Source: an uncultured Acidobacteriota bacterium
GTDB taxonomy: Bacteria > Acidobacteriota > Thermoanaerobaculia > UBA5066 > Gp7-AA6
Reading direction: 5' to 3'
DNA: 64,000 nt
Assembly (NCBI GenBank): GCA_963832145.1
Contig: CAWHTA010000011.1
Coordinates: forward strand, 281,451 to 345,450
In this document: piece by piece, positions 1-64,000 of the stretch
Layout: every line of letters starts with the position of its first letter
How positions within the stretch are numbered: position 1 is the stretch's first letter
Notes under the pieces: generated by a model
Seen by the model: only the letters and a program-made list of their open reading frames with translations
Database searches by the model: none
Told to the model about the DNA's origin: nothing
Program-made: the position numbers and the translations under genes

Positions 1-18
1 TCCAGGGAGGTCCAGACC

Positions 19-519
19 ATGACATCGCGCCTGACCCCGCTCGAGATTCAGAAGCACCGTTTCGGCCGGAAGTGGAAGGGGCTCGACCCCTCGGAAGTGG
101 GGTCGTTCCTCCAGATGGCCGCGGAAGAGATGGAGGCGCTCGCCCGCGAGAACGCGGGACTGGCCGGGCGCATCCGCGTCCTCGAGGAGGAGAACGCGGA
201 CCACCGCGAACGCGAGCGGATCCTGAAGGAGACGCTCGTGTCGGCGCAGCGCGCTTCCGAGGACATCCGCGGGGCGGCGCGGTCGCAGGCGGAGCTCACC
301 GTGCGGGAGGCCGAAGACTCTGCGGAGCGCCTCACACACAACGCGATGCAGCGCGCGGCGGAGATCGAGAAGGCGATTCACGAGCTCAAGCTGCAGCGGG
401 CCGGCTTTCGCCTCGAGATCCAGAAGATGCTCGAGCTCTTCAATCACGCCGTCGAGATGGACCGTCAGCAGGACGAGCAGGATCGGCCGCTGTCGTACCT
501 CAGGCGAAATCCGGGATAG
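19..519 (+). CDS. DivIVA-domain cell-division protein
   Basis: 166-aa ORF. N-terminal LTPLEIQKHRF..GLDPSEV..FL motif typical of DivIVA, followed by an E/R/A-rich coiled-coil-like region. Confidence 0.85.
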   Translation: MTSRLTPLEIQKHRFGRKWKGLDPSEVGSFLQMAAEEMEALARENAGLAGRIRVLEEENADHRERERILKETLVSAQRASEDIRGAARSQAELTVREAEDSAERLTHNAMQRAAEIEKAIHELKLQRAGFRLEIQKMLELFNHAVEMDRQQDEQDRPLSYLRRNPG

Positions 520-529
520 TTCGGACCGA

Positions 530-610
530 GCTGTCAGCCATCAGCGATCAGCCATCAGCCAGGCAAGGAGCGGTCTCCAAGCTGACCGCTGAAAGCTGAG
601 AGCTGAAAGC
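530..610. repeat. Heptad-periodic inverted repeat element (TCAGC-array family), copy A
   Basis: Left arm gctgtcagccatcagcgatcagccatcagcc has TCAGC every 7 nt, four times. A 20-nt spacer follows. Right arm gctgaccgctgaaagctgagagctgaaagc has GCTGA every 7 nt. Same architecture at 18077-18149. Confidence 0.8.
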
Positions 611-1885
611 TTGTCTTCCCTCGAGATTCGCGGCGCGGCGAGCCTGGCGACGCCGATCGGAAACACGGCGCGGCGCGGGCGCGAGCAGGGGGAGATCCGG
701 AGAATCCGTGAGCCCGCGGTGCGCGCGGAAGGCGGCGTTCTCACTTTCGTCGGGACGGAGGCGGACTACCGGCGGGAGTTCGGAGGCCGCCCGGCGGACG
801 TTACCGTCGACGCCGCCGGCGGAACCCTCCTTCCCGGCCTCGTCGACGCGCACACGCACCCGGTCTGGACCGGGGACCGCGGCGAGGAGATCGGGCGACG
901 CCTCGCTGGCGAGAGCTACTCGGCGATCGCCGCGGACGGCGGGGGCATCCTCGCCACGGTCCGCGCGACGCGGGCCGCGACGGACGAGCAGCTCGCGTCG
1001 ACTGTCGCTTCGCGCCTCGCCGTCATGCTCCGGCACGGAACGACGACGGTGGAGGCGAAGTCGGGATACGGCCTCACCGTCGACGACGAGATCCGTGCGC
1101 TGCGGCTTCTGCGGAAGCTGGGAGAGGATCCCGACCTTCCCGCGATCGTCCCGACGCTCCTCGCCGCCCACGAGGTTCCGCCCGAATTCCGCGACCGGAG
1201 GGAGGAGTGGGTCCGCCTGATCGCGGAGGAGATCGTGCCGCGCGCCGCCCGCGAGGGCCTCGCGCGCTTCTGCGACGTCTTCTGCGAGGAGGGCGTGTTC
1301 ACCGTCGAGGAGTCCCGCAGGATTCTCGAGGCCGGCCGCCGCGCAGGGCTCGGCCTGCGCGTGCACGCGGACGAGCTCGCGCGCTCGGGGGGCACGCTCC
1401 TCGCGGCGGAGCTCGGCGCGACGTCCGCGGATCATCTGCTCTTCGCCGGCGAGGCGGAGGTCGCGGCACTCGCGCGTTCCGGGACTGTCGCCGTGATCCT
1501 CCCCGGCACGGCCTGGTGGATGCGCTCCCGCCGCGCACCCGCGCGCGCGATGATCGAGGCGGGGGTACCGGTCGCGGTCGCCTCCGACGCGAATCCCGGC
1601 ACCTGCTACACGGAGTCCCTCGCCTCGGTCGCCGCGCACGCGTGCCTCGACTCGGGACTCACTGTGGAGGAGACATTGACCGGCTGCACGTTGAACGCCG
1701 CGGCGTCCCTCGGCCTCGCCGACCGCATCGGCTCACTCGAGCCGGGCAAGGGGGCGGACGTGATCGTTCTCGCGGCGCCCGACGACAGGCACCTCGTCTA
1801 CCATTGGGGCGTGAACCTGATTTCGATGGTGGTGCGACAGGGACGCGTTGTCGCCACCTCAAGCCAAAATGGGGGACAGACTTAA
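611..1885 (+). CDS. hutI: Imidazolonepropionase (histidine utilisation)
   Basis: 424-aa ORF with TTG start. LLPGLVDAHTHPVW metal-binding motif and amidohydrolase-fold pattern typical of HutI. Confidence 0.85.
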   Translation: MSSLEIRGAASLATPIGNTARRGREQGEIRRIREPAVRAEGGVLTFVGTEADYRREFGGRPADVTVDAAGGTLLPGLVDAHTHPVWTGDRGEEIGRRLAGESYSAIAADGGGILATVRATRAATDEQLASTVASRLAVMLRHGTTTVEAKSGYGLTVDDEIRALRLLRKLGEDPDLPAIVPTLLAAHEVPPEFRDRREEWVRLIAEEIVPRAAREGLARFCDVFCEEGVFTVEESRRILEAGRRAGLGLRVHADELARSGGTLLAAELGATSADHLLFAGEAEVAALARSGTVAVILPGTAWWMRSRRAPARAMIEAGVPVAVASDANPGTCYTESLASVAAHACLDSGLTVEETLTGCTLNAAASLGLADRIGSLEPGKGADVIVLAAPDDRHLVYHWGVNLISMVVRQGRVVATSSQNGGQT

Positions 1886-1917
1886 GTCGAAATGGGGGAC
1901 AGACTTCAGTCTGTCCC
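1867..1917. repeat. Tandem direct repeat plus hairpin (gggacagac palindrome REP)
   Basis: aaatgggggacagactt occurs twice (1867-1883, 1890-1906). The second copy runs into the perfect hairpin gggacagact/agtctgtccc (1896-1917). The element spans the hutI stop codon. Confidence 0.8.
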
Positions 1918-1930
1918 GAGTTATACGCAG

Positions 1931-2557
1931 ATGCAGTTCGAAAAGCTCTCTTTCGCAGACCTCGCCGCCGCCCTCGCCTCCGACGCCCCGACTCCGGGCG
2001 GCGGCACCGCGGCCGCGCTCGCGGGGGCCATGGGCGCCGCGCTGGCGGAGATGGTCGCGGGCCTGACCCTCTCGAAAGAGAAGTACGCCGAAGCGCACGA
2101 CGTCGTCCGGCCGATCGCCGGGGCGGCCCGGCGGACGCGAGCCGAGCTCCTCCGGCTGGCCGACAAGGACTCCGAGTCCTACGATCGCGTCCTGGCCGCG
2201 CGGCGGCTGCCCAAGGGGACCGACGAAGAGCGCGAAGAGCGCTCGAGGCGCATTTCCGACGCGACCCGGCACGCCGCGGAGGTTCCGATGCAGACCGCCC
2301 GGGAAGCGGCCCGGCTGCTGGACGAGATCCCGACGCTGGCCGTGAAAGGGAACCCCAACGCGGCTTCGGACGCCGGGGCGGCGGCCCTTCTCCTCGCCGC
2401 GGCCGTGGAAGGGGCGCTCCTGAACGTCGCCATCAACCTCGACGGGGCGGGCGATCCCGCCTTCGCGGAGGAGATGCGGTCGGAAGCCTCACGGCTCAGC
2501 AAGGAGGCCGCGGCGACCCGCGACGACGTTCTCTCGCTCGTTCGCGCGCGGTTCTGA
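1931..2557 (+). CDS. Formiminotetrahydrofolate cyclodeaminase-family protein (cyclodeaminase/cyclohydrolase domain)
   Basis: ORF 1892-2557, with the likely start at MQFEKLSF (1931). SDAPTPGGGTAAALAGAMGAAL motif characteristic of the FTCD C-terminal domain. Sits directly after hutI. Confidence 0.8.
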   Translation: MQFEKLSFADLAAALASDAPTPGGGTAAALAGAMGAALAEMVAGLTLSKEKYAEAHDVVRPIAGAARRTRAELLRLADKDSESYDRVLAARRLPKGTDEEREERSRRISDATRHAAEVPMQTAREAARLLDEIPTLAVKGNPNAASDAGAAALLLAAAVEGALLNVAINLDGAGDPAFAEEMRSEASRLSKEAAATRDDVLSLVRARF

Positions 2558-2627
2558 TCGTTTCGCGTCTCTCCATCCCTCTCAATCCGTGAGGGTTGCG
2601 CGCTCGGCGCGCGAATGGCGTTTTCTC

Positions 2628-2656
2628 TTGACACCCCCGTGCGTTTTTGTTACTCT
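2628..2656 (+). promoter_or_regulatory. Sigma-70-like hexamers TTGACA-N17-TACTCT (speculative)
   Basis: A perfect -35 (2628-2633), a 17-nt spacer and TACTCT (2651-2656). They lie only about 15 nt upstream of a strong terminator hairpin, so the function is unclear. Confidence 0.3.
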
Positions 2657-2669
2657 TCTTCCATTGAAT

Positions 2670-2705
2670 CGCGCGGCACCCAAAAGGTCCGCGCGGTTTT
2701 TTTTT
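2670..2705 (+). terminator. Rho-independent terminator
   Basis: 7-bp GC stem cgcgcgg/ccgcgcg with a 12-nt loop, followed by a run of 9 T. About 110 nt downstream of the cyclodeaminase stop. Confidence 0.75.
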
Positions 2706-2961
2706 GCGTCTCGCCCCTCCTGCTTCCAACCAATTCCAGCCGCTCCGTTTACTCCCTTGCCGCGCGGAGAAAACGCCGCTCTCGTTTGCCGCCCGAGTGA
2801 CGGAAGGCGCGATTCCATTGGGGTTTTTTGCTGAATGGAGGGCTCTCAGCCTCCGTTCGGAGTCAGCGGGGAGGGATCTGACCCCCTCGCGCTCTCGTCC
2901 TTTCCGCCACTCGGCTCGTGGGGGTCAGACCCCATACGCCTCCCCTAGAATCCGAGGCCTC

Positions 2962-5568
2962 ATGCCTGAGGCGCCGAAGCTCTACCTGGTGGACGCGATG
3001 TCCAACATCCACCGGGCGTACCACGCGATCCAGCGGCTCTCGACGTCGGCCGGCCGCCCGACGAACGCCATCTACGGCTTCGTGAACATGCTCCGCAAGA
3101 TGCTCCGGGAGCACACGCCGGACTACCTCGCTGTCGCGTGGGACGGGCCGGAGCGGACCGTGCGCCACGAGGCGTACGCCGAGTACAAGGCGAACCGCCA
3201 GCCGATGGCGGACGACCTCCGGGTCCAGCTCCCCGCGATCCGCCAGATCCTCGACGCGTATGGGATCCCCGTCCTCGAGCTCGCCGGCTACGAGGCCGAC
3301 GACGTGATCGGCACCCTCTCGAAGAAGGCCTCCACGATGGGGTTCGACGTCGTCATCGTCACGGCCGACAAGGACATGCTCCAGCTCGTCGGGCCGCGCG
3401 TCCGCGTCTTTCACACGGGCCGCGAGAAGTTCCTCGACGAGGCGGGCGTGCGCGAGTTCTTCGGGGTCGCGCCCGATCGCGTCGCGGACGTCCTCGCCCT
3501 CATGGGAGACAGCGTCGACAACATCCCGGGCGTTCCGCGGGTCGGCGAGGTCACGGCCAAGAAGTGGATCGCCGAGTTCGGGGACCTGACGACGCTCCTC
3601 GAGCGCGCCGGGGAGGTGAAAGGAAAAGTGGGCGAGAGCCTCCGCGAGCACAAGGAGGACGCGCTCATCTCCCGCAGGCTCGTCGAGATCCCGACGGATC
3701 TCGACATCCCGTTCGCGCCGGACGCGTTGAAGTGCACGACAGCCGACTCGGCGCGGTTGAAGGAGCTCTTCGTCGAGCTCGAGTTCCACTCGCTCGCGGC
3801 GGAGATCCACGACCAGTCGGCGGTGCGCGCCGAGGTCACCTCGACGCGCCGCCGTCCCGGCGAGGCGTTCGGCGTCGATCCGTCGGGGCCGCTCGGCGTC
3901 GCGGTCCTCCGCGCGAAGGACCAGGTACTGCTGGCCGTGTCGGATGGCGAGAACGTCGAGATCGCCGAGGAGCCGGCGGCCGCGGTCGCCGCGCGGTGGC
4001 GCGAGCTCGACCGGCCCGGCCGGCCGGTCACTGTCGCCGACGCGAAGCCGCTCGACGCGCTGCTCGCGCGGGAGGGCGGCGCCGTCGCCGCCGACGTTTT
4101 CGACGTCTGTCTCGCCCAGTACGTCCTCTCGCCCGGGATGGGCAGCTCCGACTTCGAGGTGATGGCCTTCCAGCGGATGGGGCTTCGAGTGACGCCCGAC
4201 AAGGAGGCCGGCATCGTTTCCTGCGGGCTGCCGGAGGGGTACGCGGTCGAGACGGCGGACCGCTGGCTCGGAGAGCGCGCGTCCGGCACCCTGCAGCTCG
4301 CGAACCGGCTGCGCGCGGAAATGGAGACGCGCCCGGAGCTCGAGAAGATCTACCGCGAGATCGAGCGGCCGCTGACGCCCGTGCTCGCGCGGATGGAGAT
4401 CGCCGGCATCGCCGTCGACATCCCGTACCTCAAGGAAATCTCCGTGCGGATGGACCGCGACCTGCGCGCCCTGGAGGAAAAGATCTGGGCCGAGTCGGGC
4501 GAGCAGTTCAACGTCAACTCGCCCGTCAAGCTCGGGCAGGTCCTGTTCGAGAAGATGAAACTCCCCGTCGGCCGGAAGACCGCGAAGACGCGGGTCTCGT
4601 CCACCGGCATCGAGGTGTTGAACGACCTCGCCGAAGCCGGGTTCCCGATCGCGAAGCTCGTGATCGAGTACCGCGAGATCTCCAAGCTCAAGGGGACGTA
4701 CGTCGACGCGCTCCCGCAGCTCGCCGACGAGCAGTCGCGCGTGCACTCCTCGTTCCACCAGACCGTCGCGGCGACCGGGCGGCTTTCCTCCTCCGACCCG
4801 AACCTGCAGAACATCCCGATCCGCACGGCCGCCGGACGCGAGATCCGCCGGGCTTTCGTGGCGCCGCCCGGGCACAAGCTCGTCATCGCGGACTACTCGC
4901 AGATCGAGCTGCGCATCCTCGCGCACCTTTCCGGCGACCAGGCGCTCATCGCCGGCTTCGAGCGCGGAGACGACATCCACCGAGCGACCGCCGCGAAGAT
5001 CTTCGGCGTCTCCCCCGACCTCGTCAGCCAGGAGATGCGTTTCGCGGCGAAGCGGATCAACTTCGCGCTCCTCTACGGCATGGCGGCGTTCACCCTCGGC
5101 AAGGACCTCGGAGTCTCGACGGCGGAGGCGAAGACGTACATCGAGTCTTACTTCAACCAGTTCCCGCGCGTGCGCGGTTACCTGGACGGGATCCTGGAAG
5201 AGGCGCGCCGCACGAAGGAGGTCCGCACGATCTTCGGACGCGTGAGACCGATTCCGGACATCCAGGCTTCCAACGGCATGGTCCGCGGCAACGCCGAGCG
5301 GATGGCGCTGAACGCGCCGTTCCAGGGTTCCGCGGCGGACATCATCAAGATCGCGATGGTCCGGCTCGATCGCGCGCTCGCGGATTCGGGATCGCGGGCG
5401 CGCCTTCTTCTCCAGGTGCACGACGAGCTCGTCCTGGAAGCGCCCGAGGAAGAGGTCGCCGAGCTTTCGGCCCTCGTCCGGCGGGTGATGGAGGGGGCGG
5501 CGGACCTCGCCGTGCGCCTCGCGGTGGACGTCGGGTCGGGGCAGGACTGGCTGAACGCGAAGCATTGA
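2962..5568 (+). CDS. polA: DNA polymerase I
   Basis: ORF 2704-5568, with the probable start at MPEAPKLYLVDAMSNIHRAYH (ATG 2962). 5'-nuclease N-terminus, then family-A polymerase motifs (DYSQIELRILAH, QVHDELVLE). Confidence 0.95.
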   Translation: MPEAPKLYLVDAMSNIHRAYHAIQRLSTSAGRPTNAIYGFVNMLRKMLREHTPDYLAVAWDGPERTVRHEAYAEYKANRQPMADDLRVQLPAIRQILDAYGIPVLELAGYEADDVIGTLSKKASTMGFDVVIVTADKDMLQLVGPRVRVFHTGREKFLDEAGVREFFGVAPDRVADVLALMGDSVDNIPGVPRVGEVTAKKWIAEFGDLTTLLERAGEVKGKVGESLREHKEDALISRRLVEIPTDLDIPFAPDALKCTTADSARLKELFVELEFHSLAAEIHDQSAVRAEVTSTRRRPGEAFGVDPSGPLGVAVLRAKDQVLLAVSDGENVEIAEEPAAAVAARWRELDRPGRPVTVADAKPLDALLAREGGAVAADVFDVCLAQYVLSPGMGSSDFEVMAFQRMGLRVTPDKEAGIVSCGLPEGYAVETADRWLGERASGTLQLANRLRAEMETRPELEKIYREIERPLTPVLARMEIAGIAVDIPYLKEISVRMDRDLRALEEKIWAESGEQFNVNSPVKLGQVLFEKMKLPVGRKTAKTRVSSTGIEVLNDLAEAGFPIAKLVIEYREISKLKGTYVDALPQLADEQSRVHSSFHQTVAATGRLSSSDPNLQNIPIRTAAGREIRRAFVAPPGHKLVIADYSQIELRILAHLSGDQALIAGFERGDDIHRATAAKIFGVSPDLVSQEMRFAAKRINFALLYGMAAFTLGKDLGVSTAEAKTYIESYFNQFPRVRGYLDGILEEARRTKEVRTIFGRVRPIPDIQASNGMVRGNAERMALNAPFQGSAADIIKIAMVRLDRALADSGSRARLLLQVHDELVLEAPEEEVAELSALVRRVMEGAADLAVRLAVDVGSGQDWLNAKH

Positions 5569-5641
5569 CGCAATGCCGGCCGAGTCGTTTTCACCCGGAA
5601 TGTGACGCACGTCACTTTCGCTATACTTCGCGCGCAATTCG

Positions 5642-6658
5642 ATGAAACGCTTTCGACCTCTCGTCCCGGCGCTCGCCGTCGCGCTCGCGCTCACCGCCGG
5701 CTCGGCCGTGGGCCAGGAGCCCGAGCCGACACCGACGCCCGCGCCGACCCCCTCGTCGGACGCGCGTCCGGTGACTTCCGAGCCGCTCTCACCCGCCCCG
5801 ACGCCGGGCGGACCGGGTGCCCCCGCGATCGCGCCGACGGCCATCGTCCTCGTCGCGGCGCCGACTCCGACGCCCGCGCCCCCCGTCCGCGTGACCGATC
5901 CGGCGGTCGTCGCGATTCTCCAGGCGCCGGGTGAGAACCCGTTCGGCCTCGTCGCCCAGGTCCCGGCGGCGGTTCCCCCGAAGCTGACGTTCGTCGACGG
6001 GATCGTCAACGCGACCCGGTTCGTTTCGGTCCGGGTGGACCGGACGGGCCGGCCGATGGGATCGCGCCCCGAACGCGACCCGATCCCGTCGCTCGCCGAT
6101 GAAGCGCAGAGGTCGTTCGCCAAGTGGACGTTCGATCCGGGCCGGAAGGGCTCGGAGCCCGTCGAGACGTGGGCTTCGCTCCGGCTCGATCTCACAGTCG
6201 AGATCGACACGCCGCGATCGGTTCAGGGCGTGCTCACTCCCGTCACTCCGGCAACTCCCGTTCCCCGGCCGCTCCTGTGGCCGGCGGACGAAGTCTGGCT
6301 CGAGGGCCGCAAAGCGACTCCGAGCGACGGAACGATCCCGCTCGAGACGCTCGACTCCCCGCCGATGCCGAAGAAGACGCCGTGGGACGCGGACTCCTAC
6401 AGGGGTCCGTTCTCGGCGAAATTCTGGGTCAAGGTGACGTCCAACGGCATCGTCGAAAAGGCCGTGCCTCTCGAAGCGAGCGACCCGGTGCTCATCGCCT
6501 ACCTGCGCCGCGCGATGGGCTCGTGGGCTTTCCGTCCCGCCCAGGCGAACGGCGCGCCCGTGGACTCCTGGAACGAGCTCGTCCTCTCCGGCCAGATCGG
6601 CTACGACATCGAGCTGAAGCAGATCGCGTCTCTGCGAAGGACGCTCTTCGGCTCGTAG
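5642..6658 (+). CDS. Hypothetical secreted protein, Pro/Thr-rich N-terminus, two TonB-C-like repeats (tentative)
   Basis: 338-aa ORF with signal peptide MKRFRPLVPALAVALALTAGSAVG. PTPTPAPTP low-complexity region. Two internally similar C-terminal modules (..FAKWTFDPG.. and ..MGSWAFRPA..). Confidence 0.6.
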   Translation: MKRFRPLVPALAVALALTAGSAVGQEPEPTPTPAPTPSSDARPVTSEPLSPAPTPGGPGAPAIAPTAIVLVAAPTPTPAPPVRVTDPAVVAILQAPGENPFGLVAQVPAAVPPKLTFVDGIVNATRFVSVRVDRTGRPMGSRPERDPIPSLADEAQRSFAKWTFDPGRKGSEPVETWASLRLDLTVEIDTPRSVQGVLTPVTPATPVPRPLLWPADEVWLEGRKATPSDGTIPLETLDSPPMPKKTPWDADSYRGPFSAKFWVKVTSNGIVEKAVPLEASDPVLIAYLRRAMGSWAFRPAQANGAPVDSWNELVLSGQIGYDIELKQIASLRRTLFGS

Positions 6659-6661
6659 GCC

Positions 6662-7399
6662 TTGACCGGCCACGGTCTCCCCTCGGCCCTCGCCGGGCAA
6701 CTCCGCCCGGAGTTCCCCTCCGAAGTCGATCGCACCCGCCTCCATCGAGGCCGGCTCGCGAGCCTGCTGACGTTTGTCGCGGGCGCGAACGCGATCGCCT
6801 TCGGGCGGCGCGTCTTCCTCTCGCGGTCGGCCTCCGCGTGCCTCGAGGGTGAAGCCGGGGACGCGTTCCGCCTTCTCGCTCACGAGCTCTCGCACGTCGC
6901 GCAGTACCGCCGGCACGGAGCCGCGATTTTTCTCGGACGCTACGTCGGCGAGTACCTGCGCGGCCGCTTCGACGGCCTCGACCATCGAAAGGCCTACCTC
7001 GCGATCTCGTTCGAGCGCGAAGCGGAGGGTCGGGCGCAGGCCTGCGTGGCGCGGCGCACCCGCCGGGTCCGGAGGCGAAGCGCAGGTCTAGGCGGCGTGG
7101 CCCGCTCCGCGAAGCAACTCGCGGAACCGCGGGTCGTCGCGGATCTTGTCGAAGAACGGGTAAACCTTCATCGGAACGAGGAAGCTCGCGCGATACGCGA
7201 ACGCTTTGTCGAGCCACTCGAAGGTGCCGTCGATGTCGTGGAGCGCGAGGTGGAGCTGCACCATCGCGACCATCGGCACGTAACCCGTCTTCGCGCGCTC
7301 CTTCATATCCGCGAGGATTCGCTCGGCGGCGGTCGTGTCGCCGGCCTGCAGCGCGCGCCAGAGCGAGACCGGCAAGCATCGTCGGGCTTCCGTTCGTGA
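6662..7399 (+). CDS. DUF4157-like putative zinc-metallopeptidase domain protein (3' end uncertain)
   Basis: N-terminal 130 aa match the DUF4157 pattern (..AFGRRVFLS.., LLAHELSHVAQ). The ORF only stops at 7399, after about 310 nt antisense to the kinase 3' end. The true stop is probably earlier, suggesting an indel. Confidence 0.55.
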   Translation: MTGHGLPSALAGQLRPEFPSEVDRTRLHRGRLASLLTFVAGANAIAFGRRVFLSRSASACLEGEAGDAFRLLAHELSHVAQYRRHGAAIFLGRYVGEYLRGRFDGLDHRKAYLAISFEREAEGRAQACVARRTRRVRRRSAGLGGVARSAKQLAEPRVVADLVEERVNLHRNEEARAIRERFVEPLEGAVDVVEREVELHHRDHRHVTRLRALLHIREDSLGGGRVAGLQRAPERDRQASSGFRS

Positions 7400-9391
7400 G
7401 CTCGTGCTCCCTCGGCGAACGCCTCCGCGGACTCCGTCAGCCGCCCGGCGCCATGGTAGGCGAGCCCGAGCCACAGGTAGGTCTGCGGGAAGGCGGCGTC
7501 CATCTCGATCGTGCGGCGAAGCTGATCGATCGCCTCGTCGTAGCGGCGCGCGACGTAGAACGCCCAGCCGTAGTCGCTGTTGATGATGAGAGACAGCGGA
7601 TCGAGCGCGAGCGCGCGCTCGTATTCGGCGATCGACTCCTCGAACCGTCCGAGCGAGCCGAGCAGGAATCCGTAGAAGCGGTGAGCGAGCGCGTACTCCG
7701 GATCGAGCTTGATCGCCCGCCGGAATTCGCTCTCCGCCTTCGACCACTCCCAGTCGAGCACCTCCGCATAGGCGAGGGACGCGTGGGCTTCCGCGAGGCG
7801 ATCGTCGATCTCGAGCGCTTTCCGCGCCGCGTCTTTTGCCTTCGGGCAGCCCTTCCCGCGGAGGGACCGCGGCGAAGCGATCCATCGCGAGAGCCGCCCA
7901 ACAGTCGGAGAGACCGGCCCACGCGAGCGCGTAGGCGGGGTCCTTCTCGATGGCCTGCTCGAAGTACTCGATCGCCTTCCGGATACTCGGCACCGTGCTC
8001 TTGTTCCAGTGAAATCGCCCCTTGAGATAGAGCGGGTATGCGTCCCGGTCCGCCGTATACCTCTTCGCGAGGCGTTTCTTGTGCTCCGGCTCGAGGGTCA
8101 CCTTCAGGTTCGACGAGATCTCGCGCGCGATCTCCTCCTGCACCGCGAGGAGGTCGGCGATCGGCCGGTCGTAGCGCGCCCCCCAGAGCCGGAAACCGTT
8201 CGAAGCGTCCACTAGCTCAACGCTGATGGCGAGCGATGAGCCGCGCGGCGTGACGCGTCCCGAGAGAACGGTCCCGACCCCGAGCTGGCGGCCGACGTCC
8301 TGGGGATCAGCGTCCCCCCGGAACCGGAACATCGTGCTCGTCGCCATGACCCGGAGACGGCGCAGCTGCGCGAGGTCGTTGATGAGGCTCTCGGTGATCC
8401 CCTCGGCCAGGTACTCCATCTCGGAGTCGCCGCCGGGATTCAGGAACGGGAGAACGGCGAGCGACTTCGAACGGGACGGCCGCTTCGCCGCCACGCGGAG
8501 CGGCGCTCCGGCCACGACCGTCGGCTCCGACGCTCCCGCGGACGCGAGGTCTCGGAGGAGGGGAACGAGCTCCGCCGCGGAGGCCGGTCGCTTCGCGGCG
8601 GCCTTCTCGAGGCACCGGGCGAGAAGGCGGTCGAGGTCCGGCGGAATGTCGGGGCTCACGAGCGAGGGCCGGGGCGGTTCGTCGCGAAGGATCGCGGCCA
8701 TCCTTTCGAAAGCGCTCGATCCGGTGAAGGCGGGCCGCCCGGCGAGCATCTCGTGGAGCACGCAGCCGAACGCGAAGATGTCGCTGCGGGCGTCGGCGGG
8801 CTCGCCGCGCACCTGCTCCGGCGCCATGTAGCCGACGGTCCCGAGCACCGTCCCCGGCCGGGTCGGGTCGGGCGTCGTCGGCACCGACGTCCCCTCGCCG
8901 CGCGACTCTTCTTCGACCCATCTCGCCAGCCCGAAGTCGAGGATCTTGATGCGCCCTTCGGTGGTGACGAAGACGTTGTCCGGCTTCAGGTCCCGGTGCA
9001 CGATCCCGCGCGAGTGCGCGGCGGCGAGACCCTCGGCGAGGTTCGCGCCGATCTCGGCGGCGCGCCTCCAGGGGAGCGGGCCCGGCGCAAGCGCGCCGCG
9101 AAGGGTTTCGCCGTGGAGCAGCTCGGTCACCGCGAACGAGACTCCGCCGTCGGCGCCGAAGTCGTAGATCGCGAGAAGGTTCGGGTGAGAGAGCGCCGCG
9201 ATCGCCCGGGCTTCGCGCTCGAACCTCGCGAGCGACGAGGGATCGTCCGCGAGGTGCTCCGGGAGAACCTTGATCGCCACCTCGCGGCCGAGCCGGAGGT
9301 CGCGCGCGCGATAGACCTCGCCCATTCCGCCGGCTCCGAGCGGCGCGAGGACCTCGTAGCGTTCGAGGAGGGTTCGCGAGCCGAGCGGCAC
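7088..9391 (-). pseudogene. Ser/Thr protein kinase with periplasmic TolB-N/CsgG-like module and TPR domain, interrupted by two compensating frameshifts
   Basis: GTG start 11 nt after the selB stop. Kinase motifs [31 protein letters not shown]. Then SLAVLPFLNPGGD and TPR repeats. The reading frame switches near 7845 into the frame of ORF 7303-7761 and back near 7375. The C-terminus ..DKIRDDPRFRELL is intact. Confidence 0.85.
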
Positions 9392-9402
9392 GGCGGGGAA
9401 TG

Positions 9403-11304
9403 TTATGCGTTCAGGATCTGGCGGCGGTCGCCGATCCTTCTGGTGACCTTTTCGCCGTCCAGGTGCTCGAGGAGCGGGATCGCGAGCTTGCGGGAGAGGC
9501 CGAACATCTCCTTGAACTCGGCGATCTCGATGCCGTCCTTCCCCGACGCCCGGAGGCGCGACACGACGCCGTCCACGGCGTCGCGGGCGATGATCCAGCC
9601 CCCGGGCAGGCGCACGAGCGCTCCCTTCTTCACGAGGTAGCCGATCAGTCCCTCCACGACCTTCTGGCGGTGCCGGACGACCTCCGCGACCTCCGCCGGA
9701 GACGGCGGGAAGAGTCCGCGCTGCCGGAAGACGTCCGCGATCCGCTCGGAGAGCTCGCGCTCGCGCCCCGGCAGGTCGTCCCGGCCGGGAACCCTCGCTT
9801 CCTCGCCCGCCGCGACGAAGGCGCCCCGCTCGAGAAGAGCCGACTCGACCGCTTCGATCCACGGCGTTTCCGCGCCCGGCAGGAGCCGCGACATCAGCGT
9901 GCTCCGCGGCATTCCGACGGCGCCGCTTCCCGCGTCGGCGTACGCGGTGATCTCCGATCGCGCCCTCCCGACGAGCGCCGCGAGCACGGGCTCGGCGACA
10001 TATCGGTCGGGCGACCGGCGAAGAGCGCGCACGCGCCCTTCCGCGACCCCGGCGGCCAGGGACTCGCGCACCTCCGCCGCGGGGACTCCCGCCCGCACCG
10101 CGAGATCCCCTTCGGACGCCCCGCTCTCCCGCTTCTCGGCGATCCAGAGTTCGAGCCTCTCCGGGAGCGTGCCGTGCTCGAGGCGGTCGAGAAACGCGCT
10201 CACCTCGGCGACCGGCCGGCGCCCGAGAGGCGGCGCGAGCGCGTCGAGGACGACGCCGCCGCCGATCGTCGATACGGGCGACACGCGGCGGAGAACGAAC
10301 CGGTCGCCCGGCGCGAACGCGAGCGGCGCGGTGAGTCGAAACTGCGCCCGCGCCGAGCCGCCCGGTTCGATCCGCCGGCCGCCGAGGACCCGGAGGGACG
10401 CCCGCGCTTCCGACGAAAAGTGGTGGAACGACACCCGGTGTCCGCTCTCGAGATGCGGCGAGGTCGGAAGGAGGTCGATCCGCACGGTCACGAGCGCGCT
10501 CGTCGCGAAAGCGCCGGGTGAAGCGAGCACGCGTCCCCGGCCGAGGTCCTCGAGCTCGACCCCGGCGAGGTTCACGCTCACGCGCTCCCCCGCGCGGGCC
10601 TCGGCCGTCTCGCGGCCGTGGACCTCGATCCGTCGCACCCGCACGATGCGCCGGTCCGGCAGGAGCTCGAGCTTCTGCTCGCGCGAGATCGTTCCCGACA
10701 CGAGACTGCCCGTGACCACCGGCCCGAACCCGGCGATCGTGAACGCGCGGTCGATCGGGAGACGCACCCCGCGCGACGCGCGCTCCTCTTCCGCCTCGGG
10801 GAGGGCGAGCCCCACGAGGGCGCGCTTCAGCTCCTCGAGGCCCGCGCCCGTTCGCGCGGATACGGCGACGACGGGCGCGCCGGCGAGCGCCGAGCCGCGG
10901 ACCAGGTCGGCGACGTCCGACGCCGTCACTCCGACGAGCTCCGGCGCGACCCGGTCGGTCTTCGTCACCGCGACGACTCCCCGCCGGATTCCCAGCATGC
11001 GCACGATCTCGAAGTGCTCGCGCGTCTGCGGCATGACCGATTCGTCCGCCGCCACGACGAGGAGGACCGCGTCGATCCCTCCCGCGCCCGCGAGCATGTT
11101 CCGGACGAAGCGCTCGTGGCCGGGCACGTCGACGAAGGAGATCTGAACCCCCTCCCACTCCGCGTGCGCGAACCCGAGGTCGATCGTGATGCCGCGCCGC
11201 TTTTCTTCGGGCAGCCGGTCCGTGTCGATGCCGGTCAGCGCGCGGATGAGGGCCGTCTTGCCGTGGTCGATGTGCCCGGCGGTACCGACGAGGAAGCGGT
11301 TCAC
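9403..11304 (-). CDS. selB: Selenocysteine-specific translation elongation factor
   Basis: 633 aa. GTPase motifs [21 protein letters not shown]. Long winged-helix-type C-terminal extension typical of SelB. Confidence 0.9.
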
Positions 11305-11366
11305 CCGGACAGGCTATAGCGAGGCCGCAAGTCCCGGGTCCCTGCAGCGGGTGGTAGCCTCCCCGA

Positions 11367-11804
11367 ATGCGCGGCCCGATCGAGAGCGATCTCAAACAGG
11401 CGCTCAAGGCCGGCGAAAAGCGCCGGGTTTCCACCCTGCGGCTCCTCCTCTCCGCTTTCCAGAACGACCGGATCGAGAAAGGCCGCGAGCTGACGGACGA
11501 AGAGAGCGAGGCTCTCATCCGGCGGGCGGTCAAGCAGCGGCGCGAGTCGATCGAGCAGTACCGCAAAGGCGGGCGGGAAGACCTCGCCGCAACCGAGGCG
11601 GAAGAGCTCGAGATCCTGGAGGCCTACCTGCCGAAGGGCCTGTCGGACGCCGAGCTCGAAGCCGCGATCGTGGAGATCATCCGGGAGAAGGGCTTCCAGA
11701 CGGCGCGCGACGCCGGTCTCGTGATGAAAGAGCTCATGACTCTCCACCGCGGCCGCGTGGACGGGAAGCGGGCCCAGGAGATCGCGCGACGGCTCCTTTC
11801 GTGA
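11367..11804 (+). CDS. GatB/YqeY-domain protein
   Basis: 145 aa. ..DLKQALKAGEK..V.TLRLLLSA... and ..EEL.ILE.YLP.. pattern of the YqeY family. Confidence 0.8.
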   Translation: MRGPIESDLKQALKAGEKRRVSTLRLLLSAFQNDRIEKGRELTDEESEALIRRAVKQRRESIEQYRKGGREDLAATEAEELEILEAYLPKGLSDAELEAAIVEIIREKGFQTARDAGLVMKELMTLHRGRVDGKRAQEIARRLLS

Positions 11805-12403
11805 GCGCGCCGACCGAGGACCCTGCGGCGCGGCGAGCGGATCGGATCCGGGGAAGCGAGGTCGAGGTCAAGCTTCCCGCCCCTGATCTCGATGCCATCC
11901 GCGGACGCCTCCGGGAGGGCGCTGCGACGATCGCCGCACCCCGCCACCTCGAGAGAAACTGCCTCTACGACGACTCGGACGGCTCGATCGGGAAACGGGG
12001 CTGCGTGCTCCGGCTCCGGCGCAAGCCGGCCGCCGCGATCCTGACTTTCAAGGGCCGGGCGCAGTTCGCGGGCGGCGTGAAAACGCGCGAGGAGCGCGAG
12101 ACCCGGGTCGAGGACCCGGACGAGCTCGACCGGATCCTCCGCGGCCTCGGATACGAGCCGTGCTTCCGCTACGAGAAGCATCGTGAGGAGTGGTCGTTCG
12201 AGCGGTGCGTCGTCGCGCTCGACGAGACCCCGATCGGAAAGTTCGTCGAAGTCGAAGGCGAGCCCCCGGCGATCCGCGGAGTTCTCACGAGGCTCGGGCT
12301 CGACCCGGCAGAAGCGCTTCCCTACTCCTACCCCGACCTCTACGCGCGCCGTTGCCGCGAGGACCCCTCCCTTCCGGCGGACATGCTCCTCGAGAAGGCA
12401 TGA
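11801..12403 (+). CDS. CYTH-domain protein (class IV adenylate cyclase / triphosphate tunnel metalloenzyme family)
   Basis: In-frame GTG at 11801 overlaps the yqeY stop (GTGA). EVEVKL start motif, LRLRR..ILTFKG, and a beta-rich pattern typical of CyaB/CYTH. Confidence 0.7.
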   Translation: MSAPTEDPAARRADRIRGSEVEVKLPAPDLDAIRGRLREGAATIAAPRHLERNCLYDDSDGSIGKRGCVLRLRRKPAAAILTFKGRAQFAGGVKTREERETRVEDPDELDRILRGLGYEPCFRYEKHREEWSFERCVVALDETPIGKFVEVEGEPPAIRGVLTRLGLDPAEALPYSYPDLYARRCREDPSLPADMLLEKA

Positions 12404-13374
12404 AGGCGTTTCTGCTCGCCGCCGGCCTCGGCACGAGGTTCCGGCCGGTCACCGAAGAGATCCCGAAGTCCCTGTTTCCCTTCCTGAACGTTCCGCTCGC
12501 GCTCGGCCACCTCTCCCGCCTGGCGGGGGCGGGCGTGACGGAAGTCGGGATCAACCTTCACCACCTCGGTGCGACGATCGAAGAGAAACTCGCCAGGCTC
12601 CCGCCGGGGCTTCCCCGGGTGCGGTTCTTCCGCGAGCCGGAGATCCTCGGGACGGCCGGGGCGCTCCGCAACGCTTCGGAGTGGCTCGCGGGCGACGACT
12701 TCGTCGTGGTCAACGCGGACTCCGCGATCAACGCGGACTTCGGCGCCCTCCTTTCCCGCCACCGGGAAACGGGCCGAGCGGTGACCCTGCTCGTCACCGA
12801 GAACGAAGCTCCCACCCGCTTCACCCCGCTCGCGTCCCAGGGAGACCGCATCGTCTCCTTCGGAACGAAGTCCTCCTGGCCCCTCGCCTACACCGGGGTC
12901 GCCGCTTTCTCGCCGCGAGTGCTCGCGCGCATTCCGGAGGGGGAACGCTCTCTCGTTGCCGACCTCTGGAAACCGCTCCTCGATTCCGGCGAGGAGATCG
13001 GCTGGCTGCTGCACGATCAGCCGTTCTGGGACCTCGGCACCCCGCGCGACTTTCTCCGGGCCACCCGGCAGGTCCTCACTCGCGCCGAGTCGTTCCCTTC
13101 GGAGAGGGGAAAGTTCGATCCGACCGCGCGCATCCTTTCCCTTACGCCCACGAAGAACTTCGACGGCGTGTCGAGCGTCGTCGGCCGGGCGACGATCGGT
13201 CGCGGCGCACACCTGATCGAAAGCGTCGTCTGGGACGGCGTCGAAGTCGGCGCGGGCGCGGAGCTCAAGGGATGCATCGCTGCCCGCGGCAAGATCCTTC
13301 CCGGCGCCGTGCACCGCGACTCCGTCCTCTGGGGCGATGCGGACTCCCCGGCGACGGCCTACCCGATCGACTGA
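12400..13374 (+). CDS. Sugar-phosphate nucleotidyltransferase with left-handed beta-helix C-terminus
   Basis: ATG at 12400 overlaps the CYTH stop (ATGA). MKAFLLAAGLGTRFRPVT..PK signature of the NTP_transferase family. Confidence 0.8.
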   Translation: MKAFLLAAGLGTRFRPVTEEIPKSLFPFLNVPLALGHLSRLAGAGVTEVGINLHHLGATIEEKLARLPPGLPRVRFFREPEILGTAGALRNASEWLAGDDFVVVNADSAINADFGALLSRHRETGRAVTLLVTENEAPTRFTPLASQGDRIVSFGTKSSWPLAYTGVAAFSPRVLARIPEGERSLVADLWKPLLDSGEEIGWLLHDQPFWDLGTPRDFLRATRQVLTRAESFPSERGKFDPTARILSLTPTKNFDGVSSVVGRATIGRGAHLIESVVWDGVEVGAGAELKGCIAARGKILPGAVHRDSVLWGDADSPATAYPID

Positions 13375-13386
13375 CCTTTCGTCACC

Positions 13387-14016
13387 TCACTTCCTCCAGC
13401 TCTTCTCCCCGCGATGGTGGAAGAGCGTGCGCACCTTCGCGGACCGCCCGAAGACGCGCACGACCGCCATCCGATCGCGCCCGTCCCATAAGTAGACCGA
13501 GCCCGGCGTGCTCTCTCCGAGCGGGGAGAAAGAGCAGAGGTCCGAGCTGTTGAAGCGGATCGGGTCGTCCAGGCGATCGAGCGTCGAGCCGGGGCTGCCC
13601 GGATCCGGCACCGGCGTGCCTTTGAGGATCCCGGGAATCACGTCGGCTCTCGGCCAGATGATCGCAAGACCGAGCGAGCGGTCCACTCCGGACGCGATCT
13701 CCGCGTTGAGAACGCCGTTTCCGTTTCCATCGCGAAAGAGCGCCCACTCCCAGCGGCCGCCGTCCTTTCGGAACTTGAGGGCGACCGAGATGCCTTTCGT
13801 GAGCGCGTAGGCGCGAGCGCGAAGAAATCCCGCCGAGAGCTCCGCCGCTGCAGACCGCACCGCGAGCGCCGACTGGAGCTGAAACGCGCCGGTCGCCGTG
13901 GCCGCGAGAAGCGCGCCCGCAACGGCGAGCCCGACGACGAGCTCGATCGAGGTCAGGCCGCACGAAAGGGAAAGCCCGGGACCGCGGGCGCGGCCCCGGG
14001 CGGGCACGAGCTTCAC
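13387..14016 (-). CDS. Prepilin-type N-terminal methylation-domain pseudopilin (GspH/FimT-like)
   Basis: GTG at 14016 overlaps the comEA stop (GTGA). GLTSIELVVGLAVAGALLA cleavage/methylation motif. Confidence 0.75.
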   Translation of the reverse strand: MKLVPARGRARGPGLSLSCGLTSIELVVGLAVAGALLAATATGAFQLQSALAVRSAAAELSAGFLRARAYALTKGISVALKFRKDGGRWEWALFRDGNGNGVLNAEIASGVDRSLGLAIIWPRADVIPGILKGTPVPDPGSPGSTLDRLDDPIRFNSSDLCSFSPLGESTPGSVYLWDGRDRMAVVRVFGRSAKVRTLFHHRGEKSWRK

Positions 14017-14435
14017 CGTCCCTTGCCCGCGGGGACGGAGGCCGGAGCGGGTTTGGGCGCGGGCTTGTTGGCGGGAACGGAATCTCCCCGCTTTCGGGGA
14101 GATCCCGAGCGAACCTTGGCGGCGAGTGTGGTGGGACCGCTCACGGCGAGGTAGGGCTTCAAGGTCAGGAAGAGCTTTTCGCCGATGCCCTTGACCTCCA
14201 TGAGGTCCTCGGTGCGGGCAAACGGCCCATGGCTCTTTCGATACTCGAGAACGCGGACGGCGACTTTCTCGCCGATGCGCGGCAGAAAAGCGATCTGCGC
14301 CGCGGAAGCCTGGTTGATGTTCACCTTCCCGGAGGGCGCCGCCTCGGGGGCGGTGTCCGCGCGAGCTCCGGCGGCGCCGGCGAAGAGAAAGGCCGCGGCG
14401 AGCAGGGCGGCCGGGGCTTTTCGAATCGTGGTCAT
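14013..14435 (-). CDS. comEA: ComEA-like helix-hairpin-helix DNA-binding protein
   Basis: 140 aa. Signal/anchor sequence. VNINQASAAQIAFLPRIGEKVAVRVLEYR..GPF...EDLMEVKGIGEKL tandem HhH pattern. AAGGAG RBS 7 nt upstream. Confidence 0.85.
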   Translation of the reverse strand: MTTIRKAPAALLAAAFLFAGAAGARADTAPEAAPSGKVNINQASAAQIAFLPRIGEKVAVRVLEYRKSHGPFARTEDLMEVKGIGEKLFLTLKPYLAVSGPTTLAAKVRSGSPRKRGDSVPANKPAPKPAPASVPAGKGR

Positions 14436-14801
14436 GGATGCTCCTTTTTTCGACTGCGCGAGGGGATTTCGATACGGGTCGGACTCGGGATGATCGAAAC
14501 GGTTCCGTCCTCATCGAGTTTTGCGATCAGGCGTTCTCCATCGGCACCTCCTGTCTTGATCCGGGCAGAGGGCGAGAAGCGTGCCCCGTGCGCTCCTTCA
14601 CCGAACTTCTGTCGCGGAAGGCGTTGCGCGTTTCGGAGCGCCTCACGCGGCGATGCACGGTGCAAGAAAAGCTGCCGGGTGGAGGAGGTCGGAACGGGCC
14701 GAAAGCTCTGAACCGGCAGGGCTCCCGCGCGAACGGAAAGCGCGCCGGCACCCGACGGGAGTTTTTACGGGGCTACCGGACGCCCGATAGACTCTGCCGT
14801 C

Positions 14802-15446
14802 GTGCCGGGCCGGGAGTTCGTCGTCGGAGTCTCGGGCGCGTCCGGCGCGTCGCTGCCGCGGCGGTTCGTGGAGCTGGTCAGCCGCGCGCCGGGGGTGTCG
14901 CGCCTTCACCTCGTCTTCTCCTCGTCGAGCCTGAAGGTCGCGCGGACCGAAATCGACCCCGCGATCGCCACCGGGAGGGATTGGGTGTCGCGCCTCGATC
15001 TCCCCCGCGACGCCGCGCGGCGCCTGGAGCTCCACTCGAACGACGACGTCGGGGCGACGATCGCGTCGGGCTCCTATCCGGTCGCCGGCATGGCTGTCGT
15101 CCCCTGTAGCGCCGGGACCCTGGGAGCGATCGCGAACGGAATCTCCCGCGACCTCCTCCAGCGCGCCGCCGACGTCTGTCTGAAGGAACGGCGGCCGCTC
15201 GTTCTCGCGTTCCGGGAGTCCCCCTACTCGCTCATCCACGTCGAGAACATGCGGCGGGTGACTCTCGCCGGTGCGGTCGTCGCGCCCCCCTCCCCGGCGT
15301 TCTACATCCGGGAGCCCTCGATGGACCGCTTCCTCGACGCGTGGTGCGCTCGCGCGGCACGGCTCATCGGGATCGACCTCCCGGACGAGGCGTTTCGGTG
15401 GACCGGGACCGGGAAGGAGCGCGCGCGGAAACCCCGGCGGTCGTGA
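14802..15446 (+). CDS. ubiX: Flavin prenyltransferase UbiX
   Basis: 214 aa with GTG start. VVGVSGASGA flavoprotein motif and UbiX-like length. Confidence 0.85.
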   Translation: MPGREFVVGVSGASGASLPRRFVELVSRAPGVSRLHLVFSSSSLKVARTEIDPAIATGRDWVSRLDLPRDAARRLELHSNDDVGATIASGSYPVAGMAVVPCSAGTLGAIANGISRDLLQRAADVCLKERRPLVLAFRESPYSLIHVENMRRVTLAGAVVAPPSPAFYIREPSMDRFLDAWCARAARLIGIDLPDEAFRWTGTGKERARKPRRS

Positions 15447-16318
15447 CGGGCGCATCCCCTCGCGTCGCGCGGCCCCTTCGCACGACGCTCGAGATGATCA
15501 AGTTCTCGCACACGATCTTCGCCCTGCCGTTCGCCCTGCTGGCCGCGGTGCTCGCGGCGGACGGCTGGCCCGATCCGGCCACGCTCGTGAAGATCCTTCT
15601 CGCGATGATCGGCGCGCGAAGCGCCGCCATGGCTCACAACCGTCTCGCCGACCGCGAGCTCGACGCCGCGAACCCGCGGACCGCGTCGCGGGCCCTTCCT
15701 TCCGGCGCCCTCTCGGTGACCTACGTCCGCGTGTTCCTGGCGGCCTCGGTCGTCCTCTTCGTCGCGGCCGCGGCGAGCCTGAACCGCCTGACTCTCCTTC
15801 TCTCGCCGGTCGCGCTCGCCCTCCTCTTTCTCTATGCGTACGCGAAGCGCCACACCTCGCTTTCGCACGTCCTTCTGGGCGTCTGCCTCGCGATGGCGCC
15901 CATGGGCGCCTGGATCGCCGTGCGCGGAGAACTGGGAACGGTGCCGGTGCTGCTCGGCCTCGCCGTGCTGTGCTGGACCGCGGGCTTCGACGTGATCTAC
16001 GCGCTGCAGGACGAGGAGCACGACCGCCGGACGGGCCTCTACTCGATCCCGGCCCGGCTCGGCGCGGGTCCCGCCCTGGCGATTTCCGCGCTCTTCCACG
16101 CCGGTATGCTCGCGCTGCTCCTCCTCGTCTGGCGCATGCAGGGAGGCGGGACGCTCTTCGGGATCGGCATCGGGGCCACCGCCGCCGCGCTCCTCTACCA
16201 GCACTCGGTGGTGCGGCCTCGCGACCTTTCCCGCGTGAACGCCGCGTTCTTCACGGCGAACGGGTTCGTGTCGGTGGCGCTCGCGGCGTTCGGGATCGCG
16301 GACGTGATGGTGAGGTAG
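15443..16318 (+). CDS. ubiA: UbiA-family 4-hydroxybenzoate polyprenyltransferase
   Basis: In-frame GTG at 15443 overlaps the ubiX stop. Multi-TM protein with the NRLADRELD and YALQDEEHD Asp-rich prenyltransferase motifs. Confidence 0.85.
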   Translation: MTGASPRVARPLRTTLEMIKFSHTIFALPFALLAAVLAADGWPDPATLVKILLAMIGARSAAMAHNRLADRELDAANPRTASRALPSGALSVTYVRVFLAASVVLFVAAAASLNRLTLLLSPVALALLFLYAYAKRHTSLSHVLLGVCLAMAPMGAWIAVRGELGTVPVLLGLAVLCWTAGFDVIYALQDEEHDRRTGLYSIPARLGAGPALAISALFHAGMLALLLLVWRMQGGGTLFGIGIGATAAALLYQHSVVRPRDLSRVNAAFFTANGFVSVALAAFGIADVMVR

Positions 16319-16343
16319 TCCCTTCGTCTAGAATCCGTCGCCG

Positions 16344-17009
16344 ATGGCCATCCCGTCCGAGGGCGACCTCACCCTTCGACACATCGCGCTCGACGGACCG
16401 ATCGGCGTCGGGAAAACGTCTCTCTGCGAGATGCTCGCGCGCCGGTTCCACGGCACGAAGATCCTCGAGGACGTCGACAACCCGTTTCTGCCCGAGTTCT
16501 ACAAGAAGAAGAAGGGCTCCGCCTTCCAGACCCAGCTCTTCTTCCTGCTCTCGCGCTATCAGCAGCAGCGCGAGATCGCGCAGATCGACCTCTTCACCAC
16601 TCTCGTCGTCGCGGACTACCACTTCCCGAAGGACAAGATCTTCGCGTACCTGAACCTCGACGACTCCGAGCTCCTCATTTACGACCGCCTCTACGGACTG
16701 CTCTCCGAGTCGGTGGCGAAGCCGGATCTCGTCATCTACCTGCAGGGATCGCTCGAGACCTGTATGAAGCGGGTGAAGAAGGCGTCGCGGGCGTTCGAGA
16801 AGGGGATGACGCCGGAGTACCTCGCCCAGCTGATCGAGGCCTACAACTACTACTTCTACCACTACGAAGAGACGCCGCTCTTGGTCGTGGACACCAACGA
16901 GATCGACTTCGTCAACCAGCCCGCGGACTTCGACGACCTGGTCGCGCAGATCCGCCGCGCCCGCAAGGGGATGCAGTACTACGTCCCCGCGGCGCATTCA
17001 GAGTCTTAG
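16344..17009 (+). CDS. Deoxynucleoside kinase
   Basis: 221 aa. P-loop DGPIGVGKTS. dNK-family pattern (..FLPEFY.., DR...E..). Confidence 0.8.
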   Translation: MAIPSEGDLTLRHIALDGPIGVGKTSLCEMLARRFHGTKILEDVDNPFLPEFYKKKKGSAFQTQLFFLLSRYQQQREIAQIDLFTTLVVADYHFPKDKIFAYLNLDDSELLIYDRLYGLLSESVAKPDLVIYLQGSLETCMKRVKKASRAFEKGMTPEYLAQLIEAYNYYFYHYEETPLLVVDTNEIDFVNQPADFDDLVAQIRRARKGMQYYVPAAHSES

Positions 17010-17010
17010 C

Positions 17011-17104
17011 GGGGTCAGGTCTTCACTGATCGCACGGCCGCCCGTTTAGCCGAGCTGGTCCTGACATCTTTGCGCAGCAAAGTGTCAGGTGGAGACCTGA
17101 CCCC
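17011..17104. repeat. Composite palindromic REP (ggggtcaggtc ... gacctgacccc with inner hairpin)
   Basis: Perfect 11-nt outer inverted repeat (17011-17021 / 17094-17104). It encloses the inner near-perfect hairpin cctgaca.ctttgc/gcaaag.tgtcagg (17060-17089). Confidence 0.75.
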
Positions 17105-17226
17105 AGGTGCACCGATGACCCCATCCCCGAACCTCGGCCGCCCTTTTGCCTATAATTAGTGGCTGACGCCCTTGTCGGCGGCGATCCCGGTCTTCGGGAC
17201 GTCGACCGAAAGGAAAGGAGCGCGAC

Positions 17227-18072
17227 ATGCCGAGCCTCTCGGAGACCTCTCCTCTCACCATCCCCGCACTCGTCGCCGCCAAGGGGGGCGAAAAGATCGC
17301 GATGCTGACCGCGTACGACGCGCCGTCGGCCACGCTTCTCGACGAGGCCGGGGTGGACGTGCTCCTCGTCGGAGACTCCGTCGAGATGGCTGTCTACGGC
17401 GAGACGAACACCCTCTCCGCGACGATGGACTCGATGATCCGGCACTCGCGGGCAGTCTCGCGCGCCGTGAAGCGCGCCGTCGTCGTCGGAGACATGCCGT
17501 TTCTCTCCTACCAGACCGACCCGCACCGCGCCGTCGAGAACGCCGGGCGTTTCCTCGCCGAGGGCGGCTGCGCCGCCGTCAAGGTGGAGGGAGGCGCGCG
17601 TGTTCTGCCCGCGGTGGACGCGATCCTCTCTGCCGACATCCCGGTGATGGGACACGTCGGCCTGACCCCCCAGTCGTTCCGGAAGTTCGGCGGGTTCAAG
17701 GTGCAGGGGCGCGAAACCGAAAGCGCGCGTGCGATCCGCGAGGACGCGAAGGCGCTCGCCGACGCGGGATGCTTCGCGATCGTTCTGGAGTGCGTCCCGG
17801 CGGCGCTGGCGGCGGAGATCACGCGGGAGATCGGGGTCCCGACGATCGGCATCGGTGCGGGCCCCTCCTGCGACGGCCAGGTCCTCGTGTTCCACGACGT
17901 GATGGGGCTGACGCGCGACATCCATCCGAAGTTCGTCCGCCGCTACGCGGACCTCTCGTCGGTGATCGGCGACGCGGCGAAGGCATTCACCCGGGACGTG
18001 AAGGACGGCAGCTTTCCCACGGAACAGGAGTCCTTCTCGGGGGGCAAGCCCGCGCTGCGGCGGGTGTACTGA
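17227..18072 (+). CDS. panB: 3-methyl-2-oxobutanoate hydroxymethyltransferase
   Basis: 281 aa. MLTAYDAPSA..L..AGVDVLLVGDS and VKVEGG motifs. Confidence 0.95.
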   Translation: MPSLSETSPLTIPALVAAKGGEKIAMLTAYDAPSATLLDEAGVDVLLVGDSVEMAVYGETNTLSATMDSMIRHSRAVSRAVKRAVVVGDMPFLSYQTDPHRAVENAGRFLAEGGCAAVKVEGGARVLPAVDAILSADIPVMGHVGLTPQSFRKFGGFKVQGRETESARAIREDAKALADAGCFAIVLECVPAALAAEITREIGVPTIGIGAGPSCDGQVLVFHDVMGLTRDIHPKFVRRYADLSSVIGDAAKAFTRDVKDGSFPTEQESFSGGKPALRRVY

Positions 18073-18076
18073 GGAA

Positions 18077-18149
18077 GCTGTCAGCGATCAGCTCTCAGCT
18101 ATCAGCGAAAGCCCGGGTCCCCTCTGGCTGACCGCTGACAGCTGATAGC
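18077..18149. repeat. Heptad-periodic inverted repeat element (TCAGC-array family), copy B
   Basis: gctgtcagcgatcagctctcagctatcagc, a spacer, then gctgaccgctgacagctgatagc. Arms are nearly identical to copy A at 530-610. Located between panB and panC. Confidence 0.8.
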
Positions 18150-18155
18150 TCGTCC

Positions 18156-18994
18156 ATGAAAGCCGTCCGGGAAGTCTCCGCCCTGCGGAGTCTCATCCGC
18201 GAGGCACGAGTCTCGGGCAGTCGATCTCCTTCGTCCCGACGATGGGTGCGCTGCACGAGGGGCATCTCTCGCTCGTGCGCCTGGCGCGGCGGGAGGGCCC
18301 GTTCGTCGTCGTGTCGATCTTCGTCAACCCGCTCCAGTTCGCGCCGGGCGAGGACCTCGCGCGCTATCCGCGCCGGGAGGCGGCCGATCTCGCCGCTCTC
18401 GAGCGCGAAGGCGTGGACGTCGTCTACCTGCCGCGGGCCGAAGATCTCTATCCGACGGACTTCTCCACCGCGGTGGAAGTGCGTGGCGTCTCGGAGGGCG
18501 GCGAGGGCGGGGCGCGGCCCGGACACTTCCGTGGGGTCGCGACAGTCGTGGCCAAGCTCTTCCTCCAGGTTGCCCCCGACGTCGCGGTGTTCGGACAGAA
18601 AGATCTCCAGCAGGTCGCTGTCATCCGCCGGATGGTCCGCGACCTCGACTTCCCTCTCCGCCTCGTCGTCGGCGAGACCGTCCGCGAGCCGGACGGGCTC
18701 GCGATGTCGTCGCGCAACGCCTATCTCTCGCCGGAGGAGCGCGAGCGCGCCGCCGCGTTTCCCCGAGCGCTCCTCGAAGCGCGCCGCGACGTCGAAGGCG
18801 GTGAGCGGGACGCTGCGACCATCGCGGCCGCGGTCCGCCGCAAGCTCACCGCGGCGGGGCTCGGCGTGGACTACGTCGACGTCCTCGACCCGGACACGAT
18901 GAGTCCCGTCCGGGAAGCAAGGAGCGGGAGCGCCCTCGCGGCGGCGGTCCGGGTCGGCAGGACGCGCCTCATCGACAACGTCCGGCTTCCTTGA
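18156..18994 (+). pseudogene. panC: Pantoate-beta-alanine ligase, apparent 1-nt deletion near 18215
   Basis: ORF 18242-18994 begins at the HIGH-type motif (PT)MGALHEGH. The expected N-terminus MKAVREVSALRSLIREARVSG is in the adjacent frame (ORF 18156). QSISFVPT follows in the main frame. The join falls at the ggg run at 18215-18217. Confidence 0.85.
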
Positions 18995-19025
18995 CCGGGC
19001 GCGCCCGACGCGACAGGATCGGGGC

Positions 19026-19908
<883 letters not shown>

Positions 19909-20250
19909 CCCTTCAAATCCCCTGTAAAAGCACGGTGTTTGCCCGCCTTCTTCGACTTAGGTCGTAGTCTCCCACCGTCCAAGAAACCGCTTGCGCTGCC
20001 GTTTCGGCGCGTGCTACGTTGCGTCAACTTTTACGAAAACCCCGCATACCCGGCACATCACTATGTTTGTCCTTCCCCCATCCGTACGCCTACGCGGGGC
20101 GGCGTTCGCGCATTTGAAAGGGGGTCGGTCCTAGAGCACAAGTCTCTCCCGGCGCGTGCCGGGAGGTTTCGAATCGAAGTTTCGGTTTTTATTTGATTGG
20201 AGCGACAACGCTCCACGAAGAGGGTAATACCCAGGAGATCGGCAAGGTCA

Positions 20251-20550
20251 ATGATGCAGCAATACACCGACAAGAATCTCACCTGCGTTGATTGTGGAAA
20301 CACGTTCCTGTTCTCGGCAGACGACCAGGAGTTCTACGCGCGCAAGGGCTTCACGAACGAGCCCAAGCGCTGCAAAGTGTGCCGCGACAAGCGCAAGGCA
20401 GCCTCCGGCGAAGGCCGGGAGCGCACGCTCTATGACGTCACCTGCGACGGTTGCGGAAAGCAGACGCAGGTTCCTTTCAACCCGACAAACGGCAAGCCCG
20501 TCTACTGCCGCGAGTGCTACTCCTCGCGCCGGACGCAGCAGGCCTACTGA
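20251..20550 (+). CDS. Zinc-ribbon protein with CxxC-x17-CxxC domain
   Basis: ATG at 20251 with AGGAGA upstream. CVDC...CKVC, then CDGC-17 residues-CREC. Followed by a strong terminator. Confidence 0.8.
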   Translation: MMQQYTDKNLTCVDCGNTFLFSADDQEFYARKGFTNEPKRCKVCRDKRKAASGEGRERTLYDVTCDGCGKQTQVPFNPTNGKPVYCRECYSSRRTQQAY

Positions 20551-20575
20551 GTCGAACCACCACACTGGTGTTCCG

Positions 20576-20604
20576 AGCCCCGGCACCCGCCGGGGCTTTT
20601 TTTT
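20576..20604 (+). terminator. Rho-independent terminator
   Basis: Stem agccccgg/ccggggct with a 6-nt loop, followed by T8. Confidence 0.85.
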
Positions 20605-20631
20605 GGAGAAATTGTTATCGTCCGCAGCGTT

Positions 20632-21564
20632 TTGAATCCCGTTCCCGTCCGCTCCGGCCCCGGACTCCTCGAAGCGATCGGGTCCACCCCCCACGCGGAG
20701 CTCTCCCGGTTCTCGCGAGGCGCCGCGCGCATCTTCGCGAAGCTCGAGTTCCTGAACCCGGGCGGCAGCGTCAAGGACCGGATCGCGCGGGCGATGGTCG
20801 AAGACGCCGAAGCGCGCGGTCTGCTGCACGAGGGAGGCACGATCGTCGAGCCGACGTCGGGTAACACCGGGGTCGCGCTCGCGATGATCGCGGCCGCGAA
20901 GGGTTACCGCTGCGTAGTGGTCATGCCGAAGGGATACGGCGAGGTGAAGGCGAAGCTCATGGAGGCGCTCGGCGCCGAAGTGGTGCGGACGCCCGCGGAG
21001 GACCTCATGTCCGGCGCGATCCGGCGCGCCGAAGAGATCGCGCGCGAGACGGGCGCCTACCTTCCGAACCAGTTCGCGAACCCGGTCAACCCGCGGACGC
21101 ACTACGAGACGACCGGGCCGGAGATCTGGGCGGAGCTCGGCGACTCGATCGACGCGCTCGTCGTCGGCGCCGGTACGACGGGGACGCTCAGCGGCGTGGG
21201 CCGCTTTCTGAAGGAGCGGATTCCGCGCCTTCTGCGGGTGGCCGCGGAGCCGCAGGGCTCGATCCTCGGCGGCGGAAAGCACGGGCCGCACGCGGTGGAG
21301 GGAATCGGGCTGTCCTTCTATCCGCCGATCTTCGACCGCACGGCCTTCGACGAAGTCATCGCGATCGACGACGACGAGGCGTTCGAGACGTGCCGGACGC
21401 TCGCGCGCGAGGAGGGGCTCCTCGTGGGAGGGTCCTCCGGGGTCGCCGCGGCCGCGGCGCTCCAGGTCGCGCGGCGGCTCGGGCCCGAAAAGACCGTCGT
21501 GACCCTGTTTCCCGACGGGGCGGAGCGGTACCCCGGACAGGGAATCTTCCAGGCGCCGCGCTGA
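20632..21564 (+). CDS. Cysteine synthase / cystathionine beta-synthase-family PLP enzyme
   Basis: 310 aa. KLEFLNPGGSVKDR (PLP-lysine motif) and TSGNTG. Confidence 0.9.
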   Translation: MNPVPVRSGPGLLEAIGSTPHAELSRFSRGAARIFAKLEFLNPGGSVKDRIARAMVEDAEARGLLHEGGTIVEPTSGNTGVALAMIAAAKGYRCVVVMPKGYGEVKAKLMEALGAEVVRTPAEDLMSGAIRRAEEIARETGAYLPNQFANPVNPRTHYETTGPEIWAELGDSIDALVVGAGTTGTLSGVGRFLKERIPRLLRVAAEPQGSILGGGKHGPHAVEGIGLSFYPPIFDRTAFDEVIAIDDDEAFETCRTLAREEGLLVGGSSGVAAAAALQVARRLGPEKTVVTLFPDGAERYPGQGIFQAPR

Positions 21565-21592
21565 CTACTTAAGAATCGAAGAGGGAAAAACG

Positions 21593-22732
21593 ATGGGATT
21601 CTCGACCGACGCGATCCACGCCGGCAACGCTCCCGACCCGACGACGGGGGCGGTCGCCGTTCCGATCTACCAGACCTCCACGTACGTGCAGGAGGCGCTC
21701 GGGAAGCACAAGGGGTACGAGTACGCGCGGACGCAGAATCCCACCCGCGCCGCGCTCGAGGAGAACCTCGCCGTGCTCGAGAACGGAGCCGGCGCGCGGG
21801 CGTTCGCGTCGGGAATGGCCGCGATCACCGCCGTCTCGACGTTCGTGAAGACCGGCGAGCACGTCGTGTGCTCCGACCTGACGTACGGCGGCACCTACCG
21901 CTACTACACGAAGATCCTGGGGCTGTACGGCGTCGAGTTCACGTTCGTCGACACGGCGGACGCGGAGGCGGTCCGCGCCGCGATGCGGCCGAACACGAAG
22001 CTCCTGCACCTCGAGACGCCGACGAACCCGATGATGACTCTCTGCGACATCCCTCTGCTGTCGAAGATTGCCCACGAGCGCGGCGCGCTCGTCGTCGTGG
22101 ACAACACTTTCGCGTCCCCCTACCTTCAGAGGCCGCTCGACCTCGGCGCGGACTTCTCGGTCCACTCGACGACGAAGTTCCTGAACGGTCACTCCGACTC
22201 CGTCGGCGGCGTCGCCGTCGCGAAAGATCCGGCGCACGTCGAGTGGCTCTCCTTCGTGCAGAACGGCTCGGGAGCAATCCTCGGTCCCTTCGACTCGTGG
22301 CTCGTGCTGCGGGGAATCAAGACGCTCGCGGTCCGGATGGAGCGTCACGAGGCGAACGCACGGGAGATCGCGCAGTACCTTGCGGGCCACGCAAAGGTGA
22401 AGAAGACGTACTACCCGGGCCTGCCCGATCACCCGCAGCGCGAGCTCGCGATGCGTCAGATGAAGGGGTTCGGCGCGATGATCTCCTTCGACGTCGGATC
22501 GTTCGCGAACGCGCAGGCGATGCTCGACAAAGTGAAGATCTGCTCGCTCGGAGAGAGCCTCGGCGGGGTCGAGACCCTCATCGGACATCCGGCGACCATG
22601 ACGCACGGCTCGATCCCGGAGAAGGATCGCGAGCGGCTGGGAATCACGATGGGTCTCATCCGCATCTCCGTCGGGATCGAGGACGTCGAGGACCTGATCG
22701 CGGACCTCGAGACGGCGTTGAAGGCAATTTGA
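21593..22732 (+). CDS. Cystathionine gamma-lyase/gamma-synthase-family PLP enzyme
   Basis: 379 aa. ..IHAG...D..TGAV..PIYQTSTY.. and STTKFLNGHSD (PLP lysine) motifs. Confidence 0.9.
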   Translation: MGFSTDAIHAGNAPDPTTGAVAVPIYQTSTYVQEALGKHKGYEYARTQNPTRAALEENLAVLENGAGARAFASGMAAITAVSTFVKTGEHVVCSDLTYGGTYRYYTKILGLYGVEFTFVDTADAEAVRAAMRPNTKLLHLETPTNPMMTLCDIPLLSKIAHERGALVVVDNTFASPYLQRPLDLGADFSVHSTTKFLNGHSDSVGGVAVAKDPAHVEWLSFVQNGSGAILGPFDSWLVLRGIKTLAVRMERHEANAREIAQYLAGHAKVKKTYYPGLPDHPQRELAMRQMKGFGAMISFDVGSFANAQAMLDKVKICSLGESLGGVETLIGHPATMTHGSIPEKDRERLGITMGLIRISVGIEDVEDLIADLETALKAI

Positions 22733-22854
22733 CTCTCGCCTGTCGTTCCGAGGCCGAAGGCCGAGGAATCTGGGCCCGCGCGAGTAAGGACTCGATCGAG
22801 AGGGACACAGATCCCTCGCTTCGCTCGGGATGACAGGGGGCGGATAGCGCCCCC

Positions 22855-23748
22855 ATGAGGGCCGTCCTCCTCTCCCTCCTGCTCGTTGCGGGCGCCGCGC
22901 CGCCCGACGACTTCGCCGCGGTTCGGGACGAGTTCCTCTCGGGCATCAACGCCGAGCGGGCGCGCAAGGGAGCGCCCCCGGTCGCGCTCTCAACGCCTCT
23001 GACCCGCGTCGCGCAGGATCTCGCCGATGCGGCCGCGCGGCGCGGCGACCCCGACCTCCAGCCGCCGCCGGAAAAGGAGCTCGTCGGCCGCGTCGAGCGG
23101 GCAGGTTACTCCGTCAAGGCGCTTGCGGAAGTTTTCACGCGAGCGGACGGCAGCGTCCCGGAAGTGATCGCCTTCTGGAAGTCGCGGGGCGGCACGACGT
23201 GGGCCCACCTCCTCCGCGCGGACTTCCGCGACCTCGGAGTGGGCGTGGCGATGCTCGACGACGTCCCGCTCTACGTCTTCCTCCTCGGGGTCACGTGGGA
23301 CGAGTACGCCGCGGGACGCGCTCGCGAGTACGACGACCCGGCCGACATGCGCCGCCGGATGCTCGACCGGGTGAACTCGGAACGGCGCCGCCAGCGGCTG
23401 CCGGCGCTCTCCCCGAGCGTCGCGCTCGACCGCGTCGCGCAGGCGCACGCGGAGGACATGCTCGAGCGCTCCTACTACGGGCACAAGAGCCCCGACGGCC
23501 TGACCGTGCGGGAGCGCGCGCTCCGCGGCGGCTACCGCCTGCGCTTCGTCGGCGAGAACATCGCGAGCGGGCAGTCCACCGTGGACGAGGTCATGGACGG
23601 CTGGATGGCGAGCGACGAGCACCGCCCGAACATCCTGTCGAAGGTCTACACGGAGGCGGGGTTCGGCCTCGCGATCGGTAAGAACAAGGGGGGCGTCCAG
23701 ATCATCTGGGTCCAGGTGTTCGGCCGGCCGCGGCTCAAGTTCGGATAG
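22855..23748 (+). CDS. Secreted protein with two CAP/SCP (YkwD-like) domains
   Basis: Signal peptide MRAVLLSLLLVAG. Two repeats of ..N.ER...G..PL......L...A..HA.DM......H.. ending in GW..S..HR.NIL. Confidence 0.75.
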   Translation: MRAVLLSLLLVAGAAPPDDFAAVRDEFLSGINAERARKGAPPVALSTPLTRVAQDLADAAARRGDPDLQPPPEKELVGRVERAGYSVKALAEVFTRADGSVPEVIAFWKSRGGTTWAHLLRADFRDLGVGVAMLDDVPLYVFLLGVTWDEYAAGRAREYDDPADMRRRMLDRVNSERRRQRLPALSPSVALDRVAQAHAEDMLERSYYGHKSPDGLTVRERALRGGYRLRFVGENIASGQSTVDEVMDGWMASDEHRPNILSKVYTEAGFGLAIGKNKGGVQIIWVQVFGRPRLKFG

Positions 23749-23760
23749 GAGAAGCGGCGC

Positions 23761-25060
23761 TCAGCGAAGCAGCTCCACCCCTCTCGCCTGTTCCGTCAGC
23801 TCGATCTTCTGCGGCAGGTGCTTTCCCTCGAACCACACGACGCGCTGCGAGCGGACGTCCGCCTGGAGAGCGAGGAACGCCTTCCTCAACCGATCGACCG
23901 AAGAGACGTCCACGACCGCACCCCAGCGCGCGAACTCGGGCCGAGTCGCCGGATCGATGAGCGACCACACGTGGAGCGGCACTCCCAGGGTCGCAAGGTA
24001 GTGGCGCACGGATTCCGGGGAATAGCCGCTCGCGTCGGTGGGGGTCCCGAGCACGAGCACGACGGCGCGGCGCGCGCTGCTTCCGAAGGCGACGAGGCCC
24101 CCGACCGCCGTGGCGTCGGCGAACCGCTGCCGGGGAACGGTGCCGAGGGAGTGATACACGCGAGTCAGGATCCAGTGGAGGCTCTGCGAGAAGTCGGGTG
24201 AGCTCTCGAAGAGATCCGAAGCGATCCGCGGGTCGTCGTAGTGCTTCGCGACCGGCCATAGCATGCGGGTCCGGATCCCGTCGCGGAGCCTCATCTCGAA
24301 GCGCGACGCGCGCATCTCGTGCGGCATCACGTATCGGTATCCCTCGAGGGCGTTCGATGCCTCGCGGTTCCCGCTGTCGCGCACGATGACGACACTTCCC
24401 CCCTCTTCCTCGACCGCGACGACGCGAAGCGGCCGCCCGCCGGCAGCGAACCAACCCTGGAGACGTTCGGCCGGCGGGAGGTCCCGCCCTTTCCCGAGCC
24501 GGACGGCGATCGCGGTGAGCTCGGTCTTCGCCTCCTCCGCGGAGCCGCCGCCGAGCACGACGTCCGCGCGCGAGCGCAGGCCTTCCGGGAACTCGAGCCG
24601 GGCCGAGAGGACGTGCGTCGTCTCGGGATCGTGCGCCGGGAGCGCGATGCGCCCGGAGTCGTCCACGGCGACCGGTTTTCCGTCGAACGTCGCCGAGACG
24701 GCCGCGAGGCCTTGAGCCGAGGATGCTCTGCCACGAGAGGCGCGCGCCCACGGGTCGGCCTTTCGAGTTCCTCTCCAGCACGATCTCCGTCTCGGCGTCT
24801 TCCCGCGGGAGGTTCAGCCACTGGCGGGTGCTCGCGACCTCGCGACCCTCGCGGTCGAGCGCGCGGGCGACGAGCTCGTGCGGCGAGAGGTCACCGCCGA
24901 GGTCGACGCGCAGCTCCCAGGGCGAGCGGTCGACCCGTCCGAGCGGCTTTCCGTCGAGCCGGTACTCGACGGCCGCCGCGGGTCCGCCGACGAGGACGCC
25001 GGCCGTCTGGTCGCCGGCGACAAGGCCGAGGAAGAGCGTCGTGAAGACGATCGAGGTCAT
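23761..25060 (-). pseudogene. Membrane-anchored paralog A (Ig-like N-region, degenerate VWA-like C-region), frameshift near 24703
   Basis: N-terminus MTSIVFTTLFLGLVAG... is in the frame of ORF 23735-25132. The rest is in ORF 23761-24666. Removing one base in cgcGGCCg restores WQSILGSRPRAVSATFDGKP, which aligns with paralog B WQSLLGTPPRRVTVTFDGKP. Confidence 0.8.
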
Positions 25061-26400
25061 CGGACGATCTCGATGCCCCGCGCCTCCGCCGACAACGCGA
25101 TCTCCTGAGGCAGGTGCCGCCCCTCGAGCCACACAAGCTGCTGGCCGTCGAGCCTCCCCCGCAGCCGTTCGAACGCCGCTTTCAGCTTCGGGTACGACGA
25201 GACATCCTCGGCCTCACCCCAACGTTCCGCGACGCGCGCCGCGGTTCGCGGGTCGAGCGACCACACGACGAGGGGCACGTGGATCTTCTGCAGGTACGCG
25301 CGGACGAGGGCCGGCGGGAACCGGCTCGTGTCATCGACGTGACTCCCGAGCGCGAGCACGACCGCGCGCCGCGTGTACCCCGCGTACGCCTGGATCCCGC
25401 CGACGGCGACCGCGTCGGCGAAGCGGAGGTCGCCGCCCTTCGGGATCGGGTGCGAGATCCGCGTCAGCAGCCAGTGGAGTCCGGCGAAGTCGCCGGTGAA
25501 GTCGCGCGACGCGTCGAAGAGGTCGGTCGGCACCTCGGCTCCCGGGGCGCGCTTCGCGCGCGGCCAGATGAACCGCACGCGATCCTCGTCCGCGAGGCGG
25601 GTCTCGAAGCGCGCGTAGTCCGGGTCGTACTGCGGAAGCGAGCCGCGCATGCCGCGCGACGTGAACGACGTCCTTCCGCCCGACCCGAAGCGAGCGAGCG
25701 ACTCGGCGTGGTCCGGGTCGCGCACGATGAGGAGGAGCGCCGGCCCCTTCTCCACCGCGACGACGTTCATCGGCTCGCTCCCCTTCCGGAACCAGCCCTG
25801 AAGCGCGGCGGGCGTCGGGAGGGCCGCTCCGACGGTCCCGCGAACGGGAATCCCCGTCAGCTCGCTCGTCGCCTCGCTGCGGGAACGGCCGCCGAGGACG
25901 ACGCCCGCGCGGGAGACGACGGCGGGCGAGAACTCGACCTCCGCGGAAACGAGGTGCGTGGAGTCGTCGGTGTACTCGGGCAGGGGGATGCGCGACGGGT
26001 TCGCCGCGTCGAGCGGCTTTCCGTCGAACGTCACGGTCACGCGGCGGGGCGGCGTCCCGAGGAGGCTCTGCCAGGTGAGCCGTGCCGCGACGGCGCGACC
26101 CGTCGGATCCCGGTCGATCAGGAGCGACGTCTCCGCGGGAGGGCGCGGCACGTTCAGCCACTGCCGCGCGCGCGCGACTTCGCGCCCGGAAGGATCGAGG
26201 GCGCGGGCGACGAGCTCGTGAGGCACGATCTCGGCCCCGAGGTTCACCTGGAGCGACCACGGCTCGCGGAGCGCGCGCCCGATCGGCTTCCCGTCGAGCT
26301 CGAACGCGACGGACGCCGCCGGGCCCTGGACCGCGACGCCGACGGGATGCGACCCGAGCACGAGTCCGAGGAACAGGGACGTGAAGACAATCGAGGTCAC
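25057..26400 (-). CDS. Membrane-anchored paralog B (Ig-like N-region, degenerate VWA-like C-region)
   Basis: 447 aa with N-terminal TM MTSIVFTSLFLGLVLG. Collinear similarity to paralog A over the full length. Its stop overlaps the paralog A start (ATGA). Confidence 0.8.
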   Translation of the reverse strand: MTSIVFTSLFLGLVLGSHPVGVAVQGPAASVAFELDGKPIGRALREPWSLQVNLGAEIVPHELVARALDPSGREVARARQWLNVPRPPAETSLLIDRDPTGRAVAARLTWQSLLGTPPRRVTVTFDGKPLDAANPSRIPLPEYTDDSTHLVSAEVEFSPAVVSRAGVVLGGRSRSEATSELTGIPVRGTVGAALPTPAALQGWFRKGSEPMNVVAVEKGPALLLIVRDPDHAESLARFGSGGRTSFTSRGMRGSLPQYDPDYARFETRLADEDRVRFIWPRAKRAPGAEVPTDLFDASRDFTGDFAGLHWLLTRISHPIPKGGDLRFADAVAVGGIQAYAGYTRRAVVLALGSHVDDTSRFPPALVRAYLQKIHVPLVVWSLDPRTAARVAERWGEAEDVSSYPKLKAAFERLRGRLDGQQLVWLEGRHLPQEIALSAEARGIEIVR

Positions 26401-26413
26401 GGGACGTCGCTCT

Positions 26414-26443
26414 CCGTTCTCAGCTGTCCGTTCTCAGCTGAGC
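26414..26443. repeat. Direct repeat ccgttctcagctg x2 (related to the TCAGC-array family)
   Basis: ccgttctcagctgtccgttctcagctgagc. Each unit contains the tcagctg(a) palindrome. Confidence 0.6.
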
Positions 26444-26467
26444 CCGAAAAGCCTACTCCTCGAGAAC

Positions 26468-26905
26468 CTAACCGGGTGCGGGCGTCGCGACCGCGGTGGC
26501 GCGGCGGGGCTTGGACCGGGGGGCGGCGATGCGCTTTTTGGGCCGCTCCGTCATGCGCGTGATCCAGTCACCGAAGGGGTCGCTCGCGTGATCGACGCGG
26601 TAGGCGAGCACTTCCGGCAGCTCGTACGTGTTCACCTTCTGGATCGTCTCGCGCACTCCCTCGAACTCGCCCGCCACAGTCTTGATCAGGAGGAGCATTT
26701 CGCCGTCGGAGCAGACGCGCCCCTTCCAGCGGTAGATCGAGTGGACGTTCGGGATGATGTTCACGCAGGCGGCCTGGCGGTTGCGGATCAGGGCGTGCGC
26801 GACGTCGAGCGCCTGGTCCTCCGTCCCGACGGAGGTGACGACGACGATCAGGTCCTTCGGGCGCATCGAGGGGGCGATTTGATTCCTCGGCTCGGGAGAT
26901 GTCAA
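26468..26905 (-). CDS. cutA: Divalent-cation tolerance protein CutA
   Basis: ..VVVTSVGTEDQALDVAHALI..R.AACVNI.P.V.S.YRWKG.. The true start may be the internal M at 26866. Basic C-terminal tail. Confidence 0.85.
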   Translation of the reverse strand: MTSPEPRNQIAPSMRPKDLIVVVTSVGTEDQALDVAHALIRNRQAACVNIIPNVHSIYRWKGRVCSDGEMLLLIKTVAGEFEGVRETIQKVNTYELPEVLAYRVDHASDPFGDWITRMTERPKKRIAAPRSKPRRATAVATPAPG

Positions 26906-27003
26906 GGAGCGTCCCTCCCTCCCCGGAATTCTGCGCGCCGGAGACTGTTAACATCCTCCCGGATCTTTGAACGAATCGAGCGAATCGAGCGAAGGATCTT
27001 CGT

Positions 27004-27363
27004 GGGGGCGAAACGGCTTCGACGGGGACGATTGCGCGAGAGGTTGCATGCCGAGGTTCACTCGCCTCGTAAAAAAGGGTGAAAAACAGTAGCTGCGAAC
27101 AACAGCAACTTCGCTCTGGCTGCTTAATTAAGTAGCCTCGTTAGCATGGTGAGCGTACCCGCCGCGCTCCGCGCTGACGTCGCGAAATGCGGGTGTAGCC
27201 GCTCCGGATCCCCGGACGGAGTGGCGAAACACATTCGGGGTTGCTCTTCCGCCGTTTTGCCTCTTCTCGAGGCGGTGGAGCGAGAAACAAGAAGAGGCTG
27301 AGCATGGAGTGGCCTCTCCCGTAGCGCTTCCGGACGCGGGTTCAACTCCCGCCGCCTCCACCA
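27004..27363 (+). ncRNA. ssrA: tmRNA (SsrA)
   Basis: 5' GGGGGCGAAACGGCTTCGACGGGG pairs with 3' ..CGCCTCCACCA, including a G3:U70 wobble. T-arm GGACGCGGGTTCAACTCCCGCC. Internal tag frame gct gcg aac aac agc aac ttc gct ctg gct gct TAA encodes (A)ANNSNFALAA at about 27092-27127. Confidence 0.95.
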
Positions 27364-27376
27364 TTTCAAAAGAACC

Positions 27377-27393
27377 GACCCGGGCTCCGGGTC
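27377..27393. terminator. Hairpin between the tmRNA 3' end and the TonB-dependent receptor stop (possible bidirectional terminator)
   Basis: gacccgg-gct-ccgggtc. The minus-strand reading is followed by ggttcttttg. Confidence 0.5.
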
Positions 27394-27402
27394 ATCTTCC
27401 AT

Positions 27403-29656
27403 TCACTGCAGAGCCAGTCGAACTCCCCCGCGGATCGTCCGAGGCCATCCCACGGTTCGGATCGGCGTCTTCCCGACGTCGTAGTCGACGTCGAAGAGGT
27501 TCTCGACGGCGACGAATGCGGTGAGCCCGTGGCTCAAGTCCTGGCTCATCGAAGCATCCAGGACGCCGAAGGACCCGAGCTCGAGCTCGTTCAAGTCATC
27601 ATCGAACTGCGCCCCGACGACTCGCAGCTGCGCGGCTCCGGTGAACCCCCGATCCCCCGAATACGTCAGCCCCGCGCCGAGCTGATATGGCGGCACCTGC
27701 GGGACACGGTTTCCTTCCAGCACCGGTTGCGCCGGTGTCTCGTGGAAGCGTGACTCGGTCCACACCGCCACGACGTTCATCGCCCACGCCGCGCTCGGTC
27801 TGAAATTCGCCTCGACCTCGATCCCCGCCGACCGGACCGTGTCCGTGTTCTGCCGCTCGCGCGTGATGAGCGATGGCGTGGCGTCGAGCGTCACGTTCGC
27901 GATGGCGTCGTCGAGCTGGTTCCAGAAACCTGTTGCAACTGCGGAGAAACGCGGCCGGACCAGCCGCACGCCCGCCTCGATTCCCGTGAGGCGCTCGGGG
28001 TCGAGGGTGGGATTCGGGTTGGTCACGACGTTCCCGACCCGGAAGCCCCGGTACAGCTCGTTCAACGTCGGGGTGCGGAACGCGCGGTAGATGGCCGCGT
28101 GCAGTGCGAGCTCGTGGGTGAGGTTGTAGGCCGCTGCCGCGCGGGGGCTGAAAAACGACACGGAGTGAGTCGAGAGAGTCTCCTCGCGCGGCTCCGACCT
28201 CCAGAAGTCTCCGCGCGCGCCCACGACCACGGTCAGGCGCGGCGACGCGGCCACGCTGACGCGCGCGAACGCGGATCCGTTCGCTTCCGTGCCTCCCCCG
28301 AGAGAACGGCCCGCTCGGCACGCCGGCGAACGAGTACCGCGTCTCTTCGACCGTTGATTTCGTGCGCTTCCACTCGCCACCGAGCAGGACCGTCCAGGAG
28401 CCCCACAGGCGCGACCACTGCCCGGCGGCGGTTCCGAAGGTGCTCGGGATCCGCTGCGCGGTGGTCAGCCGTTCGCTCCGGCGATCGGGGGCGATCGCGC
28501 TGAACGTCTGCTCGTAGGTCTGCGTTCCTCCGGCGGCCCGGACGAGCCAGGTGCCGCCGGCCAGCGATCCGTCCGCTTCGCCGGAGATCTGGCGCCAGCG
28601 GGTGTCGTTCACCTGGGCCGGCGTGCCGTTGCCGCGCTCCTCTTCGTAGAGGTGCGCACGCAGGAGGCCCTGGACCGGCCCGCCGTCGAATCTCACGACC
28701 CCGAACCCGGTTGCGTAGTCGCTGTCGGCGGGAACGTCGATTTCGCCGCGCGATTCCGGGGCGACCGTGACGACGCCATCGCTTTCCACCCATTCACCGG
28801 AGAGCGTGGCGCTCCACTCCCCGTACTGACCTCCGGCGAAGGCGGAGAGGCGGCTCGTATCGTGCGACCCGAAGTCCGCGCTCGCGCGGAACGTCGTCCG
28901 CTCCGGCGAGAACGTCAACACCTGGATGACGCCGCCGAGCGCGTCGGCGCCGTACAGATCGCCGCTCGCCCCGCGGACGACCTCCACCCGCTCGATGGCA
29001 GCCTGCGGCACCTTGTTCCAGTAAACCCAGCTGCCGAAGGCGTCGTTCAACGGGAGGCCGTCGGCGAGCACCAGCGTGCGACTGGCGCCGGAGCCCGAGA
29101 GGCCGCGCAGGGTGACGCCCTGGGTCGTCGGATTCGAAACGCGGGAAGACGACCGTCGGAAGAGGCTGAACCCGGGCGTGCCCCTCAAGGCATCGTCCAC
29201 CGTGCCGGCGCCGGACGCGAGCAGCTCGGCGGAGGTAATCACCGAGATGCCGGCCGGCGTGGAGAGTCGGTCCGCGCCGCGCGACGCCGTGACCGTCACG
29301 GTCTCGACGAGCGCCGGATGCAGGGTGACCCGAACGAAGGTCCGCTCCTCGCCCGCAAGAATCGAAGCCGTGGCGCTTGCGAAGCCCGGCAGGGATACGC
29401 GCAGAAACGCTTGTCCCGGAGGAACGCCGGTGGCTTCGAACCGCCCGTCCCGGCCGGTTTCGAGCCGGCGCGGAGCACCGGGCGGTTTCCGGAGCTCGAC
29501 AGTTGCTCCCGGCAGGGGCGCTCCCGCGGCGTCGGAAACGATGCCTTCCACTCTCGCCCCGCCCGGGGCGATCGCGCTCAGCCGCTGCGCGCCAGACAGT
29601 GCGAGAAAGGGGAGATACACCGCTACGGCGAATCGAAACGGGAGACGTCGAGCCAT
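27403..29656 (-). pseudogene. TonB-dependent receptor with CarboxypepD_reg-like N-domain, frameshift at the C5 run near 28296
   Basis: The N-terminal 450 aa (ORF 27599-29656) carry a signal peptide, [20 protein letters not shown], and plug motifs (VTASR, ..VEVVRGASGDLYGADALGGVIQV). The C-terminal barrel is in ORF 27403-28380 and ends ..GWPRTIRGGVRLAL(Q). Confidence 0.85.
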
Positions 29657-29672
29657 CGCCTTTCGGTTGCCC

Positions 29673-30101
29673 TCAGCCCTCGAGCTTCGCGTCCACGGTG
29701 ATCTTCGCGTTCAGCAGGCGCGAGATCGGGCAACCTTTCGACGCACCTTCGGCGGCCGCGCGGAACGCCTCGGCGGACGCGCCCGGGACCTTCCCGGCGA
29801 CTTCGAGGTGCGACCCCGTCACGGTCCAGCCGGTCCCCTCGACTTTCTCCATCGTCACCGTCGCGGTCGTCCGCAGGCTCTCGGCGACGAGGCTCGCCTT
29901 GCCGAGCTCGCCGGAGAGCGCCATCGTGAAGCAACCCGCGTGGGCCGCCGCGATCAGCTCCTCGGGGTTCGTTCCTTTTTCCCCTTCGAAACGGGTCGTG
30001 AACGAGTAGCGCGCGGACTGGAGCACGCCGCTCTCGGTCGAAACGAGGCCTTTTCCGGTCTTCAAATCCCCCTGCCACTCCGCGGACGCTTTGCGTTTCA
30101 T
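29673..30101 (-). CDS. OsmC/Ohr-family peroxiredoxin-like protein
   Basis: Start at MKRKASAEWQGDLK (142 aa). Conserved AHAGCF and GCPIS cysteines typical of OsmC. Confidence 0.85.
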   Translation of the reverse strand: MKRKASAEWQGDLKTGKGLVSTESGVLQSARYSFTTRFEGEKGTNPEELIAAAHAGCFTMALSGELGKASLVAESLRTTATVTMEKVEGTGWTVTGSHLEVAGKVPGASAEAFRAAAEGASKGCPISRLLNAKITVDAKLEG

Positions 30102-30176
30102 CTCGGTTCCTCCTCCTGGCGATCTCGATCTTTTCGCGAGCCGGTCGGCTAAACTAGTCCCGTTATAAGCAATTCC

Positions 30177-31724
30177 TTGTCCACTCCGCCCTACCGCCCG
30201 GTCGTGCCTTGTCTCGCGGGGCTCCTCGTGCTCGCCCTCTCGATGCACGGCTCCGCCTCGGGCCAGCAGACCGCGAACCTCGTTTTCCGCGGCGTGTCCC
30301 GGCCGGTCGCGATGTCGGGAAAAGACCTTTTCAGCGTCACGGACGCGGCGCTCGCGCTCGGGTTCCAGGTCTCGCGCGACACGACGACGGGCGTCCTCAC
30401 GCTCTCGGGGCATGGCCACACGGTGCTCGCCGGCCCGGGCACGACCCAGGTCCCTGTCGACTCACGGATCGTCGAGATCTCCCGCCCCGCGCGGGCGGTC
30501 GGCGGGGTGCTCTACGCGCCGGGCGAGTTCCTCGAAAAGGTGCTCTTCCCGCTCGCCGGCGCGACCGGAACGTGGGAGCCGGGCAACCGCGTCTGGTCGC
30601 TCATTCCCGCGGCCGGTGCCGCAGCGCCCGTCGACCCCGGCGCACCGCTCTCGATCGACGTTGCCGTCGTCCACGTCGATCCGACGACGCAGGTCGTCTT
30701 CCGCGAGTCCGGCCCGGCGGAGATCATGCCGCAGCTCGTCTCATCGGGCCTGCAGGTGCGCTGGACCAATCGGAAGGTGGTGGCTCCGTTCGCGGAGCGC
30801 CGCTTCAACGACCCGCTTGTCGCGGCGGTGCGTTTCGAAGGCGACACCGCGACAGTCGTCTTCCGCGATCCGAACTCGAGCGCGCACGCGTACCCGCTGA
30901 CCGATCCCGACCGGATCGTCGTCGAGGTCGGCCGGATCGTGGACGCGCCGGAAATCGAGCCGTCCGCGCCGGCCCCGGCGCCCTCCCCCGCGATCACGAT
31001 CGTCGTCGACCCGGGTCACGGCGGGGGCGAGACCGGGGCGATCGGGCCGGGAGGCCTGCAGGAGAAGGACGTCACGCTCCAGATCGCGCGACGGCTCGCC
31101 GCGGCGATCCCGCGGCTCCTGTCGAGCCGCGTCGTCCTCACCCGCGACTCCGACAGCGCGATCTCTCTCGACGACCGGACGTCGCTCGCCAACCACGAGA
31201 AGGCCAACCTCTTTCTCTCCCTCCACGCGAACTCGTCGAAGGCGGCGGGCGCGCACGGTTCGGAGACGTACTACCTCTCCCTCGAATCGTCGGACCGCCT
31301 CTCGCAGGAGGTCGCTCGCCGCGAGAATCAGCCGCTGCTCGGAACGGGCGCGCCCGCAGCGGAAGCCCCGAACCCGGACCTCGACTTCATCCTGTGGGAC
31401 CTCGCGCAGAGCGCCCACCTGAACGAGTCGAGCCGGCTCGCCGAAGCGATCCAGACGCACTTGAACGTCGTGTCGAAGACGGACAACCGCGGCATCAAGC
31501 AGGCGCCGTTCCGCGTCCTCTCGGGCGCGACGATGCCGGCCGTCCTCGTCGAGGTCGGCTTCATCTCGCACGCCGAAGAGGAGAAGCAGCTCAAGTCCGC
31601 GCCTTTTCAGCAGAGCGTCGCGGACGCGATCGCCCGGGCAGTCGCCGAGTTCTTCGGGAAGAGGCCGCCGGCCGCTCCGGGGACGGGGCCGACTCCGGCG
31701 ACGACCCCCGCGCCCGCGCGATGA
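30177..31724 (+). CDS. N-acetylmuramoyl-L-alanine amidase (Amidase_3) with N-terminal AMIN-like region
   Basis: 515 aa with a signal peptide. [21 protein letters not shown] and [10 protein letters not shown] motifs. Confidence 0.9.
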
Positions 31725-32320
31725 GCCGCCGCGCCGCGGCGATCCTCCTGCTCGTGATGGGCGCCGCCGTAGCCGGCCTTCTCTACCTCACTCGATCGCC
31801 GTCGTCGACCACCCGCTCCCGGCGCTCCCTTCCGTTCCTCCGGGTCACGCCCGCGGCTGGAGTTGCGCCGGCGCCCTCGGGAACCGTCGTTCCGGTCGAG
31901 ACGGTGCGGGTGACGCTCTTCTTTGCAGACGCCCGGCTGGGGAAGCTCCATCCGGAAGAGCGAGACGTCCCGAAGCCCTCCGGACCGGGCGCCTACCTGC
32001 GCACGCTCTTCGACGAGCTCGCTCGCGGGCCGTCGCGGCCCGGGTTCGTGCGGGTAATCCCCCCGCGTCTGCAGCTTCGAAACGGATTTCTTCTCGCCAA
32101 CGGGGAAGTGGTTCTCGACCTCGCTGTCGACGCGAGCCTCTCGTTCGGGTCCGCGGAGGAGCTCTCGATCGTCGCGACGCTCGTCGACACGGTCCTGCAG
32201 AACGTGGCGAACACGAGAAGGGTGCGAATCCTCGTCAACGGCGAGCCGGTGGAGTCGCTCGGCGGCCACGTGGACCTGACGCGTCCGCTCTCGTTCGTTC
32301 GAAGCGAGCTCGCTTCGTGA
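31721..32320 (+). CDS. GerMN-domain protein
   Basis: ATG at 31721 overlaps the amidase stop (ATGA). TM anchor. ..VTLFF.D......E.R.VP........L.EL..GP.. and ..[17 protein letters not shown] pattern. Confidence 0.7.
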
Positions 32321-33075
32321 CGCGGACCGTGCCGCGCCCCGACGGGCGCAAGGCCTCCGAGATGCGCCCGGTGACGATCACGACCGGGACGATCCCGCAC
32401 GCGGAGGGCTCGGCCCTGATCGAGCTCGGCGGCACGCGCGTCCTCTGCGTGGCTTCGGTGGAGGATCGGGTCCCGCAGTTCCTGAAAGGGAGCGGGAGCG
32501 GCTGGGTGACGGCCGAGTACGGAATGCTCCCTCGGGCGACGCACACCCGGTCGCCGAGAGAGGCCGCCGTCGGGCGGCAGGGCGGACGGACGCAGGAGAT
32601 CCAACGCCTGATCGGGCGGTCGCTCCGGAGCGTGACGGAGCTCCGCGGCCTCGGCGAGCGGACGATCACCCTCGACTGCGACGTCCTCCAGGCCGACGGC
32701 GGCACGCGCTGCGCCGCGATCACCGGCGCGTGCGTCGCGCTTTCGATGGCGCTCGCGAAGCTTTTGCGCGACCGCGCGATTCCTCGGTGGCCGCTCCGCG
32801 AAACTGTCGCCGCGATCTCGGTCGGCGTCTGCGCGGGACAGGGGGTCCTCGACCTCGCCTACGCGGAGGACTCCGAGGCGGACGTGGACTTCAACATCGT
32901 GGCAACGGAGTCGGGAGCGTTCGTCGAGATCCAGGGAACCGCCGAGCGCCGGCCGTTTTCCGAGGAGAGGTTGACCGAGCTCCTCGCCCTCGCGCGCAGG
33001 GGGTTGAAGAAGCTCGCCGCCGTCCAGGCCGATGCGCTCGAGCCCCACCTGCGAGGCCTTTCGACCGGAACCTGA
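32317..33075 (+). CDS. rph: Ribonuclease PH
   Basis: GTG at 32317 overlaps the upstream stop. RPDGR...E.RP......G....AEGS.L.E.G.T.VLC and [13 protein letters not shown] motifs. Confidence 0.95.
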
Positions 33076-33109
33076 GCGGTAGAATCCCCGCAGAAAAAGG
33101 GGGTTCCGC

Positions 33110-33607
33110 ATGAAAAAGAGACACCTTCCGATCAGCCTGCTCGTTGTCGCGATCGGTGCGGCCGGATTCCTCTCCGCGGACGAGGCGAAGACCACCGAAG
33201 CGAAAAAGAAGGCCGCGCACGTCATGTTCACGCCCGGCGACATCCAGTGGGTGGATGCACCTCCCACAATTCCTCCGGGCGCGAAGATGGCGCTGCTCGA
33301 AGGGGACCCGTCCAAGGCCGGTTACTTTGCGATGCGCCTGAAATTTCCGAGCGGCTACAAACTCATGCCGCACTGGCACCCGAACGTGGAGCGGGTCACG
33401 GTCATCTCCGGCACGCTCCACATGGGGATCGGCGACACGTTCTCGGAAACCGGCGCTCACGCCATGACCGCCGGGACGTACGGGTCGATGCCGCCGAAGG
33501 TGAACCACTACGCCTGGGCCGAGGGCGAGACGGAGGTCCAGATCACGACGCTCGGGCCGTGGAAGCTCGTGTACGTCAACCCGGCGGACGATCCGAGCAA
33601 GAAATAG
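33110..33607 (+). CDS. Secreted cupin-domain protein
   Basis: 165 aa with signal peptide MKKRHLPISLLVVAIGAAGF. Cupin motif ..MPHWHPNVERVTVISGTLHMG. Confidence 0.7.
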   Translation: MKKRHLPISLLVVAIGAAGFLSADEAKTTEAKKKAAHVMFTPGDIQWVDAPPTIPPGAKMALLEGDPSKAGYFAMRLKFPSGYKLMPHWHPNVERVTVISGTLHMGIGDTFSETGAHAMTAGTYGSMPPKVNHYAWAEGETEVQITTLGPWKLVYVNPADDPSKK

Positions 33608-33625
33608 CGGCGTCAGGCAGGCATT

Positions 33626-33659
33626 TTGGCGTTATTCAGCCGACACCAATAACGCCAAA
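33626..33659. terminator. AT-rich perfect hairpin between convergent genes (bidirectional terminator candidate)
   Basis: ttggcgttatt - 12 nt - aataacgccaa, an 11-bp perfect stem between the cupin stop and the ASCH stop. Confidence 0.6.
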
Positions 33660-34070
33660 CTACGCGCCTGAACCCACGACTTTCTTCCCCGGCTTGACGC
33701 GCGCGGCGGGAGTTCCTTTCACGAGCGACGCCGGCACGTAGAACGGGATCGAGTAGTGGCCGCGGCACGGGACCGCGACGCGGAACCGCTGCGGCTTCGC
33801 CCAGACGTAGCTCCACCCGTCGCCGTCCTTCACGCAGTCGTCCAGGCGCGCCAGTCCCAGGAGCTTTCCGCGCTCCGGCTCCGGCGCCCCTTTGGGGAGA
33901 TCGCTCCGGCGGAGCGTCTGCGAGGCGTGAATGAGGATCCAGCCCCGGAACCGCGACGGGCGCGAGCGGACGTCGCGCCGTTTCGTGCCGCGGACGATCT
34001 GGTCGGCGGCGGGCTGCCGGACGGAAATCGCGGGGAACCGGTCGGCGTCGGGGATTCGTGAACGAGCCAT
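33660..34070 (-). CDS. ASCH-domain protein
   Basis: Start at MARSRIPD (136 aa). ..AISVRQPAADQIVRGTK..D.RS.......WILIHAS.. pattern of ASCH / PUA-like fold proteins. Confidence 0.6.
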   Translation of the reverse strand: MARSRIPDADRFPAISVRQPAADQIVRGTKRRDVRSRPSRFRGWILIHASQTLRRSDLPKGAPEPERGKLLGLARLDDCVKDGDGWSYVWAKPQRFRVAVPCRGHYSIPFYVPASLVKGTPAARVKPGKKVVGSGA

Positions 34071-34179
34071 GTGTCGATTCAGTGTTGTCGCGACGGGTGG
34101 CGGCCAAGGTCGCGGCCTGACATAATCGCCGGTTTCCGCGGCCCGGGCCGCCACACTCACACGGAAGAAGGGCTTTCGA

Positions 34180-35202
34180 ATGAAAAGAATCGGCATTCTC
34201 TTCGGTCAGGAACGGACGTTCCCGCAGGCGCTCGTCGAGCGCATCAACCGCGAGGGCGGCGACGTCGTCGCGGAGCCCGCGCTCGTTGGCGGGATCCGGC
34301 TCGACACGCCGAAGAAGTACGACCTCATCCTCGACCGGATCAGCCAGGACATCCCGTTCTACCGGGCGGCGCTCAAGAAGCTCGCCTTCGACGGGACGAT
34401 CGTCGTCAACGACCCGTTCTGGTGGTCGGCGGACGACAAGTTCTTCAACAACGTCGTCGCGGAGAGCGTCGGGGTCGCGGTCCCGAAAACCGTGCTCCTC
34501 CCCTCCCACGAGCACCCGCCGGAGACGACCTCGGCCTCGATGAGCAACCTCGTCTTCCCGCTCGAGTGGGACGAGATCTTTTCCTACGTCGGCTTTCCCG
34601 CTTACTTCAAGCCCTACTCCGGCGGCGGGTGGAAGAACGTCTACCGGGTGTCGAACCCCGACGAGTTCTTCGCGGCGTATCGCGCCTCCGGCCAGCACGT
34701 CATGACCCTCCAGGAGGAGATCGTCTTCGAGGACTACTACCGCTGCTACGTGCTCGGCGCGAAGGAAGTCCTCCTGATGCCGTACGACCCGCGCCAGCCG
34801 CACGCGAACCGTTACGTGCGCGAGCCGAAGGCCATCGACCCGGCGCTCGAGGAAAGGCTGCGGGGCGACTGCCGCAAGCTGACCGGGGCGCTCGGCTATG
34901 ACTTCGACACCGTCGAGCTCGCCGTGAGGGACGGCATCCCCTACGCGATCGACTTCCTCAACCCGGCCCCGGATGCGGACGTCGCGTCGATCGGCCCCGA
35001 CAATTTCGCGTGGGTCGTCGAGCATTCCGCGAAGTGGCTCATCGAACGGGTCCAGGAAGGTCCCCGCCCGTCGCGGGCGTGGGAGTGGCAGAAGGTTCGC
35101 GACACCGTCCCGGCGGTGACCGCCCGGGCGGAGCCGAAAAAGGCCCGGCCCCGCCCCTCCCCGAAGCGTCCCCGGACGACGACGCCGGCCGGCGAGGTCT
35201 AA
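34180..35202 (+). CDS. Classical ATP-grasp ligase (RimK/GshB-like)
   Basis: 340 aa. Lys-loop YFKPYSGGGWKNVY lies before the Mg-site AIDFLNPAPD, the classical motif order. Basic Pro-rich tail. Confidence 0.75.
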   Translation: MKRIGILFGQERTFPQALVERINREGGDVVAEPALVGGIRLDTPKKYDLILDRISQDIPFYRAALKKLAFDGTIVVNDPFWWSADDKFFNNVVAESVGVAVPKTVLLPSHEHPPETTSASMSNLVFPLEWDEIFSYVGFPAYFKPYSGGGWKNVYRVSNPDEFFAAYRASGQHVMTLQEEIVFEDYYRCYVLGAKEVLLMPYDPRQPHANRYVREPKAIDPALEERLRGDCRKLTGALGYDFDTVELAVRDGIPYAIDFLNPAPDADVASIGPDNFAWVVEHSAKWLIERVQEGPRPSRAWEWQKVRDTVPAVTARAEPKKARPRPSPKRPRTTTPAGEV

Positions 35203-36347
35203 TGACGGTCCAACGCCCCGCCTTCACGCTCGGCGTCGAGGAGGAGTTCCAGATCATCGATCCGGAGACGCGCGAGCTCAAGTCGCACATCCAGGAGATG
35301 CTCGACGAGGGGAAGCGGGTCCTGAAGGAACGCGTGAAGCCGGAGATGCACCAGTCGGTCATGGAGATCGGCACCGGCATCTGCAACAACATCCAGGAGG
35401 TCCGGCGCGACGTCGCGGAGCTGCGGAGCGAGATCATCCGAATGGCCGCGAAGACGGGGATGCGCGTCGCCGCGGCGGGGACGCACCCTTTCTCGAACTG
35501 GGCGGACCAGCTGATCTACCCGGACGAGCGGTACGCCGCGATCGTCCAGGAGATGCAGCTCGTCGCGCGGGCCAACCTGATCTTCGGCCTCCACGTGCAC
35601 GTCGGCATCTCGGATCGCGCCCTCGCCCTCCAGATCATGAATGAGGCGCGCTACTTCCTGCCGCACCTGCTCGCGCTCTCGACGAGCTCTCCGTTCTGGC
35701 TCGGCCGCAACACGGGGTTGAAGAGCTATCGCACGAAGGTGTTCGAGAGGTTCCCGCGCACCAACATCCCCGAGGTCTTCGAGACGCCCGCGGAGTTCGA
35801 CGACTACGTCCGCGTCCTCGTCAAGACCAACTGCATCGACAACGGCCGGAAGATCTGGTGGGACGTGCGGCCGCACCCGTTCTTCGACACGATCGAGTTC
35901 CGCGTCTTCGACGTGCCGATGCGGCTCGACGAGACTGTCGCGCTCGCCGCGCTGACGCAGGCGATCTGCGTGAAGCTCTTCCAGCTCCGCGAGAAGAACC
36001 TGGGCTGGAGAACGTATCGCCGGGCGTTGCTGCTCGAGAACAAGTGGCGCGCGAGCCGCTACGGAATTGAAGGAAAGATGATCGATTTCGGAAGAGAGAT
36101 CGAGGTTCCCTTCCGCGACCTCGCGGAGGAAATGCTCCTTTTCGTGGACGACGTCGTCGACGAGCTCGGGAGCCGGAAAGAGGTCGAGTCGATTCGCTGG
36201 ATCCTCGACAACGGGAGCGGCGCCGACCGCCAGCTTGCTGTTTACCGCGAGAGCGGCGAAGATCTGAAGCGCGTGGTGGACTTCATCTGCGACGAGAGCG
36301 CCCACGGGATCGACTCCGCCACGGCCAGCGCGGCGGCATCCGGTTGA
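35202..36347 (+). CDS. Carboxylate-amine ligase, YbdK / glutamate-cysteine ligase family 2
   Basis: ATG at 35202 overlaps the upstream TAA. FTLGVEEEFQIIDPETREL and GTHPF, HVHVG motifs typical of GCS2. Confidence 0.85.
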   Translation: MTVQRPAFTLGVEEEFQIIDPETRELKSHIQEMLDEGKRVLKERVKPEMHQSVMEIGTGICNNIQEVRRDVAELRSEIIRMAAKTGMRVAAAGTHPFSNWADQLIYPDERYAAIVQEMQLVARANLIFGLHVHVGISDRALALQIMNEARYFLPHLLALSTSSPFWLGRNTGLKSYRTKVFERFPRTNIPEVFETPAEFDDYVRVLVKTNCIDNGRKIWWDVRPHPFFDTIEFRVFDVPMRLDETVALAALTQAICVKLFQLREKNLGWRTYRRALLLENKWRASRYGIEGKMIDFGREIEVPFRDLAEEMLLFVDDVVDELGSRKEVESIRWILDNGSGADRQLAVYRESGEDLKRVVDFICDESAHGIDSATASAAASG

Positions 36348-37381
36348 GCGGCCCCCTTCGAGCCGATCTCGCGGAGGCCGTCTCCGCGAACGGATACGAC
36401 CTCGCCCCGGGGGCGCGCAACGCGATCCGGACGTGCCTGCGGGTCACGCCCGATGAGCACGTCGCGATCATCACCGATCGTGAGACCGAGCGCGTGGCCG
36501 AGAGCCTCGCCGCGGAAATCCGCGAGGTGGGCGCGCCGTACGAGCTCCACGTGCTCGAGGACTACGGCGATCGGCCCATGCTCGATCTCCCCCAGCCCGT
36601 TCGGGACGCGCTCGAGCGCTCCGATGTCTCGATCTACGCCGGTCAGCCGCGCGAGGGCGAGCTCGCCTCCCGCCGCGAGATGACCGCCATCGTCAATCGG
36701 CGCGAGATGCGCCACGCCCACATGGTCTCCATCACCCCGCGGATCATGGCCGAGGGGATGCGGGCGGACTTCGACGCCGTGGACGCGATCTCGACGCGGG
36801 TCCGGGACCGCGCCGCGAAAGCGCAGCGCATCCGTGCGCGCTCCCGCGCCGGCAGTGACCTCGAGGCAACCTTCGACCCCTCCGTCCTCTGGCTGAAGAC
36901 GAGCGGCCTCATCACCGCGGCGAAGTGGGCCAACCTTCCGGGCGGCGAGGTCCTGACCGCGCCGGCGCGCGTGGACGGTGTATACGTGGTGGACGGAGTC
37001 CTCGGTGACTATCTCTGCGCTCGCTACGGCGATCTCGAGGAAACCCCGCTCACCGTCTGGATCGAGAACAGCCGCGTCGCCGACGCGAAGTGCGCGCGGA
37101 CCGACGTCCGGGACGACTTCCTCGCCTACACGCGCACGGAGGAGAACTCGGACCGCGTCGGCGAGTTCGCGATGGGAACGAACATCGCCGTCCACTCCAT
37201 CATCGGAAACATCCTCCAGGACGAGAAGCTCCCCGGACTCCACCTCGCTTTCGGACACACCTACGCCGAGCACACCGGCGCGTCCTGGAGCTGCCGCACC
37301 CACCTCGACATCGTGGGCCGACACTTCGACGTCTGGTTCGACGACGAGCAGGTGATGGCCGACGGAAAGTTTTTGATTTAA
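36344..37381 (+). CDS. Aminopeptidase, peptidase family M29 (AmpS/aminopeptidase T-like)
   Basis: TTG at 36344 overlaps the upstream TGA. ..NLPGGEVLTAP..VDG..VVDG.., GEFAMGTN and NILQDEKLPGLHLAFG motifs. Confidence 0.75.
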   Translation: MSGPLRADLAEAVSANGYDLAPGARNAIRTCLRVTPDEHVAIITDRETERVAESLAAEIREVGAPYELHVLEDYGDRPMLDLPQPVRDALERSDVSIYAGQPREGELASRREMTAIVNRREMRHAHMVSITPRIMAEGMRADFDAVDAISTRVRDRAAKAQRIRARSRAGSDLEATFDPSVLWLKTSGLITAAKWANLPGGEVLTAPARVDGVYVVDGVLGDYLCARYGDLEETPLTVWIENSRVADAKCARTDVRDDFLAYTRTEENSDRVGEFAMGTNIAVHSIIGNILQDEKLPGLHLAFGHTYAEHTGASWSCRTHLDIVGRHFDVWFDDEQVMADGKFLI

Positions 37382-37387
37382 GGATCC

Positions 37388-37425
37388 CACCCTCTCCCCC
37401 ATGGGGAGAGGGCAGGGTGAGGGGC
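37388..37425 (-). repeat. REP family 1 copy (inverted orientation)
   Basis: ccaccctctcccccatggggagagggcagggtgaggggc, immediately after the M29 stop. Confidence 0.8.
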
Positions 37426-37443
37426 TCGAACGCCACCGAATCA

Positions 37444-38637
37444 ATGATCCCCGACCTCCGCCGCGCCTACAACGACAGCTTCACCGAAGAGAAGTACGCC
37501 GGGTACAAGCGGAGCCTCGAGGAAGAGGCCGGCTCCCGGATCGAGTTCCACCTCTGCGAGACGCCGGTCTTCCTCCCCCCGGACCTCCGCGACAAGATGG
37601 TGCGCGCCGCGACGGAGATCTGGTCGGAGCTTTCCAGACCAGAGATCCTTCGGGCGTCGCAGGACGCCGTGCCGCCCGCGCTCGACGTCCCCGGCTCGGG
37701 CGACCAACCCACGTTCGCGCAGGCGGACTTCGCCGTCACCCGGGATTCGAACGGCCTTCTCACGCCGAAGCTGATCGAGCTGCAGGCGTTCGCGTCGCTC
37801 TACGCATTCCAGCTCTTTCAGAGCCGGGGGCTCAAGCGAATCACCCCGGGCGGCGACGAACTCGACTTCTACCTGTCGGGCCTCGACGACGACAGCTATG
37901 TCCGCACGGTCGGTGAGGCGATCCTCGGCGGGTTCCCCGCCGAAAACGTCGTCCTGATGGACATCGATCCACCCACCCAGAAAACCTACGTGGACTTCGC
38001 GTGCACCGAGAAGCTCTGGGGAGTCCGGCCGGTGTCGGCGACCGACATCGAGAAACGCGGCCGGGAGCTCTGGTATCGCCGGGACGGAAAGCCGACCCGG
38101 ATCCTGCGGATCTACAACCGCCTGATCTTCGACGAGCTGTCCGCGAAGGGGATCACGCTGCCCATCGACTTCACGCAGCCGCTCGACGTGTCATGGGCCG
38201 GGCACCCGAACTGGTACTTCCGCTGGAGCAAGCATTCGCTGCCTTCCCTCTCCCACCCCGCGGCGCCCGAGGCGCGGCTCCTCTCGGACTTCGACGGTCC
38301 GCCATCGGACCTCGACAACTGGGTCCTGAAGCCGCTCTTCTCCTTCGCGGGCTCGGGAGTGAAGGTCGACGTCACGAGGAAAGACTTCGAGGCCGTCCCC
38401 GAGGCGGACCGCGCCCACACCGTCCTGATGCGGAAGGTCCAGTACGCGCCCGTCGTCGAGACCGTGGACGGAAACCGGTCGAAGGTCGAAGTGCGGATCA
38501 TGTTCGTGTGGCGGGACGGGAAGCCGTTCCCGGTGACGACGCTCGCGCGCCTCTCTCAGGGAAAGATGATGGGCGTCGCCTTCAACAAGGACAAGACGTG
38601 GGTGGGCTCGAGCGGTTGTCTCTGGCCTGGGGTCTGA
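37444..38637 (+). CDS. Uncharacterised ATP-grasp-like protein, probably circularly permuted
   Basis: 397 aa. The Mg-site-like LIELQAF (about residue 105) precedes the Lys-loop-like WVLKPLFSFAGSGVKV (about residue 295), the reverse of the classical order. No family assigned with certainty. Confidence 0.55.
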   Translation: MIPDLRRAYNDSFTEEKYAGYKRSLEEEAGSRIEFHLCETPVFLPPDLRDKMVRAATEIWSELSRPEILRASQDAVPPALDVPGSGDQPTFAQADFAVTRDSNGLLTPKLIELQAFASLYAFQLFQSRGLKRITPGGDELDFYLSGLDDDSYVRTVGEAILGGFPAENVVLMDIDPPTQKTYVDFACTEKLWGVRPVSATDIEKRGRELWYRRDGKPTRILRIYNRLIFDELSAKGITLPIDFTQPLDVSWAGHPNWYFRWSKHSLPSLSHPAAPEARLLSDFDGPPSDLDNWVLKPLFSFAGSGVKVDVTRKDFEAVPEADRAHTVLMRKVQYAPVVETVDGNRSKVEVRIMFVWRDGKPFPVTTLARLSQGKMMGVAFNKDKTWVGSSGCLWPGV

Positions 38638-38756
38638 CCCCCCCAGCCGCGAAGCTGGGCAAGATCGACCGCGAGGGGGTCAGATCCCTCCCCGCATGAG
38701 CTGTCGTGGATGTCTTCGGCGGACTCGAAAATCACCGGCTGGGGGGGTCAGACCCC
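38629..38756. repeat. Cluster of three GGGGTCAGACCCC-type palindromes (REP family 3)
   Basis: ggggtctgaccccccc (38629-38644), gggggtcagatccctcccc (about 38675-38693) and gggggggtcagacccc (38741-38756). Related copies at 2920-2933, 17011-17104 and 19886-19898. Confidence 0.75.
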
Positions 38757-39188
38757 AGCCGCAGCGAGCCACCCCATGAGCTGGTCGTCGATGTCTTCCG
38801 CGGACTCGACGACCACGGAGTGGCCGAACCGCTCCGGACCGAGCCGCTCGAAGTGGACGATGCGCGGGTCGACGATGCGTTTGGCGCCGTAGAAGCCGAC
38901 GCGGAGATACGTCCCGCGGACCGTGACCGCGCCGAGATGCCGGCCGGAGGTCAGGTTGATCGAGGTCTTCACCGGGTCCACCTTCACCGGACCGATCTTC
39001 CGCAGCTTCGAGACGAGCGCGTCGAACACTTCGCGCAGCTGCGGGTCGCGCCCCTTGAAGTGCTCGTCGAGCCCCCGTGTCGCGCACGAATGCCACTGGT
39101 TCGGCTTGACGAACTCGCGGCGGCAGGCGGGGCACCGCCAGAGCTGGCCGCGGCGCGCGGGTTTGCGGGCGGTCTCGCGGGAGGTCAC
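38748..39188 (-). CDS. DUF5655-like small protein with N-terminal CxxC...HxC zinc knuckle
   Basis: In-frame GTG at 39188 overlaps the esterase stop (GTGA). ..WRCPACRREF....WHSC.....HF.G.....E.FD.L...L...GPV...P.KT.I.L pattern. Confidence 0.6.
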   Translation of the reverse strand: MTSRETARKPARRGQLWRCPACRREFVKPNQWHSCATRGLDEHFKGRDPQLREVFDALVSKLRKIGPVKVDPVKTSINLTSGRHLGAVTVRGTYLRVGFYGAKRIVDPRIVHFERLGPERFGHSVVVESAEDIDDQLMGWLAAAGV

Positions 39189-39917
39189 GGCACGTAGCTC
39201 CGGATCTGGATCCTCCACCAGGGCCAGTCGTGCCCGTACGGGTCGTCCCACACGTGGCCGCGGTGCGGAATCCCCTTGTCCCGCAGGATGCGGATCATGT
39301 CTTCCGTCCCCTTCAGGATGTTGTCCTGCGCGCCCGTCACGATCGCGATGTCCATCTTCGACAGCCGCTCGACCCAGCCGGCGTCCATGTTCGGGACGTA
39401 CGCCGTCGGACAGTGAAAGTAGGCCCGTTCGTCCCAGTAGCCGTCGAGGAACGAGTGGATGTCGTACTTCCCGGAGAACCCGACGACCTTGTCCACCACG
39501 TCGGGATGGCGGAAGCCGAAGTTGACGGCGTGGTACGCCCCGAAGGACGCGCCGAGCGTGGCGATCTTCGCCGACGCCTTCGCCTTCGCGCGCATCCACG
39601 GGACGACCTCGCGGTAGAGGTACGTGTCGTACTGGTCGTGCCGCACGAGCCGGTCCGCCGGATGGCGCGATCTGCGCGTAGAGGCTCTCCCCGTCGATCC
39701 CGTCCACGCACGCGACCTGGATGTCGCCCGCCTCGATGCGGTCCCGGACGGCGCCGATCAAGCCGAAATCCTCGTTCTCGAAGAAGTGTCCGAAGGAAGT
39801 CGGGAACCAGATCATCGGCTTGCCCGCGCCGCCGAACCAGAGCAGGTCCATGCGGCGCCCGAGGGAGGGCGAGTACCAGGTGACGAATTCGCGGTTCATG
39901 CGTGTTGTCCACCGCAT
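39185..39917 (-). pseudogene. Esterase-family (alpha/beta hydrolase, putative esterase) protein, frameshift about 39650-39690
   Basis: N-terminus ..VTWYSPSLGRRMDLLWFGGAGKPMIWFPTSFGHFFENEDFGLIG...ACVDGIDGESLYA is in the frame of ORF 38748-39917. The continuation HPADRLVRHDQYDTYLYREVVPWM...GASFGAYHA.. is in ORF 39185-39646. Confidence 0.75.
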
Positions 39918-39963
39918 CGGCGCGAATGTCGCTGCCGACAGCGTGGGATAATTCCTCCTCTTC

Positions 39964-40038
39964 CGGGGCGTAGCGCAGCGGTAGCGTATCTGCTTTGGGA
40001 GCAGATGGTCGCCGGTTCGATCCCGGCCGCCCCGACCA
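39964..40038 (+). tRNA. tRNA-Pro (anticodon TGG), CCA encoded
   Basis: Manual cloverleaf: acceptor cggggcg/cgccccg, D arm gcgc-agcggta-gcgt, anticodon arm tctgc-tttggga-gcaga, T arm gccgg-ttcgatc-ccggc. Confidence 0.9.
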
Positions 40039-40051
40039 CCGCTAAGCGGGC

Positions 40052-41698
40052 CTACCCTCCTCCAACTCTTTTCGAGTCGGGTCCGACGACTTGATTCCGG
40101 CCGCGGTGCTTGGCCTCGTAGAGCGCGGCGTCGGCGGCTTCCAGCCAGCTCGACAGGTCGGGCTCTTCGCCGCTCATGGCGACCCCCGCCGAGAAGGTGA
40201 CTCGAAAGCTCGCGGCGTCCAACCCCCGATGCTCGATCGCCGTGAAATCCGCGAGCAGCCTTTCCACGAGACTCACGGCGCCTTCGGCCGTCAGATCCTC
40301 CAGAAGGATTCCGAACTCTTCACCACCCAGTCGCCCGATCGAATCCGTCTGACGCAGCCGGGATCGCAGAAGTCCCGCAAGCGCGGTCAGCACCCGGTCT
40401 CCAACCGGATGCCCCCAGGTGTCGTTGACCTTCTTGAAGTGATCGAGGTCGAGAACGACGAGGGCCGCCGGGAGCCTGTCGGGCCGCCTCAGCTGCCGGA
40501 GGTGCACCGCCCGGACGCGCTCGAGGAACGGCGTGTGCGCCAGCAGACGTGTCAGGCCGTCGCGCTCCACCAGATCCTTCAGGAAGCGCGCGCGTTCGAT
40601 TCGGGCGGCCACCGTCGACAGCAGGAGGCCGGGTGAAATCGGCTTCGCGAGATGGTCGTCACCGCCCGCCCGAACGGCTTCGATGCGAGACTGGAGTTGC
40701 TGCTCGGTGGTCAGGAAGAGAACCGGGAGGGTCGCGTGGCGCTCGTCCTGCCGGAGGATTCGGGCAAGGTCGTAGCCCGAGACGCCTCCCGGCAGGAGAA
40801 CGTCCATCAGCACGAGGTCGGGGTGGAACGCAGCCAACGCCTCCTCGAAGTCGCGAGCACCGGCAGCGGTATGCACCTCGTAACCCGCCGATTCGAGGAC
40901 GGCTCGCACGAGACCTGCCTGATCGGGATCATCCTCGACCGAAAGAACCCGTGGGGCCGCGGCGACGGCGCGCTCCAGAAGCTGCTGGAGCCGGCGTCCC
41001 AGGACCTCCGGGTTCACCGTTTTTTCGAATAGCCCGTCCGCTCCGCAGTGAATGGCCTCGACCCGGTCGAGCACGTCGGCCGAGCCTGCGACGAGAAGCA
41101 CGGCGATCGAGCTTGCCCCCGGCGTCGCCCGCATTCGCTCGACGAGCGCGAAGCCCGTTCCGTCCGGAAGATCCGCGTCAACGATCGCGACGGAAGGCAA
41201 CCGCGCCTCGACCGCAGCCAGCGCCTCGGCGCCAGACGCCACGGCGCGCACCGACAGACCGGCGCGCTCGACAACGCCGGCCAGAATCGCAGAGAGCGTC
41301 GGATCCGCCTCGACGACGAGTCCCTCGCCGCGCGGCGGTGAGGTCGAAAGCGACTCGGGGGCCCGCGTCACCCGCCGCGCGCCGAGCTGCGATCGGAGCC
41401 CGTTGAGCAGGTCGCGCCAGACCGCCAGGTCCGACTCCCCCGGCTCCCTCCCGTCGGCGGCGACAGCGTCGCAATGCCGTTCCCCATCCTGTCCGAGCAT
41501 CGTGACCTTCGGAAAGCCGTACGAGCCGCCGAGACCGGAAAAGCCATGGAACGCGAGGCGCAGGTCGGTCAGCGCTTCCGAGTCGCCGGGGACCCTGCTC
41601 AGTCGTTGGAGATCGGCTTCGATACGATCGAGCCGCGCCGCCGATCCGCTCAAAAACTGCTCGCGCAGAGCCTCGAGGGTTTTCTCCCAGTCCGCCAT
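40052..41698 (-). CDS. Hpt-REC-REC-GGDEF diguanylate cyclase
   Basis: 548 aa. N-terminal Hpt (..LAFHGFSGLGGSYGF). Two receiver domains (..IVDADLPDG.., ..LMDVLLPG..). C-terminal GGDEF domain with RLGGEEFG. Confidence 0.9.
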   Translation of the reverse strand: MADWEKTLEALREQFLSGSAARLDRIEADLQRLSRVPGDSEALTDLRLAFHGFSGLGGSYGFPKVTMLGQDGERHCDAVAADGREPGESDLAVWRDLLNGLRSQLGARRVTRAPESLSTSPPRGEGLVVEADPTLSAILAGVVERAGLSVRAVASGAEALAAVEARLPSVAIVDADLPDGTGFALVERMRATPGASSIAVLLVAGSADVLDRVEAIHCGADGLFEKTVNPEVLGRRLQQLLERAVAAAPRVLSVEDDPDQAGLVRAVLESAGYEVHTAAGARDFEEALAAFHPDLVLMDVLLPGGVSGYDLARILRQDERHATLPVLFLTTEQQLQSRIEAVRAGGDDHLAKPISPGLLLSTVAARIERARFLKDLVERDGLTRLLAHTPFLERVRAVHLRQLRRPDRLPAALVVLDLDHFKKVNDTWGHPVGDRVLTALAGLLRSRLRQTDSIGRLGGEEFGILLEDLTAEGAVSLVERLLADFTAIEHRGLDAASFRVTFSAGVAMSGEEPDLSSWLEAADAALYEAKHRGRNQVVGPDSKRVGGG

Positions 41699-41707
41699 GA
41701 GTCCTCG

Positions 41708-42094
41708 TCAGCTCGTCCGCTCGTAGATCGCCCGCACCATCGCGGCGAGCGTCATCGCGTCGAATGGCTTCGGGATCGCTTCGACCACTCCGAGATCCCG
41801 GTAATGCTCCAATTCATTCGCCTGTACCTTCGCCGTCATGAAGACGACGGGAGTCGAGCGCGTGGCTTCGAGCCCGCGCAGGCCCTGGAGCGTGGCGGGA
41901 CCGTCCATGCCGGGCATCATCACGTCGAGCAGGATGAGCTGCGGCCGAAAATTCGCGGCCGCTTCGACCGCTTCCGCCCCCGAGGCACAACTGCGGACCG
42001 TGAGGCCGCCGACCCCCTCCAGCGCGAAAGTCCCGATCGCTCGGATGTCGGGATCATCCTCGACGTAAAGAACCCGATCGAGCACGTCGCTCAT
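41708..42094 (-). CDS. Single-domain CheY-like response regulator
   Basis: 128 aa. VLYVEDDPD...LILLDVMMPGMDG...PVVFMTAK...KPF. Confidence 0.9.
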   Translation of the reverse strand: MSDVLDRVLYVEDDPDIRAIGTFALEGVGGLTVRSCASGAEAVEAAANFRPQLILLDVMMPGMDGPATLQGLRGLEATRSTPVVFMTAKVQANELEHYRDLGVVEAIPKPFDAMTLAAMVRAIYERTS

Positions 42095-44736
42095 CCGACC
42101 TGCGGCGTTCCGGCAAGGACGGACTTCACCGCCTCCACGAGCCCGGAGACCGTGGAGCGCGATTTGACGAGGACCGCCTGCGCGCCGCCGGCGGCCCCAT
42201 GGGGAATCTCGTGCGCGGAAAAGAAGACGAACGGGATGGGTCCGGCGGCCGCGCGTGCCAGCAGCGGCTCGAGCTCGAGGCCGGAACCGTCGGGCAACCC
42301 GACGTCGAGAACGACGACGTCGTAAGAGGCACCAGCCAGCCGCTCCCGGGCTTCGCGAAGCCCGCGAGCGACGTCCACGTCGGCAAATTCGGAGAGAGCG
42401 GCTCGCACGATCCTCGTCAGATCCGGGTCGTCCTCGACGTGGAGGATGCGGGCGCGCGACCCGTTGCCGGATTCCACGTGGACAATGCCGGGGCGCGGAG
42501 AGTCGGCGAGGACGGGAAGGTCGACCCGGAACGTCGTGCCTCGTCCGACCTCGGTCTCGAAGTCGACAGTGCCGCCGAGCTGCTCGACGATCAGCCGGGT
42601 GATCGCCAAACCCAGCCCGGTGCCCCCCTTCTGGCGAGTGTCCGAGGAATCGGCCTGCTGGAAACGGCCGAAGATCCGCGAGCGAAACTCCTCCGGAATC
42701 CCGGGCCCGCGATCATGGACTTCGAGCCGAACGATGCTCCCTCGCCGGCCCGCGACGAGGCGGACCGTTCCCCCCTTCGGGGAGTACTTGACGGCATTCG
42801 ACAGAAGGTTCGTCAGAACCTGAGTCATGCGATCCGCATCCGCCAGAATCCGAACGCCGGGCGCGTGGTTCTCGACCGTCAGTCCGACGCCAAACTGCTC
42901 GGCGTAGGCGCGATTGCCTTCGACAGAGGCCTCGAGGAGTGGCTCGAGCACCAATTCCTCCATTTGGAACTCGAGCCGACCCGCTTCGATTTTCTCCATG
43001 TCGAGGATGTCGTTGACCAGCCGCGCGAGGCGCTCGCAGTTCTTGAGGGCGATGTCGAGGAGGCCCTTCGCTTGCGCCGGGAGAATCCCCGCCGCGCCGC
43101 CGGTCACCAGCCCGAGCGCACCGCGTATGGACGTCAGCGGCGTGCGCAACTCGTGGCTGACCGTCGAGACGAACTCCCGCTTCAGCCGGTCGATCTCCTG
43201 GCGCTCGGAGAGGTCTCGGATCGCCCCGCCGAAGTGCCGACCGTCGGAAGTCCAGAACTCGAAGAGAGCCAGTTCGAAAGGAAAGATCGCCCCGTCCTTC
43301 CGGCGCCCCAGCGATTTGGTGGTGCCTCCCGTCAGACGATCCAGGCACATCTGGACATACGCCTCGGGAGAGACGCCTCCGGTCCCGGGCACGATGCGGG
43401 AGAGCGGTTGCCCGATCAGCTCGTCCCGACCGTATCCGAACAGTTTCTCGGCTGCCGGGTTGATGGATCGAATGTGCCCCGCGGCGTCGGTCGTCACGAG
43501 CGCGTCGAGCATTCCTTCGATGATCGACCGAGTCAGCGTTTCACTCGTCCGAAGCGAATCCGCGGCCCGCGCTCGATCGATGGCGAGCGCGATCGAGTCC
43601 GCAACCGTCGAGATCGCGTGGAGCTCGTACCCGGTGATCGGCTCTCTCGAAAACATCGCCACCACCCCGAGAGAGCGGCCGGCAACCATGAGCGGATGGC
43701 CGGCGAACGACACCATCCCCTGCTGCCGCGCCCAACCTTTGTCGCCCGGCTCGGGGACGAATTGAGTCAGGTCGATGATCCGAGGCACGCCTTCCTCTGC
43801 GATCCGTCCGATGCGAAACTCCCCCACCGCAATCCGATCGTGCGGGTCGGGAAGATTGACGCCGACGCCGGCCGTCGCGCGGCGCTCGAGCACGGGATCC
43901 TTGGGATGCTGGACCCAGATCGTCGCAGTTGCCGCTCCGAGGTGCTTCACCATTGCCGCCGCCGATGCCTCGAGAGCCTGCGGAAGGCTTTCGCTTCGCG
44001 TCAGCGCGGTCCCGACGTCCGCCGTGAATGTGGCGAGGCGGGCCTGCTCGGACAACGCGGCGGTCGACCGGCGGCGCTCGACGATGTCCCGGCCGACGAG
44101 GTAGTAAACAGCAAACAGAAAACCGAACTGGATCAGGACGCCGGCACCGAGAGCGACGAGCTCGATGATGGCCCAGCGGTTCCCGGCGTCGGTCTGGGCG
44201 GCCAGCTTCCGACCCTCTTCGGCGCGCATCCCGTTCAGGATCCGGTTGATCCGGGTCTTGAGCCTTTCGCCGTGCATCGTCGCCATCAGGGCGGCGGCGT
44301 CGTCTATACCTCGATCCCGCCGACGCTGCGCGACCTGCTCGACGAAGCCGATCTTCTGATCGAGAAGCGCCTCGAGGATCGGAATGGCCGCGAGGTGCCG
44401 TGGATTCCCGGCGGTGGTCTGTCGGAGCTCATGAAGGTGCGGTCGGAGCTTCGCGGCGGCCGCCTGGTACGCCGAAAAAAGGTTCGCGTTGCCGGTCACG
44501 ACGTAACCCCGTTGCGCCGCATCGAGCTCGGCGAGCAGCGCGGAAGTCTCGTCGATGATGCGGAGCACGTTGCGCGACTGACCGCGCCGGGCGGCACTCA
44601 GGCGAGATTGCTGGTCCGCCCAGTAGCTCCAGACGGCGAGACCGGCGACGAGGAGGAATGAAATTGCGAGTCCGAGTACGAGTCGCCTTTTCAGCCACCC
44701 GCCATCGCCCGACGCCTTCCCGGGCTCGCGCGTCAC
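42091..44736 (-). CDS. Hybrid sensor histidine kinase (CHASE3-TM-GAF-PAS-HisKA-HATPase-REC)
   Basis: Probable GTG at 44736, 4 nt after the upstream stop. CHASE3-like periplasmic region. SHELRTPL H-box. N/G boxes (..LLSNAVKYSP.., GTGLGL). C-terminal receiver ILHVEDDPD..VLDVGLPDG. Its stop overlaps the CheY start (ATGA). Confidence 0.9.
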   Translation of the reverse strand: MTREPGKASGDGGWLKRRLVLGLAISFLLVAGLAVWSYWADQQSRLSAARRGQSRNVLRIIDETSALLAELDAAQRGYVVTGNANLFSAYQAAAAKLRPHLHELRQTTAGNPRHLAAIPILEALLDQKIGFVEQVAQRRRDRGIDDAAALMATMHGERLKTRINRILNGMRAEEGRKLAAQTDAGNRWAIIELVALGAGVLIQFGFLFAVYYLVGRDIVERRRSTAALSEQARLATFTADVGTALTRSESLPQALEASAAAMVKHLGAATATIWVQHPKDPVLERRATAGVGVNLPDPHDRIAVGEFRIGRIAEEGVPRIIDLTQFVPEPGDKGWARQQGMVSFAGHPLMVAGRSLGVVAMFSREPITGYELHAISTVADSIALAIDRARAADSLRTSETLTRSIIEGMLDALVTTDAAGHIRSINPAAEKLFGYGRDELIGQPLSRIVPGTGGVSPEAYVQMCLDRLTGGTTKSLGRRKDGAIFPFELALFEFWTSDGRHFGGAIRDLSERQEIDRLKREFVSTVSHELRTPLTSIRGALGLVTGGAAGILPAQAKGLLDIALKNCERLARLVNDILDMEKIEAGRLEFQMEELVLEPLLEASVEGNRAYAEQFGVGLTVENHAPGVRILADADRMTQVLTNLLSNAVKYSPKGGTVRLVAGRRGSIVRLEVHDRGPGIPEEFRSRIFGRFQQADSSDTRQKGGTGLGLAITRLIVEQLGGTVDFETEVGRGTTFRVDLPVLADSPRPGIVHVESGNGSRARILHVEDDPDLTRIVRAALSEFADVDVARGLREARERLAGASYDVVVLDVGLPDGSGLELEPLLARAAAGPIPFVFFSAHEIPHGAAGGAQAVLVKSRSTVSGLVEAVKSVLAGTPQVG

Positions 44737-44740
44737 GCTC

Positions 44741-45385
44741 TCAGCCCAGATGCTTTCGGAGCAACTGCTCCAGTGATGGGAAATCCAGCGGCTTCGCCAG
44801 GTAATCGTCCGCAAGGAATTCCTTGTAGGCCTCCGCCTTGTACCGCGAGGCCGTATAGACCGAAGTCATGAGCACAACCTTCGTCGCCGAAGTTTGCGGG
44901 TCCGTCTTGATCCGGCGGCACATTTCGCGCCCGTCGAGCCCGGGCATGAAGACGTCCGCGAGGACGAGCTCCGGCTTGTACGCGACCGTCAGCGTCCATC
45001 CCTCCTCACCGTTGCTTGCGACGATTGCGTGGTAGCCAAGGCGCGTGATCCCGGCGATTGCAATTCTCACAATCTCTTTATCGTCGTCGACCACGAGAAC
45101 GAGCGGACGCTGAACGGAATCCACTTCGGCGTTCGCGGGAAGCTCCTCCGCGTGCCGGTGCTCGGCCGCGGCTCGGTCCCAGAGGTCTTGCGGCGCTCCC
45201 TCCCAGAGTTTCTGCTTGAAGGACTGAGGCGCTCTGCAGAAGCAGATTCCGCAATGCGGGCAGACGAGAGATCTCCGGCTGGTCAGGCAGGCGCACCACG
45301 CCGCCGGAAGCGCATCGAACGGTTGGCGGCAGCCGAAGCAGGCGACGATGTACGTCGCGGACGGCCCGCCCGGCAAGGATTGCAT
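44741..45385 (-). CDS. Response-regulator receiver with N-terminal 8-Cys zinc-finger-like domain
   Basis: 214 aa. CxxC-x11-CxC-x8-CxxC-x2-CxC (ACFGC..WCAC..VCPHCGICFC), then REC (LVLVVDDDKE...LADVFMPGLDG...VVLMTS...KP). Confidence 0.8.
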   Translation of the reverse strand: MQSLPGGPSATYIVACFGCRQPFDALPAAWCACLTSRRSLVCPHCGICFCRAPQSFKQKLWEGAPQDLWDRAAAEHRHAEELPANAEVDSVQRPLVLVVDDDKEIVRIAIAGITRLGYHAIVASNGEEGWTLTVAYKPELVLADVFMPGLDGREMCRRIKTDPQTSATKVVLMTSVYTASRYKAEAYKEFLADDYLAKPLDFPSLEQLLRKHLG

Positions 45386-45619
45386 CGGGTGTGCTCATCC
45401 TACGCCTTCGAGACCGACGTTCACACCGCGTCGCGGATGGATGGCTCACTTTTCCCTGTAAGTCGCACTGCATCAAGAGGCAGCGGCGTCAGCGGCTCGC
45501 GCACGTTCGCACTTCACCGTTTCGCAATGAGCGAAACGAATGGCGCTGCGCTCGCCGCTTAGAATCCGGCTTCCGCCGCGGCGCTCGGGCTGTCGGCGCA
45601 ACGACGCAACGGAGGCCAC

Positions 45620-46102
45620 GTGACCAATCGAGAGTTGTTCCTGAAGTTCTGGGAACGGGAGCAGGGGAAGTTCCAGCGGATGCTCGACGCCGTTCCGGCC
45701 GAACGCGGCGACTACCGGCCGCATCCAAGGTCGCGTACGGGCGCCGAGATGGTCACGCTCCTCGCGCGGGAGCAGGAGATCCTCTGCGGAATGTTCGACA
45801 GTGGCGAAATCGACCTCCGGGATTTCGGCGCCGATCCGATCGACGACATGCGCGCACTCTGGAAGAAGAGCACGAACGATTTGAGGGAGCGTCTCGGGAA
45901 ACTCGATGACAACGGCTGGAAGAGGCCGGTCAGGTTTCTGCTGGGCGGCAAGGTCGCCAACGAGCAGCCCGCGAGCGAGTGGCTCTGGGCATTCCTCCAC
46001 GACATGATTCACCACCGCGGCCAGCTCTCGACGTACATCCGCCCGATGGGTGGCAAAGTCCCGTCGGTTTACGGACCGTCCGCGGACGCGGCGCCCGAAT
46101 AA
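45620..46102 (+). CDS. DinB-family (four-helix bundle, His-triad) protein
   Basis: 160 aa with GTG start. ..HDMIHHRGQLSTY.R..G pattern typical of DinB/YfiT-like proteins. Confidence 0.75.
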   Translation: MTNRELFLKFWEREQGKFQRMLDAVPAERGDYRPHPRSRTGAEMVTLLAREQEILCGMFDSGEIDLRDFGADPIDDMRALWKKSTNDLRERLGKLDDNGWKRPVRFLLGGKVANEQPASEWLWAFLHDMIHHRGQLSTYIRPMGGKVPSVYGPSADAAPE

Positions 46103-46159
46103 AAAGGGGAGAGCGTCGGGCGCCTCACGGCGCCCAACGCGGGATTCCTGTTGACGCCT

Positions 46160-46697
46160 CTACTGGACGGCCCGGAAGGGAAGGTTCAACCGGAACGAAT
46201 CGATGCCGACAGTCGCCGCGGTCCCGTAGACGCCGCGCACCTCGGGCATCGTGTTACAGGCACCCTCCTGCCCGTCGCCGTAAGCGACCCGCAGCGAAAG
46301 AGGCGACAGAACTTCCTGGCCGACGGGGTAGTACAGCAGGTTGCCGACGCGCGTGCCTTCCGCGAACATCGAATAGTGCGGGAAGGTAGCGAGGCCCGCT
46401 GCAGTTCGTCGTCAAGTAGTAAACGTAGATCGCTTCGGAGTCGAAGATTCCGAGACCCGTGTGGACGTAGAAGCTCACCCACTGATTGTTGATCTCACGC
46501 GCGACCAGGTTCTCGGTCACCGTATAGCCAACGAGCGAGCCGTGCCGGTCGATCACGCGGAAGGGGCGATTGCCGGCCGGCGGCACGGCGTAGGCCAACG
46601 AGGAAGTCAGAAGCAACCCGACGATGAAAGCCACCGCGGCGCGCCGGCGATTCTTTCGGCCGCAGTTTCGCAAACCAATGAGAACCCTTGCAGACAT
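46160..46697 (-). pseudogene. Small secreted protein, unknown family, paralog 1 (1-nt insertion near 46379)
   Basis: Start MSARVLIG.. has GGAGG 7 nt upstream. Signal peptide ..LLLTSSLAYA. The frame of ORF 46254-46763 joins ORF 46160-46369. Dropping one base in cccGcac restores YLPHYSMFAEGTRVG, against YLPHSSMFAEGTRVG in paralog 2. Confidence 0.75.
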
Positions 46698-46751
46698 TCC
46701 CAACCTCCCCTTATTTTTTGCGGATGCGCTGAACGCTCTTTGATCAAGACT

Positions 46752-46767
46752 TGCACCTTTCAAGCCA
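46752..46767 (-). promoter_or_regulatory. Sigma-54-type promoter (-24 TGGC / -12 TGCA) for paralog 1
   Basis: Minus strand reads TGGCTTGAAAGGTGCA. GG and GC are spaced exactly as in the consensus TGGCACG-N4-TTGCW. It ends 54 nt upstream of the ATG. Confidence 0.65.
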
Positions 46768-47075
46768 GTCGCAGCGAAAACACGATTTCTTCGTTGGGAA
46801 GGCTCGCATTGCTTTTCGAATGAGATGGAAGCGCTCGATTACTCGTCACGGAACCGCAAGCCCGACCAGTTCGACTAAAGTCTAGGAAGGGAGGGTAATA
46901 TTTAATCCGCTCAGGATTTATTCACCTGGACGACGGTAGGGAGCGATCGGCGGCAGGTCCGCGGCACGATGCTGCGAGAATCGAGTTGCGGGGAGATCCT
47001 CGATCCTTTTTGTCGGCTCCCTACCGCTTTCCGCCGCCGGCTCCCTGCCGACACGAACTCTCTGCGCCGGCGGCT

Positions 47076-47609
47076 TTATTGAACGGCCCGGAAGGGAAGG
47101 ACCAGGCCAAGCGGCTCGAGGTTCATCGTCGCGGTGGCTCCATAGACTTCCGCGATACCGACCGAGGCATAGCAGGGTCCTTCCTCTCCGCTTCCGTAGA
47201 CCACCCGGTGCGATTGAGGAGTCAGAACCTGCTGGTCCGCGGGGTAATACAACCGGGAACCGACCCGCGTGCCTTCCGCGAACATCGAAGAGTGGGGGAG
47301 GTAGCTACCGCCGCTGCAATCCGTGGTCGTGTAGTGCAGGTAGATCGCGTCCGAATCATAGATCCCGAAGGCTGCGTGAACGAAGAAGCTCACCCAAGTG
47401 CCATTGATCTCTCGCGCAACCAGGTTTTCGGTCACTGCGTGGCCCACCAGCGTCCCGTTCCTGTCAATCACTCGGAACGGACGACTGGTGGAGGGCGGCG
47501 CGGCGTGCGCCAGTGACGACGTAAGGACCAGGATCACAAGAGACGCCGAGGCTGCGAGACGATTCGTCTTACAGAAGTCCTGCGAAGCCATCTCACCCCG
47601 TGCACGCAT
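47076..47609 (-). CDS. Small secreted protein, unknown family, paralog 2
   Basis: Start MRARGEMASQ.. has GGAGG 7 nt upstream. Signal peptide ..LVLTSSLAHA. About 60 percent identical to paralog 1 by eye. Shared PFRVIDR.G.LVG..VTENLVAREIN..WVSF.VH, two conserved Cys, and C-terminal LPFRAVQ. Confidence 0.75.
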   Translation of the reverse strand: MRARGEMASQDFCKTNRLAASASLVILVLTSSLAHAAPPSTSRPFRVIDRNGTLVGHAVTENLVAREINGTWVSFFVHAAFGIYDSDAIYLHYTTTDCSGGSYLPHSSMFAEGTRVGSRLYYPADQQVLTPQSHRVVYGSGEEGPCYASVGIAEVYGATATMNLEPLGLVLPFRAVQ

Positions 47610-47660
47610 TTCGCGACCTCCAGTTTTCGGTGATGGATCACACATCCGCGAACGCCCAAA

Positions 47661-47676
47661 TGCACCTTTCAGGCCA
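47661..47676 (-). promoter_or_regulatory. Sigma-54-type promoter (-24 TGGC / -12 TGCA) for paralog 2
   Basis: Minus strand reads TGGCCTGAAAGGTGCA, 15 of 16 positions identical to the paralog 1 element. It ends 51 nt upstream of the ATG. Confidence 0.65.
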
Positions 47677-47872
47677 GACCGCTCACATGCTTTTTCGGAA
47701 CGGCGGGATTGCCTTTCTAATCAGGAGGTAACGATCGGATAGACAGGGCACGACCGCGTGGTTCGAGAACGGTCTGGATTCACCGGAAGCGACGATTCCG
47801 AATCGAATAGCTGAGCTCGGCCCAGTGTCCGTGCGATCCCACTAGAATGCACCGAGACAGAGAGGTAACCCC

Positions 47873-48802
47873 ATGACACACGTTTCTCGACCGCGGCTGA
47901 TCTGCGCTCTCGCACTCTTCGTCGCGACTCGACTGCTCACCGCAGAGGACACTTCCAGCCGGCCGCGCGTGGCGGTACTCGAGTTCAAAAACAAAGTTCA
48001 GGGCTACGGATGGTCCGGATACAAGGCCGGCCAGGCCGCGCAGGACATGCTCGTCACGGAGCTCGTGAGGAAAGGAACCTACCGGGTCATCGAGCGTGAG
48101 CAGTTGGAAGAGATTCTGCGGGAGAAGAATCTCACGCTCGCCGGTGACATCGACCCGAAGACCGCGGTGAAGGTCGGGAAGATGCTCGGGGTCGAATACC
48201 TGATCACGGGTGCGGTGACCGAAATGGGAGTCGCCAACCGCGGCGCGAACGTGCCGGGACTGTTCGGGCGCCTCCCGTCCGTGAATGTGCGGAGCCAGAA
48301 GCTCGACGCCGCTCTCGATGCACGGGCCTTCTCCACCTCCACCGGCGAGATCGTATGGGCCGACACCGCGGCGGAATCGACGTCCGACTCCAGCGTGTAC
48401 GTGCACGGCGCCGGCGGCGGCGTCGAGGACCGCGGCAAGCTCGACCGGATCCTGCGGCCCGTCGTCGTCAAGCTCGCCGACTCCCTCGGCCGGAAGAAGC
48501 TCGCGACGAGTGGACTCGGCGGCACAGCGGATGCGTCCGGCATCGTCGGCAAGATCGCGAAAGCCGGCGGCGGTGCGATTTACGTCAATGTCGGCTCTGA
48601 GGCCGGAATCAAGGATGGGGACGAGTTCGACGTCTTCCGCATCGCCGACGAGATCAAGGATCCGGACACCGGCGAGGTCCTCGGAGCGAACGAGGTGAAG
48701 GTCGGTCGAATCAAGATCCTTGCCGTGCGGGGCGCGCGCCTTTCCTCCGCAGTGGTCGTTTCCGGCAGCGGCTTCAAACCCGGCGACGTCCTCAAGAACT
48801 AG
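47873..48802 (+). CDS. CsgG/HfaB-family secretion-channel-like protein with C-terminal beta-sandwich extension
   Basis: 309 aa with a signal peptide. RVAVLEFKNK...AAQDMLVTELV..G.Y.VIEREQL..IL.E..L......D..TA.K.GK.LGV.YLI.G.VTE core typical of CsgG-like proteins. Confidence 0.75.
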   Translation: MTHVSRPRLICALALFVATRLLTAEDTSSRPRVAVLEFKNKVQGYGWSGYKAGQAAQDMLVTELVRKGTYRVIEREQLEEILREKNLTLAGDIDPKTAVKVGKMLGVEYLITGAVTEMGVANRGANVPGLFGRLPSVNVRSQKLDAALDARAFSTSTGEIVWADTAAESTSDSSVYVHGAGGGVEDRGKLDRILRPVVVKLADSLGRKKLATSGLGGTADASGIVGKIAKAGGGAIYVNVGSEAGIKDGDEFDVFRIADEIKDPDTGEVLGANEVKVGRIKILAVRGARLSSAVVVSGSGFKPGDVLKN

Positions 48803-48814
48803 CGCCCCGTTCTT

Positions 48815-48851
48815 CTCCCTCTCCCCTCCGGGGAGAGGGTCGGGGTGAGGG
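48815..48851 (-). repeat. REP family 1 copy (inverted orientation)
   Basis: ctccctctcccctccggggagagggtcggggtgaggggc, just after the CsgG-like stop. Confidence 0.8.
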
Positions 48852-48900
48852 GCGTTCGCGCCGAAGCGTTCCTTCTTCGGTTTGTTCGATAATCGACCCG

Positions 48901-48978
48901 CTGCCCGTAGCTCAGCCCGGACAGAGCAACGGCCTTCTAAGCCGTGGGTCGCAGGTTCGAATCCTGCCGGGCAGACCA
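48901..48978 (+). tRNA. tRNA-Arg (anticodon TCT), CCA encoded
   Basis: Manual cloverleaf: acceptor ctgcccg/cgggcag (C1-G72), D arm gctc-agcccggaca-gagc, anticodon arm acggc-cttctaa-gccgt, T arm gcagg-ttcgaat-cctgc. Confidence 0.9.
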
Positions 48979-48983
48979 GCTCC

Positions 48984-50651
48984 CTATCGCACGCCCGAGA
49001 CCGTCTTCCCTCCCAGGTACGCCCGCGCTTCGGTGAGCTCGGCACGCGCGCCATCGGCCCTCGCGAGAAGCGCGACGAGCTTCTCGTAGAACCCGCGCGC
49101 CGCGGGGCCGTCGCCAGAAAGACGCGCGGCGCGCGCCGCTCCGTAGAGGCCGTTCAAGCGGTTTGGCGACGCCGCCAGTTCGGCCCGGTACTCGACAAGC
49201 GCCTCGGCGGGCCTTCCGAGCTCGAGGAGCAGATCCCCCAACTGTTCGCGCGCCGGAAGGATCGGGCCCGGCGTTACCGGGTGCTTGTCCGTCGACTGCT
49301 CGAGCGCCGCGGCGGATCGCATGAGGCCGACCGCTTCCGCATCCCTCTTCTCCGACCGCGCCAGCCAGGCGGCCGACTCGAGTCGAGTGATCTCGACGGT
49401 GTCTGCCCAGAATGCGTTTCCGGCGTTCTTCAGGGAGTCACGAAGCTTTTCGAGGCGTTCCACCTCCGTGCGCGCCGCAGCAGCGTTTCCGCTGCGCGCG
49501 AACCCGGTCGCCCGCGCGAAGACCACCGTTGCCTCGGTGTAGGGGAACTTGCCCCACGGAAAGGTCGCGGGCCGAAGCGCGATCGAAGTTGCCGCGCCCC
49601 AATCTCGCCGCTCGAGCGCGAGGCGGGCCGGAATGGCGCTCAGGGCATACGCGGCAGCGAAGTTCTCCTTGTCGAACGTCTCCGCGCGGGCCGCGTCCTC
49701 GAGCACCTTCCTCGCCTCCCCGTCCCGGCCGGCCTGCAGGTATGCGTACGCGAGGTAGTCCATCGCGTGCAGCTCGTCGAAGGACCGCGCTCCGGGCATC
49801 GAACGCTCGACGTCCTTCCGTGCGGCGGTGGCCGAGTCGATGTTCGACCGGATGGAGTCCTCCCACAGTCCGAGCCGCGTGAAGATGTGCGACGGCATGT
49901 GGAGCGCGTGGGGCGAGTCCTGCGCGATCTTCGAGTAACGCCGCGCGGCGTCGAGGCCCCGATCCGCGAGAGTCGGGAAGTCGTAGCTGTGAATGATGTA
50001 GTGCGCGACTCCCGGGTGCTGTGGCATCTCGCGAAAGATCGGCCCGAGAATCTCGCCCGCCTTCTTCGGGCGCTGATACGTCTTGTCCGGAGGCAGCGCG
50101 AGAGCGACACCGTTCAAGGTCAGTGCGTACGAGATCCTCGCCTCGCGATCATCGGGATACTTCGCGGCGAGATCGGCGATCGCCTTCTCGTAGGCAAGAA
50201 AGCGAGTGACGTGATCGACGGTCTCGGAGTCCCGGAAATAGACCGCGAGCGCCTCGATCCAGTCGCTCTCCCGCTTCGTCTTCCGGGACGCCGCGCGAGC
50301 CGCCTCGATCGCCGCCGCGCCCGCCTTTCGGTCGTCCGGTGGAGGCGCGTACCAGATCTGGTGGAAGTGGCTCATCGCGACGCCCCAGTGCGCCATCGCA
50401 CAGCCGGGGTCGGAGGCGGCGATCGCGGCGAAGGCCTTCTCCGACTTCGCATACCAGAACGAGTGGAGCATCGCGAGGGCCGAGTCGAATTTCTTCTGCG
50501 CCGCAGGGCCGCAGGAAATCGGGAAATGGACCTTCCCGAGCTTGGTCGGGTCCCCTTCCTTGTGGTCGTGCCCGGTATCGGCCGTTGCCGGGCGGGCGCC
50601 GGAAATCAGAAGCGCAAGGAGTGGAATCGCAAGGGTTCTTGTTCGGTACAT
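48984..50651 (-). CDS. Secreted TPR-like repeat protein (function unknown)
   Basis: Real start is MYRTRTLAIPLLALLISGARPATA (ATG 50651). The rest of the 1304-aa track ORF upstream is antisense shadow of ptrB. Helical-repeat composition with several conserved His (HMPSHIF). Confidence 0.7.
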   Translation of the reverse strand: MYRTRTLAIPLLALLISGARPATADTGHDHKEGDPTKLGKVHFPISCGPAAQKKFDSALAMLHSFWYAKSEKAFAAIAASDPGCAMAHWGVAMSHFHQIWYAPPPDDRKAGAAAIEAARAASRKTKRESDWIEALAVYFRDSETVDHVTRFLAYEKAIADLAAKYPDDREARISYALTLNGVALALPPDKTYQRPKKAGEILGPIFREMPQHPGVAHYIIHSYDFPTLADRGLDAARRYSKIAQDSPHALHMPSHIFTRLGLWEDSIRSNIDSATAARKDVERSMPGARSFDELHAMDYLAYAYLQAGRDGEARKVLEDAARAETFDKENFAAAYALSAIPARLALERRDWGAATSIALRPATFPWGKFPYTEATVVFARATGFARSGNAAAARTEVERLEKLRDSLKNAGNAFWADTVEITRLESAAWLARSEKRDAEAVGLMRSAAALEQSTDKHPVTPGPILPAREQLGDLLLELGRPAEALVEYRAELAASPNRLNGLYGAARAARLSGDGPAARGFYEKLVALLARADGARAELTEARAYLGGKTVSGVR

Positions 50652-50738
50652 GGGACCTCCGGGAAGGACTGCAGATTCTAAAGGAACTCGCTGGCGCGGT
50701 ATCATCGCCCCCTTTTTTGTGAAGATGCGGAGGACGAA

Positions 50739-52874
50739 ATGACACACGTGATCGCGCTCGCCGTCGGCATTTCCGCGCTCCTCGGCGCGGCGCCGCCGGC
50801 TTCGATCGAGCAACCGAAGGCGCCCGTGGCGCGGCGAGACACTAAGGTGGACGCGCTGCACGGGGCCAAGCGCGCGGACGACTACTTCTGGCTCCGCAGG
50901 AAGGAGGACCCGCTCGTCCGGGCGCACCTCGACGCGGAGAACGCGTACACGGACGCGGTCATGAAGGCGACGGAGCCCCTCCAGGCGTCGCTCTATTCGG
51001 AGATGCTCGGGCGCATCAAGGAGACCGACCTCTCGGTCCCGTACCGCAAGGGGAACGACTTCTGGTACTCGCGCACGGAGAAGGGCAAGCAGTACTCGAT
51101 CCTCTGCCGCCGCCGCGGAAGCCTCGAAGCCGCCGAGGAGATCGTGCTCGACCAGAACGTGCTCGCGAAGGGAGAGAAGTTCTTCGCGCTCGGCGACGTC
51201 GAGGTGAGCGACGACGGGAACCTGCTCGCCTACACGACCGACGTGACCGGCTTCCGCGAGTACACGCTCTTCGTCAAAGACCTCCGCACCGGAAAGCTCG
51301 GCAAGGAGCGGGTCCCGAAAGTCAGCTCGGTCGCCTGGGCGGCGAACAACCAGACGCTCTTCTACGTCACCGACGACTCCGCCAAGCGCCCCTACCGCCT
51401 GTACCGCCACCAGCTGGGCGCCGAAAACAGCGCCGACGCGATGGTCTATGAGGAGGCCGACGAGAAGTTCGCGCTGGACGTGTCGCGGTCGCGCAGTAAG
51501 GCCTACGTCTTCGTCGAATCGAGCAGCCATACGGCGACCGAGATCCGCTTCGTTGCCGCCGACGAGCCGTCGAGCGACCTGCGCGTGATCGCTCCGCGCG
51601 AAAAGGACCGTGAGTACGAGGTGGAGCACCGCCTTGGAGCGTTCTTCATCCGAATCAACGACACGGGCCGCAACTTCCGGGTCGTGATGGCGGCGGCGGG
51701 AGATCCGAGGCGCGAGAACTGGAAGGAGATCATCGCGCACCGCGAAGACGTCATGCTCGAAGCGCTCGACGTTTTCGCCGGGCACCTCGTCCTGTACGAG
51801 CGCCAGGATGGCCTGCGGCAGTTCCGCGTGCTCTCCTTCACGACGGGCGCCACGCATCGCATCGAGTTCCCCGAACCGGTGTATGCCGCGTTCTCCGCCG
51901 AGAACCGGGAGTTCGACACGAGCGTCTTCCGCTTCCGATACCAGTCGCTCACGACCCCCGAGTCGGTCTTCGACTACGACCTGGAGAAGCGCGAGCGCAA
52001 GCTGTTGAAGCAGACGGAAGTGCTCGGCGGCTACGACCCGTCGCGCTACGCTTCGGAGCGCCTCCACGCGAAAGCCGCCGACGGCACGCTGATTCCGATC
52101 TCGATCGTGTATCGAAAGGGAACGTCGCGCGACGGACGGAATCCCCTCCTTCTCACGGGGTACGGCTCCTACGGCTCTTCGAGCAACCCGACCTTCTCCT
52201 CGAACCGCGTCAGCCTCCTCGACCGCGGCGTGGTGTATGCGATCGCCCACGTGCGCGGCGGCGGCGAGATGGGAAAGAAGTGGCACGACGACGGGCGGAT
52301 GCTCGCGAAGAAGAACACGTTCACGGATTTCGTTTCCGTCGCGGAGCACCTCGTCAAGGAGAAGTGGACGTCGAACGACCGTCTCGCCATCGAAGGCGGA
52401 AGCGCGGGAGGACTGCTCGTCGGCGCCGTCGTCAACATGCGGCCCGACCTCTTCCGGGTCGCGATCTCGCGGGTCCCCTTCGTGGACGTCATCAACACGA
52501 TGCTCGACACGACGCTCCCCTTGACCGTCGGTGAGTTCGAGGAGTGGGGAGACCCGAGGGTCAAGGAACAGTACGACTACATCCTGAGCTACAGCCCGTA
52601 CGACAACATCGCGGCGAAGGCGTACCCGGCGATGCTCGTCAAGACGTCGTTCAACGACAGTCAGGTCATGTACTGGGAGCCGGCCAAGTACGTCGCCCGG
52701 CTGCGCGCGACGAAGACCGACTCGAACCCGCTCGTCTTCAAGGTCAACATGGCGGGCGGACACGGCGGCTCGTCGGGGCGTTACGACAAGCTCAAGGAAG
52801 CCGCTTTCGATTACGCCTTCCTGCTGACCCAGCTCGGGCTCGTCGGTCCGAAGTCCGAAGTTTCCGCCAAGTAA
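50739..52874 (+). CDS. ptrB: Oligopeptidase B / prolyl oligopeptidase family S9A serine protease
   Basis: 711 aa with a signal peptide. ..DDYFWLR...DP.V..HL.AEN.YT.. N-terminal motif, beta-propeller region, and catalytic GGSAGGLL. Confidence 0.9.
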   Translation: MTHVIALAVGISALLGAAPPASIEQPKAPVARRDTKVDALHGAKRADDYFWLRRKEDPLVRAHLDAENAYTDAVMKATEPLQASLYSEMLGRIKETDLSVPYRKGNDFWYSRTEKGKQYSILCRRRGSLEAAEEIVLDQNVLAKGEKFFALGDVEVSDDGNLLAYTTDVTGFREYTLFVKDLRTGKLGKERVPKVSSVAWAANNQTLFYVTDDSAKRPYRLYRHQLGAENSADAMVYEEADEKFALDVSRSRSKAYVFVESSSHTATEIRFVAADEPSSDLRVIAPREKDREYEVEHRLGAFFIRINDTGRNFRVVMAAAGDPRRENWKEIIAHREDVMLEALDVFAGHLVLYERQDGLRQFRVLSFTTGATHRIEFPEPVYAAFSAENREFDTSVFRFRYQSLTTPESVFDYDLEKRERKLLKQTEVLGGYDPSRYASERLHAKAADGTLIPISIVYRKGTSRDGRNPLLLTGYGSYGSSSNPTFSSNRVSLLDRGVVYAIAHVRGGGEMGKKWHDDGRMLAKKNTFTDFVSVAEHLVKEKWTSNDRLAIEGGSAGGLLVGAVVNMRPDLFRVAISRVPFVDVINTMLDTTLPLTVGEFEEWGDPRVKEQYDYILSYSPYDNIAAKAYPAMLVKTSFNDSQVMYWEPAKYVARLRATKTDSNPLVFKVNMAGGHGGSSGRYDKLKEAAFDYAFLLTQLGLVGPKSEVSAK

Positions 52875-52890
52875 GAGAGGGGTCTGGTCG

Positions 52891-52928
52891 CCCCTCACCC
52901 CGACCCTCTCCCCAGAGGGGAGAGGGAG
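52891..52928 (+). repeat. REP family 1 copy
   Basis: cccctcaccccgaccctctccccagaggggagagggag, just after the ptrB stop. Confidence 0.8.
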
Positions 52929-52973
52929 CGGGAGCCGGTGTTACCATCCCTCGCGAACGACCACAGTTTGACG

Positions 52974-53865
52974 ATGTTTGGACGAAGCATCGAGCTTTCC
53001 GGGCGGAGCGTTCGCCGCGCGCTGGCGTTCGCCGTCGTCCTGTGCGGCCTCGGAAGCGGACCGGGCATCCGCCCACGGCGACCTTCACGAACAGATCGCG
53101 GAAGTCACGCGACAGATCGCGCGGCGACCGGACGACGCGCGGCTCTACGTGAAACGCGGCGAGCTCCACCGCTTCCACGGTGAGAGGGACGCCGCACTCG
53201 CCGACTACGACCGCGCCGCCCGCATCGACCCGACGATGGCCGAGGTCGACCTGGGCCGCGGAAAGACGCTCCTCGAAGCCGGGCGGCCCGCGCCGGCTCG
53301 CGCGGCCCTCGAACGCTTCCTCGAGCGGCGGCCGGACCACGCGGAAGGCCGCTTGTCGCTCGCGCGCGCTCTCGTGCGCCTGCGCCGGCCTCTCGAAGCG
53401 GATGCGGAGTACGCGCAGGCGATCCGACTGGCGGGCCAACTGAAGCCAGACCTCTACTTCGAGAGAGCGACGGCGCTCGCTTCGTCCGGGCGCGTCGACG
53501 CCGCGATCCGCGTTCTCGACGAGGGGATCGAACGCCTCGGCTCTCTCGCCGCGCTCGAAGACCTCGCGGTCTCGCTCGAGCGACGCCGGGGAACGTGGGA
53601 CGGAGCGCTCGCGCGGCTCGACCGGATCAGCACCGGCAAGACGCGCCGGGAGTCGTACCTCGCCCGACGGGGCGAGATCCTCGCGGAAGCGGGAAGGCCG
53701 GAGGAAGCGCGGGCGTCGCTCGTCGCGGCAAGGGAATCGATCGAAAGTCTGCCCGCTCGTCTTCGTCGGACGAGAGCGATCGTAAGGCTGGAGCGCGAAG
53801 TGAAGGGCTCCCTCGATCGCCTCGAGGCGAAGAACCGGAAGGAGAAGTCCGATGCGAAAGGCTGA
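52974..53865 (+). CDS. TPR-repeat protein (possible 1-nt insertion near 53069 separating the signal peptide from the body)
   Basis: The body is in ORF 52978-53865, with TPR-like A/R/L-rich repeats. The adjacent frame from ATG 52974 encodes a plausible signal peptide MFGRS..RRALAFAVVLCGLGSGPGI, which joins AHGDLHEQ if one c is removed. Confidence 0.65.
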
Positions 53866-56140
53866 GAGACTGCTGGTGAGCGCCGCCATCCTGCTCGCGG
53901 CCCTCATCGTTCCCGCGTCCCGACACGCCTCGGCAGCGGTCACGATCCTCGTCCCGACCGGTTCGGTCTGGAAGTACCTCGACAACGGCTCGAACCAGGG
54001 GACCGCGTGGCGGGCCGCCGGGTTCGCCGACGGCGCGTGGGCGTCCGGCGCCGCGCAACTCGGCTACGGGGACGGCGATGAGGCGACGGTCGTCTCGTTC
54101 GGGCCGAATGCGAGCGCGAAGTTCATCACGACCTACTTCCGCCGCGCCTTCACGGTCGCCGACCCCTCGGCGTTCGCGGGCTTCACCGTCCGGCTGCTCC
54201 GCGACGACGGGGCGGCTGTCTACCTGAACGGCGCCGAAGTGTTCCGCAGCAACATGCCCGGAGGGACGATCACCTCGACGACGCTCGCCTCGGCGGCCCT
54301 CGGCGGCGCGGATGAGACGACCTTCGTGACGGCGAGCGTGCCCGCTTCCTCTCTGGTGGCCGGAACGAACGTCCTCGCTGTCGAGGTCCATCAGGCCAAC
54401 GGGACGAGCTCCGACGTGACCTTCGACCTCGAGCTTTCCGGCTCGACGGGGGCGACCGTCACGCGGGGGCCGTACCTCCAGACGGGAACCCCGACGAGCG
54501 CGATCGTGCGCTGGCGCACGGACGTTGGGACGGACAGCCGGGTCCGGTACGGGACGGCGCCGGAGAGCCTGACTGGCAGCGCCGACGGCGCGGCCGGTGT
54601 CACAGAGCACACGGTCACTGTGACGGGTCTTTCTCCGAACACCCTCTACTACTACTCCGTCGGCACTGCGACCGAGGCGCTCGCCGGCGGCGACGCGACT
54701 CACTTCTTCCGGACGCACCCGATCGCGGGCACATCCGTCCCGACCCGCGTCTGGGTGCTCGGAGACTCCGGCACGGCGAACGCCAGCGCGGCGGCCGTGC
54801 GCAACGCGTATGCGACGTTCACGGGAACCCGCGCGACCGACGTCTGGCTCATGCTCGGCGACAACGCCTACGAAACCGGAACGGACGCCGAATACGAGGC
54901 CGCGGTCTTCGACATGTATCCCGGGTTCCTGAGGCAGGCGTTCCTCTGGCCGACGCTCGGAAACCACGACACCGCCGGGTCGTCGAGTCCGCCTGCGAGC
55001 CTCCCCTACTACCAGATCTTCAATCTCCCGGTGAACGGCGCGGCGGGCGGGATCGCCTCCGGCACCGAGGACTACTACTCGTTCGACTACGGCAGCATCC
55101 ACTTCGTCTGCCTCGACTCGATGACCTCCGACCGGTCGCCCACCGGACCGATGGCGACGTGGCTCACGAACGACCTCGCCGCGACGACCCAGGAGTGGCT
55201 CATCGCGTACTGGCACCACCCGCCGTACAGCAAGGGATCGCACAACTCCGACACCGAAACCCAGCTCGTGGAGATGCGGCAGAACATGCTGCCAATTCTC
55301 GAGGACTACGGCGTCGACCTCGTTCTCACGGGACACAGCCACTCCTACGAGCGCTCGTTCCTCATCGACGGCCACTACGGCACCTCCGGCACGCTGCAGC
55401 CGTCCATGATCAAGAACGGAGGGAGCGGGCGACCCGCCGGCACCGGCGCGTACTCGAAGCCGACCGGGGGTCTCGCCGGGCACGAGGGGGCGGTGTACGC
55501 CGTGGCCGGCAGCTCCGGCCAGGCGAGCGGCGGCACGCTCAATCACCCCGCGATGTTCATCTCGCTGAACAACCTCGGGTCGATGGTGCTCGACGTCGAC
55601 GGGGACCGGCTCGACGCAAAGTTCCTGAGGGAGACGGGCGCGATCGCCGACAGCTTCACGATCGTCAAGGGAAGCGCGCCAACGCCCACCCCGACCCCGG
55701 TCGGACCGACGGCGACCCCGACGCGCACCCCGACTCCCGCGCCGCCGACGGCGACCCCGACATTCGCCCCGCCGACGGCGACACCGACCCGGACTTCGAC
55801 GCCGGTTCCGCCGACGGCGACCCCCACGCGGACGCCGACGCCCATTCCTCCGGCGCTTCCGCCGGCGCCGTCGCTCCTGACCGCGACCGCGGTCTCGCGG
55901 AGCCGGATCGATCTCGCGTGGCAGGACAACTCGGCCAACGAAACGGGATTCCAGATCGAGCGCTCCCGCTCGGGCGGCGCCTTCTCGCTCATCGCGACCG
56001 CCGCGGCCGGCGCGACCAGCTACTCGGACACGAGCGGCCTCACGCCGAACAAGACCTACTCGTACCGCGTCCGCGCGATCAACGCGGCGGGAGCGTCGGG
56101 TTACTCGAACACCGCGAGCGCCACGACCCCGAAGAAGTAG
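53852..56140 (+). CDS. Secreted calcineurin-like metallophosphoesterase (purple-acid-phosphatase-like) with N-terminal beta-sandwich, PT-rich linker and C-terminal FN3 domain
   Basis: 762 aa with a signal peptide. Motifs GDSG, GDNAY, GNHD, GHSHSYER. Linker PTPTPTPVGPTATPTRTPTP..PPTATPT repeats (about 55680-55860). FN3-like ..LTATAVSRSRIDLAWQDNS.NETGFQIER. Confidence 0.85.
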   Translation: MRKAERLLVSAAILLAALIVPASRHASAAVTILVPTGSVWKYLDNGSNQGTAWRAAGFADGAWASGAAQLGYGDGDEATVVSFGPNASAKFITTYFRRAFTVADPSAFAGFTVRLLRDDGAAVYLNGAEVFRSNMPGGTITSTTLASAALGGADETTFVTASVPASSLVAGTNVLAVEVHQANGTSSDVTFDLELSGSTGATVTRGPYLQTGTPTSAIVRWRTDVGTDSRVRYGTAPESLTGSADGAAGVTEHTVTVTGLSPNTLYYYSVGTATEALAGGDATHFFRTHPIAGTSVPTRVWVLGDSGTANASAAAVRNAYATFTGTRATDVWLMLGDNAYETGTDAEYEAAVFDMYPGFLRQAFLWPTLGNHDTAGSSSPPASLPYYQIFNLPVNGAAGGIASGTEDYYSFDYGSIHFVCLDSMTSDRSPTGPMATWLTNDLAATTQEWLIAYWHHPPYSKGSHNSDTETQLVEMRQNMLPILEDYGVDLVLTGHSHSYERSFLIDGHYGTSGTLQPSMIKNGGSGRPAGTGAYSKPTGGLAGHEGAVYAVAGSSGQASGGTLNHPAMFISLNNLGSMVLDVDGDRLDAKFLRETGAIADSFTIVKGSAPTPTPTPVGPTATPTRTPTPAPPTATPTFAPPTATPTRTSTPVPPTATPTRTPTPIPPALPPAPSLLTATAVSRSRIDLAWQDNSANETGFQIERSRSGGAFSLIATAAAGATSYSDTSGLTPNKTYSYRVRAINAAGASGYSNTASATTPKK

Positions 56141-56174
56141 GGCGGCCGTCCGCCGGTAGAATCCGGCGGAAAGC

Positions 56175-58832
56175 ATGGCCTTACAGCCGGGTTCGCGCCT
56201 CGGCCCTTACGAGATCCTCGCGCCGATCGGCGCGGGTGGGATGGGAGAGGTCTACCGTGCGAGGGACCCGCGCCTCGGCCGCGAGGTCGCCATCAAGGTC
56301 CTCCCGGCCTCCTTCTCCAACGACGCCGATCGCCTCCGCCGCTTCGAGCAGGAGGCCCGTGCAGCAGGGGTCCTGAACCACCCCAACATCACCGCCGTCC
56401 ACGACATCGGTACCGTCGACGGCGCCCCGTACATCGTTACGGAGCTGCTCGATGGAGAGACCCTGCGGAGCCGGATGGCGGGCGGGGCTCTCGCGCCGCG
56501 CCGCGCGATCGATTACGCGATCCAGATCGCGCACGGGCTCGCTGCGGCACACGGGAAGGGAATCGTGCACCGGGACCTGAAGCCCGAGAACCTCTTCGTG
56601 ACGAAAGACGGCCGCGTCAAGATCCTCGACTTCGGGCTCGCCAAGCTCACGCAGCACGACAACTTCCGGTCGCAGACCGACCTCCCGACGGCGGCCGTGA
56701 GCACCGAGCCGGGCATCGTGATGGGGACTCTCGGCTACATGTCTCCCGAGCAGGTCCGCGGTCGGGCGTCCGACGCGCGCTCGGACATCTTCTCGTTTGG
56801 TGCCGTTCTGTACGAGATGCTCGCGGGGCGCAAGGCGTTCCACGGCGACTCGGCGGCCGACACGATGTCGGCCATCCTGCGGGAGGACCCTCCGGAGCTT
56901 TCCTCGACGAACCGCCTGATCGCACCGGCGCTCGACCGCATCGTGCGCCACTGTCTCGAAAAAGACCCGGAGGCCCGCTTCCACTCCGCGCACGATCTCG
57001 CTTTCGACCTCGGCGCTCTTTCCGGGAACCAGTCGGTCGACACTCAAGTCTCGCGCGCGGTGAGCAGCCGGTTGCGGCCCACGACGGTCGCTCTCGTCGC
57101 GCTGTCGGCGATCTCCCTCGCTCTGGCGGCCGCTCTTTTTCTCCTTCCGAAGCGTCGCGCCGCGCCGGAAACAGCGGAGCCTGTCGGTCGGTTCACCCTG
57201 CCCGTTCCTTCCGGCACCACGTACGCCCCCAACGAGGTCTCGCCGGGACTGGCTCTCTCGCCCGACGGCACGCGAATCGTGGTGGAGTCGCTCGAAGGGG
57301 GTCGCTCGCGTCTCTTTCTCCGCGACCTGGCGTCCGAGAAGTCGATACCGCTCGAAGGGACCTGGGGCGCGAATACTCCGTTCTGGTCGCCGGACAGTCG
57401 TTTCATAGCGTTCTTCGCCGACCAGAAGTTGAAGAAGATCCCGGCGGCCGGCGGCCCCGCGGAGGAGCTCTGCGACGTTCGCTTCGGCTGGATGGGAACA
57501 TGGAGCTCGCAGGGAACGATTCTGTTCAGCGAGCTTCCGCCAGGCGAACCCGGGATTCATCGGGTGTCGGACAAGGGTGGTGAAAAGACCCGGGTCGCAA
57601 CATCCAATTCGACTCTGGGCATGTGGCCCCAGTTCCTTCCGGACGGACGGCGGTTCCTGTATCTCGGGATTCGCCTCCAGAACGGAAACCTCGTCGGGCG
57701 CGACCTCCGGGTGGGTTCTCTCGACTCCCGAGATGAATTCCTCGTGGGGCCCTTCGATTCGCGTTTCGAGTACGCGCGCTCCGGTCACCTCGTTTACGTC
57801 CGGGGAGGAAACCTGTTCGGGCAGCCCTTCGACGAAAAGGCGGCGGCGTTCTCGGGTGAGCCCGTGCTCCTCGCCGAGAACGTTCATTACTTCATCGGGC
57901 CGGCGAACGCGTCCTTCTCCGTGTCTCAGGCGGGGGTCGTGGCCTATCGGGCCGCTCCACTCCCGCTGCGTGTCGTCTGGCTCGACCGGAAGGGCGCAAC
58001 TGTCGGAGCGCTCGGCCAGCCCGCCGTCGTGGAGGGCCTTCGGATCTCCCCGGACGGGAAGAGGGTCGCTGTCGATATCACCGATCTCCGGATCGGGACG
58101 TCCGACCTCTGGGTTTCCGAGCTGTCGGGCGGAGTGTCGACGAGGCTCAACAGCTCCGAGCTCGACGAGGTTTATCCGGTGTGGTCGGCGGACGGCACGA
58201 AGCTCCTGTTTCGCTCGGACGAGAAGGGTCCGCCGGACGTGCACGAGATCACGGTCGGCCAGCCCGATAGCGAACGGGCGGTCCTCGAGAACCCGGGCGT
58301 CCAGCAGGCCGAGGACGTCTCGCTCGACGGCCGGTTACTGGTGTTCTTGAACGACATGTCCCCGCGCGCCGACATCTGGCTGCTGCCGCTGATCGGGGAA
58401 AGCAAGCCCGTTCCGTGGATTCGTTCGGCGTTCTTCGAGGCGAATCCACGCTTCTCGCCGGATGGACGGTGGATCGCCTACGACTCGGACGAGTCGGGAG
58501 ACACCGAGATCTACGTGGCCCGGACCGAAGGCGGCGGAGAAAAGAAGCGCCTTTCGCCGTCCGGTGGACGAAAACCGCGCTGGCGCCGGGACGGGAGAGA
58601 GCTCTACTACATTGCGTCGGACGGCGCGGTCATGGCCGTTCCGATCGCGCTCGGACCGACCCTCGAGAGCGGCGCTCCCGAGCCCCTCTTCCGAGTCGAG
58701 ACGGGCGTCGAAAACTACGACGTGCTTCCCGACGGCTCCCGCTTTCTCGTGAGCACGCGTCTCGAGCAGGTGCCGGAGTCGCCGCTTCGGGTCCTCATGA
58801 ACTGGGACGCCGTGTTGAAGAAAGCTCAATGA
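56175..58832 (+). CDS. Ser/Thr protein kinase with TM segment and TolB-like beta-propeller (PD40 repeats), array member 1
   Basis: 885 aa. [35 protein letters not shown] helix, then repeated SPDG..(I/V)(A/V)(F/Y) blades. Confidence 0.9.
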   Translation: MALQPGSRLGPYEILAPIGAGGMGEVYRARDPRLGREVAIKVLPASFSNDADRLRRFEQEARAAGVLNHPNITAVHDIGTVDGAPYIVTELLDGETLRSRMAGGALAPRRAIDYAIQIAHGLAAAHGKGIVHRDLKPENLFVTKDGRVKILDFGLAKLTQHDNFRSQTDLPTAAVSTEPGIVMGTLGYMSPEQVRGRASDARSDIFSFGAVLYEMLAGRKAFHGDSAADTMSAILREDPPELSSTNRLIAPALDRIVRHCLEKDPEARFHSAHDLAFDLGALSGNQSVDTQVSRAVSSRLRPTTVALVALSAISLALAAALFLLPKRRAAPETAEPVGRFTLPVPSGTTYAPNEVSPGLALSPDGTRIVVESLEGGRSRLFLRDLASEKSIPLEGTWGANTPFWSPDSRFIAFFADQKLKKIPAAGGPAEELCDVRFGWMGTWSSQGTILFSELPPGEPGIHRVSDKGGEKTRVATSNSTLGMWPQFLPDGRRFLYLGIRLQNGNLVGRDLRVGSLDSRDEFLVGPFDSRFEYARSGHLVYVRGGNLFGQPFDEKAAAFSGEPVLLAENVHYFIGPANASFSVSQAGVVAYRAAPLPLRVVWLDRKGATVGALGQPAVVEGLRISPDGKRVAVDITDLRIGTSDLWVSELSGGVSTRLNSSELDEVYPVWSADGTKLLFRSDEKGPPDVHEITVGQPDSERAVLENPGVQQAEDVSLDGRLLVFLNDMSPRADIWLLPLIGESKPVPWIRSAFFEANPRFSPDGRWIAYDSDESGDTEIYVARTEGGGEKKRLSPSGGRKPRWRRDGRELYYIASDGAVMAVPIALGPTLESGAPEPLFRVETGVENYDVLPDGSRFLVSTRLEQVPESPLRVLMNWDAVLKKAQ

Positions 58833-61468
58833 CGATCGCCGCCGGATCGAAGCTCGGCCCGTATGAGATTCTCGCGCCGATCGGCGCGGGGGGCATGGGT
58901 GAGGTCTACCGGGCGAAAGACACCCGGCTCGAGCGGACTGTCGCGATCAAGGTTCTCCCCGACCACCTGTCCTCTCCCGAGGCGCGCCAGCGTTTCGAGC
59001 GCGAAGCAAAGATGATCTCGCAGCTCTCGCACCCTCACATCTGTGCGCTCTACGACGTCGGACACCAGGAGGGCGTCGAGTACCTCGTCATGGAGTTCCT
59101 CGAAGGCGAGACGCTCGCGGATCGAGTCGGCCGCGGCTCTCTGCCCATCGAGCAAGCGGTCAAGTACGGGATCCAGATCGCCGAGGCACTCGACCGCGCG
59201 CATCGCGCCGGCGTCGTCCACCGCGACCTCAAACCGGCCAACGTGATGTTGACGAGGGGGGGAGTGAAGCTCCTCGACTTCGGGCTCGCGAAGCTATCGG
59301 AACCGCCGGCGGGCGTCGTTTCCGGGCTCTCGATGCTCCCGACGACTCCGCGCGGCTCCAACCTCACCGTCGCCGGAACGATCCTCGGAACGTTCCAGTA
59401 CATGGCGCCCGAACAGCTCGAAGGAAAAGAAGCCGACGCGCGCACCGACATTTTCGCGTTCGGGTCGGTCCTCTACGAGATGGTCACGGGACGAAAGGCC
59501 TTCGCCGGGACGAGCCAGGCGTCCCTGATTGCGTCCATCCTCGAGAAACAGCCGGAGGCGATCAACTCGATTCAGCCGCTCGCGCCGGCTGCGCTCGACC
59601 ACGTGGTCCGCAAATGCCTGGCGAAGGAACCGGACGAGCGATGGCAGTCCGCTGCCGACGTCGCGAGCGAGCTGCGCTGGGCCTCGGAGACGAGCGCCGC
59701 GGCGATTCCGCAGACGCGACCCGTCGCAAAATCCCCCCGGGCGTCGACGCTGCGCCGTCTCCTTGCCGGCTCCGCGCTCTTGATTCTGGGGCTCGCCGCG
59801 GGACTCACGCTATCGAAGGTGCGCCGACTCCCGCCGGCCCAGCGCTCCGTCTTCACGATCCTGCCGCCCGAAAAGGCGGAGCTCGGGAACTGGACGGCGA
59901 TATCGCCGGACGGGAGATCGGTTGCATTCCCGGCCTCGATCAACGGCACGACCACGATCTGGGTCCGCTCGCTCGACTCATCGTCGGCCCGCTCCGTGGC
60001 GGGTACCGAGGGTGCCGTTTTTCCGTTCTGGTCTCCGGACGGGCGCACGCTCGGCTTCTTCGCGGGCGACAAGTTGAAACGGATCGACATCGCAGGCGGG
60101 CCCGCAACGGTCCTGTGTGACGCGCCGGCGGCCCGCGGAGGCTCGTGGAGCCGGGAGGGGACGATCATCTTTTCCGGTCAGTCGTCCGCCGGGATATCTC
60201 AGATCTCGACGTCCGGCGGCTCGCCGAAACCGGCCACGACAGTCGACAAGTCCCTGGACGAGGTCACCCACCGCTGGCCAGAATTCCTGCCCGACGGCCG
60301 GCGCTTCGTTTACTACGCGTACGCCTCGACGCGCGGCCAGATCGGTATCTATCTCGGAGAGCTGGGCTCGACTCGGAAGGATCGGATTCTCGCGGGCGGG
60401 CGCCGCGCCACCGCGGCACCCGGACGTCTTTTCTTCGCTCGAGAGGGCACTCTGTTCGCCCAGAAGTTCGACGACGAGGAACTCCAGACGACAGGGGATC
60501 CGGTCCCGATCGCGGAGCGCGTCTGGTTCAGCAACGAGTATTTCGGCCACTCTTCGATTTCGGCGTCGCGGAACGGGACCGTCGCGTTTCGCGAAGGGAA
60601 CCCGGAAAAGCAGCTCACCTGGTTCGACCGGTCCGGACGACCTCTCGGCACCGTCGGGCCAGCCCGCCTCTGGGACGAGCCGGCGCTCTCCCCTGACGAG
60701 ACGCGCGTCTCCGTAGACGGAACGAGTCCCGAGACGAACCACGGCACGCTCTGGGCGATCGACCTCGCGCGCGGGACGATCTCCCCGCTCACCTCCGAAG
60801 AGACGGATGCGAACGACTCGGCCTGGTCCCCGGACGGGAAGAGCTTCGCGTACCGGGCGAACCGGGGCGGAGAAGGCGAAGTGCGAGTCCGGGACCTCGT
60901 GAGCGGTCGCGAAGTCGTGGTCATGCGCTCGAACGGTCTGCCCGGCCCCGTGGGCTGGTCCCCGGACGGAAAGTTCCTGATCTGCGCGCAACAAGGAGCG
61001 CCGGGGGTGCGCCTCTGGATCGTGCCGGTCGGAGGCGAAGGGAAACCGCGCCTGCTTCTCGACGAGTCAGTTATGCGCCAGATCCGGTTTTCTCCGGATG
61101 GCCGCTACTTCGCGTACGTCTCCGCTGAGTCCGGCCAGAACGAGGTCTACCTCCGCCGCTTTCCGCCCACCGCCGAGCGGTGGCAGATTTCCCATGGCGG
61201 AGGTGTCGAGCCGTACTGGCAACCCGATGGGAATGAGTTCTTCTACATCACCCCCGACCGGAAAGTAACATCGGTGTCGATCCGTACCAGCCCCACGATC
61301 GAGGTCGGCAAGGCGCAACCGCTCTTTGCCGCGCCGACGACCTACGGGAGGTTCACGAGATCGAGTTACGTGGTGACGCGCGACGGCGAGCGCTTTCTGT
61401 TTTCCGTCCCGGTCGACTCGGGACGGGCCACGATCACGATGATCCAGAACGTGGAGCTCCGGGACTGA
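58829..61468 (+). CDS. Ser/Thr protein kinase with TM segment and TolB-like beta-propeller, array member 2
   Basis: ATG at 58829 overlaps the member 1 stop (ATGA). Start [27 protein letters not shown]. Same architecture as member 1. Confidence 0.9.
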
Positions 61469-61472
61469 ACCC

Positions 61473-63899
61473 ATGATCGGCCAGACCGTCTCCCACTACC
61501 GGATCCTCGAGAAGCTCGGCGGCGGCGGCATGGGCGTCGTCTACAAGGCGGAGGACGTCAAGCTCGGGCGCCGCGTCGCGCTGAAATTCCTGCCCGACGA
61601 CGTCGGGGACGACGCGCAGGCGCTGGAACGGCTCCGGCGCGAAGCGCGCGCCGCCTCCGCGCTCGAGCACCCCAACATCTGCACGATCCACGACATCGAC
61701 GAGGACGCCGGTCGCCACTTCATCGTGATGGAGCTCGTCGAGGGCGAGACCCTGGGCGACCGGCTGGTGACGAAGCCGCTCTCCCTGGATCAGGTGCTCG
61801 ACCTCGGAATCCACATCGCCGATGCGCTCGACGCGGCGCACGGGCACGGCATCATCCACCGCGACATCAAGCCGGGGAACATCCTGATCACGAAGCGCGG
61901 CCAGGCGAAGCTGATGGACTTCGGTCTCGCCAAGCAGGCGGGACCCCCGGAGGCGGGCGGATCCACGATGGCGACGGCGATCGGGGAACAGCCGCTGACG
62001 AGCCCTGGGTCTGCGCTCGGCACCGTAGCCTACATGTCGCCGGAGCAGGCGCGGGGCGAAGAGCTGGACGCACGAACGGACCTCTTTTCGTTCGGGGCGG
62101 TGCTCTACGAGATGGCGACGGGGAAAAAGCCTTTCTCGGGCACGACGACCGCGGTGATCTTCGACGGGATCCTCAATCGCGCTCCCGTGTCCCCGGTACG
62201 GATCAACCCGGACCTGCCCGCGGAGCTCGAGCGGATCGTGAACACGGCGCTCGAGAAGGACCGCGAGCTGCGCTACCAGACGGCGGCGGAGCTGAGAGCG
62301 GATCTGAAGCGCCTCAAGCGCGACTCCGAGTCGGGGCGCGTCGCCGCGGCAACAGCGACCGTAGCCGGGCCGCCCGCGAGATCGCGGATTCCGCTCTGGA
62401 TTGGTGGCGCGATTGCGCTTCTCGCCATTGCCGGCGTCGCCTGGGTCCTGTCGACTCGCGGCAAGGCGACTTCCGCGGGCGGCAGGGCGGTTTCCCAGAT
62501 GTCGATCGCGGTCCTTCCGTTTCAGAACCTCGGCGCCGACAACAGCACGGATTTCCTGAAGCTCGCCCTCCCCGACGAGATCATCACGGCGCTCTCGTAC
62601 ATGCCGGCGCTGGCGATCCGGCCCTTTGCCGCGACGCGGAAGTACGACAGGTCCGACGTGGATCCGCAGACGGCCGGAAAGGAGCTCCGGGTCGACCGGG
62701 TCCTGACGGGTCACTACCGCAGCGATCACAGTCGCCTCCAGGTGACTCTCGAAGTGGTGGACACCGACGCAAACCAGGTCGTCTGGCGCGACACCCTTTC
62801 CGGTTCCGCCACCGACCTCATCGGCCTGCAGCAGCAGATCACCGCCCGCCTGAACCAGGGGCTGCTTCCGCTTCTCGGCGCGACGTCCGCGGTCGAAGGT
62901 TCGACGCGACCGCGAAGTCCGGAAGCGTACGACCTGTATCTGCGGAGCGCGGCCCTCTCCCAGGACGTGAAACCGAACGCGGACGCCCTCGCCATGCTCG
63001 AGCGTGCCGTCGGCCTCGACCCCACTTACGCACCCGCCTGGAACGCGCTCGCCGACCGTTACTACTACGACGCCCAGTACGGAGGCGGCGGAGTTCGGGG
63101 ATTCGAGCGTGCGCAGAAGGCGTTGGAGCGCGCGCTCTCGCTCGATCCGAATCTGACACTCGCGGTTGCCCGCCTGATTCTCCTGCGAGTCGAAGGAGGC
63201 GACCTGAACGGCGCCTGGGACGAAGCGAGCCGAATGGTGGGTCGGAGGCCGGGCGATGCCGACGCCCACTTCACTCTGGGTTACATCCTGCGCTACGGGG
63301 GGCTCCTGGAAGAATCCGCGCGGGAGTGCGAAACAGCGCTCTCGCTGGACCCGAAGAATCCGCGCTGGCGCTCCTGCGGCGTCACTTACGCATTGCTCGG
63401 AAACTACGCTCGGGCAAGAACCTTCCTGAACCTGGACGCTGGCTCCGAGTTCAGCGGTCGCCAGCTGACCTGGATACTGGTTCGGGAGGGAGAACTCGAA
63501 GGCGCGGCTCGAATCCGAGCAACCGAGCTCGGGCGCTCCGATACCTACGACAGGTGGTTGAGAGCCTGCCTCGATCGCCGGCCTCCATCGGCCGATGGTC
63601 CGCTCCCTGTCGATGCCCGGGAAGAGTTCGCAACTGGCCGGGACTCGGAGCCCCGATTCAATGTGGCGTCGAGGGTCGCGTTTTGCGGCGATCGTGAGTC
63701 GGCTCTGCATCTGCTCCGAAAGGCTGTCGAAGGGAACTACTGCAGCTATCCCGCGATGGACCGCGATCCCCTGTTCGATTCCATTCGGAAGACACCGGAG
63801 TTCGCCGAGATTCGCCGCGCCGCGATGGCCTGCCATCAACGGTTTCTCGCGCACCGCGCGTCGATGGGTGGTGCGCCCCCACCGGAGCCGAAGAAGTGA
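61473..63899 (+). CDS. Ser/Thr protein kinase with TM segment, TolB-N/CsgG-like module and TPR domain, array member 3
   Basis: 808 aa. [27 protein letters not shown]. Then [13 protein letters not shown].. and TPR repeats. Same architecture as the frameshifted kinase at 7088-9391. Confidence 0.9.
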
Positions 63900-64000
63900 T
63901 CGGCTCGACGGTCTCGCACTACCGGATCCTGGAGAAGCTGGGCGGCGGAGGCATGGGCGTCGTCTACAAGGCGGAGGACGTCAAGCTCGGGCGCCGCGTC
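63896..64000 (+). CDS. Ser/Thr protein kinase, array member 4 (5' fragment, runs off the window)
   Basis: GTG at 63896 overlaps the member 3 stop (GTGA). [35 protein letters not shown]. The last 52 nt are identical to 61526-61577. Confidence 0.85.

What the first reader, a model, noticed from the sequence alone, without database searches (positions are those of the whole stretch)
34180..38637. Translationally coupled cluster of three distinct ATP-dependent amide ligases plus an M29 aminopeptidase
Four co-directional genes: a classical ATP-grasp (34180-35202), a YbdK/GCS2 carboxylate-amine ligase (35202-36347), an M29 aminopeptidase (36344-37381) and a second, apparently permuted ATP-grasp-like protein (37444-38637). 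The first three overlap by 1-4 nt (TAATG, TTGA). The fourth is separated only by a REP insertion. ATP-grasp and GCS2 enzymes both form amide bonds through acyl-phosphate intermediates. Three such ligases with an N-terminal exopeptidase suggests synthesis, trimming or recycling of a small non-ribosomal peptide, a gamma-glutamyl-type thiol, or a peptide tag on a protein. I know of no characterised pathway with exactly this gene set.
Basis: partly seen in the sequence, partly recalled or inferred. Interest (0 to 1): 0.65.

Follow-up and report, generated by a model that had tools for sequence, protein, structure and literature searches.

The report
Conserved amide-ligase gene cassette, product unknown
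Three different ATP-dependent amide-bond-forming enzymes sit with a peptidase and a nearby esterase in a gene cassette that recurs almost unchanged in several soil-bacterial phyla, so it probably makes a small non-ribosomal peptide that nobody has yet identified.

Summary
Four co-directional genes lie at 34180-38637:
- A is a Ddl/RimK-type ATP-grasp, recognised by fold only.
- B is a YbdK/GCS2 carboxylate-amine ligase.
- C is a short M29-like metallopeptidase.
- D is an uncatalogued ligase whose model matches eukaryotic glutathione synthetase and glutathionylspermidine-synthetase-type enzymes.

The TAATG and TTGA overlaps are real. The C-D spacer holds a genome-specific REP-like hairpin.

The cluster is not accidental. 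In 60 informative genomes that carry D, 50 have B upstream, always on the same strand and in the same order. These genomes span Acidobacteriota, Verrucomicrobiota, Bacteroidota, Ignavibacteriota and Chlorobiota.

39 of the 60 genomes carry all five genes. In this window the esterase lies downstream on the opposite strand and is frameshifted.

The peptidase slot varies. It holds M29 in Acidobacteriota and Verrucomicrobiota, a class-I glutamine-amidotransferase-like protein in Bacteroidota and Ignavibacteriota, or nothing.

The most likely function is NRPS-independent assembly and turnover of a small gamma-glutamyl-type peptide or peptide-amine conjugate. The product is unknown. No paper I could search describes it. 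The closest analogue is a computationally predicted neighbourhood that I recall only from memory.

The parts
34180..35202 (+). Gene A: 340-aa classical ATP-grasp ligase of Ddl/RimK/LysX type, with a K/R/P-rich disordered C-terminal tail
   Evidence: ORF. No Pfam hit. TIGR00768 rimK_fam scores 19 bits against a cut-off of 143. AF2 model pLDDT 74.9. Foldseek top hits are Ddl, VanA, RimK and LysX at E~1e-13 to 1e-11. K144, G148-G150, E246, D258 and N261 are invariant across phyla. Basic tail.
35202..36347 (+). Gene B: 381-aa YbdK/GCS2 carboxylate-amine ligase
   Evidence: Pfam GCS2 9e-62. NCBIfam NF010039 532.7 bits, above the cut-off of 371. PDB YbdK 1r8g 1.7e-46. The GhExE signature is present as GVEEEF (the signature is defined in PMC2588565).
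36344..37381 (+). Gene C: 345-aa short M29-like metallopeptidase; TTG start not proven
   Evidence: Pfam Peptidase_M29 45.9 bits, above 27, covering residues 159-310. The family profile hits AmpS 1zjc at 6.5e-6, with E202, E274 and H300 aligned to AmpS acidic/His positions. H320 and D322 are invariant. There is also a weak NicX hit.
37390..37424 (.). REP-like hairpin (10-bp stem, 3-nt loop) plus GGGTGAGGGG tail in the C-D spacer
   Evidence: Five copies in the window and none in 980 kb of related loci.
37444..38637 (+). Gene D: 397-aa ligase of an uncatalogued family with a eukaryotic-glutathione-synthetase / GspS-like (permuted ATP-grasp) fold
   Evidence: No Pfam, NCBIfam or PDB sequence hit. 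More than 6900 homologs, named 'hypothetical' wherever a name is given. 1190 clusters at 50% identity. AF2 pLDDT 85.6, pTM 0.88. Foldseek hits: human and yeast GS 3.5e-13, 3n6x, Cp1B, YjfC, trypanothione synthetase. The family profile hits YgiC at 5e-4. hhalign against YgiC gives 91% over the ATP-loop region.
38627..38758 (.). Pair of 23-nt perfect inverted repeats (second REP-like family, GGGGTCWGACCCC) spanning the D stop codon and the end of the convergent gene; a likely bidirectional terminator region
39185..39899 (-). Fifth cassette member: PF00756 / COG4947-type esterase (alpha/beta hydrolase), here convergent to A-D and carrying a +1 frameshift near 39672
   Evidence: tblastn finds it in two frames in the window, but as a single intact 235-237-aa gene in L001-L008 and in the full-length relatives among the 120 best hits. 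It lies upstream of A and co-directional in 37 loci, and downstream and convergent in 8 Thermoanaerobaculia-like loci. The GASFG nucleophile motif and the GHDW histidine are present.

Best explanation
The region is one copy of a widely conserved, chromosomally encoded cassette. Its order is esterase, A, B, a variable slot (M29 peptidase or GATase1-like protein), then D. The cassette builds and turns over a small peptide or peptide-amine conjugate without ribosomes or NRPS.

Inferred mechanism:
1. B, a YbdK/GCS2 ligase, activates a carboxylate as an acyl-phosphate and joins it to an amine. In characterised relatives that carboxylate is the gamma-carboxyl of glutamate.
2. D has the fold of eukaryotic glutathione synthetase and of peptide-polyamine ligases. 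It extends the free carboxylate of that product with a second amine, either an amino acid or a polyamine.
3. A, a Ddl/RimK-type ATP-grasp, adds a further residue.
4. The hydrolases trim, recycle or de-conjugate the product. These are the M29 metallopeptidase or, in other phyla, a Cys-His-Glu amidotransferase-like amidase, plus the alpha/beta-hydrolase esterase.

Shown here: the enzyme families and folds, the conserved catalytic motifs, the gene order, and the cross-phylum co-conservation. Inferred: the order of steps, the gamma-glutamyl chemistry and the substrates.
For: Co-conservation:
- Of 60 loci with at least 4.5 kb upstream of D, 50 carry B and 39 carry all five genes. Every member is on D's strand and in the same order. 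The loci come from Acidobacteriota, Verrucomicrobiota, Bacteroidota, Ignavibacteriota and Chlorobiota.
- Clustering of all ORFs in the 80 loci found no further cross-phylum partner.

Tight coupling:
- A/B overlap by 1 nt and B/C by 4 nt in the window.
- In minimal A-B-D cassettes the B and D matches lie about 6-9 nt apart (L021, L050, L060, L063, L078).

Enzymology:
- B passes the curated GCS2/YbdK thresholds and has the GhExE motif.
- D is colinear with eukaryotic GS over about 485 columns (TM 0.61). It aligns to classical Ddl over only about 155 columns.
- D is weakly related in sequence to YgiC, annotated peptide--spermidine ligase.
- A has the Ddl/RimK/LysX fold.
- C keeps the M29 metal ligands.
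- The esterase has a GxSxG motif and a conserved His.

Other:
- Identities to the window proteins are high across phyla: median 56% for A, 61% for B, 54% for C and 45% for D. They co-vary (r 0.88-0.94 for most pairs, 0.51 for A-D).
- D has no plasmid copies, and none of the cassette proteins matches a defence model.
Against: - No product, substrate or phenotype is known, and nothing here identifies a single substrate.
- D occurs without A, B or C within 7 kb in 9 of 60 loci, so D can have a role outside the cassette.
- The peptidase slot is not constant, so M29 is not essential to the chemistry.
- The GATase1-like protein could be a true ammonia donor rather than a hydrolase. In that case it would not be equivalent to M29.
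- A's K/R-rich tail would also fit a macromolecular, acidic substrate.
- The esterase is frameshifted in this window, so the cassette may be incomplete in this organism, unless that is an assembly error.
Confidence: 0.5

Rival explanations
1. The cassette makes a glutathione-like or glutathionyl-amine-like low-molecular-weight thiol. B would act as the gamma-Glu-Cys ligase. D or A would act as the glutathione-synthetase step, and the remaining ligase would conjugate an amine. The esterase would serve as an S-acyl-thiol hydrolase, and M29 or the GATase1-like protein as the degradative amidase.
For: - Every family has a counterpart in glutathione or trypanothione metabolism: GCS2, the eukaryotic GS and trypanothione-synthetase fold, and the COG0189 'glutathione synthase/RimK-type' name that JGI gives to A.
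- PF00756 is also matched by a solved S-formylglutathione hydrolase, weakly.
- Occasional neighbours are a second PF00756 esterase fused to a DinB/mycothiol-S-transferase-like domain (fusion shown only in L037), with weaker esterase matches in L020, L042, L064 and L080, a DinB gene in L084, and what looks by eye like an M19 dipeptidase in L035 (no NCBIfam hit).
- In 7 solo loci D sits directly upstream of ruvX. This parallels gshB-yqgE-yqgF(ruvX) in E. coli.
Against: - No residue-level evidence for cysteine specificity.
- The phyla that carry the cassette are predicted or shown to use bacillithiol or N-methyl-bacillithiol, and in that study's gene survey gshA-gshB were found only in other groups (PMC6282198).
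- All the family-level links are to very broad families.
- Three ligases are one more than glutathione needs.
Confidence: 0.18
2. The ligases modify a protein or ribosomal peptide, for example by adding residues to an acidic C-terminus as RimK does on ribosomal protein S6 or LysX does on LysW. The peptidases would remove or trim the tag.
For: - A's nearest structural relatives include RimK, LysX/ArgX and the microviridin macrocyclase MdnB.
- A carries a K/R-rich tail in most Acidobacteriota and some Bacteroidota.
- GCS2 is the closest relative of the Pup ligase PafA (PMC2588565).
Against: - No conserved small ORF, carrier protein or candidate target gene travels with the cassette.
- A scores far below the RimK family cut-off (19 against 143 bits).
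- D's nearest relatives all act on small molecules.
- The tail is absent in Ignavibacteriota and Verrucomicrobiota.
Confidence: 0.15
3. The cassette is catabolic or a salvage route. An amine or xenobiotic would be gamma-glutamylated by B, as in the Puu and Ipu pathways (recalled from general knowledge), then processed and released by the amidase and esterase.
For: - A GCS2-type ligase next to a GATase1-like amidase resembles the PuuA/PuuD logic (general knowledge).
- A related ligase family is linked to GAT-like thiol peptidases (PMC2588565).
- An esterase is present.
Against: - No oxidoreductase, transporter or regulator is conserved with the cassette.
- Three ATP-consuming ligases are hard to justify for catabolism.
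- Acidobacteriota have M29 instead of the amidase.
Confidence: 0.1
4. The genes are functionally unrelated neighbours that happen to lie together.
For: D can occur alone. Insertions of unrelated genes occur between members in some loci.
Against: The same order and strand recur in 50 of 60 informative loci across at least four phyla, with overlapping or near-abutting reading frames.
Confidence: 0.02

Closest known systems
Glutathione, glutathionylspermidine and trypanothione biosynthesis (GshA/GCS, GshB or eukaryotic GS, GspS/TryS; E. coli YgiC/YjfC peptide-spermidine ligases)
   Same: It uses a GCS-type carboxylate-amine ligase plus ATP-grasp ligases that extend a peptide carboxylate. D shares the fold of eukaryotic GS, TryS and YjfC and has a weak sequence link to YgiC. 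A dedicated hydrolase accompanies the ligases, as the amidase domain does in GspS (general knowledge).
   Different: D fails every curated family threshold. There are three ligases rather than two. No substrate is known. The carrier phyla are thought to use bacillithiol. An esterase and a variable peptidase slot are part of the unit.
Predicted small-peptide synthesis neighbourhoods of Iyer, Abhiman, Burroughs and Aravind 2009 (Mol Biosyst 5:1636), especially the one behind Pfam PF14403 CP_ATPgrasp_2. Recalled from memory; the paper could not be opened.
   Same: As I recall it, the neighbourhood combines a circularly permuted ATP-grasp with a GCS2-like ligase, an alpha/beta-hydrolase peptidase, an amidohydrolase and a metallopeptidase. 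Its predicted role is small-peptide biosynthesis. This is the same logic and nearly the same cast.
   Different: D is at best a remote relative of PF14403. Six of 52 family members give sub-threshold hits and the window protein gives none. Here the amidohydrolase is GAT-I-like, not GAT-II, and the metallopeptidase is M29, not M20. An additional classical ATP-grasp (A) is present. I could not verify whether this exact cassette is listed in that paper.
RimK / ribosomal protein S6 glutamylation
   Same: A has the RimK/Ddl/LysX fold, and JGI names it 'glutathione synthase/RimK-type ligase-like'.
   Different: A scores 19 bits against the 143-bit RimK family cut-off. hhalign against E. coli RimK is not significant. 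No S6 or other target gene is conserved nearby.
NRPS-independent amide-ligase pathways for natural products, such as fungal E-64 (Cp1B ATP-grasp followed by an amide-bond synthetase; PMC12568646)
   Same: A small molecule is built by successive stand-alone ATP-dependent amide ligations. Cp1B is among D's top structural matches.
   Different: Those are lineage-restricted secondary-metabolite clusters. This cassette is chromosomal and highly conserved (43-64% identity across phyla), and D has no plasmid copies.

Membership tests
ATP-grasp superfamily (gene A) | Three-domain ATP-grasp fold | tested here: met
   The AF2 model (pLDDT 74.9) matches Ddl, VanA, RimK, LysX and MdnB at Foldseek E 1e-13 to 1e-11, TM 0.55-0.72.
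ATP-grasp superfamily (gene A) | ATP-binding Lys, Gly-rich loop and acidic/Asn Mg ligands conserved | tested here: met
   K144, G148-G149-G150, E246, D258 and N261 are invariant in a cross-phylum alignment. Their assignment to catalytic roles is by motif position, not by superposition.
RimK family (TIGR00768 / Pfam RimK) | Score above the curated family cut-off | tested here: not met
   TIGR00768 scores 19.1 bits against a cut-off of 143.4. No Pfam hit at E<=10. hhalign probability is 1.9% against E. coli RimK and 6% against GshB.
GCS2 / YbdK carboxylate-amine ligase (gene B) | Curated HMM thresholds | tested here: met
   PF04107 scores 209.5 bits (cut-off 21) over the full length. NF010039 scores 532.7 bits (cut-off 371). 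YbdK structures hit at 1e-46 to 1e-49.
GCS2 / YbdK carboxylate-amine ligase (gene B) | GhExE Mg/ATP signature | tested here: met
   Residues 11-15 read GVEEE. The signature is as defined in PMC2588565.
GCS2 / YbdK carboxylate-amine ligase (gene B) | Gamma-glutamyl:cysteine ligase activity | not testable with these tools
   Needs an enzyme assay. B is below the cut-offs of all NCBIfam 'glutamate--cysteine ligase' equivalogs and passes only the generic carboxylate-amine ligase model.
Peptidase M29 (gene C) | Pfam gathering threshold | tested here: met
   45.9 bits against 27, but only residues 159-310 match profile positions 203-353 of 406.
Peptidase M29 (gene C) | Metal-binding Glu/Glu/His/His/Asp set | tested here: inconclusive
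   In the profile alignment to AmpS 1zjc, E202 (GGE), E274 (GEF) and H300 (H-I/L-AFG) align with the AmpS Glu, Glu and His positions. H320 and D322 are invariant but lie outside the aligned stretch. The ligand identities in AmpS are recalled from memory.
Peptidase M29 (gene C) | Full-length (~410 aa) aminopeptidase T/S architecture | tested here: not met
   C is 345 aa and its N-terminal 150 residues do not match significantly. The family profile also hits the M29-fold dioxygenase NicX (7cn3, E 1.7e-3; faint NicX).
Eukaryotic-type glutathione synthetase / GspS-like permuted ATP-grasp (gene D) | Fold and domain order colinear with eukaryotic GS | tested here: met
   Foldseek hits 8fbz, 1m0w and 2hgs at E 3.5e-13 to 2e-11 over about 475-500 columns, TMq 0.57-0.61. 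Classical Ddl aligns over only about 155 columns at E 0.12. The E112-x-Q114 motif precedes K296 and the SFAGSG loop.
Eukaryotic-type glutathione synthetase / GspS-like permuted ATP-grasp (gene D) | Membership of a curated family (GSP_synth, CP_ATPgrasp_1/2) | tested here: not met
   The window protein gives no hit at E<=10. 17 of 52 relatives hit GSP_synth and 6 of 52 hit CP_ATPgrasp_2, in each case at a best E-value of about 1e-4. The GSP_synth hits examined scored 14 bits against a cut-off of 29.3.
Canonical glutathione pathway | Substrates Glu, Cys and Gly; product GSH | not testable with these tools
   Needs biochemistry. Literature places bacillithiol, not GSH, in these phyla (PMC6282198).
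REP (repetitive extragenic palindrome) | Palindromic, intergenic and repeated in the genome | tested here: met
   A 10-bp stem with a 3-nt loop. Five copies in 64 kb, each with the same tail, and none in related genomes.
Anti-phage defence systems (PADLOC) | Any member matching a defence-system model | tested here: not met
   No hit for A, B, C, D or the esterase.

The most novel reading that the evidence does not exclude
The cassette produces a so far unrecognised, widely distributed low-molecular-weight gamma-glutamyl peptide or peptide-amine conjugate. It may be a glutathione- or glutathionylspermidine-like thiol. The carrier phyla would be Acidobacteriota, Verrucomicrobiota, Bacteroidota and Ignavibacteriota. 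A and D would then define two new substrate-specific amide-ligase families absent from Pfam and NCBIfam.
Probability: 0.25. Interest if true: 0.8.

Novelty: new variant of a known kind. Interest (0 to 1): 0.55.

Why it matters
- If the cassette makes a defined metabolite, that compound would be a common but unknown constituent of some of the most abundant soil phyla. D alone has more than 6900 homologs and was found in at least 597 species-representative genomes.
- Two of the three ligases (A and D) are not covered by any curated family, so solving their substrates would annotate thousands of 'hypothetical' genes.
- The interchangeable hydrolase slot (M29 or GATase1-like) and the ever-present esterase are natural handles for working out the chemistry.
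- The question is directly testable by expressing five genes from a culturable carrier.

Tried and rejected
- **Riboswitch or leader RNA upstream of the operon.** An Rfam E-value scan of 30000-42000 found only tRNA-Pro.
- **Promoter and terminator scan.** No sigma-70-like site. The terminator-like hits were no more frequent than in shuffles.
- **Defence system.** No PADLOC hits.
- **Mobile or plasmid-borne trait.** D has no homolog in 72,556 plasmids.
- **Sequence-level assignment of A to GshB or RimK.** hhalign was not significant.
- **Fusion partners of D as functional hints.**
  - One fusion to a sodium:solute symporter.
  - Several N-terminal extensions that look like signal peptides and match no Pfam family and none of the cassette proteins tested.
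  - These gave no interpretable link.
- **Extra conserved neighbours.**
  - All-against-all clustering of 2365 ORFs from 80 loci found only lineage-specific synteny, namely ruvX-mltG next to solo D, and a 900-aa protein and a kinase that each recur in 17-18 loci.
  - The window's DUF5655 gene and 137-aa upstream gene are absent from all 80 loci.
- **Literature.**
  - Six full-text searches found no description of the cassette.
  - Iyer et al. 2009 could not be opened.
  - One COG2170 mention in a sigma-54 regulon paper was uninformative.


Full report
**1. What is in the sequence**

The window has about 66-70% G+C around the finding, with no compositional break. Four co-directional ORFs lie at the stated coordinates: A at 34180-35202, B at 35202-36347, C at 36344-37381 and D at 37444-38637.

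- A's TAA stop shares one base with B's ATG.
- B's TGA stop overlaps the TTG that is the first possible start of C.
- Homologs of C from the closest genomes align from residues 2-14, so a start near 36344 is plausible but not proven.
- Homologs of D all begin at MIPxLR. This fixes its start at 37444 rather than in the longer upstream ORF.

The 62-nt C-D spacer contains a perfect 10-bp hairpin with a 3-nt loop, followed by GGGTGAGGGG. This element occurs five times in the 64-kb window and never in 980 kb of related loci.

A second repeat family (GGGGTCWGACCCC, four copies) forms a 23-nt perfect inverted repeat around the D stop codon.

**2. What the four proteins are**

*B* is an unambiguous YbdK/GCS2 carboxylate-amine ligase.
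- Pfam GCS2 scores 209.5 bits.
- NCBIfam NF010039 'carboxylate-amine ligase' scores 532.7 bits, above its cut-off of 371.
- All 'glutamate--cysteine ligase' equivalogs score below their cut-offs.
- The YbdK crystal structures hit at 1e-46 or better.
- The GhExE signature is present as GVEEE.

*C* passes the M29 gathering score, but only over its C-terminal half.
- A profile of 16 orthologs hits S. aureus AmpS at 6.5e-6.
- In that alignment E202, E274 and H300 sit opposite the AmpS Glu, Glu and His positions.
- H320 and D322 are invariant.
- The profile also touches the M29-fold dioxygenase NicX (E 1.7e-3).
- C is 345 aa rather than about 410.
- I therefore call it a short M29-like metallohydrolase, most likely a peptidase.

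*A* matches no Pfam model even at E<=10 and is far below the RimK family cut-off.
- Its AlphaFold2 model (pLDDT 74.9) is a classical ATP-grasp.
- The nearest structures are D-Ala-D-Ala ligases, VanA, RimK, LysX/ArgX and MdnB.
- The ATP-loop and Mg-ligand positions are invariant across phyla.
- hhalign against E. coli GshB or RimK is not significant, so A belongs to no curated family.

*D* matches nothing in Pfam, NCBIfam or PDB by sequence.
- It has more than 6900 homologs at 90% clustering. Wherever a source names one of the best hits, the name is 'hypothetical protein'.
- It has 1190 clusters at 50% identity.
- Its model (pLDDT 85.6, pTM 0.88) aligns colinearly over about 480 columns with human, yeast and plant glutathione synthetases.
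- It also aligns with the 'putative glutathionylspermidine synthase' 3n6x, the E-64 ligase Cp1B, E. coli YjfC and trypanothione synthetase.
- Classical ATP-grasps align over only about 155 columns.
- A family profile reaches YgiC at 5e-4, and hhalign gives 91% over the ATP-loop region.
- 17 of 52 diverse relatives give weak GSP_synth hits, which scored 14 bits against a 29.3 cut-off where examined. Six of 52 give weak CP_ATPgrasp_2 hits.
- YgiC and YjfC are peptide-spermidine ligases (RefSeq product name; Pederick et al. 2023 as cited in PMC12568646).

**3. Is the cluster conserved?**

I scanned one genome per species with a D alignment. It returned 597 confirmed matches, and the best 80 loci were kept. 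I then mapped the window proteins onto these loci by tblastn.

Among the 60 loci with at least 4.5 kb upstream of D:

| Pattern | Loci |
|---|---|
| B present | 50 |
| Esterase-A-B-C-D | 30 |
| Esterase-A-B-GATase1-like-D | 9 |
| Subsets that keep the order | 12 |
| D alone | 9 |

- No member is ever on the opposite strand to D.
- The carriers are Acidobacteriota (Thermoanaerobaculia, Terriglobia), Verrucomicrobiota, Bacteroidota (including the isolate Hymenobacter sp. YC55), Ignavibacteriota and a Chlorobiota MAG.
- Identities to the window proteins stay high across phyla: medians of 56% for A, 61% for B, 54% for C and 45% for D. They co-vary.

**4.

- **A fifth member.**
  - A ~237-aa alpha/beta hydrolase belongs to the cassette. 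It matches Pfam Esterase PF00756, and JGI names it 'esterase/lipase superfamily enzyme'.
  - It lies directly upstream of A and co-directional in 37 loci.
  - In the eight Thermoanaerobaculia-like loci, in the close relative L084 and in this window, it has moved to just downstream of D on the opposite strand.
  - In the window it spans 39185-39899 and carries a +1 frameshift near 39672.
  - The full-length relatives among its 120 best matches are intact.
- **The slot between B and D is variable.**
  - Acidobacteriota and Verrucomicrobiota have M29.
  - Bacteroidota and Ignavibacteriota have a ~280-aa class-I glutamine-amidotransferase-like protein with Cys and His-Pro-Glu motifs.
  - Several Melioribacter and Thermoanaerobaculia loci have nothing there, and B then abuts D within about 6-9 nt.
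- **D can stand alone.** In seven such loci it sits immediately upstream of ruvX-mltG.
- **No other partner.** Clustering of all ORFs from the 80 loci revealed no further cross-phylum partner, small ORF, transporter or regulator.

**5. How it most likely works**

Three enzymes that each form an amide through an acyl-phosphate are kept together and translationally coupled, along with one or two hydrolases. This is the signature of NRPS-independent assembly and turnover of a small peptide-like molecule.

- By analogy with characterised relatives, B would create a gamma-glutamyl-type isopeptide.
- D would extend the resulting free carboxylate with an amino acid or polyamine.
- A would add one more residue.
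- The M29 or GATase1-like protein and the esterase would trim, recycle or de-conjugate the product.

Only the folds, motifs and gene linkage are shown. The step order and the substrates are inferred. I put 0.5 on this general reading.

A more specific version is a glutathione- or glutathionyl-amine-like thiol. Several weak links make it attractive:
- Every family has a counterpart in glutathione or trypanothione metabolism.
- A second esterase, fused to a DinB/mycothiol-S-transferase-like domain in L037, neighbours the cassette in a few loci.
- The D-ruvX context parallels gshB-yqgE-yqgF in E. coli.

Against it, none of these links is specific, and the carrier phyla are reported to use bacillithiol derivatives (PMC6282198). 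I give it 0.18.

The other readings score lower:
- Protein tagging (0.15) draws only on A's resemblance to RimK/LysX and on its K/R-rich tail. No target or carrier gene is conserved.
- A gamma-glutamylation-based catabolic route (0.1) lacks oxidoreductases and transporters.
- Chance juxtaposition is excluded.

**6. Comparison with what is known**

I found no paper describing this cassette.

The closest described thing is a class of predicted 'small-peptide synthesis' neighbourhoods from Iyer et al. 2009. This rests on my memory of the Pfam PF14403 (CP_ATPgrasp_2) annotation and could not be verified, because the paper is not held. As I recall it, a permuted ATP-grasp is linked there to a GCS2-like ligase, an alpha/beta-hydrolase peptidase, a GAT-II amidohydrolase and an M20 peptidase.

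The present cassette follows the same logic with a different cast. It has a D family outside PF14403, a GAT-I-like protein or M29 in place of GAT-II and M20, and an extra classical ATP-grasp. I therefore rate it a new variant of a known, and so far only predicted, kind.

**7. Verdict**

Interest is moderate to high (0.55). The cassette is a widespread, well-defined and experimentally tractable five-gene unit, and two of its ligase families are uncatalogued. Its general logic is not unprecedented, and nothing here pins down the chemistry.

Noticed in passing
window 39185-39899 (-): The esterase that belongs to the cassette has a +1 frameshift near 39672 (...ESLYAQ / SRHPADRL...). The full-length relatives among its 120 best matches are intact at 235-237 aa. 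This is either a pseudogene or an assembly error.
   Followed up: partly
window 38748-39188 (-): A 146-aa gene starts with a GTG that overlaps the esterase stop codon (GTGA). Its counterpart in the same position in the close relative L084 carries Pfam DUF5655. It is absent from all 80 genome loci, so it is a lineage-specific partner of the relocated esterase.
   Followed up: partly
window 19068, 19113, 37391, 48818, 52905 and 2921, 19886, 38629, 38744: Two genome-specific REP-like families. One is CCTCTCCCC-N3-GGGGAGAGG with a GGGTGAGGGG tail. The other is GGGGTCWGACCCC. Neither occurs in 980 kb of related loci. Two copies of the second type form a 23-nt perfect inverted repeat around the D stop codon.
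   Followed up: partly
L009, L011, L012, L013, L015, L017, L019 (about 8.0-9.8 kb in the 15-kb loci): In genomes where D is not next to A, B and C, it lies immediately upstream of ruvX(yqgF)-mltG, with overlapping stop and start in L012. In E. coli gshB-yqgE-yqgF are adjacent (L082). This parallel context may be coincidence.
   Followed up: partly
window 35080-35199 (C-terminus of A); same region in L002-L007, L037, L068, L071, L077: A ends in a short disordered K/R(/P)-rich tail in most Acidobacteriota and some Bacteroidota (median 6 K/R against 1 D/E in 16 aa). The tail is absent in Ignavibacteriota and Verrucomicrobiota. Its function is unknown.
   Followed up: partly
proteins P0124, P0125, P0141, P0151, P0167 (distant D homologs): One D homolog is fused to a sodium:solute symporter. 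Several others carry a 150-190-aa N-terminal extension that begins with a signal-peptide-like hydrophobic segment, which is odd for an ATP-dependent ligase. The extensions match no Pfam family and none of the cassette proteins tested.
   Followed up: partly
L037 915-2432 (-); also L020, L042, L064, L080 upstream of the cassette esterase: A second PF00756 esterase lies divergently next to the cassette in five loci from three phyla. In Hymenobacter (L037) it is fused to a DinB_2 / mycothiol-S-transferase-like domain. L042 matches the esterase part at 46% identity, and the other three match only at 27-28%.
   Followed up: no
L035 1253-2419 (+): In one Terriglobia locus a 388-aa gene is inserted between the esterase and A. 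By eye it resembles a renal/M19-type membrane dipeptidase, but it has no NCBIfam hit.
   Followed up: no
window 39964-40038 (+): tRNA-Pro(TGG) lies just beyond the esterase. It is followed on the minus strand by a response-regulator/GGDEF gene (40052-41698) and a large hybrid histidine kinase (42091-44814); both functions are judged from their translations only.
   Followed up: no
L008 2300-4507 and 7001-8189: In this uncultured Acidobacteriota MAG, B, C and D each appear as several frame-shifted pieces. This suggests indel errors in that assembly, and it shows that apparent frameshifts in such MAGs need caution.
   Followed up: no

What the first reader, a model, noticed from the sequence alone, without database searches (positions are those of the whole stretch)
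46160..48802. AT-richer islet: two paralogous small secreted proteins of unrecognised family, divergent from a CsgG-like channel gene
Two ORFs of about 175 aa (46160-46697 and 47076-47609, minus strand) are roughly 60 percent identical. They share a signal peptide (..LTSSLA(Y/H)A), a core PFRVIDR.G.LVG..VTENLVAREIN..WVSF.VH, two conserved cysteines and an identical C-terminus LPFRAVQ. I cannot place them in any family I know. They lie in DNA that is visibly less GC-rich than the flanks, each with its own GGAGG RBS and its own sigma-54-type promoter. The distal copy is divergent from a CsgG/HfaB-like outer-membrane channel gene (47873-48802). A tightly regulated cargo-plus-channel module (surface fibre, adhesin or exported effector) is an attractive hypothesis, but it is inference only.
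Basis: partly seen in the sequence, partly recalled or inferred. Interest (0 to 1): 0.7.

Follow-up and report, generated by a model that had tools for sequence, protein, structure and literature searches.

The report
Orphan secreted protein pair, sigma-54 promoters
Two neighbouring genes encode small exported beta-sheet proteins of a family that matches no known protein family or solved structure, each driven by its own conserved sigma-54-type promoter; the CsgG-like gene next door is only a neighbour in the closest relatives, so this is not a cargo-plus-channel system.

Summary
Two paralogues lie on the minus strand (47076-47609 intact; 46160-46697 with a 1-nt frameshift). They are 62% identical and have signal peptides, two conserved Cys, GGAGG ribosome-binding sites and the only two TGGC-N8-TGCA (-24/-12) motifs in the 64-kb window. 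They sit in its lowest-GC stretch. The family is real and under purifying selection (dN/dS 0.15-0.36). About 100 clusters exist, all "hypothetical", all from Thermoanaerobaculia/Acidobacteriota metagenomes. There is no Pfam, NCBIfam, PHROG or PADLOC match. A confident AlphaFold model (pLDDT 95.6) of the 141-aa all-beta domain has no Foldseek neighbour in PDB or BFVD. An exhaustive profile search found about 200 distant relatives. In some, the same domain is the C-terminal end of collagen-like or fibre-repeat proteins. The sigma-54-type motif is conserved upstream of 39 of 82 distinct homologues (0.026 expected per region). The cargo-plus-channel idea is not supported. A CsgG-like gene lies upstream in only 6 of 65 informative loci, all close syntenic relatives. 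The most frequent neighbour is a convergent DinB gene (28 of 65). The function is inferred: a sigma-54-induced exported binding or structural "head" domain.

The parts
47076..47609 (-). Copy B: intact gene, 177-aa precursor. Signal peptide residues 1-36 (window 47502-47609). Mature 141-aa all-beta domain at 47079-47501.
   Evidence: ORF and sequence. 83 homologous clusters. dN/dS 0.145 against the L026 orthologue. AlphaFold2 model pLDDT 95.6, pTM 0.88.
47661..47676 (-). -24/-12 (sigma-54-type) promoter-like element of copy B, TGGCCTGAAAGGTGCA. It ends 51 nt upstream of the ATG.
   Evidence: One of only two matches in the window. Invariant in alignments whose flanks diverge. The motif recurs upstream of homologues.
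47705..47732 (-). Conserved upstream box (GTTACCTCCTGATTAGAAAGGCAATCCC), about 30-70 nt upstream of the -24 element. Candidate activator or IHF site.
   Evidence: Conserved between both window copies, L003, L007, L026 and L027. The function is inferred.
46160..46697 (-). Copy A: paralogue with a +1 frameshift. 178 aa after repair; 62% identical to copy B.
   Evidence: The orthologues are intact (P0010 in L026, and L027).
46380..46382 (-). Frameshift site: a CCC run on the coding strand where the L027 orthologue has one base fewer (CTTCCCGCAC against GTCCCGCAC in L027).
   Evidence: Could be a sequencing or assembly indel, or a recent inactivating mutation. This could not be decided here.
46752..46767 (-). 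-24/-12 (sigma-54-type) promoter-like element of copy A, TGGCTTGAAAGGTGCA. It ends 54 nt upstream of the ATG.
   Evidence: The same 16-mer precedes the A-type orthologues in L026 and L027.
46805..46832 (-). Conserved upstream box of copy A (GCTTCCATCTCATTCGAAAAGCAATGCG).
47873..48802 (+). Divergent neighbour: CsgG-family (PF03783) protein, 309 aa, with a weak FlgT_C-like C-terminal domain. The evidence shows no functional link to the paralogues.
   Evidence: Pfam 1.7e-27, partial model coverage 6-161 of 210. Weak LpoB, FlgT_M and FlgT_C hits. No PDB sequence hit. Present next to family genes in only 6 of 65 loci.
48901..48978 (+). tRNA-Arg(tct), directly after the CsgG-like gene. It bounds the locus.
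45620..46102 (+). Convergent DinB-family gene. The most frequently conserved neighbour of the family (syntenic marker).
   Evidence: Pfam DinB 7.3e-08. Found 48-82 nt downstream in the seven CsgG-positive loci listed; present downstream in 28 of 65 loci with enough downstream sequence.

Best explanation
The two ORFs are tandem paralogues of a previously undescribed protein family. In its core form the family is confined to soil Thermoanaerobaculia (Acidobacteriota).

Each gene is a monocistronic unit. It has a conserved upstream box, a -24/-12 (sigma-54-type) promoter, a leader of roughly 40 nt (estimated from the motif-to-ATG distance), a GGAGG site, and a precursor with a Sec-type signal peptide cleaved after AxA. 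The mature product is a 141-aa compact all-beta domain with one superfamily-invariant Cys pair, probably a disulfide.

Expression would therefore be off by default. It would be switched on by an unlinked bacterial enhancer-binding protein in response to a specific signal. The product acts in the periplasm or outside the cell.

In distant relatives the same domain is the C-terminal end of collagen-like and fibre-repeat proteins. The most likely role is therefore a ligand-binding or self-assembling 'head' module: an envelope, matrix or surface component rather than an enzyme. In this lineage it is used as a free-standing protein.

The CsgG-like gene is an accidental neighbour, present only in the closest relatives. 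Copy A is either a very recent pseudogene or carries an assembly indel.

Shown: paralogy, family extent, purifying selection, promoter-motif conservation, lack of known relatives, and lack of conserved CsgG adjacency. Inferred: export, disulfide, sigma-54 dependence, and the binding or structural role.
For: - Paralogy: 62% identity, E = 2e-74.
- Family extent: 83 core clusters at 45-93% identity, all hypothetical, from Thermoanaerobaculia/Acidobacteriota MAGs. There are several loci per MAG. 20 of 93 loci hold two tandem copies.
- Purifying selection: dN/dS 0.145 for copy B and 0.25-0.36 for copy A. Neighbours are 0.09-0.21.
- No known family: Pfam and NCBIfam; PHROGs only through collagen segments of 2-3 distant members; PADLOC none; PDB sequence profile only spurious CBS hits.
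- Fold: pLDDT 95.6, pTM 0.88, 13 strands. No Foldseek neighbour in PDB (best E 0.33, TM at most 0.24). None in BFVD (best E 0.029, TM 0.16 for that hit).
- Superfamily: 209 proteins at E<=1e-3 in the exhaustive search. D13, C62 and C110 are invariant.
- Architectures of distant relatives: signal peptide plus domain; a Cys-containing N-terminal module plus collagen triplets plus domain (P0099, P0173); fibre repeats plus domain (P0174); two or three tandem domains (P0096, P0121).
- Promoter: the only two TGGC-N8-TGCA matches in the window are the two upstream sites. TGGY-N8-TGCW occurs in 39 of 82 distinct upstream regions against 0.026 expected per region. Other paralogue groups carry YGGTGC-N5-YYGCA. 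The motif stays invariant while the flanks diverge.
- No sigma-70-like promoter in 45500-49000.
- No CsgG link.
Against: - No experimental data exist on transcription, export or function.
- SignalP could not be run. The signal peptide is judged by eye: basic n-region, 17-residue hydrophobic core, AxA.
- About 15 of 82 homologue upstream regions show no -24/-12-like motif.
- No enhancer-binding protein (GAFTGA motif) is encoded in the window or in any of the 95 loci. The activator is unknown.
- The 'head domain' role rests on the architecture of a handful of distant relatives at 24-38% identity.
The Cys-Cys distance and the topology could not be inspected.
Confidence: 0.55

Rival explanations
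1. The paralogues are cargo (fibre subunit, adhesin or effector) exported across the outer membrane by the divergently transcribed CsgG/HfaB-like channel.
For: A divergent arrangement with a Pfam CsgG-family gene is present in the window and in L007, L026, L027, L030, L031, L035 and L037. The paralogues have signal peptides, as curli subunits do.
Against: - Adjacency is found in only 6 of 65 informative loci. All are the nearest relatives in one syntenic block. CsgG-like identity is 87-96% in the three aligned loci (L007, L026, L027).
- All more distant family members lack it.
- No csgE/F-like genes are present. The CsgG-like gene is monocistronic before a tRNA.
- Its Pfam match stops at model position 161 of 210. 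There are weak LpoB and FlgT hits, and no lipobox.
- The paralogues have no internal repeats. They are predicted to be compact, Cys-paired globular domains. From my own knowledge, CsgG passes unfolded, Cys-free, Q/N-repeat curlins through a constriction of about 1 nm.
Confidence: 0.06
2. A sigma-54-induced periplasmic stress or homeostasis protein. It would work like ZraP, Spy or CpxP: a small periplasmic protein made on an envelope or metal signal that binds client proteins or ions.
For: Small size, a signal peptide, a dedicated sigma-54-type promoter and no operon partners. From my own knowledge, E. coli zraP is likewise a monocistronic sigma-54-dependent gene for a small periplasmic protein.
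Against: - The fold is all-beta, whereas ZraP, Spy and CpxP are helical (my own knowledge).
- No conserved His, Cys, Asp or Glu cluster suggests metal binding. Only D13, C62 and C110 are invariant.
- The domain's presence at the tip of collagen-like and fibre proteins fits an extracellular role better.
- No adjacent two-component bEBP system is present, unlike zraSR.
Confidence: 0.15
3. A secreted antagonistic or interaction protein, of the bacteriocin, lectin or phage-decoy type, that evolves fast under biotic pressure.
For: - The family protein diverges faster than its neighbours. In L027 the family gene is 83% identical while the CsgG-like gene is 89% and DinB 91%. In L026 copy A is 87% and the CsgG-like gene 96%.
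- Copy number varies between close relatives: B only in L007, A only in L027, both in the window and L026.
- The genes are multi-copy and tandem.
Against: - dN/dS is well below 1.
- No immunity-like small gene is consistently adjacent.
- No hits in phage or plasmid collections.
- No toxin-domain similarity.
Confidence: 0.12
4. The conserved TGGC-N8-TGCA element is not a sigma-54 promoter. It would be an operator for another regulator or part of a leader RNA, and the genes would be transcribed by a sigma-70-type or ECF holoenzyme.
For: - The central GAAAG and the flanking bases are also conserved, which is more than a -24/-12 promoter needs.
- The -12 region reads GTGCA rather than TTGCA in this subgroup.
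- No bEBP is nearby.
- Some homologues lack the motif.
Against: - GG-N10-GC spacing is strictly kept in three divergent motif versions. One of them is the near-canonical TGGTGCCGAGGTTGCA.
- The position 50-55 nt upstream of the ATG in the window fits a promoter.
- No sigma-70-like -35/-10 is detected in the region.
- No Rfam element is found.
Confidence: 0.15

Closest known systems
Curli (CsgA/CsgB with the CsgG channel) and holdfast anchor (HfaA/HfaD with HfaB)
   Same: A Sec-exported small protein is encoded next to a Pfam CsgG-family gene in divergent orientation.
   Different: There are no Q/N-rich imperfect repeats and no internal repeats. The domain is predicted globular with a Cys pair. 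There are no CsgE/CsgF partners. The CsgG-like protein lacks a lipobox and matches only part of the model. Adjacency is not conserved.
ZraP (E. coli): a small periplasmic protein from a sigma-54 promoter
   Same: A monocistronic gene for a small exported protein behind a -24/-12 promoter. This is a regulatory analogy only.
   Different: There is no sequence or fold similarity. This domain is all-beta whereas ZraP is helical (my own knowledge). No adjacent sensor kinase/bEBP pair is present.
C-terminal globular heads of bacterial collagen-like proteins (e.g. the C1q/TNF-like domain of BclA) and phage tail-fibre tip domains
   Same: In distant relatives the domain follows a collagen GXY stalk or fibre repeats at the extreme C-terminus (P0099, P0173, P0174). 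Those N-terminal parts hit tail-fibre PHROGs.
   Different: Foldseek finds no C1q/TNF jelly-roll or tail-fibre tip neighbour in PDB or BFVD. The core family has no stalk and is free-standing. No relatives were found in phage collections.

Membership tests
Curli-type cargo/channel system (CsgA-like subunit plus CsgG) | The subunit is built of imperfect Q/N-rich repeats forming a beta-solenoid amyloid. | tested here: not met
   Profile-profile comparison of thirds and halves of the domain shows no internal repeat. The model is a compact 13-strand domain. The sequence has no Ser-X5-Gln-X4-Asn-type repeats.
Curli-type cargo/channel system (CsgA-like subunit plus CsgG) | Conserved genomic linkage of the subunit gene with csgG and the accessory genes csgE/csgF. 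| tested here: not met
   A CsgG-like gene is adjacent in 6 of 65 loci only. No further genes sit in its transcription unit, and tRNA-Arg follows it.
Curli-type cargo/channel system (CsgA-like subunit plus CsgG) | CsgG is a lipoprotein with the full CsgG domain, including the transmembrane hairpins. | tested here: inconclusive
   The Pfam CsgG match (96.5 bits) covers model positions 6-161 of 210. The only N-terminal Cys is in the context R-L-I-C, which is not a lipobox. No PDB sequence match is available to align the hairpins.
Sigma-54-dependent gene | A -24 GG and -12 GC separated by 10 nt (TGGCAC-N5-TTGCW-like), at promoter distance from the start codon. | tested here: met
   TGGCCTGAAAGGTGCA and TGGCTTGAAAGGTGCA end 51 and 54 nt upstream of the ATGs. 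They are the only two matches in the window. The motif is conserved in 39 of 82 distinct homologue upstream regions against 0.026 expected per region.
Sigma-54-dependent gene | Dependence on RpoN and on an enhancer-binding protein with a cognate upstream activating sequence. | not testable with these tools
   No GAFTGA-type bEBP is encoded in the window or in the 95 loci. A conserved upstream box exists, but its role is unknown.
Sec-exported protein with a type I signal peptide | Basic n-region, hydrophobic h-region, and small residues at -3 and -1. | tested here: met
   By inspection only. Copy B..KTNR LAASASLVILVLTSSLA-H-A | APP. Copy A..RRR AAVAFIVGLLLTSSLA-Y-A | VPP. The pattern is conserved in the alignment. 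SignalP is not available. The RR pair is not conserved, so a Tat signal is unlikely.
C1q/TNF-like or other known collagen-head / tail-fibre tip folds | Structural similarity of the globular domain to a known head fold. | tested here: not met
   Foldseek with the pLDDT 95.6 model: no hit with E<=0.001 in PDB or BFVD; TM at most 0.25.
Any curated protein family (Pfam, NCBIfam, PHROGs, PADLOC) | A significant HMM match of the domain itself. | tested here: not met
   Only collagen and tail-fibre hits appear, and those come from the N-terminal parts of 2-3 distant members.

The most novel reading that the evidence does not exclude
The 141-aa domain is a new all-beta fold. It is the terminal 'head' of a class of bacterial collagen-like or fibre surface proteins. 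Thermoanaerobaculia have released it as free-standing, multi-copy secreted proteins. These are switched on by sigma-54 and an unknown enhancer-binding protein, giving an inducible extracellular binding or matrix component in an uncultured soil lineage.
Probability: 0.3. Interest if true: 0.55.

Novelty: categorically new. Interest (0 to 1): 0.4.

Why it matters
If the reading holds, this is a protein family and probably a fold with no described relative. It is common in soil Thermoanaerobaculia, a lineage known almost entirely from metagenomes. It is also tied to a clear regulatory signature, which gives an entry point to a sigma-54 regulon in Acidobacteriota. The link to collagen-like fibre proteins suggests an unstudied kind of bacterial surface or matrix module.

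The novelty is at the level of family and fold only. No new mechanism has been shown. Orphan secreted families are common in poorly studied phyla, so the interest is moderate.

Tried and rejected
1. First AlphaFold run with only the core family (A1): pLDDT 62, and its PDB fold search was meaningless. It was superseded by the run with 110 diverse sequences.
2. PDB sequence-profile search: only short spurious CBS-domain hits on the VVD..G..VG motif.
3. Internal-repeat test for a beta-trefoil or propeller-like origin: negative.
4. The 174-aa gene upstream in L001 as a hidden paralogue: hhalign probability 0.5%, rejected.
5. Viral contigs, phage and plasmid collections: no relatives. The A3 alignment was too diverse for the locus scan.
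6. Rfam on 45000-49500: only tRNA-Arg, and no leader RNA family.
7. Search for a local bEBP by the GAFTGA, ESELFG and Walker motifs: none.
8. Neighbour clustering across 95 loci. Recurrent neighbours were DinB, the tRNA, a response regulator with SIR2, and a Ser/Thr kinase. ORF calling was noisy in this high-GC DNA, and no functionally telling partner emerged.
9. Second and third homologue searches with alignments. They returned mostly the core family or almost nothing, probably because the word prefilter was swamped. No informative names came back.
10. Cluster look-ups of 20 distant relatives: all unnamed or 'hypothetical', from metagenomes only.
11. Literature searches (Thermoanaerobaculia with sigma-54; Acidobacteria with RpoN, regulon, secreted): nothing relevant.
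12. Horizontal acquisition as the explanation of the low GC: weak. GC3 of the genes is 0.72-0.84 against 0.79-0.90 in the neighbours, and the dip is mostly intergenic.
Full report
**1. Observation**

The minus strand of 46160-47645 carries two related reading frames.

- Copy B (47076-47609) is intact. It has ATG at 47609, a GGAGG about 8 nt upstream, and TAA at 47076-47078.
- Copy A (46160-46697) starts at ATG 46697 behind GGGGAGG, but it is split over two frames.
- Compared with the intact L027 orthologue, the window has one extra base in a C run (coding strand CTTCCCGCAC against GTCCCGCAC; window 46380-46382).
- Removing that base gives a 178-aa protein reading YLPHYSMFAEG. This matches the intact orthologues P0010 (locus L026) and L027.
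- The two proteins are 62% identical over 164 aa, E = 2e-74.
These are the signal peptide ending LTSSLA(H/Y)A, the core motif, two Cys, and the C-terminal LPFRAVQ.

The stretch 46160-47872 has GC 0.597 against 0.679 for the window. It is the lowest 1.7-kb stretch in the 64 kb. The dip is mainly due to the two long intergenic regions (0.56). GC3 of the genes is only slightly lower than in the neighbours, so this is not a strong signal of foreign origin.

TGGC-N8-TGCA occurs exactly twice in the window on either strand, at 46752-46767 and 47661-47676. Both are on the minus strand and end 54 and 51 nt upstream of the two start codons (0.56 expected).

The divergent gene 47873-48802 matches Pfam CsgG (1.7e-27).

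**2. The family**

Neither paralogue hits Pfam or NCBIfam at E<=1.

The word-indexed search found 83 clusters at 45-93% identity. All are unnamed or 'hypothetical', and those with an organism name come from Thermoanaerobaculia.

In the species-representative genome set, 19 loci were found in about 10 MAGs of Thermoanaerobaculia, Acidobacteriota or 'gp7', often 2-3 loci per MAG. The metagenome scan added 66 loci. Twenty of 93 loci hold two tandem copies.

The genes are under purifying selection:

| Gene | dN/dS |
|---|---|
| Copy B vs L026 | 0.145 |
| Copy A (repaired) vs L026 | 0.36 |
| Copy A (repaired) vs L027 | 0.25 |
| CsgG-like neighbour | 0.09-0.13 |
| DinB neighbour | 0.14-0.21 |

So these are real coding genes that evolve somewhat faster than their neighbours.

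Copy content differs between close relatives. L007 has only the B type, L027 only the A type, and the window and L026 have both.

**3. The wider superfamily and the fold**

The exhaustive profile search over 1.84 billion representatives gave 209 proteins at E<=1e-3. Twenty-three were at E<=1e-10.

The distant members are 24-38% identical and share the whole domain of about 135 aa. D13, C62 and C110 (mature numbering) are invariant. G20, G46, G64, S97 and the C-terminal P-F are nearly invariant.

Most are signal peptide plus domain. Some have other architectures:

- P0099 has a Cys-containing N-terminal module, about 40 collagen GXY triplets, then the domain.
- P0173 has another N-terminal domain, collagen, then the domain.
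- P0174 has NTAIG-type fibre repeats, then the domain.
- P0096 and P0121 have two or three tandem domains.

Pfam recognises only the collagen repeats. PHROGs hit only these N-terminal parts, as tail-fibre families. PADLOC gives nothing. Twenty distant members looked up are all unnamed metagenome proteins in clusters of 1-5 sequences.

With only the core family, AlphaFold gave a poor model (pLDDT 62). With 110 diverse sequences, the 141-aa mature domain of copy B is modelled at pLDDT 95.6 and pTM 0.88, with 13 beta strands and no helix of four or more residues.

Foldseek found no neighbour with E<=0.001:

- PDB: best E 0.33, TM at most 0.24.
- BFVD: best E 0.029, TM 0.16 for that hit.

**4. Regulation**

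Alignment of the two window upstream regions with that of L007 shows CTGGC(C/T)(T/C)GAAAGGTGCA invariant while the flanks diverge. A second conserved box lies about 30-70 nt further upstream.

Across all loci, TGGY-N8-TGCW lies within 350 nt upstream of the mature-domain start in 39 of 82 distinct upstream regions. The background is 0.026 per region, and that background already includes these sites.

Other paralogue groups carry TGGTGCCGAGGTTGCA or (C/T)GGTGC-N5-YYGCA. These keep the GG-N10-GC spacing of sigma-54 promoters. About 15 regions show none.

No sigma-70-like promoter is found in 45500-49000, and no Rfam element other than a tRNA.

No enhancer-binding protein (GAFTGA) is encoded in the window or in any of the 95 loci. 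The activator must therefore be unlinked.

Sigma-54 dependence is thus well supported as a sequence inference, but it is untested.

**5. The CsgG question**

tblastn with the window's CsgG-like protein against all loci finds it next to a family gene only in L007, L026, L027, L030, L031, L035 and L037.

- That is 6 of the 65 loci with at least 1.3 kb of upstream sequence.
- All have family proteins most similar to the window (62-92% identity).
- All lie in the same syntenic block: S9 peptidase, TPR, [tRNA-Arg], CsgG-like, family gene(s), DinB, LysM/YkuD and so on.
- The CsgG-like proteins are 87-96% identical in the three loci aligned (L007, L026, L027).
- L007, L030 and L031 are probably one population.

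The equivalent slot elsewhere holds a TPR gene plus YCII (L003-5, L008) or an integrase island (L006). Paralogous loci sit next to a response regulator and SIR2, or next to other genes.

The most frequent neighbour is a convergent DinB gene, in 28 of 65 loci. That is best read as inherited synteny.

The CsgG-like gene itself is monocistronic, and tRNA-Arg(tct) follows at 48901-48978. It matches only model positions 6-161 of 210, with weak LpoB, FlgT_M and FlgT_C hits. Its only N-terminal Cys is in an R-L-I-C context, which is not a lipobox. It has no PDB sequence match.

From my own knowledge, the CsgG pore passes unfolded, Cys-free, repeat-built curlins. A compact domain with an invariant Cys pair is a poor candidate cargo.

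The cargo-plus-channel hypothesis is therefore not supported. Only adjacency was tested, not genome-wide co-occurrence.

**6. Most likely mechanism**

Each gene is an independent, normally silent unit. An unlinked enhancer-binding protein, possibly acting through the conserved upstream box, would activate sigma-54 holoenzyme at the -24/-12 element. The precursor is exported by Sec and cleaved after AxA. The 141-aa beta domain folds in the periplasm with a C62-C110 disulfide.

The same domain caps collagen-like and fibre proteins in distant relatives. I therefore consider a ligand-binding or self-associating head module of the envelope, matrix or surface the most likely role.

Rivals are a ZraP-like periplasmic stress protein, a fast-evolving antagonistic or interaction protein, or a conserved motif that is not a sigma-54 promoter at all. 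None can be excluded with the tools at hand. The steps of export, disulfide formation, sigma-54 dependence and function are inferences.

**7. Comparison with the known, and novelty**

The closest analogies are these:

- Curli and holdfast systems, by neighbourhood only. Their defining features were tested and not met.
- ZraP, by regulatory logic only.
- The globular heads of collagen-like proteins and tail fibres, by domain position in distant relatives only. The fold was tested and not met.

The family belongs to no curated family and has no structural neighbour, so at the level of family and fold it is new. At the level of system or mechanism, nothing new has been demonstrated.

Interest is moderate (0.4). 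It is a clean, conserved, regulated orphan family with a confident model and no known fold relative. But it is one of many uncharacterised secreted families in uncultured phyla, and the attractive module hypothesis falls.

Noticed in passing
window 46380-46382: Copy A carries a single-base insertion in a C run (coding strand). The orthologues in L026 and L027 are intact. It is either an assembly indel or a very recent pseudogene. Copy A also has N in place of the nearly invariant D of the DCSG motif, and a higher dN/dS (0.36).
   Followed up: partly
window 48901-48978 (+): tRNA-Arg(tct) lies 98 nt after the CsgG-like gene. The same tRNA appears near family genes in about 17 other loci. The slot between the tRNA and the family gene is variable: CsgG-like, TPR plus YCII, or an integrase island in L006 at 6590-7543.
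   Followed up: partly
window 47705-47732 and 46805-46832 (-); L003, L007, L026, L027: A conserved box (TTACC..CT.ATT.GAAARGCAAT) lies about 30-70 nt upstream of the -24 element. It is a candidate activator or IHF site.
   Followed up: partly
L006, L010, L011, L012, L015, L016, L018 (upstream of family genes): More distant family members share GCGGCGGCCTCAGC 20-35 nt upstream of the -24 element. They also share a conserved leader of about 100 nt (CGGATGT..., ...CACATGTCRGCAAACGAAGACCARAAGGCGGGC). Some gene callers translate part of it as an N-terminal extension (MSANEDQKAG...). It may be a regulatory leader.
   Followed up: no
window 44741-45385 (-) and 42091-44814 (-): A response-regulator receiver protein with a Cys-rich N-terminal extension (CFGC...CPHCGICFC, zinc-ribbon-like). 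Its gene overlaps the start of the ORF for a large hybrid histidine kinase. This pair is not conserved next to the family in other loci.
   Followed up: no
L028 5603-5950 and 6001-6693: A distant relative (P0266, 230 aa) is preceded by a second gene whose product ends in PPFTVR, the family's C-terminal hallmark. Tandem pairs therefore recur outside the core family. No -24/-12 motif was found there.
   Followed up: partly
window 27004-27363, 32242-32318, 39964-40038: tmRNA (tag ANNSNFALAA), tRNA-Val(gac) and tRNA-Pro(tgg) are found elsewhere in the window.
   Followed up: no
P0099, P0101, P0107, P0114, P0147 (distant relatives): A recurrent N-terminal module, (Y/H)ACVxxxxGxxRIVxxxxxCxxxExxxxW, precedes the collagen stalk or the domain. 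It has no Pfam match and is itself an undescribed element.
   Followed up: no

What the first reader, a model, noticed from the sequence alone, without database searches (positions are those of the whole stretch)
46752..47676. Near-identical sigma-54 promoter elements at the same distance upstream of both paralogs
On the minus strand, TGGCTTGAAAGGTGCA (46767-46752) and TGGCCTGAAAGGTGCA (47676-47661) match the sigma-54 consensus TGGCACG-N4-TTGCW. The GG and GC dinucleotides are in exact register, and G7, T13 and A16 also fit. The elements end 54 and 51 nt before the chosen start codons. Conservation of this 16-mer while the surrounding UTR has diverged argues for function. No bacterial enhancer-binding protein (AAA+ with GAFTGA) is encoded in this window, so the activator is unknown.
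Basis: seen in the sequence. Interest (0 to 1): 0.6.

Follow-up and report, generated by a model that had tools for sequence, protein, structure and literature searches.

The report
Conserved sigma-54 promoters before secreted-protein paralogs
Two neighbouring genes for a small secreted protein of unknown function in an uncultured soil acidobacterium are each preceded by what is very probably a genuine sigma-54 promoter, conserved in sister species; this is an ordinary kind of regulatory element, and its activator is still unknown.

Summary
TGGCTTGAAAGGTGCA (46767-46752) and TGGCCTGAAAGGTGCA (47676-47661) lie on the minus strand with GG-N10-GC in sigma-54 register, 54 and 51 nt before SD-preceded ATGs.

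- **Genome:** a Thermoanaerobaculia (Acidobacteriota) MAG with an intact rpoN and 12 enhancer-binding proteins. None is in the window.
- **Genome-wide scan:** a consensus matrix finds real promoters (score >=14: 30 sense-intergenic, 1 antisense). The two sites score only 12.05 and 11.0. Sites sharing their two deviations (no A at -22, no T at -15) are not enriched, so the match alone is equivocal.
- **Comparison with relatives:** this is the decisive evidence. In 23 non-redundant upstream regions of homologues, chosen without reference to the motif, TGG-N9-TGCA is the only gapped pattern present in all 23 (shuffles: 6-8), while the flanks are randomised.
- **Upstream boxes:** they sit at gaps differing by about one helical turn (30-31/40-41 and 15-16/24-27).

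No sigma-70 consensus, Rfam family or CsrA explains the element.

Verdict: a sigma-54 promoter of a weak, activator-dependent type (about 0.8). It is a new member of a known kind, of modest interest. An earlier first-reader note covers the same paralogs.

The parts
47661..47676 (-). -24/-12 element of copy A: TGGCCTGAAAGGTGCA (GG = -25/-24, GC = -13/-12)
   Evidence: PWM score 11.0; conserved in homologues
46752..46767 (-). -24/-12 element of copy B: TGGCTTGAAAGGTGCA
   Evidence: PWM score 12.05
47708..47717 (-). Upstream box 1 of copy A, GAAAGGCAAT, 31 nt before the 16-mer (centre about -62). Candidate activator site (inferred).
   Evidence: the box is kept in all 7 class-1 loci at gaps of 30-31 or 40-41 nt
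46808..46817 (-). Upstream box 1 of copy B, GAAAAGCAAT, 40 nt before the 16-mer (centre about -72)
47727..47732 (-). GTTACC block upstream of box 1. It is shared with the leader-type (class 3) homologues. Function unknown.
47648..47652 (-). Predicted transcription start of copy A (about 47650, 12 nt after the C of GC). Inferred, not measured.
   Evidence: geometry of sigma-54 promoters (established knowledge); no transcript data
46739..46743 (-). Predicted transcription start of copy B (about 46741). Inferred.
   Evidence: as above
47642..47648 (-). CGGATGT at about +3..+9 of copy A. It is conserved in 14 of 22 homologous promoters and absent from copy B. Unexplained.
47076..47609 (-). Copy A coding sequence, 177 aa: signal peptide plus a ~135-aa two-cysteine all-beta domain. 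No Pfam family.
46160..46697 (-). Copy B coding sequence, interrupted by one extra base at about 46379 (two ORFs, 46254-46763 and 46160-46369)

Best explanation
Each 16-mer is the core (-24 GG / -12 GC) of a sigma-54-dependent promoter that drives one copy of a genus-restricted secreted-protein gene.

Proposed mechanism: RNA polymerase with RpoN binds TGG..N9..TGCA as a closed complex. A bEBP encoded elsewhere in the genome probably binds the conserved box 30-40 nt upstream (GAAAGGCAAT in this window, GGCGGCCTCAGC in a sister promoter class) on a fixed face of the helix. It remodels the complex using ATP. Transcription then starts near 47650 (copy A) and 46741 (copy B), giving ~41-44-nt leaders with a strong SD. 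The consistent absence of consensus A at -22 and T at -15 suggests a deliberately weak promoter that depends tightly on its activator.

Shown: the motif and its register, the rpoN and bEBP genes, the genome-wide behaviour of the matrix, the conservation, and the spacing classes of the boxes.

Inferred: sigma-54 binding, the transcription start site, the role of the box, and the identity of the activator.
For: 1. The register and positions are correct, and the pattern occurs twice against 0.01 expected.
2. rpoN is intact in G000 and in 15/15 genomes of the genus. There are 12 bEBPs, most with a C-terminal Fis-type HTH.
3. The consensus matrix picks out oriented intergenic sites in this genome: score >=14 gives 30 sense, 1 antisense and 4 coding; 12-14 gives 30/2/21. 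Copy B scores 12.05 and copy A 11.0.
4. There are 23 non-redundant upstream regions of homologues from sister genomes and soil metagenomes. They were selected only by the absence of the other leader types. TGG-N9-TGCA is the top gapped 3+4-mer and is present in 23/23; the maximum in shuffles is 6-8. Flanking columns carry 0.1-0.5 bit.
5. Variation inside the element follows sigma-54 preferences: C/T at -23, C>T at -21, G/A at -20.
6. The distance to the ATG varies from ~50 to ~115 nt between classes while the 16-mer is kept.
7. The upstream boxes sit at gaps of 30-31 or 40-41 nt (class 1) and 15-16 or 24-27 nt (class 2). Close relatives differ by 10-11 nt (L097 against L092, L081 against L030).
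8. No sigma-70 consensus promoter is found in 45900-48000.
9. G at -15 and T at -22 occur among listed P. putida sigma-54 motifs, such as GTGCAT and GGCT (PMC11997794).
Against: - There are no transcript data.
- Sites in this genome that share both deviations (non-A at -22, non-T at -15) are barely enriched: 18 sense against 10 antisense.
- The spacer stays purine-rich (AAAG and similar). Positions 5/12 and 6/11 of the 16-mer are complementary in 17/22 and 21/22 sequences. Sigma-54 contacts do not predict either feature.
- GAAAGGT..GCA and the box-1 region look homologous to parts of a structured leader in sister copies that lack the GG/GC register. Part of the conservation could therefore be inherited from another function.
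- No bEBP is adjacent in any locus, and none has a matching phyletic pattern.
Confidence: 0.8

Rival explanations
1. The 16-mer is an operator or activator site for another DNA-binding protein, or part of a promoter for another sigma factor. Its likeness to the sigma-54 core would then be coincidental.
For: The spacer AAAG is conserved. Consensus bases are never found at -22 and -15. The subclass of such sites is not enriched in the genome. The specific form TGG-N4-RRRR-N-TGCA occurs in intergenic DNA only at these two sites of G000.
Against: The element is not palindromic. The invariant bases are exactly T-GG and TGC-A at the canonical 10-nt separation, in 23/23 sequences. The downstream CGGATGT, which could serve as an ECF-like -10, is dispensable because copy B and L068 lack it. 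The box-to-element spacing varies by 10 nt, which excludes a -35/-10 pair.
Confidence: 0.08
2. The 16-mer is transcribed as part of a 5' leader from a promoter near the GTTACC / GAAAGGCAAT region and acts at the RNA level. It would be a remnant or variant of the structured leader seen in sister copies.
For: Class-3 homologues at the same syntenic locus have a ~110-nt leader with a supported fold (RNAalifold -34 kcal/mol, GC<->AU swaps). Class 1 shares GTTAxC-N8-AGAAGGC and GAAAGGT..GCA with it. In class 1, GCAUUU(CC) after the element can pair with GAAAUGC at the start codon in some copies. There is mini-stem covariation at positions 5/12.
Against: RNAalifold finds no consistent partner for the 16-mer in 15 class-2 leaders (-6.2 kcal/mol) and only a weak one in 7 class-1 leaders (-8.4). 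TGG is specific to classes 1/2 and absent from the homologous place in class 3. Helical-turn steps in the box spacing make sense for DNA, not for RNA. There is no Rfam hit.
Confidence: 0.08
3. The match is chance, preserved only because the two copies are recent duplicates.
For: Both sites are weak-consensus matches.
Against: The two proteins are only ~56% identical. The same core is present in 21 further non-redundant loci from at least 8 other genomes, with randomised flanks.
Confidence: 0.02

Closest known systems
Canonical sigma-54 (RpoN) -24/-12 promoters, consensus TGGCACG-N4-TTGCW (Barrios et al. 1999, recalled from memory; P. putida motifs in PMC11997794)
   Same: T-GG and (T)GC-A are separated by exactly 10 nt, with C/T at -23, C/T at -21 and G/A at -20. 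The site is intergenic and sense-oriented, 50-115 nt before the start codon. rpoN and bEBPs are present.
   Different: -22 is never A and -15 is never T in any of the 22-23 family members. The spacer is conserved and purine-rich. The score is in the lower part of this genome's predicted regulon (ranks 61 and 93 of the sense-intergenic hits).
Weak, strictly activator-dependent sigma-54 promoters of the Klebsiella nifH type (recalled from memory: non-T bases at -15 to -17, dependence on NifA plus IHF; not checked here, the sequence was not found in the paper library)
   Same: Non-T at -15 with TGCA at -12. There is a conserved upstream site whose spacing changes in helical-turn steps.
   Different: The candidate activator site is much closer (centre about -50 to -72) than typical UAS positions (-80 to -150). 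No IHF-like site was recognised. The activator is unknown.
Sigma-54 as controller of the cell exterior (Francke et al. 2011, PMC3162934)
   Same: The product is a secreted protein. Many other high-scoring sites in this genome precede secreted or envelope proteins.
   Different: The family has no known function. The rest of the predicted regulon here looks more like a stress set (Ku, KGG-repeat and BON-like proteins).

Membership tests
sigma-54-dependent promoter | GG and GC dinucleotides separated by exactly 10 nt (-25/-24 and -13/-12) | tested here: met
   kept in 23/23 homologous upstream regions
sigma-54-dependent promoter | Flanking consensus bases (T-26, C-23, A-22, C-21, G-20, T-15, T-14, W-11) | tested here: inconclusive
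   T-26, C-23, T/C-21, G-20, T-14 and A-11 fit. A-22 and T-15 do not, in any family member. Such variants occur among P. putida motifs.
sigma-54-dependent promoter | rpoN encoded by the organism | tested here: met
   PF04552 at 225 bits, 517-aa open frame; present in 15/15 genomes of the genus
sigma-54-dependent promoter | At least one bEBP (AAA+ with GAFTGA loop) encoded | tested here: met
   12 PF00158 proteins above 188 bits; loops are GAFTGA x6, GSFTGA x4, GAFSGA x1
sigma-54-dependent promoter | Score above the genomic background in a whole-genome scan | tested here: inconclusive
   The scores 12.05 and 11.0 lie in enriched bins. The subclass with both deviations gives 18 sense against 10 antisense.
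sigma-54-dependent promoter | Upstream activator sequence bound by the bEBP | tested here: inconclusive
   Conserved boxes occur at helically phased gaps. No binding protein was identified, and no bEBP is adjacent or co-distributed.
sigma-54-dependent promoter | Transcription start 11-13 nt after the GC, and dependence on RpoN | not testable with these tools

The most novel reading that the evidence does not exclude
At one syntenic locus (TPR gene - family copies - DinB gene) of this Thermoanaerobaculia genus, members of one secreted-protein family switch between two kinds of control. One kind is a structured, SD- and AUG-sequestering 5' leader (classes 3 and 4). The other is a sigma-54 promoter (classes 1 and 2). 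The sigma-54 core would have arisen inside the old leader, from its GAAAGG junction plus the GGTGCA arm of a hairpin. It would now work with an unusually proximal activator site (centre -50 to -72) that is locked to one face of the helix. That history would explain the conserved purine spacer and the never-consensus -22 and -15 bases.
Probability: 0.3. Interest if true: 0.5.

Novelty: new member of a known kind. Interest (0 to 1): 0.3.

Why it matters
The finding gives a well-supported sigma-54 promoter pair in Thermoanaerobaculia, an uncultured class of Acidobacteriota for which I found no promoter study in the paper library. It shows that the canonical -24/-12 matrix works in this genome, predicting roughly 60-80 oriented sites. 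It also ties an orphan, fast-evolving secreted-protein family to enhancer-dependent regulation. The wider value is as a natural series: 23 diverged promoters with two box types and one-turn spacing variants. Such a series could be used to study how close an enhancer site can sit to a sigma-54 promoter. In itself, a sigma-54 promoter in front of a hypothetical gene is routine.

Tried and rejected
2. **Sigma-70 promoter as an alternative.** None was found in 45900-48000.
3. **Known RNA family in the leaders.** There was no Rfam hit apart from tRNAs.
4. **CsrA binding to the conserved GGAUGU at the predicted 5' end.** No CsrA gene was found in G000, which is 89.6% complete.
5. **RNA structure involving the 16-mer.** RNAalifold gave -6.2 kcal/mol (15 class-2 leaders) and -8.4 kcal/mol (7 class-1 leaders), with no consistent partner.
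6. **Class-3 motif YGGAAAGGTNGGTGCR as a second sigma-54 register.** It scores 3-7.6, the GG is lost in L067_2152, and its GC lies in a covarying hairpin arm. Rejected.
7. **A regulon sharing box 1, box 2 or the purine spacer in G000.** Only the two sites themselves were found, plus a weak look-alike at C7:16894.
8. **A neighbouring activator.** No AAA+ bEBP lies within 2.5-4 kb of any of about 100 loci.
9. **Activator by co-occurrence.** Ten of the 12 bEBPs have an ortholog in at least one sister genome that lacks the promoter type. One is limited to G000, G002 and G007, and one to G000 alone. None matches the distribution of the promoter.
10. **Function of the protein.** There is no Pfam family. 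All 83 relatives are annotated as hypothetical. The AF2 model has pLDDT 59, and no fold match has E < 0.9.
11. **CsgG-like neighbour as a functional partner.** It is present only in the nearest relatives, so the link is not conserved.

Full report
**Observation**

On the minus strand, TGGCCTGAAAGGTGCA occupies 47676-47661 and TGGCTTGAAAGGTGCA occupies 46767-46752. In both, GG is at positions 2-3 and GC at 14-15. This is the GG-N10-GC geometry of sigma-54 promoters. The degenerate 16-mer, with up to two mismatches allowed, occurs only at these two places in the window; 0.01 occurrences are expected.

The elements end 51 and 54 nt before ATG 47609 and ATG 46697. Each ATG is preceded by a strong SD (GGAGG 47621-47617; GGGGAGG 46710-46704). 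The closest database relatives are 177 aa long, so other gene callers use the same start. In the alignment of the two upstream regions, the block CTGGCYTGAAAGGTGCA is the longest identical stretch. GAAARGCAAT, 31 and 40 nt further upstream, and the SD are also kept.

**Organism and machinery**

The window is C11:281451-345450 of a 3.47-Mb, 67% GC assembly that is 89.6% complete. Record titles of the homologous loci name Thermoanaerobaculia / Acidobacteriota soil MAGs.

- rpoN is present and open (PF04552, 225 bits), and it is found in all 15 genomes of the genus.
- Twelve proteins carry a full sigma-54 activator AAA+ domain. Eleven have a GAFTGA-type loop, and most end in a Fis-type HTH.
- None of them is in the window.

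**Genome-wide scan**

I made crude gene calls from a codon-usage likelihood: 3135 genes, 85% coding. I then scanned both strands with a 16-column matrix built from the published consensus. The column frequencies were set from my memory of Barrios et al. 1999, so they are approximate.

| Score bin | Sense intergenic | Antisense intergenic | Coding |
|---|---|---|---|
| >=14 | 30 | 1 | 4 |
| 12-14 | 30 | 2 | 21 |
| 11-12 | 32 | 11 | 33 |
| 10-11 | 16 | 11 | 55 |

The matrix clearly detects oriented promoters. Copy B scores 12.05 and copy A 11.0. Both deviate from the consensus at -22 (T/C instead of A) and at -15 (G instead of T). Sites sharing both deviations are hardly enriched: 18 sense against 10 antisense. 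On sequence match alone the two sites are therefore plausible but not convincing. G at -15 and T at -22 do occur among P. putida sigma-54 motifs (PMC11997794).

**Comparative evidence**

The protein has a signal peptide and a ~135-aa two-cysteine domain, and it matches no Pfam family. It is restricted to the window's own genus: 10 of 14 sister genomes have it, and 0 of 46 genomes from other genera do. It also occurs in soil metagenomes. I collected 71 unique copies.

Most copies with a -24/-12 element or a class-3 leader lie at one syntenic locus between a TPR-protein gene and a DinB-family gene. The CsgG-like gene that is divergent from copy A is present only in the nearest relatives.

The upstream regions fall into four types.

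- **Classes 1 and 2.** Class 1 has 7 non-redundant sequences, including both window copies. Class 2 has 15. Both carry the 16-mer.
- **Class 3.** These copies have a structured leader with a hairpin UGGUGCR..YGCACCA just before the SD.
- **Class 4.** These copies have a CCGACCAATCTCCTACGACC box about 270 nt upstream of the conserved FRV motif that begins the mature domain.

To avoid circularity, I selected regions only by the absence of the class-3/4 signatures. I then counted every 3-mer/gap 0-15/4-mer combination. TGG-N9-TGCA is the top pattern, present in 23 of 23 regions. The best pattern in shuffled sets reaches 6-8.

Around the element the alignment carries 0.1-0.5 bit per column. Inside it, variation follows sigma-54 preferences: C/T at -23, C>T at -21, G/A at -20. 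The distance to the start codon ranges from about 50 nt (class 1) to about 115 nt (class 2).

**Upstream boxes**

- Class 1 keeps GAAAGGCAAT at gaps of 30, 30, 31, 31, 40, 40 and 41 nt.
- Class 2 keeps GGCGGCCTCAGC at gaps of 15-16 nt (4 sequences) or 24-27 nt (11 sequences).
- Close relatives differ by 10-11 nt (L097 against L092/L125; L081 against L030), so several independent indels of about one helical turn are implied.

This pattern is expected for a protein site that must face the promoter complex. I read the boxes as candidate activator sites centred near -62/-72 (class 1) and -50/-60 (class 2). That reading is inferred.

**Alternatives examined**

- No sigma-70 consensus promoter lies in 45900-48000.
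- No Rfam family matches the leaders.
- RNAalifold gives the 16-mer no consistent partner.
- The conserved CGGATGT at about +3..+9 resembles the end of the CsrA SELEX motif, but no CsrA gene was found. Copy B and L068 lack the motif altogether, so it is not a -10 element.

Some features remain unexplained by sigma-54 contacts. The spacer stays purine-rich. The consensus bases are never found at -22 and -15. Positions 5/12 and 6/11 of the 16-mer are complementary. In addition, GAAAGGT..GCA and the box-1 region appear homologous to parts of the class-3 leader. Part of the conservation may therefore be inherited, and the promoter may have arisen within an older leader.

**The activator**

No bEBP gene lies within 2.5-4 kb of any homologous locus. 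Ten of the twelve bEBPs have an ortholog (73-97% identity) in at least one sister genome that lacks the promoter type. One is limited to G000, G002 and G007, and one to G000 alone. No distribution matches that of the promoter. The activator remains unknown.

**The protein**

The AF2 model is all-beta but of low confidence (pLDDT 59), and fold search gave nothing.

**Verdict**

I put the probability of a functional sigma-54 promoter at about 0.8. The kind of element is well known, so novelty is limited to a new member in a little-studied lineage.

Noticed in passing
window 46160-46763 (-), about 46379: Copy B has one extra base relative to the family reading frame (..YLP | g | HYSMFAEGTRVG..). 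This splits it into ORFs 46254-46763 and 46160-46369. It is either a pseudogene or an assembly error, and its promoter element is intact.
   Followed up: partly
L033:~2830-2960 (-), L032:~1340-1470 (+), and 11 further loci: Sister copies of the family that lack the -24/-12 element carry a ~110-nt leader. The RNAalifold consensus is -34 kcal/mol over 13 unique sequences. It has a helix CUCGGCGGC/GCCGYCGG and a hairpin UGGUGCR..YGCACCA with GC<->AU swaps, plus long-range pairs over the SD and AUG. There is no Rfam match. This is a candidate new cis-regulatory RNA.
   Followed up: partly
L041, L034, L036-L038 and others, ~270 nt upstream of the mature-domain codons: A fourth group of family copies shares a strongly conserved box, CCGACCAATCTCCTACGACCNNAGTCCAATTTT. 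It could be a promoter for another sigma factor or an operator.
   Followed up: no
G000 C7:16.5-21 kb, plus C2:402475, C12:37737, C11:666266, C11:139181: The best-scoring sigma-54 sites of the genome precede genes for Ku, a KGG-repeat protein, BON-like proteins, a PLD/cardiolipin-synthase-like enzyme, a tiny membrane protein and Gly/Gln-rich hydrophilin-like proteins. These identifications are by eye from the sequences, without a Pfam check. The set looks like a stress or desiccation regulon under sigma-54.
   Followed up: partly
window 47873-48802 (+): A CsgG-like lipoprotein gene (PF03783, 1.7e-27) is divergent from copy A. It is present only in the nearest relatives (87% identity in G002 and three metagenome contigs) and missing from the same locus in the other sister genomes.
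   Followed up: partly
G000 C11:738154-739509 and C2:843974-845350: Two bEBPs are lineage-specific. The first has orthologs only in G002 (94%) and G007 (73%, with 4 in-frame TGA). The second (GAFSGA loop) has none in the 14 sister genomes.
   Followed up: partly
G000 C1:256531-256546: A high-scoring -24/-12 match (TGGCACGCCGCTTGCC, score 15.5) lies inside the upstream coding region, 77 nt before the crude-called start of a gene that probably is rpoN.
   Followed up: no
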